DNA of 64,000 bases, taken from assembly GCA_043228905.1 (NCBI GenBank), contig JBHGNT010000009.1, positions 6,572,001 through 6,636,000 of the forward strand. The letters run 5' to 3'. The position numbers and the translations under genes are program-made. Below are positions 1 through 64,000 of the stretch, piece after piece; the stretch's first letter is position 1, and each line of letters opens with the position of its first letter. Source of the stretch: Azolla caroliniana (lineage: Eukaryota; Plantae; Polypodiophyta). The notes under the pieces are model-generated. The model did no database searches and had not been told where the DNA came from. It saw nothing but the letters and a program-made list of their open reading frames with translations.

Positions 1-273
1 TCATAGTAGTACAGAGAGAGAGAGAAGTGAAGCCATTAGTTTTGCGAAGATACAGAGCTCGAGGTCATTGCCTCTGAGTCTCCTGTTGTACCTCCTTTCT
101 CGTATAGTGATAGTTGGAGTCTATGGGCTCCCGTGGTTTTTCTCTATTAGGGCTTTCCACGTAAACATCTTGCGTGGTCTCTTCTGTGTAAGTGTACGAA
201 CCTCCATTTCTATTTTGTTCTTTCATAAAGTGAATTGAGTCTCGATTGTGGTCAAGCGTTATTCCACACAAAC

Positions 274-285
274 TGGTATCAGAGC
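274..285 (+). promoter_or_regulatory. Primer binding site complementary to initiator tRNA-Met
   Basis: TGGTATCAGAGC begins 3 nt after the LTR end ...CCACACA (270). Confidence 0.93.
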
Positions 286-2999
286 AAATAAGAAAATGGA
301 AGAGTCATTCGGAAGCATGTTCAAGCTCACTAGCTCCAACTACCCAGTATGGAAGTTGAAGATGAGGGACATGCTTGTGGTCAAAGATCTATCGTTCCCG
401 ATATAGTTCGGGGACAAGAAACCGGACAAGATCGATGCCACAACATGGGAGGTGATGCACATGAAGACGACGACATACATCAAATGCTTCATCAACATGA
501 GTCTATACAACAACTTCAACGAAGAAAGCAAGGCTCATGAACTCTGGGAGAAGGTAGACATCATGTTCCAAAACAAGAATGTTGTGAATCAAGTCTCGGT
601 TTTCCAGAAGTTGGTGAGACTCATATATCAAGATGGCTCTAGTATGGTGGAGCACATGAATTCCTTCCAAGGGCTCATAAATCAAGCCACCTCGTTGGAA
701 GTACCTCTAGTCGATGAGGTACTTGCGTTGTTATTCCTCCGTTCCCTCCCGGATAGTTGGGAGACACTAGTTGTCACTTTGGGTAACATCAGGCCAGAAT
801 GAAACCAATTATCCCTAGCAAGTGTGAAGTCGAGCTTGCTAGATGAAGAGGCGCATCGGAAAGACAAGTGATCTCCAACCCAAAAGCCCTGATTTCCGAA
901 TCCGACACACAACGAGGGAGAAACCGGTACCAGAGTCCCCATAACCGAGAAAAGTCGGGGACAAGGTCAAAGTCAAGGGGGAAGCCTACTTGCTTCTATC
1001 GTGGGAAGCTAGGATACTTCAAGAAGAATTGTCGGCACTTCCAGAAAGAGAAAGGGACCAACAACACCGATTCGAAGAAGAGTTCGGACCGAAATGGTTC
1101 GGACCGGATCGGAAAGGAATGTCGGCGGTCGCGACAAGTGAAGAAGAACTATTGCTCATCACTGAGGAGAATGAGTTAAACCTTATTGGCGACGAGACAA
1201 CGTGGGTTGTCGATTCCGGAGCATCGTTCCACCTAACGCCGGACCGGAAATGCTTCTCATCCTACATTGTCGGAGATCATGGTCGTGTCCGGATGGGGAG
1301 TGACGGGTCATGCTGAATTGTCGACATAGGAGATGTGTAGTTGTCGACATCAATCGGGTGTAAGGTGCTGCTGAAGGATGTTAGACGCGTTCCGGAGGTT
1401 TGGTTGAACCTGATATCAGCCGGTCGGCTAGATGATGAAGGCTACACGAGTAGCATCCGGAACGGAGTCATGAAATTCAGCAAAGGAAGCCTAATTGTGG
1501 CTCGATCCCGGAAGATCAACACATTGTACCTGATGCACGCCCGGATATGCCGGGAAGAAGTGAACGTAGCATCCGACAATGCCGGTGAGTTGTGGCACAA
1601 GAGACTATGTCATATGAGCTAGAAGGGGATGAGAAGACTTGCCGAAGATAACCTCATTCCGGAGGTGAAAGACATGCATCTTGAGAAGTGCACTGATTGC
1701 TTGGCTGGCAAGCAAAACCGAACCTCCTTCCAGTCAAGACCACCGATGAGACAAAATGCATCACTTGAGTTGGTGCATACCGATGTGTGTCAAGTGGACA
1801 TGAAGTCACATGCTAGATTGCAGTACTCCGTGACGTTCATAGATGACCACAACTGGAAGTTGTGGGTCTCACCGTTGAAGACGGAGGAGCAGGTGTTGTC
1901 AGTCTTCAAGGAGCTCCACGCAAGAGTGGAAAGGGAAACTAGCTAGAAGCTAAAGGCAGTACGAGCAGATAACGAAGGCGAATACTGGGTGCAGTTCGAG
2001 AAGTACTACTGATCAAAAGGAATTTGGCTCGAATTCATCGTGCCGAAGACACTGGAATTGAACGGGCTGGCTGAACGGATGAACCGGACCATAATGGAGA
2101 GAGACCGAAGCATGCTAGCAAATGCAAAGTTATCAAAGACGTTTTGGGCTGACGCACTGATGACGGCGACGTACGTGATTAACATATCACCCTCAACACC
2201 CTTGGAAGGAGACACACCACAAAGATTATGGACCGGTAAAGACGTGTCTTACAGGCATCTAAAGGTGTTCGGGTGTCTCGTATATGTGCATATCGCAAAG
2301 GATAGGAGAGCAAAGTTGGACCCGAAGTCCCGGCCATGCATATTCCTTGGATACAACAATGATGAGTTCGGTTACCGAGTGTGGGATCTGGTCGACAAGA
2401 AGGTGTTCCGGAGTCAGGACATAGTCTCCTTGGAAGACAGGACCATTGCCGACTGGGAGTCGGAGAAGAAGATGATGGACTTCGAATCAACCAACAAAAA
2501 CCAGTTTGAGTACACAAGGACTTCCTTGGTTGAAAACCGAAGGTTAGTCGGTAATCGGATGAGACTCGATGAACCGACCAGATTTGGAACAAGAAACTGA
2601 ACGGACCGAAGAAGAAGAAGACACCGGAACTAGACAAGACCCCGAATCAGATTCAGATGAGGAGCAAACGAAGGAACCGATATTCGGAAATCAAGGACGA
2701 AGATATCCTCTAAGAGAGAGAAAAGCCCCCCGGAGATTTCTGGATGTAGAGCATGTGCTGTTAACTGATGAAGGGGAGCCGGAAAGCTTTGAAGAAGCAA
2801 AGAAAGACACATACAAGTGGTTGAGTGCCATGCAGGATGAGATGGATTCCTTGCATGAGAACCATACATATGAGTTAACGAAGCTGCCGAAAGGAAAGAG
2901 GGCACTCCATAACAAGTGGGTATACAAGCTAAAACTGGGAGACGCCGGAAATCCACCAAGGTACAAAGCCTGGATTGTGGTGAAGTGGGTTTCAGAAGA

Positions 3000-4405
3000 A
3001 GAAACTAGGGCTAGAAAACAGAAATAGTGAGGAAAAGAAAAGTCGACTCATATAGACAAGCTTGTTTTTAGGGGAAAAAGGCAAGCAATGTTAAACCTAT
3101 AAATAAGAGCCAATTCTAGTGAAGAAGGGGGGGAGGGAGAAGGAACGTGGAAGCTCTACTCAATTGGAAAGTGGAAGAAGAAGGATCAACAACATCGAGA
3201 GGCATCATCAATAAAGAAACTCCTTCTATACTACACTCTCTTCTTTCCTCCACCTCTCTTCTCCCATTCATTTATAAACAATCCTTCATCTTCGCATCCA
3301 ACCCATTGTAACATGATTCTTATATTATAAAAGAATCTATTATATTGATATAAACTAATGTTTTCTTTCATCTACCTGTCTTATGTGTAAATCTTTATTG
3401 TGCTTATTTGTTATCGTCATTTGTGCTTTTTTTTTGTGTGTCTTGTGACAAGGGAGCGTTTCGGGCTTGCCCATGCACCTCTCCTTTCACAAAGGCATTC
3501 AAACCTACATGTCTTATATGATATCGTCGTTTGTGCTTATTTGCTTGTGTGTCTTGTGACAAGGGAGCGTTTCAGGCTTTGCCCATGCACCTCTCCTTTC
3601 ACAAAGGCATTCAAACTTACGTGTCTTGCGTGTTAGTGTAAATCTTGCTTGTGTGTTCGTGCGACTTGTGGTAAGGGAGCATTCGGGCTTGCCCATACAC
3701 CTCTCCTTTCACAAATGTGTTCGAAATCGTGTCTCCCATGTGTAAACCTTGCTGTGTGTTCATGCAACTTGTGGCAAGGGAGCGTTCGGGCTTGCCCATG
3801 CACCTCTCCTTTCACAAAGGCGTTCGAAATTGTGTCTCCCATGTGTAAACCTTGCGTGTGTGTTCGTGCAACTTGTGGCAAGGGAGCGTTCGGACTTGCC
3901 CATGCACCTCTCCTTTCACAAAGGCATTCGAAATGGTTTCTCCCGTGTGTAAACCTTGCTTGTGTGTTCGTGCGACTTGTGCCAAGGGAGCGTTCGGGCC
4001 TGCCCATGCACCTCTCCTTTCACAAAGGCGTTCAAAATTGTGTCTCTCGTGTATAAACCTTGCTTGTGTGTTCGCGTGTTTTGTAACAAGGGAGCGTTTG
4101 GGTTTGCCCATGCACCTCTCTTTTCACAAAGGCATTTGAAACTCTGTCTCTCGTGTGTGTAAGTAAGCCTTTTCCTTGTGTGTCCGTGTGTAAGCCTTCC
4201 TCACGTGCCTTCATTCGCCTTGTGACTAGGGGTTGATTCGGGCTTGCCCATGCGCCTCTCCTTTTCACAAACACGTTTGAATACTCGTGCCTTGTTTGTG
4301 TAAGCCTTCCTTGTGTTGTGTGTGTAAGCCCTATTTCCTTCCCGTCCATAACCCTGGCGGTTCCGCCTCACGATCCGCACATAGTGACGGATTTTCACGA
4401 CAACA
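3000..4405 (+). mobile_element. 5'-truncated LTR of an unrelated element inserted in the copia A RT
   Basis: RT homology stops at ...KGFQK (~2997) and resumes at 4406 (QADHCVFVK) with the intervening RT codons missing. The insert has TATAAATA near 3098 and ends ...CACGACAACA. No TSD is visible because of the deletion. Confidence 0.7.
3443..4270 (+). repeat. Tandem array of 8 units, ~104 bp (range 103-139)
   Basis: Core AGGG(A/G)...GGGCTTGCCCATGCACCTCTCCTTTCACAAA recurs at 3451, 3562, 3674, 3777, 3881, 3985, 4089 and 4228. Confidence 0.95.
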
Positions 4406-4776
4406 CAAGCCGATCACTGCGTATTTGTGAAGAACTTCGATGGAGGAGACTTCCAAATAGTCCTTCTATACGTGGATGACATGTTGATCGTCGGACGAGA
4501 CCAAATCAAGATCTGAATGTTGAAGAAGGCCCTAAACCGAATCTTCTCAATGAAAGATTTGGGTTCAGCAAGACAGATTTTGGGGATGTACATCATCTGG
4601 GACCGGTTGAAGAAGTTGTTGTGGTTGTCACAAGAGAAGTATGTGACAAAGGTGCTTCAGAGGTTCAACATGGTAGATGCAAAGCCAGTTGGGTCAACAT
4701 TGTTGGTGAACTGCAAGATGTCTGGAAAACAGAGCCCGAGAACGAAGGCAGAGAAGTCAGAAATGATGGAGATACC

Positions 4777-5417
4777 TGACGGGAACTCAACGCTCCTTAT
4801 GCGCAACGCTCGGCCACAACCGAGCTTAGAATGATACACAGAAAGCGGGAAATGAAACACGACACAAAGAAGAGGAAGATACACAGGAGGTTTACGTGGA
4901 AAACCCCAAACTAAGGGAAAAAACCACGGCAACCCACAGGCTGCAACTATCACTATGTTGGAATGTACAAACAGTGAGTTCACGGAGGCAACGACCTCGT
5001 GCTCACGATCTTCGCCACAGACGGCGGTTACAACAGAGGCAACGACCTCTTTCTCTCTCTCACTCTCTGTACAGTTACACACTCTCTCTTTACTTGCACC
5101 AACAAGAAACGACAACCACTTCAACTAACAGTTTGCCCTAAGTCATATTTATACTAATATGACTTTTCGGCTATTTACAAATATAGCCTCGATGGACTCT
5201 CAGAAACATATTTACGAATATGTCTCTTCATCCGGTTCATACCGGGTCTGCAACATCCGGCTCTCCGTAGCCGGGTATTCCTCATTCGGTTCATACCGGG
5301 TCTGCACCATCCGGCTCTCCGTAGCCGGGTACTCCTCATCCGGTTTCGGCCTCGGCCGAGTTTGTTCATCAGCACTGTTCTTCTCCCTTCCCATCCAGAG
5401 GGACCTGTCTCCCAACA
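4777..5417 (-). mobile_element. Solo LTR (641 bp) related to copia A, with 5-bp TSD ATACC
   Basis: TG...CA ends. ATACC at 4772-4776 and 5418-5422. Splits the RT motif IP|YAS..SLMYAMVCTRP. Shares TATAAATATGACTTAGGGCA and GGTTTTCCACGTAAAC with the element A LTR. Contains an internal 54-bp duplication at ~5225-5345. Confidence 0.93.
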
Positions 5418-6079
5418 ATACCATATGCCTCTACCGTCATAAGCTTGATGTATGCAATGGTGTGCACCCGGCCGAATATTGCTTATGATGTAGGAGTAGT
5501 CAACCGATTCATGAGCAATCCAGGAAGAGAACATTGGAACGCGGTCAAGTGGATACTCCGATACTTGAAAGGCACCTCGAGTATGTGCCTCCGGTTCGGC
5601 TCAGGTAAACCCCAACTGGAAGGCTTTACGGATTCAGATATGTCGGTTGATGCGATACCAGCCGGTCCACTTCCGGATACGTCATGACATATGCAGGGGG
5701 AGTCATATCGTGGCAGTCGAGGCTGCAGAAGTCCGTTGCACTCTCAACAACGGAAGTGGAGTACATGGCAGTTGTGGAAGCCGGTAAGGAAGTAATCTAG
5801 ATGAAGGACTTCATCGGAGAGTTAGGGATTCAACATGAAGAATATCGACTCTACTGCAATAGCCAAAGTGTCATCCACCTTACTAAGAACGCGACCTACC
5901 ATTCCCAAACCAAGCACATCCAGAGAAGACATCACTAGCTCCGAGAGAAGGTAGAAGATCAAGACTTCGCACTGACAACGATCCACACGAAGGAGAACGG
6001 TTGTTAGCCGACAACCTGGACACGTGCCGAAGACATATCGAACTAACGAGAAATCCCATGTTGGAGTGAAGGGGGAGTT

Positions 6080-6598
6080 TGTTGGAAATTCGGTCCCTCC
6101 AGATGGGATCCGGACGAGCCGAAGGAAGGAACCGAACCGGACTGGAAGATATCCGAATGGATCCGGTGTGAACCGGATCTAGGGACATATTTGCAAATAT
6201 GTTTCTGGTGTGCCTGTAAAGGCTATATTTGTAAATAGTCTTAAAGTCATATACGTATAAATATGACTTAGGGCAATCACTTTGATGTGCGAGTGTTGTT
6301 GTTGTTGTTGTTGTGGTTAGTTGTATCATAGTAGTACAGAGAGAGAGAGAGAGAAGTGAAGTCGTCGGTTTTGCGAAGATACATAGCTCGGGTCGTTGCC
6401 TCTGAGTCTCCTGTTGTACCTCATTTCTCGTATAGTGATAGTTGGAGTTTGTGGGCTCCCATGGTTTTTCCCTATTAGGGTTTTCCACGTAAACATCCTA
6501 TGTCATCTCTTCTTTGTAAGAGTACGAACCTCCATTTCTGTTTTGTTCTTTCACAAAGTGAATTGAGTCTCGGTTGTGGCCGAGCACTATTCCGCACA
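6080..6598 (+). repeat. 3' LTR of copia element A (519 bp, TG...CA)
   Basis: Starts TGTTGG just after the PPT GAAGGGGGAG; TATAAATA near 6256; ends CCGCACA; homologous to 1-270. Confidence 0.93.
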
Positions 6599-7943
6599 GA
6601 TGCCCCCAAGGGCGTGAAGCCGATCGGATGAAGGTGGGTGTACAAGATCAAGTACAACACCAACTGCTCCGTCAACTAGTACAAGGCCTAGTTAGTGGCC
6701 AAGGGCTATGCGCATCAACATGACATCAACTATGATGAGACATTCGCGCCGATTGCGAAGATGGCGACCATTTGTTTCTTGCTTACGGTCGTCGCGACAA
6801 AGGGTTGGCATTTGCACCATATGGATGTGAAGAATGCATTCCTACATGGAGAACTTGAGGAACAAGTCTACATGGTGCAACCACCAGGATTTCAGTCTGG
6901 AATGAATACGTCGGCAATATGCCACCTGAAGAAGTCCCTTTACGGATTAAAGCAAGCCCCACGTGCCTGAAACGCAAAGATCACACAACGCTTGCATCGG
7001 ATGGGGTTTGCCACATCCAAGTCAAACTCTTCACTCTTCATCCAGCAAGGTCAGAATGACCCAGTAAGTCTTTTACTTTCTGTTGATGATTTTGTCATCA
7101 CTGGCGCCGACCTAAAGGAAACTGGTCGCGTGAAGTCTCAATTTGCGGCATCATTTGAGATGAAGGACCTGGGGAACCTTCACTACTTCCTTGGGATCGA
7201 TGTGATCCACACCCTCGGCGGCATACTATTGTCACAAAGACATTATGTGTTGAATATGATGCTCAAGTTCGGCATGACAGATTGTCGACCGGTCTCAACA
7301 CCCCTTGATCGGAATCAGAAGCTATGTCTCAACTCCAGACCGGCCTACAATGAGAAACTGTTCCAACAAATTGTTGGAAGCCTAATATATCTTACTATCA
7401 TCCGACCCAACATCAGTTATCCGGTTAGGGTGATAAGTCAATTTATGCAACGACCGACCGTCGAGCACCTATAGTGTGCGCATCGACTACTGAGATATGT
7501 GAGTGGCACTAAGGATTGGGGACTATTGAACCCACACGGTGTAACAAAACGACTAATTGGTTATACTGTTGCCAATTGGGCTGGTGATGCATCAAATCGT
7601 CGGTCAACATCCAACTTTATGTTTTCCCTTGGTAGCACAATCGTTGCGTGGAGCAACAAGAAGTAGTCGACAGTGGCTCTGTTGAGCATTGAGGCTGAGT
7701 ACCTAGGAGCTACCGTCGCAACCTATGAAGGCATTTGGCTTCAACGACTACTACAAGACCTCCGGATTGAAGTACTGACTCTGATCCCGATCTACTGCAA
7801 ATGAGCTGAGATGGGCCTTATGAGCAGACAAGTCGACCGGAAGGGTTGAGGTGTGCTGAACCGGACGAGTCGTGGAAAGCGGGATCGGATAGGACGAGGA
7901 GCATGCGCAAGGTGTGAAGACGCTAGGTGTCATGACTCGTGAG

Positions 7944-7995
<52 letters not shown>

Positions 7996-9465
7996 GACAA
8001 GAAATGGAAATGATATTGTATTATGAGAAAATAAGGTTACAAAGAGTCGGCTAAGGGCTAAAGACTGCTGTTGAACCGAATGAGTTGTGATGAATGAATA
8101 AACACCTATTTATAGGTCCTTATGGAGTATTCTAGAAAGTTCTAGAATATTTTGGATATTTATAATATTTAATATAATCGTGGAATATTCTAGAATACTC
8201 TAAATAACTTGTAATAACTAATAATATATTTATTATAATTATACATCATATATGTTATTATAATGGTTAAATGTCTAACATATAGACCAAGACCTTGTGG
8301 GTTCGAATCCTTGTAAGGTCAAAATGTATGTCTTCATGACATTATCTCCCCTTTTCGACGACGAGTCGGAAGACAAGATTTCGGACTTGGGCTTATGGGG
8401 ATATTTGTTGTGAAATGCAACAACCATTTCAGAGGCATTAGCAAGATTCTCGAGAGGTTCCTATGTTTGATCATTAAGTGTATAACCCAACCAGTCAACC
8501 AAATAATACAGTTTATTGCGAACGATCTTGGAGTCGAGAATGGCAACAACTTCATATTCGGAGCCATTGAAAATTTCGATTGGAGGTGGGGGAGATGTAA
8601 GACGACTTGGAATAGAGCTGGTTGTGTAGGGCTCCAATAGTGAAACATGGAAGACCGAGTGAAGACGCATATGAGGAGGAAGATCAAGGTGAAATGCCAC
8701 ATCATTGATCTTACCAGATATCAAATATGGGCCAAAACGTTGATAATCCTTTGCCTACTCTTTGTAACCTTGTTTTATCATAATACAATCAAATTTCCAC
8801 TTCCTATCTTATCTCTCTATCTATCTCTATCTCTATCTCTATCTCTCTCCTACTAACGAGTCATGACAGTTTGAACCGAATGGAATGTGATGAATGAATA
8901 GACACCTATTTATAGGTCCTTATGGAATATTCTAGAATGTTCTAAAATATTTTAGATATTTAATATAATCGTGGAATTTTCTAGAATGTTCTAGAATACT
9001 CTAAATAGCTTGTAATAACTAATAATATATTTATTATAACTATACATCATATGTTATTATAATGGTTAAAGGTTTAACATATAGACCAAGACGTTGTGGG
9101 TTGGAATCCTTGTAAGGCCAAAATGTATGTCTTCATGATTCTAGGAGGAGCCGAAGGCAAGAATCGACAACGATTGACATTACGATCCGGCCTCAAGTTG
9201 AGCTTGAGGGGGAGTGTTGAGCCGATAAGCTCAACATGAATCGGATTAGCATTAGGAAGGGAGGGAACCAAATCGGTGTGATACCGATAGGCCATTAGAG
9301 GCTTACGATCCTAGTCTAGTACATAGTTTGGGAGTTAGTGTTTGTCACTCACTACGAGCATTGAAGTACTTGTCAATACTTTTGTCAACAAGTCCATTTG
9401 TATAAAAAGTGTTATGATGCACATTTGTATGTACAAAGCTTTTTGAAATAGAGATTTATTGTCTT

Positions 9466-9503
<38 letters not shown>

Positions 9504-9599
9504 ACTCTGTGTATCTCCATTGTTCTCCGTGTTCTCTGTTTCTATCTGGATGAGTCGGTTCTGATATGTTACAACTTCCACATATTTATCTTTACAACA
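6599..9599 (+). mobile_element. Ty1/copia element B remnant (RT-RNaseH, 3' UTR, 3' LTR 9215-~9599), the host into which element A inserted
   Basis: RT motifs [43 protein letters not shown] at ~9206-9214 is followed by TGTTGA... and ends ...TTTACA(ACA). Confidence 0.88.
7928..9140 (-). mobile_element. Internally deleted Ty3/gypsy chromovirus (Tcn1-like), TSD CTAGG
   Basis: 3' LTR 7928-8341 (TGTCATGA...TCATGACA). PPT GGGGAGATAA on the - strand at 8342-8351. Integrase tail plus chromodomain HSVFHVSLLEPY...EYEVVAILDSKIVRNKLYYLVDWLGY. Rearranged 5' LTR at 8746-9140. CTAGG at 7923-7927 and 9141-9145. Confidence 0.9.
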
Positions 9600-10115
9600 A
9601 GGTCGTGGGTTCAAATCCTTTTGGAGCCATACCATGCCATACCATGACATTACCAATGCAATAAGCGTATACGAACCATATAATGATACAATCTAGTCGA
9701 GGGTAAGATAAGACAGAAAAGGTATATCCCCACTATGTCATAATTGAAACCAAACTCCACCTATGGAGGAAACAACCATCGAGGGGGTACATACTGCCAA
9801 ACCATTTTGTCATTCCTCTCCACAAATACGAACAAATCCTTCCACTTGCCTTTAAAGGATTGTTGTTTCAAAAAAATGGTATCTTCATTACTAGTGAAGG
9901 AATCATAATGACCTTTTAAACAATATGACTCCATTTATCGAAGTCTTTATCATGATAGTTGTATCAATATGATATTTAATCATTTCAACAACTTCAATAG
10001 TGACCTGCAAATTTGTTTAGTGGAGTTTAATAGCTTCCACAAAAGAAACATCATTTGTTAAATTTAAGAATTAAAAATGTTATCAATGGAAGGCATTGAG
10101 ATAAATAACAATCGG

Positions 10116-10580
10116 CAATGGTTTGGTTTGAACCGAACTGAACCACGAATCTGCGGTTTAACGGTTTCAACAGTTCGGTTCGGTTTAGGTTTAGGTTTTT
10201 ATTAACGGTTCGGTTCGGTTTCAACAGTCAAAAACCGCGGTTTAAACGGTTAAACAGTTTTTTTTTTTTTAATATATAAAAAAATCTAAAAATTGTTTTT
10301 AAACAATCTTTTCATTTTTAGACCTTATTCTCACATTTTAGGAACATCTTAAAAAAATTTAAAAATGAAATCTTATCAATTTTAAACAATTAAAAATTTG
10401 ACCTATGTTGAAAACCGAAACCGAACCACGAAACCGCAAATTTTACGGATTAATGGTTTAACGGTTTGAAAAACGTTTCATGGTTCGGTTTACCGATTTC
10501 GTGGTTTGGTTTGGTTTGGTTCAGGTTTCAAAAAAATTAAACGGTTCGGTTCCAAACCGGTTCGGAAGCATAAACTATAG
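10116..10580. mobile_element. Degenerate hAT-like MITE with AACCG/CGGTT subterminal repeats
   Basis: Clusters of GGTTCGGTT/AACCGAACC at both ends around an AT-rich core; TIRs are degenerate and no clear TSD. Confidence 0.6.
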
Positions 10581-11343
10581 TTGGGGAAAACACTAAAATA
10601 CCCTTGAGTTTGTCTTTAATTTCTTCAAACTCAGCCCACCCCCCCTCTTCAACTTTGTCCTTGAGGTCTTCTTCAAACCACCATTATGTTCTCAATTCAC
10701 TTTATGAGTAGTGATATACCTTCGTCGATGTAAGGACCATTAGAAGTAAGTTCCTTGGTATGGACCTCCTCAAGGATCACGTCCTTCGATGACAGAAAGC
10801 TATTAATTACGAGACACCATTCACATGCTTTCTTAAGGCCGAATACATGCGCGTGTTTCTCGTCCGATCGCATTAGTAAGCAGTGCCATGTCCAAGGAGC
10901 AGAGTGACGAATCTAATCGAGTACAGGCCTCGGGATCGGGCATCATGTCAGGGTGCATTGGCGGCGGCCCGCCCATCTCAAATCGGACAAATCGGACACT
11001 CGGACACATGCGCGGACAAGAGGCACACGCCAAGTGTCTCCTACGAGATAGATGTAATAATAATTAATCTCTTTGTTTGTTAGGTCTTTTTATTATTATT
11101 TTTTTTTTTACTTCATGGGAATTTGACTTTAATAGAACTTAAGAAAACAACGAAGAAGAGAAAAAGAAGCGAGTAGCAGCATTAGAATTTGAAGTTTTGA
11201 AAGTTCTGATTGAAGAAAAGCCGGGAAGCTTCCCGAGGAAGCCATCGCCATCGCCATCGCCATCGCCTCCCTTTCTCGAAGCTCCTGCTACAAAACCTCC
11301 CCTTTCCTCGCTCTTCCGTTTCGATCCTTCCCTGCCTGCATCC

Positions 11344-14300
11344 ATGGCCAGGACCCGATCCTTCCTCTGTGAGAACTGCGAAATCCAGACCTTGGAATGG
11401 TGCCCTGATGCCAATGGAGGAGAAGGCGGATATCTTTGTCCTTCCTGGCGAAGCTATGAAGACGGTGTTGGTTGCTTTCGAGTGTTCAGCTTGCAGGAAC
11501 TCGAGGAACATTGCGAAGATGATGTTGATGACGGTGGCGAGACCGCTGTTGAAGAGAAAGAAAACGAGGATGACAATGACAATGATGACAGATATTGTGA
11601 ATCGGATTTCCCAGAGGATGATCGGAAAGCAGAAAATGTTGCAGCTCTCTTGAGGTGAGAAACAGAATTTATGAATATTCACATTTTTTTGGATAGATGG
11701 CAAGTGAATTTTCAAGTTTAGAAGGACATTTGATATCAATATTGCTTATCTCTTGTCTTTTGAAGCAGACTTGTCTCAAACATTCGTGCAATGATATGTA
11801 GAAATTTTTTGCTGCTTTCTTGAGGCTACACATTAGAATTCATTATTGATGCTCTTGCATTTCACTTCGTAGTTGGGAAGTAGAAGTGGTTGATAATCTC
11901 TGGATTCTAGTATCAAATTTGTTTTGTGTTTTATCACAGCCTCTTGATTAGTAGAAAATGTTACTGATTTGTCAAGGTTAGAATGATATTTGTTTCTTCT
12001 ATTATAGCATTAATGCTTCTGTTTAAGAAGGAGAAAATGTTGCTGATCTCTCGGGCTTAGAATCAGATTTGTTTTAATAAAGTTATTGCATTTCGTTCAG
12101 TATTTGAAATGCATAAAAAGTTGCTTCTTTATTAAGGTTAGAATTAAATTATTCTCAAGTAAATTTTGACAGAATGTTTTTTCTTTCGTGAGGTTATGAT
12201 AATATTTGAACTCTTAACTAGACTTTGTATATGCTGCATGTCTCTTTTGCAGTGGCCATTTGGTTGTTAAAAGGCAGCCTCTACTGCCAAAAGTTTTGTC
12301 AGTATCAGACATAGTGGAATCAGTGAGAAAGCCTTTCAAATCTCCATGTCCAGGAGCCAATACTGAAAAAAGATTAGAACTTCAGCGACGCCTCTATGCT
12401 CGTAAGCGCTTTGTACCATGGGGATCCTCAAGAGGGGTTTTGTCTCCAATAACAAATATCTTGCTCGAACCTTTACCTTTGCAACCTGCTACAGAAGATG
12501 ACAAGGTGGATGAGCTGCCCCCTGGTATTGAGCCACTTGTTTTGTGGGAAACAGATGATGAAATGGATGGAAAATGCACATCGATTGTTGTAGACCCCCG
12601 CCTAGTCCGGTTTTTGCGTCCTCACCAAAGGTAAAACTCAAATCCTTTCCAAGGATGTAGATCATATGCAGTACAAAGTCTATAATAGTTAATGAATAAT
12701 TAATAATTATGGATTTTCAGCCTTTAATCCTGGTTAAAAATTCTCTATGCTATTAGTTCCAATGAACTAACAATATTTTTTGGGTTTTTCATTTCTCCTT
12801 TCAGTCATAATAGATAAATGCCATTTTGGTGAATTTCTTATATGAGACCATGTCTATGGGATGTCTATGACATAAGAATTGAAACAGCTTTTTGAAAATA
12901 CTATATAAAAATAGAACTCATAGTCATACACAACTTGGTTCATTGGTTCTATGTGAGCCTATGCCAACCCTTATATAAAAAATGACATGAGTAGGGAAGT
13001 CATAGCTTTTTTCTATGAAATAAAGATGATAGTCAGAAAGTCAGACATACATAAAAATACAAAAGCATATGAGAAAGAAAGAATATTAACGTCTTTTAAG
13101 TGGGCAAAACGGCCTATAAGACCAAACAAGAGATTACAACTTAAATATTGTCTTCTCTTTGAGAACAAAGAAACCAAAATAATTTAACATAAAAAAGTAA
13201 CTCAAAATAAATTGACTTAAGAATACAAATAGATTGTATAGTTTGTCTTCAAAAGATCTCTACCAGAGGTTGATCCTGAATGGAGGGATCTCCAAAGCAA
13301 GGGAAACAACTATGATGGTGGGAGATAATGGCCTTTGTCTAGCAATGACAATGGTTGCAAGATCGTGGTTCGTGTGGCTAGGACAATTGCTATTTCCCAA
13401 TCTACTGTAGCCCCTTTGCATCATCCAAGTCGGGAGCCCACTTATGTAGCCCTTGATTGATTTGTAGCATGAGCAGAAGTGATGGGGGGAAAGAAAGTTG
13501 TGATTGTTCTTTATTGATGAGCTTATGCAGTTGTATTATTGTCCTTTTAACAATTTCTCTTTATTTCACTTGAGTTCTAGCAGGAACAGTCCATAGCATT
13601 GTAGGTCCTCATATTCCATTACCTTCAGTAGTGGCCTTGCGTACCTCAATCTCTAACTGATGTGAAGAGGTCCGCAAGTTGCCTATCACACCTATCACTG
13701 TGCAACACATGAGCTAGATGTATGTTTATATGAGATGATCTGATGATGAATCCGTTTTCGATCTGTGTAAAGAGCGTGCCTTATAATGATCCATCTTCCT
13801 ATCAAGATATGTTGTGGAGATGATCCATGTTCTTATGTTATGTAATTGGGTAATATCAGTTCAGATCACTCTATTTTTTTTCACTTTTGCCATGTCTAGG
13901 TGGGGACAATCCAACTTATTTTGGAATGGGGGTAGTGCATCTATTCTTATGCTATGCGATTCAAACCATTGTTGCATTTTAGCATACCAATAATGATTAT
14001 CTCTAGGGTACCCATGCTTGATTCTGGTTCTAACTAGGTTTACCAACAAAACTTTATCCTTACATAATGATTTAAAGGTGTTTAGATGTTTTGGTAGTCT
14101 GTCCGGAGAGTTGGAGATCAGCACAATGTGATCAACATATAGTAATATCTGTATGGCTATACTCGACAGACATGCTTTGAACCCCGAAATCTGTCCATGT
14201 AATGCAATACCTTATCTATATAGAGACCCAAGAGAGTGTTAGCCACAACCTCCGACAACTCATTTGGTGACTGCACTTTTCTTGACAACGATTCACAGTG

Positions 14301-17300
14301 CACAGATTCCGCTTTGCATTCGCCAAGGGCTTCTAGATATTCCATGACTGAACATGTGGTACAGTGTTCAAGGCTTTCAGCAATCCACAAAGCTGCATTA
14401 AATCCTCTTTTTATGGGCTCTGTTGTGTTTGGTAAGGTCTCTGTTGGTCAATATGTGATACAAAGTTGTGAACCCCTTTCCTAAGGCCTGCTGGTCTAGC
14501 TGAATGGCAGCCATTCCTCTCTGCCCGCCCATACACTCAATACTGACTCTAGGATTGAACCACATAGTTTAGCCAAGTAATGTCCAATCATGATTGTTTT
14601 ATAATTGCTTGGCATCATGGGGTTTCCACCCTTGAAGATTGGCACAATGGTATGTTCTGTCCAAGGAGTTGGGAGATCTTCACACAACTGTATTAAATAT
14701 ATGTGCTAGCAACGGTAGCATGTGTCACAGAAATAGTTAGATCACCTACCAATCCATCATGATCTTGGGTTTTAACAAATTGTAACCAATCAATGGTGTT
14801 TTTACATCTTGTGGAGTCAAAAGATAGATTCATGTGGGTGATATTATAGAGTACTTCTGCATATTCATGTCACACCTGAGGTGAGGTCAGTTGTGTGGTA
14901 GGTTGCCTCTCATTAAATATTTTCCATGCACTTTTACTCTCTTGTCCTAGGAACAAACAGTACACTTGTTTCAAATTTGGCCAAATACAACCTCTTCTTT
15001 CTCACAAGGCATTGGAAGGTTGCTCTTGCTTGGTTATGTGTACAAATCTCCCCAGTTACTATGCGTTTAGGGTTTATCCCTGTATCACGACAGTCTTCAT
15101 CATACCAACTGACATAATTATTGATGAAGTAAAGGTGCAGAATCTCCTTGAAAAGAGTCATGATGTGAAGATTGCAGTGGCAAATTTTGGTATTGCATGA
15201 ATTGATCCAAATGACATTGATCAGGATCGTGGAGGTGAAGATGTAAAATCATTATCTTAAACAAATGCATTAAATATACAGGTTTGTACTTTCAAAGATG
15301 ATTAAGTTTCAACTTACTGCTGCATCTGCCAAACAATGTGCTGTAGAGTATAAACTAAAGTGTATGGTCTGTCACTGATGACTACCAGTAGCCCTCAAAA
15401 CTTCCATTAAGCTAGGCTGTTCTTTGCAGAATCCATGTTTTCTGATTGAATTTGATAGCAATTGTCGCAATTTTTGAGTCAAAACTCAACTTCAAATCAT
15501 GCATTAAATCAACTTGTTTGAACCGGATTAAGCTCTAAGTATTTAGTATTGTCACATGTGTCAAATAATAGGCTGAGTGAATAATCTTCCATTAGATAAG
15601 GGGCCAGAAATAGATGATCCAAAATGGTGTCTTTCAAAAACTCTCCATAGCATGTAATCAATGTGATGCATGAAGTAGTTGACAAAATCTATCCTTCTAA
15701 ACATTGACTTCTCTGCCAGTGTAGTTTTACGCGCACTTGTAATACAATTTTGGAACTCCAGAATATTTTGCTTGTATAAAGGTATATAGAACATTAGGTA
15801 CACTCCATCAGATCCATTAACCACAAAATCATTATCCTATAGAGATCCCTTTCTCTCTCAAGTGCCATGTTTTCAAAAAGTGTTTGTGCACCAACTTGTG
15901 AATGTATACCAATAGGAAAAATAATCAATCGTACGCATTGCATTATTTTAATTGTGAACCGTTATTTTGACAAGATTTTTATAAGGTCAAGAGCTTGAAT
16001 GAACCTTTGGTTGGATTTATCTTAGCTTTAGTTATTTCTGATGGCTATCAAATATTTCCTTTTAAAGATCATATGCCTTAGAAAACATTTATTCTCTCTT
16101 GCAGGGAAGGTGTGCAATTTATGTTTGAATGTGTTGCAGGTCTTCGAGACTTCTCCAAATCTGATAATCAGCTTGCAGGATGCATACTTGCAGATGACAT
16201 GGGGTAAGTGTATCTGCTGCAATCAGTTCTTTTGCATAGGTTCATATTTTCCTAATGAGTGACACATTCTATTACAGTTTAGGGAAGACGTTGCAATCAA
16301 TTACACTGCTCTGGACCCTTCTGAAGCAGGGTTTTGATGGTTCTCCTATTGCACAAAAAGTTTTAATTGTTACACCTACAAGTCTTGTTAGTAACTGGGA
16401 ATCGGAGATTGAGAAGTGGCTTGTAGGACAAGTTCGGGTGCTGGCACTTTGTGAGTCAACTCGGGCAGATGTAATATCTGGTATTGCTGGATTTTTGGCT
16501 CCTCGAAGTTTGTATCAGGTACATAATCTAAATGAATTTAATGACATCCAGAAAAATTATTTAACGTTTACTTGCTGGCATATGGCAGGGCCCCAATAAG
16601 TGGTAGAAATACAATGTGAATATGAAGCACTAACAATGCTATGCCAGAACCATAAAATACTTGTCCATGGCTCCGCCTTTTCAGCAACGCGTGTCTCTTG
16701 AAACTTTACCGTAACACCATGATACTCAACCTGTTCCTTCCCCCCACCCTCCACCGCCCTGTTTAATTTTGTAAAAACGAAAACAACGAGATTCACACTA
16801 GCCAAGAGAATCAAGGCCTTATTAATTTCCTTGAGACAGCAACTATGAACCAATATTTCAGCCTTTAACCTGTGATCGCTAAGGCTCATCATATGCAGGA
16901 ATATGAAGCATTAAAAATGCTATGCCAGAACCATAAAATACTTGTCCATGGCTCCGCCTTTTCAACAACGGGTATCTCTTGAAACTCTACCGAAGCACCA
17001 TGTTACTCAACCTGTTCCTTCCCCCACCCTCCACCGGCCTGTTCAATTTTGTAAAAACGAAACCAACGAGATTCACACTAGCCAAGAGAATCAAGGCCTT
17101 ATTAATTTCCTTGACACAGCAACTATGGACCAATATTTTAGCCTTTACCATCTGAGCACTAAGGGTCAGCCACAACAGCTTTTTTGGCAAAGTGGCATAT
17201 TTCTTGTTGAATGTTGTCTTGCTCCACACCAAGCAATACAACATTACTTGGGGCCATGTGTTATATGCATAACTTTAGGGTCTAATTCAATGGTAAGGGT

Positions 17301-20300
17301 AGTGTAAGTGGAGAACCAGTTATCCTAGGACTTGGGACAAACCCATAAGGATCGATGACTTGCAGGAACAGTGGTGACCTGGGAGCCGAAGGAGGTGGGC
17401 TAAATAGAGGGAACTTGCCACCTCCTTCATTACAACATCTTGAGGTGTTGTTGAGGTATTGTTGAAACTCTATTGGTGTGGCAATGTAACATCTTTCGGA
17501 TCTGTTCCTCTCAACTTCCAAGGTGTAACATTAGGTAATATCCTGTGGTATGGGATGCCAATGGTAATTTATGTTCATCTCTATCCTTTGCTCAGAGGTG
17601 ATCAGTGTGATTAAGGAACCTTAAACCATTTGCTTCATTTTAATCTTAACATTCACTTATAATTAGTTTTTGATTTGTAATACCACACAAACCCAATCAA
17701 TGTCATTTAAAAAGACCAAGTGGTGAACTGGGGGTGTTACACCCCGAAAATGATTTAGTTTTTGATTCAAGACACTCTTGGCAATGAAGCAACCACCGTG
17801 GCCTGCCTTGGTGGCTAGTGATCCTGTTTCCTCTGGTTCAAGAGGATGTACTCACGCCAAATCAGCTATGTATCGAAGATTCCTTGTCCTATAAAAGCCA
17901 CAAGCACACAAATAATGGTAGCTGCCACCATTTATATGGACAAATGACTGAGTATGATGCATTGATGCCATTCTATGTGCATGATTTATTAATGTTAAAA
18001 GATCATATAGAGAAATAATAGTACTTTTCAGCTTCCTCTCGGCTATCCTATTTTCTCGTCTCCTACAATCTCTTTCCCTTGTTAGTGGTCCTATTTAGTA
18101 ATGGGGAATGGTCATTTTGTTCTTGTCCCTGAAATGTGCCACATGTGAATATATTATAGATGTCACAATCATTGTTGGTTGGTTCTATATATGTAGTTAC
18201 ATTGGTTGTGACTTACAAAGCACAACAATTCCCATGGAGCACCCATTCATATATATGATTTTAATGGTAGCTCTTATTTTCAGGTTCTTATCTTGTCATA
18301 TGAAACCTTCAGAATGCATGCAAAGAAATTTCAGCAGCCAGGAAGTTGTGACTTGCTGATTTGCGATGAAGCTCATCGATTGAAAAATGATCAGACATGT
18401 ATTAACAAGGTCAGATTCAGTGACCCACTCAAAACTATTTAATTATTATGAAATCCAACTGATGTTCTTCTCTTGGCCAAGCTTATTTCCCTCCAATTTC
18501 TATAACATTGGGTGCAGGCTTTAGCAAGTTTGCATTGTCGAAGGCGTGTGTTGCTATCTGGAACACCTATGCAGGTAATTTATTGACAACGGAATGTCAT
18601 TTTTTGAAATATTCAATTTGCCACTAACTTAAATTTGTACAGAATGATTTAGAGGAGTTCTTTTCTATGGTGAATTTTACAAATCCAGGCATTCTTGGGA
18701 GTGCATCTGCATTCCGTCGGTACTTTGAGGTTAGTGAGGGCACATCCTGCTGCTAATGTGAGATTTGCCTGCTTGCAATATCTAAACTAACTGAATGAGC
18801 CTTTAACATGATACATCTAGTAGATGCCCATTCTTAATGGCCGTGAACCAAATGCAACTGAAGAGGAGAGAACTAAGGGTTCTGAAAGGTCTTCTGAGCT
18901 AAGTGAGAAAGTCAATCAGGTATACAACAATGTTTTATTCAATGGTTAGAGTATGTTGATACCAAATTTATATGTGCTTATAAGCTCATGTTCCAACCTT
19001 CCATCCTTGTACAGTTCATTTTACGGAGAACAAATGCCCTTTTATCCAATCATCTACCCCCCAAGGTAATACACATCACATTATTTTCGTGCAGATTTAA
19101 ACTAAATCCAATCAATTGTAACTTAGGATCGATAGATAACATACCATTCATTTTTTTCAGATAGTTGAGATTGTATGCTGCAAATTGACTGAACTTCAAG
19201 AAAAGCTTTATCGACATTTTATTCATTCAAAGAATGTAAGTATTTATTAAACAAAAAATCAGGCTTCACATTTTCGTTTAGCTAACCTCAAACATTTTGC
19301 ATGAACTTTTCCAGGTTCGTCAAGTACTGCAAGATAATACAAAACGAGCACGTGTGTTGTCTTCTATTCTAGCTTTAAAAAAGCTGTGCAACCATCCAAA
19401 AGTACGTTGACTTGTTTTGTAAGATCTGTTTAAGTTTAAAATAAGGTCAGTTTATCAAAATGCTAAAATTGGAGATAGTGAAAGATTTTTTAGCATAGAC
19501 TTTGATCTATTTAATTCTCTAGAATGATGATAAACATTGGAGTCAGAAGATCATCTTGAAGTTGCTGCTTCTGTGTAATTTGCAAGTAAACATAGAGATA
19601 GTTTCAAACAAGGTTTACACCACCATATTTGAAACTTTTATACATGAAAACATGTGGCCAGAATTCTGTCATCTTGACAACTTTTGATTTGGCTCTCTCC
19701 CAACGTTTATTGTGTGAGGGACAATTTTCCTTTGTGTCTTGATTATATGACACTTTGTTCTTGCAGCTCATTTACGATACAGTTCGATCTGGTGGATCAA
19801 ATGCAGCAGGCTTTGAAAACTGCCTAGATTATTTTCCTTCTGAAATGTTTTCTGGAAGGTATTACTCTTGCAGAACAGTTCTTTATTCATATTTCTTGTA
19901 TCTATTCTTCGATGTTATGCATAAACCTATTTTCTTTGTAGGAAAGGATCATGGAGTGGAGTTGATGGAAGCTGGATTGAGCTATCAGGAAAGATGAGTG
20001 TACTTGCACAATTACTTGCAAAGCTCAGACAGACCACAAATGACCGGATTGTGCTTGTTTCAAATTATACACAGGCTGGTTAAACTGCTCCTTAAAATAT
20101 TTGTTGAGTGATAGTTACATACCCAGTATTTATTTTTGTCTTATGTTGAGGGTATTTTTTTTGCATCTGCTATGTGCCTAGACCTTGGAGCTTTTTGCTC
20201 AGTTATGCCGTGAAAGAAACTATCCATATGTGAAACTTGATGGGACAACTTCCATCAGCAAGAGGCAGAAGCTGGTCCAGAGATTCAATGATCCACTGCA

Positions 20301-23179
20301 GGTAACTAGAAACAATTTAGAAACTTTTAGCTTTCCAAAACCAAAATGTAACAATGCTAAAACTGTTTAAAGATTGTAGAAAAATGATTTGTATATTGTT
20401 ATCATGATAGGATGAGTTCGCATTCCTTTTGAGCAGCAAAGCTGGGGGATGTGGTTTGAACCTAATTGGTGGAAATAGATTAGTTCTGTTTGATCCTGAC
20501 TGGAATCCAGCAAATGACAAACAGGTCTGTACACTTCAAACATATTGGTGTTTTTAACTTCCAGAAAATACTGATATGAAGCAAACGCTTATTATATCAA
20601 TGTGTTTCTTATGATAACTCGTATGTTGGTGCCTAGGCAGCTGCGCGTGTGTGGAGAGATGGGCAGAAGAAGAGAGTCTTCATCTACAGGTTTCTTGCAG
20701 CAGGAACAATTGAAGAAAAGGTACTCAGTTGTCTCCTAAATTTTCTATATCATGTAAATGTTTGTATTTGTACGTTTTTAGTCAATTATTGTGTATCATC
20801 TAGGTTTTCGAACGTCAGCTATCTAAAGAGGGCTTGCAGAAAGTTGTTGAGCATCAACAGATGGATGATAGTCATCCTCAGGTTCGGAAGAAATATACAA
20901 TGTATTTAGTTCATTTTTTGGAAAAATTAGTCTAAATGCTCCTTATCATTATCATTAAGTCAAGAATATGTCGAATCATCAATTATCAAATCTTGCTTGG
21001 AATGTTGGATGTAAGCTACAAAAGAATTATGAAAGTGAGATTCTCTCATCCGGTTGGGTTGTTGACATAAGGAAATGGTTTAGAAGATGGGGTGTGGATG
21101 ATCTTTTAGAGCTTTTGGGCAATGCTATGCATTATGTAATGATTGAGGAAAGGGATCATTAAGGATGAAGAGTCGAGATGCCAAGAGGACAGAGCTAGAA
21201 TACTACATTGCAAATGTCAACCCTTAATGTTGGTCTCAATATAAAGCAACAATGCCTATTGATCATATCCAACCTTATCTCATTACCAATATGAGGAGTA
21301 ATGCTCGTAGAGCCTTACACTACTTCGCACTCGATCTCACAAGTTAGGTATTGAAGTTGTATCATGGTATCAAAATATAACGAATTTGAAGACATGTAAA
21401 GCATGCAATGAAGGCATGGTAGAGGATGACTATCACTTGCTCTTCACATGCTCGACATATAGTGCAATTCATTCAAGATATGTTGACATACTAAGAGGGA
21501 GTGATAACTTAAGTGCCATACTTAAGACACCACCAAGAAGGTTGAGCTCATATGTGTATGCTTTATTCAAACATAGAAACTTTGTGCTTTAATGTATGAA
21601 TACCCCTTTTTAGGAAGGAGACACATATCAAGAACATATGTATACTCTAGTCCCATAGGTCAAAATTGGCCTCTTTATGACGATAAAAATTCTAATTCTA
21701 ATTCTAATCGTTTCCTCATATACCCCTTGGTAAACATCTCTCTTGCAATAAGATGTACTATTCGAGCAATTTTATGGTCATTTATTCCCGTTTTCTCTCT
21801 TTTGCGGATTCACTGCATTGGGGAAATAACCAAAACTTAGGGGCATTTATGGAAACACTAAGGTATTTCAGAGCTTTTCGCTAACTTTTATAACAATACT
21901 TTTGAATTTAAATCTGATTGCATCTTAACCAGGGTAGCTGCTGGCTTTCATCAGAGGATCTAAGAGACCTTTTCAGTCTACGTGATAATGTTGGGTAAAT
22001 TATCCCCATGCCTGATTATACAATACTTCTGCCGTGTTCATACGCTTCAAGTGTTAAATATACAGAAATTATTCATTTTTAACCAGGTCAATCATTCATG
22101 AGAACTTGAATTGCAAACGTTGCGAAGTAGCAAGTGATGATGCGAATCTTAACAATCATGAGGGAACTCTAGAATGTCCATTTGGTGATGTTGGAGCATT
22201 TGCAGATGTAGCAGGCTGTTTGGATAGGCAAAGATCCTGGGAAAAGCAGGTGATGCATAATTACAATGAATAATAATCCCAAGTGTTTGTTAAACAAAGA
22301 AAACAACACATGGATAGTAACAATGACGACAAATACCTTCTAAAGGAAGTATATGTCAAACAACACAAGAAATGAATGATAATGATGAATAATCACATTT
22401 CCTAAGTAAAGAAAATTTTAACAATGGAAATTGTAAATAGATTCTATCAACGAATAATAAGTCCCAAGTAAGGAGTATTTGTTATGTTGTTGAGATTTAG
22501 ATTGGATCTCCTCTGGAAGAAGAGTTGAGGAACTGGGGCCATCACTCACATCCTAGCACAGTGCCTGATGTGATTTTTCAGGCTGCTGCTGGTAATGAGG
22601 TTAGTTTCTCTATTCAGTTGGTTAGTCTGACAATGCCTACTGGATATTTGGAAAAATAATCTAAAATACTTCTTATTACATATTTTTATTTCTCCAAATA
22701 TCCATAAGCATTCCAGTTTAGTTGGATTTAGGGTTTTTTACTTGTCCAAATTTGAAAACAATTATGATACCAAGAGAATGTTGCAATACTATGTATTTGT
22801 CCAAAGGTGAGTTCCAATTGCTCTTTGCGTCTTCCTTTTATAGGTATCCTTTGTTTTCACTTGCCAAGTTGATGGAAAACTTGTTCCGATTGATTCATGC
22901 ACCCCAGTTTTAAAAGCTCCAGAGAATAAGCTTTTGAAAGGAAGACAAGAACTTAGAAGTGTTCCTCAGACTACACAGATGCCTCACTCTATAATTCCTT
23001 GTTCTATGCCGAAAGCTGTTTACTCTGAAACAGGCAGACCCTTGCTTTCTATGAAGAGCAGAAATTTACCTAAGCTTAGATCAGTAAAAACAGTGAATAC
23101 TATTGCAAACAATGTCTTACCAGCAAAAAGAACTAAAATCATTGAGATTGATGATAGTACAGATGATGAATTCATGTAA
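11344..23179 (+). CDS. RAD54: RAD54 SNF2-family DNA translocase (CHR25-like), ~21 exons
   Basis: Exons by eye: 11344-11654, 12253-12630, 16105-16203, 16278-16518, 18284-18409, 18518-18574, 18643-18729, 18824-18919, 19015-19065, 19161-19235, 19315-19401, 19767-19858, 19942-20074, 20182-20301, 20411-20524, 20637-20720, 20803-~20882, 21933-~21994, 22087-22249, 22501-22599, 22844-23179. Motifs: [76 protein letters not shown], plus the plant RAD54 N-terminal [10 protein letters not shown]. Confidence 0.95.
13870..15200 (-). mobile_element. Decayed LINE reverse-transcriptase remnant in RAD54 intron 2
   Basis: Minus-strand [37 protein letters not shown] and a degenerate YADD (LLYVDHIVL). An adjacent copia RNaseH-end fragment (DRQLADLFT) lies at ~13660-13690. 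Confidence 0.75.
16618..17160 (+). repeat. Direct duplication of ~280 bp in RAD54 intron 4
   Basis: GAATATGAAGCA..AATGCTATGCCAGAACCATAAAATACTTGTCCATGGCTCCGCC occurs at 16618 and 16899, and identity continues for about 250 bp. Confidence 0.9.
20960..21708 (+). mobile_element. 5'-truncated LINE 3' end in a RAD54 intron
   Basis: C-terminal CCHC-type motif [19 protein letters not shown] followed by an (ATTCTA)3 microsatellite tail. Confidence 0.7.
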
Positions 23180-26100
23180 CAAACCATCAGAGTGGTGAGA
23201 TAATGCATTATATCATAAAGGATCATACTCAACAATTTGGCAATCATATTAGTTGCAAGATGATGGATTGCATCATTAAGGATCATATACAACTATAATG
23301 TAAAAAGATGGCAGCATCATGTGACCCCTGAAAGCTTCATCCTATAAAGATCTGAAATTATGCTGCTCATGTAAATATCTCTTGTACCATACTCGTGTGA
23401 AGGGTCAGATATGATCACAAATACAGAATGAGCTATGGCTGTAGTTAAATGATCAGGAGGGCACATTATAACAAGTAGATTGTCTCGGTGCCGAAATGAT
23501 CATATCATGATAGCATTATGGTAATTACCTTGATCATCTGAAATGATGATTATCGCTGTTACATGGTCCATGGCAGTCTAAAACCATCTCAAAATGGGAA
23601 CAAATGTTGCGTCGGGTCAACTTCATACCTGGTAGCCATGCGTTATGCAAACCGAAGTTGTGTGAGCTTCACATTAATGGAACCAAATATTGCAGCAGCA
23701 TTATTTGACGAAGCAGTGAATGTTAACATCACTTCTGAAAGTGTATTATGAGTTTGAGGAAGGTGAACTTCATCTCTGAAATGAGTTTGTAACAACATTT
23801 AATCATCACATGATATATTTTTCTATGACATGAAAGTGGGATCATATCTCCCATGAAAACGATGATGTCAGTCAACATTGATGGAATAAGAAGTTACTCT
23901 TACTTCAGAATACTTGTGGTGTTGTAATCTTTGTTTTGATATTTGTATTTTTGTTCATGTTTTGTTTGGACATTAAAACTTGACATGCTTTAAAACGTGC
24001 TCACTGATTTTGACTTTGAGTTGGATTTGGTGCAAACTGATACTTTTGAGGATGAAATTGATGTGCCTTGCCTGGTGTCCATTAAACTTAATGTGGCTTT
24101 TTTTCTAGTTAACTTTTTTCTTTTCACCCATTGTTTCTGTGTGTGATACCAAGGTATATCTTTCTTTCTAATTTCCGCAAGAGTTTAGTTGTGATCTATG
24201 GGATGTGGATCGAACTTGGGTTCTCTCAAGTTTATGACTTTGATGCGACAATATAACAGCTAGAGATAGATGAGGCCAAAATCAGCATATTAGATAAACC
24301 ATCGACACAAGTATGGCCCATGGGTGACTTCATGTCATACATTTTTAAATGACAATAAAACCTCTAGGTTTCCTAAATAATTTTGGGATTGGTCTTAAGG
24401 CATGTAGTGCAATGATTAGAGGTTGTGACAAGTCCATGAGATGTATTTGGTTGTATATTAGACATGGTGAGTAATGATCTTCATGATTTGGTCATTAACA
24501 CTCCAAATGGACTATAATTACTTGGTAATTTGTCATGACCAAAAGTGTCATGGGGCCATTCTAAGGTGTCCTTCGGTGGAAATAGGAGATACTACACAAG
24601 GACATCTCTCGTGGATGTGAGGACAAGTGTTTGCACCTTTGTTAATCATCATCATCTATTCTTCTAGATGTCTCTATTCTTGTATTAAGAGAGACAGAAT
24701 ATAAGGAGCTTGTGACATTGGTTTAAAGCTATTCTTAATAACTTGTGTTGTCTCCATCATATTTGCTACATCTGTTGTTGTCGTTTCCACCAACTTATCA
24801 TCATTGATGTTGCATGGCCATGTCCATTTCATCAAGTCAGCCTTCCAAGTTCAAATTGATTGAAGTAAGAGAATTTGAATCGTACACATTCCATGTAACA
24901 CGTGTGTCCATACATGAAACTAATAACTTCTTGATTATTAGTACTTGTTCATTTCTTTTTATCAAATAAGCCCATAAGAAAATATAACTATAAACCCATA
25001 TCACCATCACTATTTTCTTGAATGACAGTAAATTTAGGGTAACATTTATGCGTATGTGAATTACAAGTAACATTATGTGTGCATGTGTATGAGCACGGTT
25101 GGGTGTGTGTGTGTGTGTGTTTATTTCCAACAGCATTCTTGTACACCCTGCAAGGTATAGATAAGTTCACATAATCTAAATAGTTAAGAAATAGACATAA
25201 AAAAATCCCAATAAGTTATATACCACCCAAGCATCTTGAACATTTAGACTCCTTTGTCTATTGTAGGTTTTATCCAATAAACTATCATGACTTATATTAT
25301 CATATTAGTGTATGTTTCATGCAACTTTCAATGAAATAGTTTGGATGTATTATCTAAAGGAATGAGTTAGAGAGGCATAATCCTAAAATACATAACATGT
25401 TAAATGTTTTCTACTAAATATATGGTTTATTCTATGTTGGTTAAGTCTCATGTGGTAAACATAATTATACAATAAGCATGCATAATGTTTCCCCAATAGT
25501 TCATAAGGATTTTTGTTGTCAATTCTAATCACTAACATGATTGAGAAAGATTGACAACAATTAGACTATCCGCCCCATCAAATGTAACCCTGAGTATTGG
25601 AAATTGAGTTGGCACATCTAGCAATCCTAACTTCATTACCAACCTATTGGAATCGCATGAACCCATGGATTCCATAAAAGATTTGAAACCCTTCACATAT
25701 ATCGGCAATGTTTCAATTCCAATGATGACATTGTTTATCGATCACTTGTCAAATGAGAGTGAACCTTCTAATTGTGCGAGGTCAATAATGATCAAACCCA
25801 TATTGAACATGCCTCATTTAACGTACAAGATGTAATTCACAAATGGTGGACGAAACTTTTTAACGATGCACAAAATTTATCTCTCTAGATGAGTGTACTA
25901 AGTCATGTAACAATTGGTTTTTACTCACTCAAACAAACTTATATGTGCATGAATTTGTCAATGAGCATCATGACATTGTTCATACCTAAAGTGGTACGTT
26001 ATTATTAGCAAGCACATCAATTTGCTTTTAAGCCTTATGGAATCTCTTCAATTGTTATTTGGTATACAACTATAAGAAACCGTGAAAGTTAAATCACAAC

Positions 26101-26999
26101 GTAGGGGAAAGCTAAAACCTTCATTAGTGTTGGCAAGGCTTTAGTTAGTTGAAATAGGTATAAAAAATTAATGCATGACTCATTTACCAATGAAATTATG
26201 ATTGACAAGCAGAAATAGGTTGTCATTAAACCTTTTTAGTAAGAAGCTTAACTTTGTTTTGACCCCAGAACAACAAGATAAAGTTAGGTGGAAAGATCCA
26301 TGTTTTTGTTGCTTGGGTGAGCACCTAATTATCAATTGTAACAAAGAACAAGGAATTTTTTGGCTAATGCCACATTTGCTTCCATGGGGGATATGCAAGA
26401 AATTTAGGTCTCTAACTAACTTAGATTCTAGGTTTAGAATAGTGAATGTGATAATTTAGAAGGATGATTCTAGTCATTCAAATAGCCCATTGTCACATTA
26501 AGGTCAAAGGGGATATCAAGTTCTTGACATTAAGATGGTATGCATAATGGAATTAATCAATTATAGGAAGGCCAACATGTATTGGTTTGTGGTGTAGTTG
26601 ATATGTTGTAGATTGTGCTGACCAATGCAAGCTTAGTTCTTATACATACATCCCTATGTACATATTTGCCAAATCAAATCTCATTGCACATAAAGCTTAA
26701 TACATAATTCACGCCCTTCTCACAAATTCTTGCAACATCTTGGTGTCCCCAAGGTGAAAAATTGGTAGGGGTGATGGCAATGATCCAAAGTGAGGACTTT
26801 TCAAGGATGATCAAACCTTCGGCGCGTTCCAACTACTTCCTCTTGATAATCAGCTTTCTACCCTCCGCTGCCAGTGCTCGGCTCTTTTCTCCCTTTCATA
26901 CTTGTCCTACGCGTCCCTTTTCGCACTTTATCCTTTGACTCCTTTCACACCTTGTCCCTTATGTCCCACAGATAACAACACGAACGCTAAAATATAGAG

Positions 27000-28050
27000 A
27001 TAATATGGAGATTGTGCAAGCACCGTGAAAGGAATGGTTGAGACTTTGAGTTGATTTCAAGGTGAGAACATCTCCAATTTTTTAAAGAGATCCAATATCA
27101 TCGAGATGGTACTACAAGTTGGGAGAAAGTCACACAAATAAAAATACATTGATTAAGTTATTATTGTTTACGTGCACAAAAGAATTATTATGCATCAAGA
27201 AGACCACATTTCTTGGTTCATGTGAGCAAACATTATTCAACGAATTTGGAATTTAGGCAAACATGGGAGCAAGTCATTTTGAACTTGACATGTTGATATC
27301 ATCGAGGAAAGGCTACAAGAGCATTACAATGCTACTCATTGAGTTCAAGCATCATTTTGCTCAACTCTTGGTGCAAGATCAAAGATTGGTGGGGATGAAT
27401 AAGGTGCTCTTGTTCTTGAAGTATGTCGATCAAGAAGAGAGAATGAAGTTTGATATTCAACTAGAAGACAATGATGTGGCAAATCATCTAATCAAGGATT
27501 GGGAGGATGTAAGAAGGAGATGCCACAACTATGAGAGGATATAACAATGAAACATGTTCGACACTATGAGGCAGTCCAAGGACATTGGGTTTACACATAA
27601 AGTTTGTTCATGTGTGTTTTATCAAGAGGAAAATGATAGATGCCAAGACCCAAAGACAACACAATTGCTAGTGAATTTCAACAACAAACAAGTCAAGGAG
27701 ACAATTTCAACAACATACAACAACTAAAATAAATGAAATGGGATCTCCAAGCAAGAGTACCTAAATGTTTGACATGGAGGGGATAAATAAGGGGGCACAC
27801 AAGATCCTAAAAAGGAAAATAGAACTCATTGAGAAAACTATAGCAAAGAAGCCAAAGCCAAAGCTACAAGGGGGAGAGGAGAGATTGCACACCTCCCTAT
27901 GGCAAAGTTACGCCCATGCATGTGAAAATGTGGTTGGACCATCGAGAACCGAAACCAAGGAAGAAGGATTTGATGGTCAAGTTCTGGAGTACATTATTCT
28001 TCTAAATGTCGGTTGTATATGGATGTCAATCCTCTTGGGATTTTGAATCA
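27000..28050 (+). pseudogene. Highly degenerate retrotransposon gag-like remnant
   Basis: Fragment EFKHHFAQL...KVLLFLKYVDQEERMKFDIQLED..NHLIKDWEDV resembles gypsy gag; many stops. Confidence 0.4.
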
Positions 28051-28519
28051 TGTGCAAACCAACTCCTTTATCTATGTGTTTGTTCTAAGTGACTTTGTGT
28101 GGGTAGATGTATACAAGTAACTAAGCTCGTGTATGCTTAAAGAGTGGTTATGTGGGTGGGTGTGTATGTTCATGTGTGTGCATACCTATGTGCTAATGTA
28201 TAAATGTAATTATGTATTCGTATTCGTATTCATAATTGTATCTATATCTATAGATCTATATATGTATTAGCATTGGTAGTTGTATCCATAGTATTAAGTT
28301 TTAACCATACGTACCATACGTGCATTCGCATTCGAGTATGGTAAACATCCTCGAAGTATGGTAAATACCATACTTTTGTATTCATTATTTATTATAAGGT
28401 TTTTTTAAGGTAAAAAGTGTAAAATAACATAAGAATGTTTTGGTAACATACACATTCGTTTGCATTCGTATGAAAAAAAAATCTTTGTCGATGCATTCGA
28501 GTGTATTACGTACTATGGT

Positions 28520-28730
28520 TGTATTTGTATTTGTATTTGTATTTGTATTTGTATTTGTATTTGTATTTGTATTTGTATTTGTATTTGTATTTGTATTTGT
28601 ATTTGTATTTGTATTTGTATTTGTATTTGTATTTGTATTTGTATTTGTATTTGTATTTGTATCTATATCTACATCTACATCTGCATTCATATTTGTATTT
28701 GTATTTGTATTTGTATTTGTATTTGTATCT
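28520..28730 (+). repeat. (GTATTT)n microsatellite within a GT/AT-rich low-complexity tract
   Basis: More than 20 perfect GTATTT units at 28520-28660 and further units to ~28730. Confidence 0.97.
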
Positions 28731-29431
28731 GTAAAGTTGTATTTGTGTGTGTACATGTGATCAAGGGCCCAGATACTAATGTGTAAAAGTCTATGGATGT
28801 GTTCGTGCATACCATTTCCATGTGTGTGTGTGTGTGTTAAGTATACGAATGTGTATGTAAATGAATGCATGTGTAATTGTATATTTGAGTAAGTGCGCGT
28901 GGACATGTGTGTTTGTATGTAAGTATATTTATATAAATAAGTATGGGTATTTGTATTTGTATTTGTATGCATATGAGTGTGTGCATACATATTAACATGC
29001 AGAAGTATGTATGGTTTGTTGTGCGGATATGTATATGTAAAAGTATGTGAGTATGTGTAAGTACAGTCGTAAATGTAAGGAGGTGTGCAAATGGACGGGT
29101 ATGGATGTGTTAGTATGTTGAGTACGTTAATGTATAGGAGTATCTACAAGTATGTTGATGTGTCTTAGATATTACTAATTTATGGAAAAGAGGTAAGTTT
29201 TCTATGTAAGCCCTCGTATTAAAGGCTCTCTTCTTTGCACTCTCGGTGCTGGAATGAATCAGCATTCATTCCAACAACGGCTATGACACTCTCTCCACTC
29301 CCTCGATGATTGAGCTCTCTAAGTGTGTCCTCTCACATGGATGTGTTCACTCTAGGGAGGGTTGGATCCTCTTCATGTTTTCTTCCCGAATTTGTGGTTA
29401 TTCACATACTCATCTTCAAGTTTCCCACTAG

Positions 29432-29928
29432 CTATGGGCTCAGTTTCGAGTCAAACCGAACCGAACCGTTAAGCCATAGTTTAACATTTTATCGGTTCTA
29501 AAATAATTAAATGGTTTGGTTTGGATTGGATTATCAATAAATAGTTTGATTTTAATTTAGTTTGGTTCTAAAAGTCGGGCTCGAGTTTATTGGTTTATAA
29601 GTTTACGTGGTTTGGTTTTTGGTTAACTTTTTTTGCTTTTAATGGTTTAGTTGATGTTTTTTATTGATTTACATAATTTAACTTAAATGCTTATTTAATT
29701 TAATGTATTTTTTTATTTTATTTTTAATTAATTTGACTTAAATGGTTAGGTTTAAATTTTTTAGGGTTTAGGTTTCAATTTGGTTCAACTTTTCCCTAAA
29801 TGGTTTTGGTTTAAATGGTTTGTTTTAATTGCTTGAGAGTTCATAAAAGGTTTGGTTTGGTTTTTGTTTTATATGAATGGTTCGGTTCGATTTCAAGGCA
29901 AAGAAACCAAACCAAACTAGGCCCATTG
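29432..29928. mobile_element. Degenerate hAT-like MITE
   Basis: Imperfect TIRs CTATGGGCTCAGTTT / AAACTAGGCCCATTG with AACCG/GGTTT subterminal repeats. Confidence 0.55.
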
Positions 29929-32900
29929 TTATTTCTCATTCTATTTCATTTCTGCCGCAATTCACATATTCTTCCACCATTGCCCTTTACTCCACAAAAA
30001 TGTGAATCTTGCTTGACTGTTGGGGTGTCGAGTTTCTCAAATTCCGGTTTCGTGGCTTCAACTCATGTCGTTCATAAACTTCCTTCACTCGTAACTTTCT
30101 CCGTGTTACCAATAGAATTACCTAAACGATTGCCACAAATTTACACAATTTTGGGTGCAATTCAGTGCTCAGTGATCCAATTTTTTGTTCTAGAGATTCC
30201 TAACATAAAATCAAAATCTTTCCCAAATACAAGTAATTTAAGATAAGAAAATTACAAATAATCAGGATAACTCTAAAAAGATTATAGTACAATAAACTAA
30301 GGATAAAATCCTCAACTTCGTTACATGGGGTGGCGAGATACAACTTCTAGAGAGAAGAAATGAATAAATTAAGATGATGTGAGGTCAAGGACTTGATAAA
30401 GTTTTGGGATGAGGAGATCCTCAAGTTTTAGCATAGCTGGCCTACGATCGATGGCCACACCGCATTTTCTTGTCATAGGTCTTCTATGCACCCTCTTGTC
30501 TTGTTATCTCGCAATAGTTTTGCTTGTCGATGAAGCTTGGCCCTAACATATCATACCAGTTTTGCCTTCGGTCAAACAATGGTTGTGTCTAGTGTTACAA
30601 AAAGATAACCCAGTATCTTGCTCTTCATTTTTTGAGGTTTTATCAAATTATGAAATGCATCAAGAAAAATATATTTAAAAGATTACCCATATTTTATGAA
30701 AGGATCGTAGTGCATATAGTGCATGGAGGCCATTAACTAAGTTTCAAAAAATCCTAAAACAAGGATGCATGTACGGTGTCATAAAGTGGCGTGCGCAAAA
30801 GAGAAAAAACACAGAGGTCCAAGTTTATAATAGATTAAGGGTTTGGACAAAGAAGTAGATTGAAGTGTATCTTAATAAAAGTCGAGCTAACAACGGAGTG
30901 GCGAGAAATGTCTACTTGAATGATAAGTTCAATGGTTCAAAGTTCAAACCTTGCTAGGGGAGATGAAGGGAATATGTGTCGTCCTATAATGCAAAAAACC
31001 AATCATTGAAGCAAATATGGATATGGCAATGAGTGTTTTGCTACCACAATTAAGATAAACATAGAAGCATGCTAAAGAAAAAGTGTTCGCTAAAAGAGGC
31101 ACCACTATTTTATCCAACAAGGAGCTTCAAAGTGTTGTAAAATGGGCAAGAGAGCTCATTGTCAAATAGGCATTTTTTGGAGATTCATGCTTTGACAAAT
31201 TTCCGATCATTGGAGTTTAAGGTTTCTAAATATTCTTCTTGAGAAGGTTGTGAGGGTTTGAGTGCAAATTTTGAACAAGAAGCTTTACCAGGGTGCCAGA
31301 ACCCACATCAACAAAAGGTAATGAAGTCGTTTGCATGTTGGTCATACCGAAACTTGCCTAAATTCTCTTCATCAATGTTTGGCCTAGTTATTCCTAGGAC
31401 TTTAGTTGTTTATTTTCCATACCCTTCAATTCATTGTATTGCTTTTTTTGGAGAAATTATAAGAGCTTTATTTTGATTTTAATGAACTTGGTTAATGTAT
31501 AAAGATGGTTTAAAATGTTCTTGGGTAAACAAGGTTCATGATAAGTTTTTCAGCTTGTAAATCCGACCATAGAGTAAACAACAAGGTGTCACGCTTAAAT
31601 TTTTAGGAGGTGAATTCAAATTCAAAGCTCCTAGCGATTTACTCTCTGCTAAGATGCTTACTTCACATGGGTCATGGCAAAATTTTCAATCATAAATACA
31701 ATCATCAAAGCCAAATTTACGATAAAAAGAGGAAACTACGAGCGATAGGATTCAAATGGTCAGAGAGAGATATTATTTTTAGTACTTTAGACATGAGATA
31801 CATTACTATTTGTGAGACATCTTGAACCGACTTATTTTTTGGCCAAAAATACATTCACTAAAACATTTTCTACAAGAACAAGTTTATCATGAAAGTGTAA
31901 TAAAAAAATATCCACATTTTTAAAAGTTGATGAATCATATTAGAAGTCGATAACATTTCCTATTGCATATAGGTCTACACACATGATTGAAAAAGATTTA
32001 TAGCTTTAGAATGTTCTTACATATCAACTTATGGTTGGACCTAATCCTCCAATATTTTGAATAACAAACATAGTGCATGCTAATGCAATGTATGAAATAA
32101 TTGTCCTTATACAACATATGTGAAACTCTAGATATCCCAACGAATAATTGCTTACATATTCGATTCTAGCTTTTGTATATAAACAAAAATAGTATATTGG
32201 TAGGGCTTTTATTTTGCAACATTAAGGTTGTTGATTAGAGTCTCTTGCAATAGGTTTTACGTTGTGTTAATACTTATAAAATCTCTTCGTAAACTTGGAT
32301 TTAGATTATGCATGTTAGTTGTTTATGGTCCTAAAGAAGGTTGGCTTACTACCTAGAGTGATAGTGAGATTATGATAACTTCTTAATATAAAGTCGCCAT
32401 GTTTTTACATTGTGGTGATAGGTTATTATGCATCGACATTCATTAATAGTTTTAAGATTGAAATGTTCTTTTCATCACAAAAGGAACATCCATCGTTATT
32501 TGATTGGAAACTGTAAAATTATTCTTTACGCAAACAATAATATTAAAACTACTATTCTTACAATCATTTTTTATTTGAAAACTATTAACAAGACCATTTA
32601 TATTGACCAATGACAACAATGTTAAATCTGTTTTTGTTCATTTTGAAATCTCAATTGTATCCTAGTTTATGGATATGGTAAGGATGCCTAGTACAAGATT
32701 ATTAAATGCATGCATATTGGAATGCATGATACCTTAAATTATTATTGCTCATTGTTCAGAGTGTATAGGTTTGTAGTTTATTTACGTCCACATGGAGTGG
32801 GTCTTATGTAGCATATGGGATTCAAGGATCTCTTGGCATATTCAAATTATGTTGACCTCATCTAGTTATTTGTCATTGTTGTTTATATATAAAGCTCAAT

Positions 32901-33269
32901 TAATCGAGACATTTCTTTCATGGTCCCAATTGAAACACAAGAAGTTGTTTCTCAATATAATTGTGAGAATAAAGGGATATATTTTGGTCACCTGTTTGAA
33001 TACATCCGAAACATGAAATAGGGTTCAACACATGTAATAAGGAATAGTATCATTTCTTTAAATTGAAACCCTTTGCAACTTACATTAATCCCAAGAGGTA
33101 GGGAAACACCAGACAAGATCGCAAGCTCTAAATTGCAAGACAATGAGACACCAACACAAAATAAGGCAATTCGAGTACTAGCGTATACTGGGCATAAATG
33201 GATTGTAGATCCTAATCCTATCAAAGTACAACTAGATTGACACATATGTACTCACGAAAACACATGGCT

Positions 33270-34740
33270 ACGTAAGGTTAGTTGGGACCCTTTGCAATGG
33301 ACATGGCATGATCCTTATGCGGGGCAAGAAAGCAAACCCATCCCTTTCTTTCAATTCACAACTAGATTGGGTCGCCATATTCTAGCTGCTCAAACCGCCC
33401 GAGAGCCGGCTGTTGCAAAGGTCTGGCACACATATCATGTTCCTCACGCAATTATCACCAAGTTTTGGTAGAAAATTTGGAAACAACAACACGCATGACG
33501 AATCACCACTTTCCAATGGCCATTAATACATAGGTCACTACCGGTTGGTGCATGGCAGTGTGGGAACCTTAGATTTCCTAATTGTGTAGCGTGCCCAAAT
33601 CTAATAGTATCAATCTAACACACTTTGTGGGACTGCCCAGAGTTCCATCGAATATAGCAGGGGGTTGGTCGCTTATTGCAATTACGCTAGGTGCAAGGCT
33701 TAATCAAGTGGGGAAATATATGTTGGCTATCATGGCAAGCCCCAATTGACAGATACGAGCATCAAGAGGAGGGGATGACTTTGGTGATAAAAGCACAAGA
33801 GGTTTTTTTCTCCACCATCGACAATGTCCACTCAACTCCTATTAATGCCAAATCTCAAGTTGTGTTGCAATTTTTTGGCCCAATAACTCTTTGGATTCTA
33901 TGGAAATAACGGTGTAGACGGTAGGGATCGACAACGGTTCGGTTTAGGCTTAGCCGGTTTGGCTTGGTCCAAGCCAAACCGGCTAAGCCTAAACCGTTTA
34001 CGGGATCTCAAACCTAAGACGAACCGAACCGAACCGGTTCACAAACCGGTTTCGGCTAAACCGGTTTGGTAAATGGCTTGGAAACCTCCCTCCCTCTCTC
34101 TTTCTCTCTCTCTCTCTCAGATGATCCACTATATACTATATAGTATACATTGTACAAGCTCTCCCTCCCACTCTCTCTCTCACGTCTGTGGTTTCTGACT
34201 CTCTCCTTATCTGTTGTCTCTCTCTCTCTCTCTCCTCTTATCTGTTGTCTCCCTCCCTCCCTCCCTCTCTCTCTCCTCGTCTGTGTAGTTCTCCCTCCCT
34301 CTCTCTCTCTCTCTCTTTCCCCTTAGTATGTTGTCTACCTCCCTCCCTCCCTCTCTCTTTCTCTCTCTCCCCCTCTCTCTAAAGTTTATAAACGGCTAAA
34401 ACGGCTTGAGTTGGTTTGGCGAGGCTCAAGCCAAGACAAGCCGTTAAGCCGTTTAAAGCCGGCTAAGCCAAACGGTTTAGGCTTGAGCCAAGCCGTTGTC
34501 GATCCCTAGTAGACGAGTCTTCTTTAACCAAACCGCGCAACCAATAGTGTTAATGCAAGAGATATGGAGTGAAGTTGTAGCCACTCTAAAGAGCCAATAT
34601 GATAGCCTCAAGGGCGACTCCGATGGAGTTGAAAGACGACGACTAGCCTTGATCCAACAATGGTCGTCCTCCCCCTTTATTGAGTCAGTGGGCATCCACA
34701 TAAGATGGACCTATCACATCCCTACAGGGATTTGTATATA
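33270..34740 (+). mobile_element. L1-type LINE ORF2 3' remnant (zf-RVT region) interrupted by a MITE
   Basis: Translatable fragments ITTFQWPLIHRSLPVGAW..CVAC..HTLWDCP and TLWILWK.RCRR|VF rejoin across the MITE TSD. Confidence 0.7.
33922..34508. mobile_element. hAT-family MITE (587 bp) with 16-bp TIR and 8-bp TSD
   Basis: TIR TAGGGATCGACAACGG at both ends. TSD GTAGACGG (33914-33921) / GTAGACGA (34509-34516). AAACCG/AAGCCG subterminal repeats and a CT-rich core. Confidence 0.92.
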
Positions 34741-37700
34741 TTAATCTCATACGTAAAAATTGATATGGAAGGAGTTGTTTTTTTTGGGAAAAAAAAAACT
34801 TACATATTGTCCATGATAGTATGAGCGTTGTGTATGCACCAACAAATTCCAAATGCATACAACGATTGTTATTAAGAACCCCTCTTACATACGTGATGTC
34901 ATCATGATCACGACAATGTAATGATACATATAATTTATGTGCAATGTTTTCAAATTCATGTATTTGTATTATATTTCTCTAATAATGGGAACATAATGAG
35001 TAGTGGATTGGTTAAAGTTATGTTCACTTTATGAATTTGGAATTTACTAATCTTCACGCTAATGTAAATGAATGTTCAATTTACAAATGAAGCATTTCAT
35101 AAATTTTTTTAAAGGGCAAAATCCCCCTATGTGATTGGACCATGGTTGTGTTTAGGAAAGCACATTTATTCGACAAACCGAGGAACCTTCTTCGTAAGCA
35201 ATACTTGATACTTTATAACATGAAAAAAATATAGGTCAAACAAGGAACAATTCTAGGTAGGCTATGTATTTTTCATTATGATATCACACCATATATAATA
35301 TGAGAAAGGAAGATTGGAGCATGTTCTTGAATATATGTTCTCCAGAAATGCATCCTTAGTGTGATTTTCGGTAATAAAAATCTATGTTCTAATGCTTTTT
35401 TGAGAAAGAAAATAGTCTTTCTTATCATAGGGCATACATAAAACAACACATGCATATAGATACAAAGATATTTATATATTTCTTTAACTTGGCGGAGGAG
35501 AATGGAAGAGGGAAAACACATGTAAAATGTTGAAACACAACTAACTTATTTTCCTCTTGATGAGGGGCTTCGATTGCAACCACAAAATGGTAACTCTCTT
35601 TACATATTTGGGGTGAAATAATACAAAAGATAACGAGTAGTTACATATGCCAACTTTGCCAGTGTCGGTTGATGAGCCTGCCATTACAGTGACTAATTAT
35701 ACATTTATTGACTTTATCATCCGTGTGTCCATGTATGAATGACAACTATGATTATGCTTGAATAAAAAAGGGGCTATATTTTGTTTTTAATGTTTATGCA
35801 AGCAAAATATAGATATCCCAATGTACAAGTAAATGATGACATATCCAAATGGAAACTTTAGAATCTCGAGGAGGTTGAGCAAGTGATAACATACTTTGCT
35901 TCCCATGTAAACCATTGTGGCCACAATTGCACTCTAGACATTGTAACATCCGAGTTCATTTGAAAATTTGTAATTTAAGGAAGCTTGTAGTTTGTAAGAG
36001 AGAATATATTCCTCATGTTACACCGAAAAGATTATTTTCATTTCATTTTGATTCAAGCAAACACTATCTATTTTCCATAACAATTGTTGAGCATGAAGCT
36101 AGGCCACTCAAATCGTGTTAAGTACAATCCCAAACAATGGAATGTAAAATGGATTAGCCTTTATGAGGAAGATTGAACATGTTTTTTATTATTCATCTTG
36201 CATGTAAAAGGAGTCCACGATTGTTTGCCTTTGAAACAGTATTTTGTGGTTTTCTCTTTAAACTTGATTGAAAGCAATAATAAAATTCTCATATAAAAGT
36301 GTGCTCTTCATGCATTAGATTCTCATTCAACTTTAGTTGTATTTCAAAAGTAGATCAATAGCCATTGACTAATACTCGTAAAGAAAACTTGCATGTGTTT
36401 TTTTCTTTCAAACCCCTAGAAAACTTCATGGAAAATGTCACATGTAGTTGTGCAACAATTCTTTTGTATTTCATTATCCAAATATTTTATATTTCAAACT
36501 CAAAATTTGATAGACAACATCCCTAAAATATATGGCAATATTCAAAAGTATCTTAAGCTAGAAAGGAACCATATAGAGAAACGAGGTACATGAGTTATTT
36601 TCCACCCAGATCAAAGTTAATGTCAAGCGTTTTTCTTTAGCTTTCTTGTTGGTTTGTTGAAACCTGAATTTCTCCGTAGTTGGGTTTGTCTTTCAAACAC
36701 AATGGAAATTTCTATGTGTTGTCTAAAGAATGGGTTATACCATATATACATTGTGGTTTTGTATAAAACAAATTAGCCCTTCATCGATTTTAGGAGAACA
36801 TCTTTCCATACCATTGGACCACTTGGATTGAGCTCATTGTATATAAAAAGGGAGGATATAAACGATATATTTGTCCAATAAAAAAAACAATCCACATTAA
36901 CTGAGTCGAGTGTAAGAAAACTAGTTCTACCATAGGTTTTTTGGGTTATCCGTAGTCGAATGTCACGCCTTTTCTTTTTATTGGTTTGTGGGGGAATATG
37001 CATAAATAAAGGACGGGATATAAAGAAAAAGAGGCTCTATCATCTCATAATGGTGTGTGAAATATGATGGTTCTAGAAAGACGCCTTTTGCACCCCAATA
37101 ACGTTTTAAAGAATTCGTGTTTATCAATATCCATGGTGTGAACACAATTACCTTATAAACAATATGTTATTACGTGCAAACACAGTGTGATGCTCTTTGT
37201 CTCTTGTTTGTTGAGGATTGGTCAATAATAGAAGTATTAATAGTAAATCATAATGAAAATATCCTTATATTTTTAATAAAATAGGTTGGGCATCCCTTTA
37301 TTATTTCATTCAATCGAATGGATTAGAGCTCAAAGTTTTTTTTTTAAAGATTCACCTTAGTATATTACTTGAAAACTGAACATCGAGAAAACATAAGGAG
37401 ACATTTCATCTCACTTCTATCGTGGTACAAACTCAAAGTTGATTACCACGTTACGTCATCTCCTACTGAACATCTATTTTTTGCATCTTGAATAGATCCA
37501 CATCATGATCACACTAATCCACTACCACAAATTGCTCCCACGAATAGATGACATTCTATCGGCTAATCTATGTGATTACAGAAAAGTCAATAAATTTAGG
37601 GTAAAAGAAAAAGACCAAATTTCTTGCCTAACTTCTATAACCATGGGAGCAACAACAAATAAAGAGGAGCTTCAAATATTGAAAAACCATGGGAGAGTTC

Positions 37701-38576
37701 AAGGGTTTCACATATGATGACAAGATGGACCCAAGACCCACATGGCATTAGATCATCATCTCACATGATTAATGTTTTCAACAAAAATAACATCTACATT
37801 AAAAATGCAACTTAATGTGGATGAATCACAAATAGGTATTAGATAATAGTTGTTCACATTAGTAGGAAGGCATTGCCCATGATTTTGCTTGCGATGTAGA
37901 GGAAAACCTACCCATGAAATATTTTTGTTGCTTCTTCAAGCAAAATGGAAGAGCAAGGGGCTATTGGCTAACTTTGTCAATAAAGGAAATTTTCAATATG
38001 AATGCAGTGAGGACATAGGAGCTTTCGATTGTCACATCTTGATGCCCAAATTGATCCATGATACATTGAGCCTTAGACAATTGCCTAGCTTGGCCATTCT
38101 CTTTGGATAAAAAAGAGAGTATTTGAGTTAGCATAGAGCCAAAATGTAAGCTAAGAAGACAAGATGGAAAAACGTGGGTATTTCATGTCAGTTATGAGAG
38201 TCGTAATGAACCCACCTACATGGGAGGAGGAAAACTGTCTACAACACGTTGGATGCCCCATGTGGACACTCTACTCTAACCTGAACCACGGAATCGTGGG
38301 ATGACAAAAGAAGAGCATTCAACCATTAAACATTTGGGAGGAGAAGTCTCTGAAATAACATGGCGGGATTAGAGGGTCGAAATGGTGGCCACGTTGGACA
38401 AGTAAGATCATCGACAATATTATGATAGTCAGAGACAAGGGGGGGGGGGGGGGGGCGTGTATGTAGTAAGGGCTAATGTCATTCGATGAGGAGAGGTGGC
38501 CCCTCTGATAGAGACACAAGCAAGGCATGCCTACCTGTTGCGTGGCCTCACATTCTTTGCCCATCTAAAATGATCA

Positions 38577-38615
<39 letters not shown>

Positions 38616-39627
38616 ATTTTCGATGATTTGGGTACACATCCCATTATTGCACGCAATTATCTCATGGGCCAAATTTGGTGTCATAGGTCATCTTTGACCT
38701 CCAAAGACGATAATATAATCTCTCGGCCTCTCTCCTGAAGAAGCGAAAATGCAAAGAACAACCAAACACCCTCGGATGTTGGGCTTCAAAGCAACTCGAT
38801 GTGGAGTAGAAATGATTAAGAAGATAAATGAACGTGAGCTACGCTGCCTAGAAACTATGATTGGGGTACCTCTTACATTGGGACCACAATCCACATCCAC
38901 ATCGAAACCCTTTGACCTCCTATTTCTTTTTGAGAGACTTGGATGGAAATGAAACTAGGCCTAGTATAAAGCCATTTCCTTATAGAACATGTTTTTTTAC
39001 TAGAACCATTTATTTAGCTTAAGCTCTATTTTATTTTATTTTGTTTTTATTTTTTCTTTCGATGAATGGTAAATTCCCCATTTTTGTTGTAAACCATTTG
39101 TCTCGTGGGCCAATCTATCTCTCTCTCTCTCTCTCTCTCTAGTGTGTAATCAGAACAAAAACAGGGGGGGGGGGGGGGGGGGGGGGGTAAAAAGATGAAG
39201 TGAAAGGGTGACCTTATTTTATTTTATAATACATACACATACATACATACATACACATACAATCATACATACATACATACATACATACATACATACATAC
39301 ATACACACACATACAATCATACATACATACATACATACATATATTGATATACATACATACATATATTGATATACATATATATATATATATATATATATCT
39401 TATAAATTTCTAATATTTGGGTTTTTTTTGACATAGTACTCTGTTTTTCTTTTCTGTTTTGTTATTGGGCACTTTTTATTTGTTTATTTCAATTTATCAG
39501 GACTGACATTCTCCTTCTCCTTCTCCTTCTTCGTCTTCTCCAAAGGCGTATTGGATCTACTCTTCCTTTGATCGCAAATCACAGGTATGTGTGCATAATT
39601 ACAACCATATTTCCTTTATTCCCTTCA

Positions 39628-39832
39628 GGTTAGGGTTGGATTAGGGTTAGGGTTAGTGCTAGGTCTAGGTAGGGATGGGGTTAGGGTTGGAATTAGGACC
39701 AGGCTTACAGTTAGGGTAATAATTAAGGTTAAGATCATAATTAGGGTTAGCCAGTTAGAGTTAGCGAAAGTGCCCTGGCCTAACATTTGAGCATTAAGAG
39801 CTACAACCCCAAAGTAACCCACTTAGGGTTAG
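39628..39832 (+). repeat. Degenerate telomere-like (TTAGGG)n tract in the probable 5'-UTR intron of the JmjC gene
   Basis: Repeated TTAGGG/TTAGGGTT with ~6-bp periodicity just after the donor CAG|GTATGT at 39584/39585. Confidence 0.75.
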
Positions 39833-41147
39833 TGGGTTTCTTCTTTTGTTTGTTCCTTTTTGTTGTTGTTCCATGTCTATCTTTTTTAGGATTCCTTAAA
39901 TGTCTCTTAATTGTTTTGGGCTCCCTTGAGATGGCTTCATGTTCTGCTTAGAGAAAATACGATGTGTTCCCTCAAGAGCACGTGCATAATAACTGTTGGT
40001 TAATATTGCAAGTATTTTGTATCATGTTTAGATCAAGCTCTTTAAAAGGGGTGGGAATGAAATCTATTGTTCGGTTATGCAAACCTTTTTTAATTCAGAA
40101 TGCGTGTGTAAGTGGGTAACTTGTTGACGGAAGATTGTGGGAAATTTAATCATTATGCTTCGTGTAGATTGGTCATTTAGCTTATTTATGTAGTTATTTC
40201 ATGCCTGTTTACCTATGATCTCCTGCATTTGTTCATTGTTTTGATGCCCATTGCAATGTTTTATTTTGTATTTTGTCTAGAGACAAATGTGATGTGTTCT
40301 TTCACGAAGATTTATGAAATCTGTTGCTTGGTAGTGCAAACTGTTATTAATTCATGTAGGTGTGTGTCTAACTTGCTGGTAAAAGTCATTGGAATGTTTA
40401 ACAATGTCACTATTTATATGGATTTAATTTAGCTCTATACAGATGATATTGATGAAATCTTGAGAACATAGCATAGAGACATAGGTTCTAACGCAGGAAA
40501 GATGTCTTTATTTATGCATTGGACGGATGCCTGTGCGTTAAGCCGAAACATTTCATAATACTTTTCCAAAATGTATATAATTTTGCCTAAATCATACATT
40601 TGTGTGTTGCAGCTATGTTTTAAGGTAGGGATTATGGCTATGCTCATGCCTTGGAAAGATGCCTTTCACTACATTATATAATGCTTTTCAGAAACTCACA
40701 AAATTTTATCATGTTGTATCCACTGGTTAGATGTTGTGATCTCTTTGTTCAGGAACAACCTGATGATGGTTTCACAATTCTCTTCTAGGGATAGTTCAAG
40801 ACTCTAATTTTTCTTAATCAGTATCGATAGAACTGCATTTTCCTTTTACTAGTCATGTATAGAAAATATTAGCACATGGATACAATTGAATGTGTATTAA
40901 CTTCTTAATAAATGCTTTAATAGTGAAGCAAGTAGAACATATGTTGTTAGTTTATATTATTTAAGTGTTGATGTAGCAAGAAGTTCTCTTGATGGTCTCT
41001 AATCTTCCATCTTTGAAAATTAACCATGCCAATTTAACTAATTATGAAGCCTTGGAGTTTGGAAAATTATTAAAATGTTTCCTATTGGATGCAGAGAGTA
41101 AGTATATGGAGTTATGATGTTCTACAAATAAAAGCATCCCAATTTGT

Positions 41148-48829
<7,682 letters not shown>

Positions 48830-49898
48830 CAAGAGTCCACATCATTGTCCTGGTTGCTAAAGAGCAATTGCAATTAATTGTATTTGCCATACCAAATGTT
48901 CCTTTCCATAGGTAACCTGGAAATTTGTGGATCATTTTGCTTATTCATTCATTTTTTTAGAGCAGTTTTTGCTTCTTGATCTATATTTCGGGATGCAATT
49001 GTTTATATATATACATATACATTCAATCATCATTGTAATCTTTGTGGCTGCCCTATCAAAGGGCTCCATTAGTCCAAATGTAAAGCATCAAGCTTGATGC
49101 AACACTGGTCTTATAAGAGAAAAAACACTTTTTGTTCAGAGGATAAACTTAAAAAAATGCAATTGTAATATATATCTTTGTTTCTGACTTTCTTGAATTA
49201 TTGAGATAGGGCTCTTTTTAATGGAAAAGCTTTATGAAGTAGGTGACCTACGAAACAGAGTGACAACCATTTGGATCATGTCAGAACTAACACTCATGCT
49301 TGATGCTTAATACTTCTTTGTTTCATTTTTCTTATCTTAGTCGGGTGTTTGAAGGCGTGGTAAGTACTAAGTACAAAACTCTTGGCCTATGGCTAGAGCA
49401 TGGAAAGACGTCCACCCATTAACATCTATGCTTTATACAACATGTGTTTTTTCTCTTGGTATAGGGTTGATTGTTATTTTACACAATTGAGGGGTGATGA
49501 GTCCAGCCCCTTACAGAGCAAACCCTTAATATTCCATGATTGTACATCATTATTGTTTTCTCTAATCATTGGGGCTGTTTGCAATTTAGAGTTCAAAACT
49601 ATGGCATTTTTATCATAAGAAAGTTAAATGTGGCAAACACGTATGAATAATGTTGGGTACCAGTTGGTTATAGCAGTCCATGGCTCACAAACAACTAGAC
49701 TAGTCAATCTTGTTAGCCACTAGCTTAAAGCATAAGCTTCTTTCAATCTACAAGATTGTTTTAGTGCACTATTCGATGAGTTGGTGAACAATCATTTTAA
49801 TTAATGGATCCATGGTCAACTAAGATTGCAAAGCATTTCTTATTATTCTAATTAAAATGATTTACAAGTCACATGGTCTAGTTAGTCACATGCGTTCT

Positions 49899-52800
49899 TG
49901 TTAGCCGTTCGGCTACGCGAAGGATAAAGGTCAACAATTTGGAGTCGGTGTCGAAGTTGGACAATATAAAAAGACAGATTTTAAAATGTAATTTTGTCGA
50001 GTATAAACAATATTGTAATTAGGACAATTTTGTATAACTGTAGGTTCTTGCTGAACAAGCAAGTGTATCATCTTGGAAAAGACTCTCAGGCCGCCTATAA
50101 AAAGGGATCGAGAACATTGTATTATTATTGTTCTGTTTTGGTTAATATAGTTTTGGTAGTTAAGAGTAATTGCTATGTCGACTGTTCTGTCTATTTCATT
50201 CTTCTATATTTACCGTGTCCAATGTTTGAACCTATTCTCTACGACACATATTATGTTATACTAACAGTCGATCAGAATCGGAGGTTCTAGTTCTAAGAAA
50301 TTATATTCTGAGTGATCATAGTTTCATATAAAATTCTGAGCTAGTGTTGACACATACCATCTCTCCAACCACAATCATCTTGATAGAACGTTCTCGGTAG
50401 CGAGACGTTTCACCTATTGTGTCTCTCAACTGTCGTCCGAACAACACAATATTTTGGCATGCCCGATTACATCTGCTACGAGCAGAGAACAAGGAGAATG
50501 GATGTCGTGTAGTCGACTCAATACAGATAAGCTTGCAGAAAGTAGAAGACTACGCACGAGATCGGAGAGCCGATGTGCAGAAAGGGATAGTTCCGATAGT
50601 TCGGAGTTTGCCGAACAAATCCAACAAGCAGCTAAAGGGGAATTGAGAGCACTTCCCGATTTAACTACTGATAGTAGTTCGGACGAGGAGCAATCTGACC
50701 AGAGATACTTAGTCGAACTTTGTGAGGAGGATACAATGTCGTATCCATATCCCAAGTATAATGATGAAGCTGACGCAGAGGCGTAGGTGCATGCTTTTCT
50801 TACGACATAAGCTATGATAATTTTCGTGGAGGTATATAAAAAAGATGGCAGGCTAACCATGTGTCGCAGAGATTGTTGGAAGCAAATGCCTCAGCATCAA
50901 ATTAAGATGTGAAGCCAATATAGCAACAACGGTATAGACTAAACCCGAATTACGTGGTAAAAGTAAAAGAGGAAATCGATAAGTTGTTATGGGTCGGCTT
51001 CATCTGACCTGTCAAGAAAGACACTTGGCTGAGCCCAATAGTCGTTGTGCCCAAAGTGAATGGACAAATTAGGGTGCGTGTCGATTATCGAAAGCTGAAT
51101 GTGGCAATTTCCGTTACCTTTCACAGATGAGGTTCTCGATGCGGTAGCCGGGCATGAAATTTAGAGTTTTCTCGATGGGTTCAGTGGATATAATAAGATT
51201 CGAATGCATCTCGATGATCAAGAAAATACGGCTTTTGTCACTGAAGGGGGTGTGTTTGTAGCAGTCGTCATGGTGTTCGGCCTCAAAACAACTCCAACGA
51301 CATTCCAATAGGTAATTATGGAAATATTTTCCGATTATATCCCAACATTTATGAAGGTGTTTCTAGATGACTTTGTTGTGTAAAGGCGGAGAAGCGACCA
51401 TTTTGAACATCTTCAACTCTGTTTGGAAAGATGTCGACAAGGTCGGTTAAGCTTAAATCCAACGATTTGGGGTAACAAGTGGAATGCGACTGGGTCATAT
51501 TGTTAGTCGGGACGGAATTGCCGTAGATCTCGACAAGGTGAAAGCAATAATAGAGGCACCACCGCCAACAAACGCCAAGGCATTGAGCCGATTCTTGGGC
51601 CAAATTAGATGGAATATTCAGATGATCAGATACTTGGCTAATGTAGCAACACCTCTTCATGTGGCAGTGCATAAAACACCTTTCCAATGGTCGACAACCG
51701 AATAGGATGCTTACGATTGTTTGAAGAAAACGATGTCCAAAGTACCAGTTGTGCAACCACCAGATTGGGCAAAAGACTTTCATGTCTTTGTCGATGTCTT
51801 GGATATAGCCATTGGAAGTGCATCGATGCAACTGTCGGAGCCGAACTGGTACAAACAAGTATACTACACCTACGCCGAATGAAACTATTTAACTGTTGAA
51901 TGAAACTATTCGACAACTGAATGGGAAGATCTTGGCAGGATATATATCCGACTATTTAAGTCGACTAGAGTCGGGAGAACCAGGTACGGATGTTAGTGAC
52001 GATTTTCCAGATGCGCAACTCTTCCGAGTCGAAGCTATCAATTCGACGAGGTCAATGAAGAATTAGCCGATTTATGGATCACAGAGATGACGCTATTTCT
52101 CAGTACAAGATTACCACCTGAGGGTATGTCGCTAGATGAACGAAAACGACTTGTTGTTCGGAGTCGGAACTTTTGTCTGTTGAAGGAAACGTTATATCAT
52201 AAAGGAGTTGATGGAGTTTGGCGGCAATGGTTTGACAGTTCGAAAAGGAAGCTATTTTACGTGAGACGCATTGTGGAATTGGTGGTGGGGATTATGTAGG
52301 CGATACAACCGCACTCAGAACACTTGAACTTTTTCAAAAATGGGGCTTAGATTTCGTCGGACCATTTAAGCCAGTAGCAGCAAGAACCGGTAACCACTAT
52401 GTGATAGTCAATATCGATTATTGTATGAAATGGATCGAAGCAAAGGCTCTCAGGGATAATACGATGGTTTCCACATCCAAATTCTTGTACGAATGCATAT
52501 GGTGTAGATTCGGCTGCCCAATTGAACTTGTAAGTGACCAAGGTACTCGTTTTATTAACAAAGTCATCTATGAATTATCAAACAATTATGCAGTCATGCA
52601 TAAAAAGAGTACACCATTTTATCCGCAAGCCAATGGATTAGTAGAATCGACGATTTAGATGATTTTGAAGAAAATCGTCAATGAGAATCGAACTGATTGG
52701 GATCAGAAGCTACATAGTGCGTTATGGGCATACAAAACAACCTACAAGACTATGATCAGGTCAACTCCATTTTGGATGGAATTTGGCTTAGAAGCGGTTA

Positions 52801-55800
52801 TGTCAATTGAATTTCAGATTCCAAGCTTAAGAGTGCAGGTGACAGAGCCCCTGGATGAAGAACAATTAGAACAAGTTTGGAAGGAACAACTTCTTACATG
52901 GGAAGAAAGTCGACTATAGGGGATGACATTGGTATCTAGAGCATAAACAATGGAAAACAAAGGCATTTTGGATCGACACCGACATGGTAAAGAGAAGCTT
53001 TTCGACATCGGTAAGCTTTTCTTAGTCTTTCAGACGAAAATGGGTGCCATGCCAAGGAAACTGTGATTTCGATGGACATGCCCTTATTGGATTGACACAA
53101 CAACATCAAGGGAACATATCAAATCGACACGTTAACTGATGAGGTTTTACCCAAGTGGGTGAATGGGTTCCGACTTAAGCCTTATCAAGGGTCAACACCG
53201 ACTAATCCATTCGAACCAGGAAATGCACAAGGCAGTCGGCCGACTACCCTGACAATGGTCGGTGAACCATGACCAATACAAGGCCATAATTGTAATAAGA
53301 AAAACAAAAACAGAAAACAGAAAACAGAAGAAATAGAATATCAAATCAAATCTTGGCATAATTACTTCTTGGCATTGTCCTTTTCAGATTATATATGGAC
53401 ATGCGTGCTTATGATTTAGTACTTATGATGAGTGGTGGCTATTGAAAAGGGCATTAATAGTAGATTCTATTATTGCAGGTTCTATCTTGAGTTATGGGCC
53501 CCTTCCATAGAAAAACTTTTTCAGTTCCTTTTCCTCACACAGAGAAGCATAGAAAAACCCTAGCATATAGAAACGCACGGGTGAATAGAGAGACGCGCAC
53601 ACAATCACAGGCGAACAAAGCGACAAGTAAAGAAGCGCAGATGAACAACCGACTCTCCAACTCCTCCACTGAACACAACGAGGTTGCTAACACAGAAGAA
53701 GAGCAAGAAACCATGCTGATGCAAGTCTCATAACACTTGCGTCGCTGGATGCAGACCAATGGGTTGGAGGGATACCTTCAAGTCACAGATGCAAAACCTC
53801 ACCCGTAGCCTGAAGAAAGAATTAATCAGATTGACGTCGAAAAAATTACCAACAAACAAGTGCACCTATTCTTAAAGATGAAAAAAGAGGGGTATAATGA
53901 AATGGATGTAGTCAAACCAGAGATCCTAGAGTCTTATTTTGGTGAATACTCTCCGTTAGCCAAAGCGTATAGGACACAAGGAGTTAACGATGTGTTCTTT
54001 CACGATGTGGCCAAATTTTTGTCAGAAGTGGCTTGTGTTAGTCCTTGGTCATATTGCATGCCCAAACAAAGGGATGGCTTCATTATCGCAACATATGAGG
54101 GGGAAAAAATCGACTTGGGGTGGATTACGGGGATCACGCTCCGAGAACAACTCCATGGGGTTTAGATGGGCAAACCCATGAAGTTGATTTTCGCATGGTG
54201 GCTAGCGATATCGTGCCTCGCACCAGTAGCCGACACAGGATGTAAGACCCCAAGAAAAGAGAAGGGGCAGTCATCACAAGCACTACCACAACAATTGGCA
54301 AGAAGAACAACGTTAACACGACTTCAACAAGACAAAACAAAGCTAAAGGAAGCGGACAAACATCTCCAAACGTGCGACTATGCTAGGATCCCTCATGTAC
54401 CAGATCGACAATCATGGGATCAACTACAAGCGACGGAGAAGTTAGCCAAAAGCGCCAACAACAGGGCAGAAGGAGCTGAAGCAAAAGTACAACGAATGAA
54501 AGGCCGCCTTCAAACAGACCAAAGACAATTTGAAGCATTGTTTCAAGCCAAGAAGGACGAAATAACTAACCTTAATCAACAACTACAACAACAGATGATG
54601 GAGACGAAGGACGAATAAGAGAAGATAGACAAGCTCGAGTTATATATTAAAATGCAAGAGGAGCATTATCTGGAGCACACAACCAAGCTCGAAATGGAAC
54701 AAGAGGCATCGACGACGAAATACGATTAGCTAACCGAGAAGTATGAGCAAAAGAGGCTTGCATTATTGGTGGCAGAAACGAAATTGCAGTTCGACCAAGG
54801 CTTGGTAGAAGTTTGACTATCCGAAATGTGGAAGGAACTGGCCAATATGCAGTATAGACTCAACATGGGAGGGGAAAAAGTGTTCCTTATCTTATCTAGG
54901 CACAAGACCAATACACGACAAATGGTCGCCGAATCCTTGGACAACGGTTGGAAGACATGGTCGGCTCAAGCTACCGAATTATAGTTATTAAGTGCCGACC
55001 ATGAGAACAGGGAGAAGCATGGTCAGGGCTTCTTCAAAATGGATGAAGCAACTATTGCCACAATCCAAGAAGAGCTAGCCCATGACATATATGAGCTTTC
55101 AACGCGCCACAAGGAAGAGATCACCAAGCTGATGGAGGAATATGAGGACCAACAGATGGCAATTGTAGTGGAGCTCGATACCTATGAGGACGAACCAACT
55201 TAGGAAGAATCAGGCCAAAAAATACTTGTAAGAAACATCCATCAAGAGGACGAAACTGAGCAGGAGGTTGAGGCGGAATCGATGTTGCGGATGGAGGAGC
55301 TTAACACAGACAACCCACAAAATTTGACTGACGCAAAAGAGAAGGAGGAGCCCAATCTGTTCGACATAATGAACAAGGACGTGAGTGAAATAGATGAAGA
55401 GGACCCGATTGACGACGAACAAATAGTCAACAATGAGGAAGGGGTCCCACGGTGTGCCATGTGTTAGCCTGTCAGCTACCCGAAGGATAAAGGTCGACAA
55501 GTCGAAGTCGGAGTCAGACAATATGCAAAGACATATTTTAAAATGTAATTTTGCCGAGTATAAACAATATAGTAATTAGGACAGTTTTGCATAATTGTAG
55601 GTTCTTGACGAATAGGCAAGTGTATAATCTTGGAAAAGACTCTCAGATCGCCTATAAAAAGGGACGGAGAGCACTGTATTATTATCGTTTTGTTTTGGTT
55701 AATATAGTTTTGGTAGTTAGAGTAATTGTTGTGTCGACTGTTCTGTCTATTTCATTCTTCTATATTTACTATGTCGAATATTCGAACCTATTCTCTACTA

Positions 55801-56002
55801 CACAGATTATGTTATACTAACAGTCGATCCGAATCAAAGGTTCTAGTTCTAAGTAATTATATTCTGAGTGATCATAGTTTCATATAAAATTCTGAGCTAG
55901 TGTCGACACATACCATCTCTCCAACCACAATCATCTTGATAGAACGTTCTCGGTAGCAAGACGTTTGACCTATTGTGTGTGTCGGCTGTCGTTAGAACAA
56001 CA
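49899..56002 (+). mobile_element. Ty3/gypsy non-chromovirus element C, internally deleted and decayed
   Basis: LTRs 49899-50446 and 55462-56002 (TG...CA). TSD GTTCT/ATTCT. PBS-like TGGCATGCCCG near 50455. Degenerate RT (FLDDF), RNaseH and integrase (KWGLDFVGP, SDQGT). Extra-ORF remnant at 53716-55440. Confidence 0.93.
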
Positions 56003-57205
56003 ATTCTAACCACACCTAATTGTAATCTTTGTTTCGATTACTATAAATCACAATATTATTAAGGGTTCTACGTAAACTCGTTCTATTTATTAATCACTCG
56101 GCTTATGTTTAATGATTGTGCTTGCTAATTAACTTGTCTATTATCGAGGATTTAACCTCTTGAATCTCTATTTGTGTTTTGAAGCCATGGCCACCAATGC
56201 CCCCTGTACGGTGCCCATATATGGGCTCAAGGCCTCCTGGAAGACATGTGAACACATATAGAGCGTCCACTAGGCATGATGTTGTCACCAATGATATCTG
56301 GCAAAGAATCCACCCCACAAGAGATCATAATTGGCAACGCCCCCCCACAATGCTAGAAACATTACTCCAAACAATGAACTGTGTCACCTCAAAGAATTAC
56401 ATGTAAGGCATTTGAACCATCATGGCAAATGGCCACCAATGTCTCTCTACTAGTGTTTTGAAGCCATGGCCACCAATGCCTCTGGTATGATGCATCCTTT
56501 TCAACCGCATTTGAACCATGTTCACTCAAAGAATTACATGCAAAGCATTTGAAACATCAAAGCAAATGGCTATAATAGAACGCACAAAAGGATCATGGTA
56601 TGTACAATTAGTGATGAAGTGGTTCAACATTAATGGCCTCAACATTGAGATCTTGCCACACTTTCCATATTGTACATCGTTCACAAATGATGAATGTAAA
56701 AAAGTGTTAATCGGCTAAGTACTAACTACTACCGATACAGAAGAGTGAACGTCGCTACTCAACGTTCTAACAAGGAATTGTGTTTTACGAACGGAATTAT
56801 ACTGTATTAATCGGTAATTACCGTGATCGTTACTTAGTTATAAATTAGGAAGCTTGCACTTAAGATCATAGACAATAAAAGAAACACAGAATTCGTACAA
56901 GATATCCCTAACTTAAACTTATATTACTAAATAGAACGACCTTTCTTACAATGCCTTCGGTTCCCTTTTATAGGTATACCGAAGGTCTTTTCTCATCAAG
57001 AACTATTCCTACTTACTATCAAGATTTACAAAATTATCTAACTAACTTAGTTCTCTTCGTTTACTGCTGAGTCATTGATCCGAACAGTCGATCCGAACCG
57101 ACTCTGTTTTCGACGCTTTCCCACTTGTTCGGTAAAACTGACTGTCCGGGTCCGGGTAACACTTGGCACGTCTGTGGGCCAGGACCTTGTCCAGCGAACC
57201 CACAC

Positions 57206-59659
57206 CTATTCCTGTAGCTCTTCATCCGAATCGTTTAGAATATCAAAAATCGAAGGCTCATCTGGCCTTGGATGTATTCCACCTATATCTTCCTCTTCAT
57301 CTTCATCTGTGTCACAGTCGTCCTTCGGAGCAGGTTGTGATTCGGTTGGCTGCTCTGGTTCACTTCTTCCGGAAGCTTGAATACCAGGAGTCTTGCTGGT
57401 TTTTTCGGCTTCGATTTTATCCAACTGGACGGAAGTGCCTATATCATTTTTGTCGAATTCTTGCATAATACGTTGAATTTCTTCTCTGTAAAATGCCGCA
57501 ATTTCGTCCATATCTTTCATGATATCCTCTTGGATATTGTCAATATCCTTTTGTGCCATTTTAAAAAAACCTACACCTTGTACCTGACGGTTATTTTTGT
57601 CGGCACGCAATAACTGTAATTCCGCCGCTTGTGCTGTCCATAACTTCCATCCTTGCGCAAGGGATTCATCGATCATTTTCTTTGCTAGGTTTCGATGTTT
57701 ACCTATGATGTGCTGCACTTTGTCCCTAGTGATGCTTGCGACGTATTGGGCGGTCTGCAACTCTTTCTGTAAATCCGTAATAGTGGTTCGGTTCTCACTT
57801 TCAGCTCGCATTAGTTTGGATTCGACTACATATATATCCAGCCGTCTTTGTTCCGATATCTTCCGAATTTCGTCCAGTTGTTGTTCGAATGCCGATTTCT
57901 CTTTACTCCATTCCTCCTGCTGTTCCGTCATTCTTCTGTTGACTTCTTCAAGACTCCGCTGTTTTTCTGTCAATTGACTTTCCTGTGACACTATATACCT
58001 TTCGAATTCTTCAATTTGTTCGGTATATGTATGATTGGCCGTCTTAGCTTCTTCTAGATTTTTCTGTAATTCGTTTATTACTTGATTTTTTTCTTCGAGA
58101 GCTTTGTATTGACCATTCTGAATGGTTTCTATTTGCTTTTCTAATTCTGTAGTTCGAAATACCGCATTGTTGGCCCTTGTTGTTTCTGCTTGACGTGCTT
58201 TCTAAGCGTCCTCCAATTTCTGCTGCCATTCTGACTCCGACACCATAAGCCGTGCCTGTGTTTCCCATTTGTTTAGACTTTCCTTTAGTTCTTTATTTTC
58301 TGCCTGTATGTTACAAAACTGATGTTTCAGCACCTCCGCCGATGCTGATACACTTTTGTATCTTTCAGCCATATCACTGGCTGCTTTGCGTGCCGTTTCA
58401 TATTCTTTATGAATTTCGACCAGTGCTTCATGTAATGGTGGCATTTCAATAGCTTCCCCTCTATGCTGTGCACTTCTTTTCCGGCCTATTTTCTCTATCT
58501 CTGCTTTTTCTTGAGGTTCCAACATTCCTCGTAAGGCTTTCTGTATCATTATTCGGTCATTATGTTCTTGAGCCAGCCGTTCTGATACTTCTGTCAGTCT
58601 TTTAGCCAACCATTCAACCAGTTCGTATGAAGTTCCGAACTGTAAAATGGCAGCTAATTCATGTGCTGCTGGTGGGATATCCAAGTACCCATGTGCTTCC
58701 CGAATGGCTACTTTTGAAGATTGTCCTTGGTGAGGTTGTGTCAAAACGCTCTCATTCCCTGGTTTTAGTACTTCTGTTACCATAGGCATATTCGACTTTT
58801 CATTTGTGCGTTGCCTTTTCGGTGCTGATCCCTCACTGTTTTCTGGTTGGAATTGCCGATTAGCCTTTTGTTTAATCCTTGTTCTTTGTCTCATCTTCTC
58901 TGCTTGTTGTCGATTTTCTGTCGGCTGTTGCTTGTTTATCAAATTGTCAACTGTTTCTTGTTCTGTCGCTGGTTGCTTGTTTTCGGAATTCTCTGGTCTT
59001 GGTGGTTCCGACTGAGGCATATTTGTTTGTATATTATCGGCATGTGCCGATTCTTCTTCTATCCATTCTTCATGTACTACCTGTCGGTGTCTTCGTGGTG
59101 CTTGTACTATCGGTGGTCTTCTTGACTGAACAGGAGTTTCCGATTCTTGAATCGGAAACAATACTGATAACCAACGACCAAAAATTTGCTTCATCGGTTT
59201 TCCTGTTTTTACCCCTTGTAGCTGCTCTCTCAGAGCTTCCCCCGACAATAGTGGCCAGTTGAAATCCTCTTTTTCGTATGCGGCTATGATAAATCCAGCC
59301 CTTTTTTTCGGCATACAATAAAAACGAGGACTGACAAATCCCACCTCTAATAGAAATCTAGCCACTTCATGAAAAAACTCATCCCGACCTCCATAAGTCT
59401 GATATGCTTTTGCCGAGGGTGAGTATTCCCCGAAATACGATTGGAGTGCTTCTGATGAAGGTTTTTTAACTGCCTCAAAGCCTCCTCTTGGCATTTGTAA
59501 TGCATTTCGTATTTTCTTTGTGGTGATTTTGGTGATGTCCATTTGTTGTACCAATTCTTCCGCCTGCGGATGAGGTTCCGCTTCTGCTACTTTGATGAAA
59601 CCTTGTAGGTTTCTCTCATGAAGCCACAATCGCAGTTCTTCAGATACAGGAATCGACAT
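57206..59659 (-). pseudogene. Extra (env-position) ORF of element D, ~817 codons, one in-frame stop at 58202; function unknown
   Basis: ORFs 58202-59866 and 57206-57991 share a frame. Globular N-terminal domain, long coiled-coil-like region and acidic tail. Homologous to element C 53716-55440. Confidence 0.85.
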
Positions 59660-60066
59660 GACTTCTGTATTTCCTTGTTCTGAATCACTTGTCGATGACA
59701 GTTGCAGATCTGCACAGTTTCTGTAGCGATGAAAATCAGAAAAGCAGAGTTTGGGCGAACTAGGGCACGAAGGAGGCTCAGACTGTTTCGATATCTGCAC
59801 TCGTTTCTGTTGTTTTGACGACACAGATGATATAGAAATATGCTTTAAAGATATTAACTTATGCATGATGACTTAAAGAATAGTAATTGCTATTAATGTA
59901 GGAATTAATTAGTATTCACTCTACGTGTAGTGGTTGTACTCCTTACTAATAATCATGCAATTCCTCTTTCTATTTATAGTCGATTCATACTGTTATGGCA
60001 AGATTGTATTTCTGCATTTGACAAGAACTATTGAGTGAGTTAGTTAGTTTTTTTTTTTTTTTTTTT

Positions 60067-63000
60067 TTACTCTTCCGTTTGAATAAACGGATTTACCGGC
60101 ATATCTCCCAAATACGGTTTAAACCGAAATCCATTTACCCATTTCGGTAAAACCTCTCCGGTTAATGATCCCTGTTGGTACGTACCATTTTTACTATTAA
60201 TTATCCATACTGGACCTGTCCATCTATACCGAAGTTTCCCAGGCATAAGTCCCATTCTCGTTTGGAATACTAATACCGGTTTCCCAATTTCGAATTGCTC
60301 TTCCGATTTCCTTCGATGTCGATTTACGAATGCCTTGATTTGTCTCTGCTTGTGTTCTAGTGCTGACATTGATTGAATCCATTCTTCTTCTAATACTAAT
60401 AAAGCCTCCTTGCGTATCTGCTCCGATTCTATTTCATTTAACTTATTCGTTGCTTGGATACGAAGTGTCGGAATTTGAAATTCGATCGGCATAACGGCTT
60501 CGAGTCCGAATGCCATTCGGAAAGATGTTGATTTAATGGATGTTTTGTACGAAGTACGATATGCCCATAATGCACTATTTAACTTTTGATCCCAATCAGT
60601 ACGATTTTCATTTACTATCTTCTTTAAAATTGTTTGAATTGTTTTATTTGTCGATTCTGCCAATCCATTAGCTTGGGGATAGTAAGGCGTACTTTTCTTA
60701 TGAACTACGGCATAGTAATTGGTTAATTCGTTAATTAACTTGTTAATAAAATGAGTGCCTTGATCGCTTACCAATTCTATTGGGCAACCGAATCGACACC
60801 ATATATTCTCATACAGGAATTTTGCTGTGGATGCTGCTGTATTGTCCCTGAGAGCTTTTGCTTCAACCCATTTTGTGCAATAGTCAGTCGCAATTATGAT
60901 ATATCGATTACCGGTTCTTGCAGCTGCTGGTTTGAATGGGCCAACAAAATCTAAGCCCCATTTCTGAAATGGCTCAAGAGGTAAAACCGGTTGAAAAGGC
61001 ATTCGATCCTTTTCGGTTGGTTGCCCCATTCTTTGACACAAATCACATTTCTTACAGTATTCGTTAGCATCTTTCATCACCGTTGGCCACCATAACCCGC
61101 TATTCCATATTTTTCTGGCTGTTGCTTCTCCTGCGTAATGACCGCCAGCAATTCCACAATGTGACTCTGTTAATATGGCTGATTTTTCAAATTTTCGTAC
61201 TGCCCTTCGCCATATTCCATCCGCTCCTTTATGATACAACATGTCATTAAATAAACAAAAATTCCGACTTCGTACTGCAATTCTTTTTCTTTCATCTGTC
61301 GACATGTGTTCGGCCGGAATTCCTGTTGATAGAAATATCGTCATTTCGGAAATCCATTCATCCTCTTTTTCCTCATTCACTTCATGTGCTTTTACTGCCT
61401 CAACCCGAAATAATTGAGTATCTGGAAAATCATCTTTAACCCCAACCGCTTCTTCTCCAGACTCAAGCCGACTGAGATAGTCAGCAATCGCGTGTTATGC
61501 TCCTGGTCGATGTATAATGTCGAATTCAAACTCTTGAAGCAATAACGTCCATCGGGCTAACTTGCCTGTCAATTCTTGTTTGGAAACTAGATACAGTAAA
61601 GCCGAATGATCCACATGAAATGTAAATTTCTTACCCAAAAGGTAATGTCGAAATTTGTTCACACTATATATCATTCCCAAAGCTTCTCTTTCGGTTGTTG
61701 AATAGTTTCTTTCGGCCGACGAAAGTTTCATACTGGCATAGTATACCGGCCTATACCAGTTTGGTTCGGATAATTGCATTAAAGCACTGCCTATGGCAAT
61801 GTCCGACGCATCGACGAAAACATGAAATGGTTTGTTCCAGTCCGGTGGTTGAACTACCGGAACCTTCGTCGGCATCTTCTTAAGACATTCGTACGCATCT
61901 TGTTCTATACTTGTCCATATAAAAGGAACTTTGTGTACTGTTGTGTGTAACGGAATAGCAATGTCTACTAGATATCTCATCATTCTACTATGCCACCGAA
62001 TTTGACCCAAAAATCTACTTAAAGCTTTAGCATTTGTTGGTGGTGTTGCCTCAATAATTGCTTTAACTTTGTCTGGGTCCACTGCAATCCCTTCTTGACT
62101 GACAATATGCCCAAGTAATGTACCACTCATTACTCCGAATGCGCATTTGGCTGGATTTAAACTAAGACGCCCTTTTCGACATTTTTCTAAACATAGCCGT
62201 AAATGCTCAAAATGATCAGCTTTCCGACTATATACCGCAAAATCATCTAAAAACACCTGCATGAAAGCTGGAATATATTCCCCGAATATTTCCTGTATTA
62301 CCCGCTGAAATGTAGCTGGAGCTGTTTTTAAACCGAACATCATGACTACTGCCACAAAGACACCCCATTCTGTGACGAAAGCTGTCTTTTCCTGATCTTC
62401 GGGATTCATCCGTACTTGGTTGTACCCACTGAACCCATCCAAGAAACTATAAATTTCATGTCCCGCTACTGCATCTAATATCCCATCTGTGAATGGCAAC
62501 GGAAACGCATCCGTAATTGTCGCTGCATTCAATTTTCTGTAATCCACACATACGCGAATTTTCCCATTCTTTTTCGGGACTACTACTATCGAACTCAGCC
62601 ATGTTGATTTTTTGACGGGTCGAATAAATCCTACTTTTAAGAGTTTATCGATTTCTTCTTTTACTTTGATAGCATAATTCGGATTCAACCTGTACCTGCG
62701 TTGTTGTACTGGCTTTGCATCTTTATGCAAATTGATTTGATGTTGACAAAAAGCGGGATCCAAACCTTTCATATCGTCAAACGACCATGCAAAAACATCT
62801 TTATATTGTAATAATAATGTTGTTAATGTCCGTTTGTCATTTACTGTCAAATCTCTAGCAATCAAGACTGTTTTTCTTTCAGCATCCTCTACTCCTGCCA
62901 AATCGATCTCCTCTAATGCTGAGGCTTGCACTCTCTGAGATACCTTCATTTCCTTATCTGTAGCTTCTTGTTGCATTCGTATTTCTTTCATTGTTTGCTC

Positions 63001-64000
63001 ATCGATTGGCACTTCTTCGTGTGAGTCTACATATGGTGTTAATGCTTGCAAAATATCTACCTCAAATAGAGGGATGATTTTTTGATTATCATCAAAATAC
63101 TGACTTTCTTCTTCCTCGTCCAATCCTTCCATCATATTAACTGCTTCTGCATGTACAGGTAAACTCTGTTTGCTTGTTGTCACTTTGTTGTGCGTCGGAA
63201 TCCTGACCTTATTTTTTCCTTTCCTAAATGTTAGCACATTTTGTTTCCAATTTTGTTTAATATTAGCTGTCTTTAACCATGGTCTCCCTAATAACAAGGG
63301 GTATGCTCCCTGTGTTTCTAACTGCAAAATTACTGCCGAAATCTGAAAACTGTGCCCCCCGATTATTACATCCAGTTCTCGAAGCAAACCAATCGGTCGT
63401 ACCGTACTTGTATCTGCCATTCGTAACCAAAACGGACATGCTTCCCATTCCGTGATTCCCAGTTTTTCACATGTAGTTTTGTTAATCACATTAACACCCG
63501 AGCCTCCATCTATAATCACATTTCCGATTTCTTGCCCGTAAAGTATTACCTTAATCGACGGATTCTGTTCATCCATGATCGAAGGGTTATTACTTGGCTG
63601 ATTGTAGTGTACTGCTATTTGTTCGGAACCTTTATATGCAATTAATGCTGCCACTTTTTCTGTAAACCTTGGTACTAACTTAAGTAAGCCCGTAAGTGGC
63701 AATGACACTTGGCAATCAGCCAACAGTTTCCAAGTTTCTTCCTGTTCCTTATTCCCCAATGACTGTTGTACAGTGATGTCCTGGTCAATGTTATTGTCTT
63801 GTAACATTCGATTCACATTACTTTGATTTGCTTCATCCACCCATTCTTTTGCCGCCTTCCGAACTTCTTCCTGAATTTCCCACTCTGATTGTTTGCTTTT
63901 GCTGCGTGTCGTTACTTGCTGAACTTCCGGTATTACCATATTAACTGCTGGACCCTTTCCTTTAACCGGACATTGATTAGCATAATGGCCTAGTTGTCGA
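60067..64000 (-). pseudogene. gypsy gag-pol (end of CCHC knuckle, protease, RT, RNaseH, integrase) with one in-frame stop at 61495
   Basis: IIDGGSGVN, VCVDYRKLN, FLDGFSGYNQ, FLDDF, VDASD, NYSTTEREAL, H..H..CDLC, WGLDFVGP, SDQGTHF, RWTGP. ORFs 61495-63939 and 60067-61380 are in the same frame. Confidence 0.93.

Follow-up and report, generated by a model that had tools for sequence, protein, structure and literature searches.

The locus described here raises the question of how an LTR retrotransposon can start its plus strand when a tRNA-like sequence, and no purine tract (PPT), lies beside its 3' LTR. In LTR retroelements, the purine tract is treated as near-universal; minus-strand primers vary and may be a whole tRNA, a half tRNA, or a self-primer. 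The window, that is, the whole 64-kb stretch of plant DNA that was analysed, contains several retrotransposons. Two of them, C and D, are considered here (Table 1). Judged from sequence comparison, a tRNA-like site stands where the PPT normally lies in these elements and their relatives, and the PPT is absent there.

Table 1. Coordinates of the features of elements C and D in the window.
Feature	Coordinates	Strand	Remarks
C, left TSD (GTTCT)	49894..49898	+	5 bp; right copy ATTCT at 56003-56007, one mismatch
C, 5' LTR (TGTTAG...AACA)	49899..50446	+	89% identity with 3' LTR
C, spacer between LTR and PBS	50447..50454	+	8 nt; 11 nt in five related contigs
C, minus-strand PBS (TGGCATGCCCG)	50455..50465	+	pairs with tRNA-Arg 3' end, one G-U wobble (bacterial tRNA-Arg as proxy)
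C, short hairpin TCTGC/GCAGA, then GAAC, 3' of the PBS	50472..50490	+	layout also in L001, L006, L028
C, broken pol	50906..53212	+	pieces of RT, RNase H and integrase, with numerous stops and frameshifts
C, broken extra ORF region	53653..55440	+	homologous to D's; 48% identity to D's first extra ORF, residues 56-244
C, purine run (GAGGAAGGGG)	55435..55444	+	17 nt from LTR; compared with L042, L049, L048
C, surviving 3' arm of tRNA-Arg-like element (TCCCACGGTGTGCCA)	55445..55459	+	ends CCA; one base shorter than in relatives
C, 2-nt gap (TG)	55460..55461	+	between CCA and LTR
C, 3' LTR (starts TGTTAG)	55462..56002	+	from LTR/LTR alignment
D, 3' LTR (TGTTA...TAACA)	56705..57161	-	
D, 2-nt gap (AG)	57162..57163	-	
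D, 3' arm of tRNA-Arg-like element	57164..57178	-	matches tRNA-Arg positions 61-65 and 67-76, two G-to-A differences
D, 16-nt hairpin	57179..57194	-	4 bp + 2 bp, bulged T, 3-nt loop; compensatory changes across families
D, 5' arm (GTGGGTTCG)	57195..57203	-	matches tRNA-Arg positions 49-57; upstream edge of conserved island
D, extra ORF region	57206..59872	-	two in-frame ORFs, coiled-coil-like
D, pol (RT, RNase H, integrase)	60067..63999	-	Ty3/gypsy order; a single stop separates RNase H from integrase; cut by window end

The preliminary description of C reported, ahead of its 3' LTR, the purine run, the 3' arm and the TG gap, and this junction is as described, with the LTR beginning at 55462. 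The possibility raised there that the true LTR edge lies beside the purine run is not borne out, because the alignment of the 5' and 3' LTRs, together with the TSD, fixes the boundary. The 2-nt gap and the CCCAC and GTGCCA motifs are indeed common to C and D, the junction of the latter reading, on the minus strand, CCCACAGACGTGCCA-AG-TGTTA with the LTR starting at 57161. The pattern CCCAC-N3,4-GTGCCA, defined post hoc, occurs twice in the window vs. 0.04 times expected, and none of 100 shuffles reaches two. It is also correct that C and D are diverged; their pol pieces are 58-79% identical in amino acids, and their LTRs share only a 46-nt stretch at 72%. However, C is not the independent second case that it was taken for: the tree indicates that C and D are related families, in which pol, the extra ORFs, and the tRNA-like unit are common by descent. 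No gag was seen between the PBS and the RT of C. C is an old, broken copy carrying a decayed remnant of the tRNA site. The weight of the finding comes from D and the related loci, and copy C alone adds little.

Related loci were collected using as bait the C-terminal part of D's last extra ORF, aligned with 13 homologues; they were picked by protein only, the motif being unused. The resulting 71 loci show 24-80% identity in the best segment and come from 12 assemblies with neighbouring accession numbers, which probably represent one campaign on related hosts. The 3' arm is found with at most three mismatches in 37 of the 71 loci, 28 end too soon, and six are long enough and lack it (hence 37/43 among those long enough). 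By eye, two of these six jump into the interior of an LTR, three continue into DNA that is unrelated, and the remaining one stops inside a longer ORF; in none of the six was an LTR start with a PPT seen. Two loci, L013 and L027, stop inside the element with a partial match. TG occurs exactly 2 nt past the arm in 35 of the 37 carriers, and in most carriers homology to the LTR of C or D confirms that an LTR comes after the arm. When loosened, the pattern matches four times in 123 kb upstream of ORF ends. Conservation per column is 89-100% in the arm and at most 69% upstream of -45. Contig pieces were compared in four sequencing runs, which carry four organism labels; among the 32 listed, with 727 others beyond the listing, 19 end at 57202-57204, the element edge, with unrelated sequence beyond. 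The preliminary description had argued for conservation beyond chance and for a function in reverse transcription; the motif is indeed conserved far beyond chance, its position is that of the plus-strand primer end, and it most likely functions in reverse transcription.

What is conserved extends further than first described. The motif is real, but the conserved unit measures 40 nt and not 14, and C has lost its hairpin. The unit is intact in D at 57164-57203, 2 nt from the 3' LTR. In L022, it reads GTGGGTTCG, CCAGGCAAGGCCCTGG, CCCACGGGCGTGCCA; in L056, the middle part is AAGTGCAAAGCACTTT. From its match to bacterial tRNAs, from which the host's may differ, the unit is identified as a sense copy of the tRNA-Arg 3' half (T-arm, acceptor strand, and CCA) with a 16-nt hairpin insert. 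In standard tRNA numbering, the arms correspond to positions 49-57 and to positions 61-76 minus base 66, and the insert stands at 58-60. Without the hairpin, the pattern is matched exactly at 14 places in prokaryote genomes, and all 14 are tRNA-Arg 3' ends. A tRNA gene was considered and rejected, the complete cloverleaf being missing; ARAGORN found none in the window, and Rfam gave no tRNA match in six loci at E up to 5.

The insert was studied in an alignment (A3) of 39 rows, 37 of them distinct, from which a second fuzzy match in L048 (four mismatches, away from the LTR) was left out. Two-sided changes occur at five of the six pairs of the inner hairpin, in 30 cells vs. 10.0 in shuffled alignments (0/500 shuffles), these cell counts being inflated by relatedness. 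The number of pairs with two-sided changes, taken alone, is not above shuffles (158/500). On a tree built from upstream DNA, used as a check, one pair switches in two distinct clades; in total, at least five separate switches can be counted. The tested structure was drawn from the same sequences, so that it is favoured over slid controls, and RNAalifold on its own finds only the 4-bp core of the hairpin. In the outer GTGGG/CCCAC stem, none of the five pairs shows two-sided changes, and the C-like clade keeps CCCAC despite a drifted partner, as expected if the arms pair with an unchanging outside partner. Single-strand folds, as RNA or as DNA, are mostly no better than shuffles. From the two-sided changes and the tree, the insert is a selected hairpin, and the arms keep tRNA identity and not a stem of their own.

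The region where a PPT would be expected was compared in 35 distinct junctions. The 15 nt before the gap have a purine fraction of 0.47, and in none of the 35 does a run of at least seven purines have its end within 20 nt of the LTR. Such runs occur at about -55 to -38 in 16 junctions, and 11 others, including D, the high-coverage L001-L003, L035, and L060, have none in the last 90 nt. On average, the stretch from -62 to -46 is rich in purines, its columns being at most 69% conserved. Ordinary purine- or G-rich tracts lie at the LTRs of element B in the same window and of a foreign gypsy LTR in L060. In the latter locus, RNase H and integrase are only 25-27% identical to those of D. A pol swap was rejected there, since the foreign LTR (2428-3744), with its own G-rich tract, separates pol from the extra ORF; its layout identifies L060 as a nested or collapsed second element.

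The history of C's purine run can be read from its nearest group in the tree, namely L039, L042, L046, L048, L049, and L052 (long branch, moderate support). The junction of these relatives, for example in L042, is GAGTAAAAGGGGTTCG-hairpin-GTCCCAC. That of C is about 36-40 nt shorter, with GAGGAAGGGG fused to TCCCAC. Relative to its nearest relatives, C has thus lost the hairpin part of the site by deletion, with ambiguous breakpoints, and this deletion accounts for the 17 nt that separate the purine run from the LTR. Most likely, the run is made up of the last codon/stop region of the extra ORF and the GGGG of the 5' tRNA arm, and is no PPT. In a covariance model search, C's arm, which is outside the training set, reaches 20 bits (E ~0.016). 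The summed contig depth of run X1, a rough guide, is 188 at C's junction, 66 in the flank, 800-5000 in C's LTR, and ~13,000 at D's junction; by this measure, the short junction of C seems rare and the family of D abundant.

At the 5' end, five contigs, which probably collapse both LTRs, pass from the LTR into the PBS with an 11-nt spacer each. L001, L006, and L028 share C's layout, with a PBS of 11-13 nt, a short hairpin, and GAAC. In L011, the 5' PBS reads TGGCACGCCCGGTGGGA, a GTGC/GCAC hairpin, and TGAACCCAC, which is the mirror image of the whole 3' element; the covariance model, untrained on it, found it on the opposite strand (E ~2e-4). The hairpin and GAAC that follow the PBS of C are likely, if homologous, a worn form of this extended PBS found whole in L011. 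In C, L001, L006, L011, and L028, the PBS pairs with the bacterial proxy tRNA-Arg over 11-17 bp. As the preliminary description proposed, the 5' PBS is complementary to the 3' motif, over 9-11 nt, and both match tRNA-Arg, so that the ends are inverted and tRNA-like. The covariation between them that it suggested looking for did not appear: no compensatory change was seen in five pairs, four of them from contigs that probably collapse both LTRs. In the D-family contig L001 (coverage 18), an A of the 3' arm stands opposite a C of the PBS, an A-C mismatch between the element's own ends. Furthermore, the PBS keeps the base pairing with tRNA base 66, and 0/38 3' arms carry that base. Both ends follow the tRNA, not each other.

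The feature is, by these comparisons, real, conserved, structured, and without a PPT beside it, and tRNA priming of both strands is the most likely reading. With a confidence slightly above even, we propose that this high-copy plant LTR lineage, a set of Ty3/gypsy elements, has abandoned the PPT and that both strands are primed by host tRNA-Arg via a duplicated, inverted extended site, a second tRNA-Arg annealing to minus-strand DNA to prime the plus strand while the hairpin loops out opposite m1A58. RNase H would clear the RNA from the minus-strand DNA, and the tRNA would anneal to this DNA with chaperone help. According to folding prediction, its last ~28 bases would pair with both arms, and the hairpin would loop out opposite positions 58-60, making a three-way junction. 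The CCA of the annealed tRNA would lie 2 nt from the LTR, where a plus-strand primer ends. RT would then add the 2-nt gap and the LTR; RNase H would remove the tRNA, and integrase would trim the 2 nt.

Cofolding is consistent with such an arrangement. The 3' 30-mer of the tRNA and the minus-strand site give -21.6 to -33.8 kcal/mol in 11 intact copies and -13.7 in C, with the bacterial tRNA-Arg(TCT) from L078 as proxy and with unmodified RNA energies standing for an RNA/DNA hybrid; the calculation is partly circular, the arms being tRNA-like by definition. At L011's PBS, the value is -36.5 kcal/mol, also with a three-way junction. Copying of a tRNA primer by RT stops before m1A58 (PMC11251516). 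Since the match runs past this base, the 49-57 arm is no simple by-product of primer copying, and the hairpin would sit where methylated base 58 would interrupt pairing. In the C-like clade, as in D-family PBSs, the 5' arm has partly degenerated, and the full three-way junction is therefore not universal. A strand test in the arm gave G>A 15 vs. C>T 10 (p = 0.05), which is not significant after changes shared by relatives are merged; post-insertion decay dominates.

Several other readings have to be weighed against tRNA priming of the plus strand. It is possible, if rather unlikely, that the element's own RNA serves as the plus-strand primer, the tRNA-like stretch being a non-purine PPT which the hairpin shields from RNase H and which is cut after CCA as at a tRNA-DNA junction. 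Such a primer would have the same 2-nt geometry and the same CCA 3' end, would need no second tRNA and would keep the standard pathway. Indeed, after minus-strand synthesis the own RNA would already be paired over 40 bp at the site, a long hairpin can be folded in some plus-strand RNAs (L056, z = -2.6), and the RNase H of D keeps all four acidic residues (by eye). However, it would go unexplained why the unpaired TTCG and both arms stay identical to tRNA without compensatory change, and why L011's PBS, whose partner is a tRNA, has the site in mirror image. In addition, the T-loop is broken by the insert, only 1/38 copies could form an acceptor-like stem with an upstream partner, and in five of six cases the plus-strand fold does not surpass shuffles. 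Still less probable is a pairing of the 3' element with the 5' PBS in genomic RNA, either for circularisation in aid of strand transfer, as with Ty1 CYC5/CYC3, or for minus-strand self-priming once a cut has been made behind CCA. The complementarity of the two ends is predicted to be worth -10.5 to -21.3 kcal/mol, and Ty1 requires 5'-3' pairing beside its PBS (PMC3592414). Here, the missing compensatory change, the L001 mismatch, and the distribution of base 66 speak against it, as does the cofolding result that the tRNA binds the PBS better than the element's own 3' end in five of five cases; the plus strand would also be left without a primer, and the 2-nt gap would be unexplained.

The two remaining readings are far weaker. 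One of them, strongly disfavoured, takes the site as a remnant without function, left by an inverted PBS duplication and simply inherited. All carriers do belong to one lineage, and C either integrated or survived with its copy damaged, but the arm is kept at 89-100% per column while the bait protein is only 24-80% identical and LTRs barely align, the hairpin shows compensatory changes, and no other plus-strand primer is visible. We give hardly any credit to a real, LTR-offset PPT in the purine-rich stretch at the extra ORF's stop codon, with another role for the tRNA-like stretch. The average purine content of -62 to -46 and the runs in 16/35 junctions would suit it, and the PPT octamer of Sirevirus is placed 10 bp upstream of the LTR (PMC2829016). 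The idea that C's purine run is a conserved, offset PPT nevertheless fails on its absence from D, L001-L003, L035, and L060 and on the low column conservation compared with the arm; such a primer would leave ~45 extra bases on the cDNA end, and C's 17-nt distance stems from the deletion.

Priming of both strands by tRNA-Arg can be compared with known systems. Canonical Ty3/gypsy and retroviral replication offers the same TG...CA LTRs, tRNA PBS, RT-RNase H-integrase order, and plus-strand primer site beside the 3' LTR. In Ty3, however, the plus strand is primed from an RNase H-resistant purine tract (PMC5371799); the corresponding place here is 47% purine and holds the tRNA-Arg 3' half in sense, together with a hairpin. 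The bipartite PBS of Ty3 also places tRNA-related sequence at both element ends, but its 3' part is complementary to the tRNA, lies inside U3, and coexists with a PPT (PMC5371799); here, the 3' copy has the sense of the tRNA, stands ahead of the LTR, and takes the place of the PPT. Boxes 0/1 of the Ty1 PBS (PMC3592414) and the HIV-1 primer activation signal, which pairs with the 5' T-arm strand (PMC11251516), provide a second T-arm-pairing segment past a looped-out structure. L011's 5' PBS is laid out this way in sequence, and cofolding predicts the pairing of such a segment beyond the looped-out stem at L011's PBS and at 11 minus-strand sites. Those extended sites act in genomic RNA and for the minus strand only, whereas the inverted 3' copy described here could pair with the tRNA only on minus-strand DNA. 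In self-priming of the Tf1/Tcn1 type, the PBS is complementary to the transcript's own 5' end, whereas tRNA-Arg already explains the PBS here. Sireviruses have a conserved, precisely placed inverted repeat where the PPT meets the 3' LTR, together with a 2-nt attachment site, but they belong to the Copia superfamily, have a PPT, and their repeat arms are not tRNA-derived (PMC2829016).

The lineage itself is assigned to the Ty3/gypsy LTR retrotransposons from its domain order, its TG...CA LTRs and TSD (in C), and its tRNA PBS. Pfam matches in D's pol are RVT_1, RT_RNaseH, Integrase_H2C2, and rve, and the aligned pieces of C follow the same order. The gag end and the 5' LTR of D lie outside the window. 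No Pfam match to a chromodomain was found after D's integrase, the ORF stopping shortly past the integrase C-terminal region, in contrast to chromoviruses (including Tcn1), which carry one there. Like the group of Athila, Tat/Ogre/Retand, Phygy, and Selgy, the lineage combines the lack of a chromodomain, a non-Met tRNA primer, an extra ORF after pol, and a 5-bp TSD, and Ogre and TatIII mainly use tRNA-Arg as primer (PMC6317226). Yet it does not fit what is listed there for Tat, Athila, Phygy, and Selgy, and appears set apart by their descriptions. OTA/Tat elements (TatI-III, Ogre, Retand) have an additional archaeal-type RNase H, whereas no second RNase H was found in the visible pol of D. OTA/Athila elements have a PBS for tRNA-Asp/Asn/Ala and an extra 3' ORF that is antisense if present, vs. 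tRNA-Arg and a sense ORF here; Phygy and Selgy have a tRNA-Trp or tRNA-Ala PBS, a 4-bp TSD, and no extra ORF, vs. tRNA-Arg, a 5-bp TSD, and an extra ORF (PMC6317226). Neumann et al. distinguish three primer types, all for the minus strand, and the accessible part of their text makes no mention of a PPT-less lineage (PMC6317226). In the literature covered, with most subscription papers outside it, no description of a tRNA site replacing the PPT was found, and the available parts of PMC11963269, PMC3601003, and PMC7472051 added nothing.

If tRNA priming of both strands is true, the plus-strand primer would be swappable too, and a tRNA could prime on DNA in a natural cycle. Such elements would offer a natural system for studying which properties of a plus-strand primer RT and RNase H depend on, and they hint at how the swap arose, by inverted duplication of an extended PBS. 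Both priming steps would then be sensitive to the supply of tRNA and to tRNA fragments. Elements of this kind would be under-called by annotation software in which a PPT is demanded or adds to the score.

In D's extra ORFs, no Pfam family was found above the cut-off, and for an extra-ORF homologue the Atlas gives only unnamed coiled-coil clusters. Searches of a viral collection with the integrase, an integrase alignment, an extra-ORF alignment, and two DNA patterns gave no relatives. The host is probably a non-seed plant, judging from two sets of matches. The named relatives of the integrase come from one fern and two liverworts. A neighbouring JmjN/C5HC2 gene has its best named match in a fern.

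In the Ty3/gypsy elements considered here, the spacing of the two tRNA-related sites relative to the LTRs is asymmetric. The distance from the LTR end to the PBS, the minus-strand primer site matching tRNA-Arg, is 11 nt in the fetched contigs L001, L006, L009, L011, and L028 and 8 nt in element C of the window, whereas at the opposite end it is 2 nt. In all five contigs, the spacer begins with CAG and carries T residues at its end. A spacer of 11 nt, or 8 nt in C, would mean that a long overhang is left for the integrase.

The 5' PBS of L011 (L011:1613-1653) contains a hairpin that looks like the L056-type 3' hairpin (AAAGTGC...GCAC) in reverse complement. This resemblance suggests that the 3' tRNA-Arg-like element originated when an extended PBS was duplicated in inverted orientation. 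In L009, near the contig 3' end, the PBS matches tRNA-Arg for 6 nt and then diverges, reflecting either decay or the use of a different primer.

In L024 (~1440-1470), the terminal 8 nt of the arm (the tRNA-matching part of the 3' element) directly adjoin the end of an LTR and lead, through the 2-nt gap, into the LTR of another family; in L023 (1939-1992), the junction of a second family is present past the first LTR. Both are probably nested insertions; less probably, a primer remnant was left at an LTR-LTR junction. In L060, a contig with a coverage of 40, a strongly divergent gypsy pol, sharing 25-29% identity with those of the D group, lies immediately upstream of the extra ORF together with its own G-rich tract and a 1.3-kb LTR; this arrangement may be a nested insertion, a composite family, or a collapsed assembly.

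In element D itself, the two extra ORFs are likely the halves of a single long coiled-coil ORF that has been interrupted in this copy, since they share a frame, a single stop divides them, and the homologous protein P0121 covers the point of this stop.

Features of the window and of L060
Feature	Location	Strand	Remarks
Copia-type element(s)	window 1-7500		TGGTATCAGAGC PBS following the LTR (~270)
Element B, short non-coding LTR element	window 8071-9138	-	ordinary purine tract
JmjN/C5HC2 (JMJ16/18-like) demethylase gene	window 41800-47136	+	
LTR-PBS spacer of element C	window 50447-50454		8 nt
Two extra ORFs of D	window 57206-59872	-	same frame, one stop between
Divergent gypsy pol, own G-rich tract, 1.3-kb LTR	L060:1-3744		

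Elsewhere in the window, a brief look at element B recognised no tRNA-PBS-like bases after its 5' LTR. The Copia-type element(s), apparently nested, have a PBS of the initiator-Met type, and the region contains an internal repeat array (3400-4330, unit of ~104-111 bp). Finally, the long exon of the demethylase gene carries an array of ~34 copies of a coding repeat based on 42 bp (45005-46950).

Follow-up and report, generated by a model that had tools for sequence, protein, structure and literature searches.

A conserved tRNA-Arg-type 3' end in sense orientation in place of the polypurine tract in Ty3/gypsy families related to an Azolla element

Described priming systems and the classification of element D

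Priming of plus-strand DNA synthesis from a polypurine tract (PPT) is regarded as the rule throughout LTR retrotransposons and retroviruses. Among the described systems, yeast Ty3 comes near to the elements considered here in having LTRs, the domain order RT-RH-INT and a tRNA-primed minus strand. As set out in the portion of PMC5371799 on which we draw, its RNase H cuts the tRNA from the minus-strand DNA, and the pairing can reach the acceptor stem and T arm of the primer. It differs in that an RNase H-resistant PPT primes its plus strand and in that the second half of its primer-binding site (PBS), located in U3 on the sense RNA, serves minus-strand initiation, whereas the site described below lies outside the LTR and has, on the sense strand, the tRNA sequence itself rather than its complement; it stands in for the PPT. 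Drosophila Gypsy likewise has a second tRNA site, whose sense-RNA sequence complements the anticodon stem and the T stem; yet this site is dispensable for cDNA synthesis and the PPT is kept (PMC1635307). The TRIMs Helenus, Cassandra and Ajax also carry tRNA- or 5S-derived sequence within an LTR element, but in the relevant part of PMC10886601 this is a Pol III promoter inside the LTR, without PBS complementarity and beside a normal PPT, unlike the CCA-ending 3' arm outside the LTR seen here. Non-standard priming is further known from Tf1/Sushi, Tcn1 and TAR, in which LTR-derived RNA replaces the first-strand tRNA (PMC6317226, in the part covered); a Tf1-type self-primer was considered for the present families and rejected, as two of their LTRs hold no complement of the PBS. 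For Ty1, the review describes recycling of the PPT rather than of the tRNA primer. We found no LTR element described with an inverted tRNA site replacing a PPT, either among the literature records listed or in the covered portions of PMC6317226, PMC5371799, PMC1635307, PMC3185511, PMC4408406 and PMC10886601 (Repbase and subscription journals were outside the scope), and the one supplement of PMC7544208 that was searched gave no match; Neumann's additional files 1 and 3 (PMC6317226) may list such elements.

The element at issue, element D, occupies one end of the window, by which we mean the whole 64-kb stretch of Azolla caroliniana DNA that was analysed. Its pol shows the Pfam domains RVT_1, RT_RNaseH, Integrase_H2C2 and rve in this order, and both LTRs are present in its decayed neighbor, element C. 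A Pfam scan found no chromodomain after the integrase, pol ending shortly past the integrase C-terminal motif, and no additional archaeal-type RNase H of the kind seen in Tat (Ogre, Retand, TatI-III), the RNase H running straight into the integrase (the gag side lies outside the window). Element D is a non-chromovirus Ty3/gypsy element, which we do not file under any named lineage. It resembles Athila in lacking both a chromodomain and an archaeal RNase H and in having a 5-bp target site duplication (TSD), an extra ORF after pol and a non-Met PBS that is set back; however, the PBS of Athila is of the Asp, Asn or Ala type, whereas here it is of the Arg type and there is no PPT (PMC6317226). Arg-type PBSs are recorded in Ogre, TatIII and some Retand elements, all of which have the archaeal RNase H (PMC6317226). 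Phygy and Selgy combine a 4-bp TSD with a tRNA-Trp or tRNA-Ala PBS and no extra ORF, in contrast to the 5-bp TSD, Arg-type PBS and long extra ORF found here (PMC6317226). The named relatives of the D RT come from liverworts and a fern (45-57%) and from two angiosperms (43-44% identical). In a quick unrooted tree of 32 rows that holds no labelled references, D groups with an Adiantum protein (SH-aLRT 99), away from proteins of Rutidosis and Pyrus, which we take to be Athila-type.

Several other features share the window. Positions 1-6598 hold a decayed Copia element whose PBS and PPT are of the ordinary kind; it is broken by an insertion bearing tandem repeats of 104-111 nt (about 3000-4400) and an inverted solo LTR-like piece (4864-5248). 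A short minus-strand element is framed by direct repeats that are 89% identical (8071-8339 and 8860-9138); it has a purine tract before the TG and, near one end of each repeat, a stretch resembling a tRNA B box, a layout like that of the Helenus TRIM, and a similar repeat start follows an insertion in one of the metagenome loci introduced below (L051). A 12-nt tandem array at 28385-29143 carries a 252-aa open frame on the minus strand. The exon at 43606-47136, with a C5HC2 zinc finger, a weak FYRN match and about 35 copies of a 42-nt-based coding repeat, presumably belongs to a JmjC-type gene.

A tRNA-Arg-type 3' end at the 3' junction

The coordinates of elements C and D are collected in Table 1. 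The pol of D runs off the end of the window, so its 5' LTR lies outside. Relatives P0001 and P0012 keep the extra ORF open across the site of the in-frame stop in D, where the ORF has an acidic C terminus and ends 2 nt before the motif; structure leads for its product (ATHILA ORF-1, Transposase_32, plant mobile domain) are weak and all below threshold. The far end of the LTR was set at 56705 because flank contigs from four runs cease aligning at 56704. In run X1, a flank contig matches 56560-56704 with no differences and then continues for about 310 nt into other sequence, as might be expected if that sample has a site in which element D is not inserted. The only TATA box of the LTR (about 56972-56966) points in the direction of pol, and since the two are co-oriented the border of motif and LTR is the 3' junction, as a sequence-only reading of this DNA had also held. 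The 44 nt between the stop of the extra ORF and the 3' LTR (minus strand 57205..57162) read exactly as they were given in that reading, and its remark that no purine tract is present extends to all the relatives below that reach the junction. ARAGORN found no tRNA genes in the 64-kb window, and no Rfam family matched over the D motif up to an E value of 10.

Table 1. Coordinates of elements C and D and of the parts of the 3' junction (window positions)
Feature	Position	Strand	Remarks
Element C, decayed relative of D	49899..56002	+	LTRs 49899-50446 and 55462-56002, 89% identical
5' PBS of element C, decayed	50455..50467	+	8 nt past 5' LTR, then gag leader
3' motif remnant of element C	55445..55459	+	CCA-ending block, 2 nt before 3' LTR
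3' LTR of element D	56705..57161	-	457 bp, TG...CA, 5-bp inverted ends
Spacer from CCA to LTR TG	57162..57163	-	2 nt
Block matching tRNA 61-65 and 67-76, CCA-ending	57164..57178	-	Matches prokaryotic stand-in tRNA in 37-43 of 43 junctions per position
Middle, covarying hairpin opposite tRNA 58-60	57179..57194	-	16 nt; 4-bp stem, 3-nt loop, weaker 2-bp stem
Block matching tRNA 49-57 (T-stem 5' strand and TTCG)	57195..57203	-	32-42 of 43 junctions per position
Extra ORF 3' of pol, sense	57206..59872	-	In-frame stop 58202-58204
pol of element D (protease region, RT, RNase H, integrase)	60067..63999	-	In-frame stop 61495-61497

To sample the junction independently of the motif, the C-terminal part of the extra ORF was aligned with eight relatives and 74 loci were fetched from metagenome assemblies by protein rather than by the motif; they show 25-83% identity and all come from one series of assemblies. 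The CCA-ending block follows the extra ORF in 41 of the 74, which is every locus that reaches the junction (41/41). The other 33 comprise 25 that end before it, four that end inside the motif with the 5' block present, and four that are interrupted or deleted and have no LTR start. Adding D, C and a second junction in L022 gives 44 junctions; counts per position use 43, element C being excluded as its middle is deleted. At L015:1450 and L022:1985 there are second junctions, belonging to other families of the lineage, immediately behind an LTR or within one, which suggests nested insertion.

A PPT is found at none of the 44 junctions: the purine share of the final 15 nt ahead of the LTR averages 57% and never exceeds 60%, compared with 87% for the Copia PPT of this window. 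A PPT lying farther from the LTR was looked for and rejected, the purine runs 40-70 nt upstream measuring 2 to 9 nt and being pyrimidine-rich in some families. The 15-nt core, searched on both strands of the window with up to three mismatches, occurs once, in D itself, yet it stands at the junction of all 41 loci that reach it, which excludes a chance match. The junctions form 17 clusters at 65% upstream identity and 24 at 70%. Comparison between clusters (685 pairs) gives an identity of 73% for the motif and 89% for its last 15 nt, against 44% for the 41 nt upstream and 49% for nucleotides 6-45 of the LTR. The spacer from the CCA to the TG of the LTR measures 2 nt in 38 of the 44 junctions, apparently 4 nt in five that form one group, and is cut off in one; read on the window plus strand, the CCA-ending block has the form of an inverted PBS with the usual spacing, as had been noted from D alone. 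The D family is present in high copy in four sequencing runs with three species labels, and among the best 40 rows from these runs its motif varies only at 57173, 57193 and 57204, with no variant at 57162-57172. Side by side with this, loose ends at 57189-57203 lead into further repeats that share the motif and the LTR start and have different, apparently non-ORF, sequence upstream; these are possibly non-autonomous relatives.

The motif itself consists of two blocks that read as tRNA, separated by a middle of 15-18 nt in 43 of 43 junctions. A pattern made from the motif and the PBS falls at tRNA positions 49-71 in 44 of 52 viral matches; a longer version hit 14 prokaryotic loci, all of them tRNA-Arg genes, and the 12 that were checked all continue with CCA. 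No relatives turned up in viral contigs. As a stand-in for the host tRNA we used one of the prokaryotic tRNA-Arg genes (L133), which was found with the motif-built pattern and may differ from the host tRNA. Relative to this stand-in, the partner of C66 is absent from the aligned 3' block, position 58 is not kept, and the departures are mostly C>T and G>A. The three CCA positions are retained in 42, 42 and 41 of the 43 junctions. As nuclear tRNA genes do not encode CCA, this retention points to the mature tRNA. The candidate second PBS, on the minus strand, matches bacterial tRNA-Arg 3' ends as well as the family's own PBS; the tRNA-Arg-type end and the complementarity to the PBS, both proposed from D alone, are supported. 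Taken together, these observations confirm that the Ty3/gypsy families sampled here lack a PPT and have at its position a conserved tRNA-Arg-type 3' end in sense orientation.

Element C, though decayed, repeats this arrangement. Its pol is 58-79% identical to that of D (tblastn), and its target duplication is 5 bp long with four of the five bases matching. Its 3' remnant is without the hairpin and the 49-57 block, and its PBS-like sequence is complementary to its own CCA-ending block. The 5' LTR of C is preceded by the target duplication alone, which places the motif outside the LTR.

The 5' PBS was seen in element C and in L001, L007, L012, L023 and L048. It comprises 13 nt matching the stand-in tRNA, including the C that is missing from the 3' motif, and the last 11 nt of the motif are complementary to it; gag starts about 40 nt after it. 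The PBS begins 11 nt past the LTR end in L001 (spacer at L001:4875-4885), L007, L012 and L023, 8 nt past it in C (spacer at window 50447-50454) and 3 nt past it in L048. The 11-nt distance is unusually far from the LTR and would leave an extension to be trimmed before integration. The spacer and the 13-nt PBS have a depth of 2,700-6,100 in four runs, with no substitution listed. At L012:1613-1655 a PBS is joined without a gap to the 3' motif of another family in reverse complement. That the 5' PBS was ancestrally extended like the 3' site was considered on this account and rejected: the depth of the extension is 1-27 against 2,700-6,100, which marks a rare junction rather than the PBS of the family, and a misdirected strand transfer or a chimeric assembly could account for it.

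The motif and the start of the plus strand

The sequence-only reading had pictured the segment as a folded tRNA mimic, and the covariation of its parts bears on this directly. As a single copy, the D hairpin is no more stable than shuffles (z -0.12, with 89 of 200 shuffles folding as well), and the TGTGGG/CCCACA pairing in D results from two changes at CpG sites, most copies having C at minus-strand 57204 and G at 57173. In an alignment of 41 rows, 40 of them distinct (A2, with L041 and L061 left out), the outer stem shows two-sided change in one of six pairs, the change being D itself, and none in the other five. The middle has 39 two-sided cells across six pairs, in five of the six, with compensatory GC, UA and AU combinations; this covariation lies above 500 of 500 shuffles and all slid controls, although related rows inflate the value. 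RNAalifold retains the inner stem and a 3-bp stem and does not retain the outer stem, and the middle folds equally well on either strand. What stands of the folding claim is therefore an inner hairpin that covaries across copies. The notion of a complete tRNA mimic is weakened, as the outer stem does not covary, the 16-nt hairpin takes the place of the 3' side of the T-loop, and position 58 is not kept. A static outer stem around a covarying middle is the pattern to be expected if an outside partner holds the two tRNA-like blocks to their sequence while the spacer is held by its shape. Selection on the outer stem itself need not be invoked, because the two strands of a tRNA T stem are complementary to each other.

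We consider it probable that the motif marks the start of the plus strand in some way. As to how, we lean toward a host tRNA-Arg that primes the plus strand on minus-strand DNA. The minus strand would be primed by tRNA-Arg at the 13-nt 5' PBS, in keeping with LTR elements in general. After strand transfer, RT would copy U3 and the motif and RNase H would clear the RNA, as in the established pathway. A tRNA-Arg, either a second molecule or the first one recycled, could then anneal to the exposed DNA through nucleotides 76-67, 65-61 and 57-49, the pairing predicted with the stand-in tRNA, in which C66 forms a bulge and the 16-nt hairpin is extruded across from nucleotides 58-60. The m1A58 of tRNA, a usual modification, could not pair. 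RT would continue from the CCA end; once RNase H had taken the tRNA off, 2 nt would remain as an extension such as integrases trim.

Cofolding of a 28-mer of the stand-in with the minus strand gave this three-way junction in six of seven examples, the exception being C, which has no middle. Over the 44 junctions the mean net binding of the 28-mer is -24.4 kcal/mol for the minus strand, -7.4 for the plus strand and -7.4 (sd 2.8) for shuffles, with RNA parameters used as a proxy. The strength of the cofold is partly circular, because positions 49-63 rest on bacterial tRNA-Arg genes found with the motif-built pattern. The direction of substitution offers a hint, and no stronger sign, that the minus strand may be the one that binds tRNA, a G>A change keeping a G-T wobble there. 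Departures in 13 high-coverage contigs are G>A 11 times (at four positions) and C>T once, as against 26 and 19 in 30 low-coverage contigs; the excess corresponds to about four to five independent events versus one and is not significant. The same G>A changes break pairing in the sense RNA, both with the PBS (G69A in the D family) and within the stem (G51A in the L054 group), whereas the common C>T at the hairpin base 57193 in the D family suits the plus strand and points in the contrary direction. Other considerations also count against priming by tRNA: the middle folds as well on one strand as on the other, the missing partner of C66 has no obvious reason in a site selected for tRNA binding, a tRNA:DNA hybrid is a substrate for RNase H, and HIV-1 RT extends tRNA on DNA poorly.

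The main alternative, possible though on the whole unlikely, keeps the primer in cis. Here the element's own RNA would supply a substitute for the PPT in the form of the motif. Because the motif resembles a tRNA/DNA junction, RNase H would cleave at the CCA, much as in the removal of a tRNA, and the structured piece would survive to serve as plus-strand primer. No new trans step is required, the position is exactly that of a PPT, the 2-nt geometry fits, and the absent C66 is tolerated. The purine-rich loop of the plus-strand hairpin and the plus-strand wobble that the C>T at 57193 retains are in line with it as well. However, an RNA of any sequence pairs perfectly with its own cDNA, so that the invariant 49-57 block, 30-40 nt upstream, needs an extra explanation, as does the non-covarying outer stem; moreover, G51A at the family level disrupts the plus-strand stem, and the plus-strand fold is no better than shuffles.

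It is more doubtful that the sense motif acts by pairing with the element's own PBS, as had also been proposed from D alone, or with the freed 5' end of the primer tRNA. Such pairing could bridge the ends, shield the PBS or allow self-priming, the plus strand being started by some other primer. The complementary 11 nt give a predicted net -14 to -18 kcal/mol, the L012 junction couples a PBS to a reversed motif, and 5'-3' bridging has precedents in Ty3 and Drosophila Gypsy in the portions of the literature covered. The idea is nevertheless weakened by the PBS following the tRNA over 13 nt rather than the motif over 11, and by the G69A fixed in the D family, which stands opposite an unchanged PBS in the same contig (L001) as an A-C mismatch. 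It also leaves the fixed distance to the LTR and the absence of any PPT without explanation.

Reversed or two-way copying seems very improbable. In this scheme an antisense transcript would be the template, with the extended 3' site as its first-strand PBS and the short 5' PBS as the site of second-strand priming. It fits the 3' site, with its textbook spacing of 2 nt and extended T-arm pairing, and the odd 11-nt spacer of the 5' site, but the sole LTR TATA box points in the direction of pol and gag begins about 40 nt after the 5' PBS. A bolder form of the tRNA-Arg reading, in which the transcript of either strand is usable as template, we regard as scarcely more than a long shot. That the motif is left over, without function, from a captured tRNA or SINE, or matches by chance, agrees with the decayed copy and unremarkable fold of D but is hardly credible and largely refuted, since the motif is conserved far more than either flank, its middle shows compensatory changes, its spacing is fixed and its CCA is retained.

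Implications for the lineage

Returning to the tRNA-Arg reading, its general form would be that of a whole clade of plant Ty3/gypsy elements without a PPT, in which both strands are primed by tRNA-Arg, the second by way of a three-way-junction site that skips tRNA nucleotides 58-60; on balance we think this somewhat likely. Its main rival, a tRNA-end mimic serving as PPT, is likewise undescribed in the literature searched. The clade would be overlooked, or read in the wrong orientation, by annotation tools for which a PPT is obligatory. The defined 41-nt element offers a handle on primer choice by RT and on how RNase H spares or removes primers. More generally, the existence of a successful, high-copy lineage without a PPT indicates that the PPT rule can be broken. 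If dual tRNA priming is true, these would be LTR retroelements with two inverted primer-binding sites; and if tRNA primes both strands, the elements would depend doubly on one host tRNA and offer 3' tRNA fragments two possible points at which to hit them.
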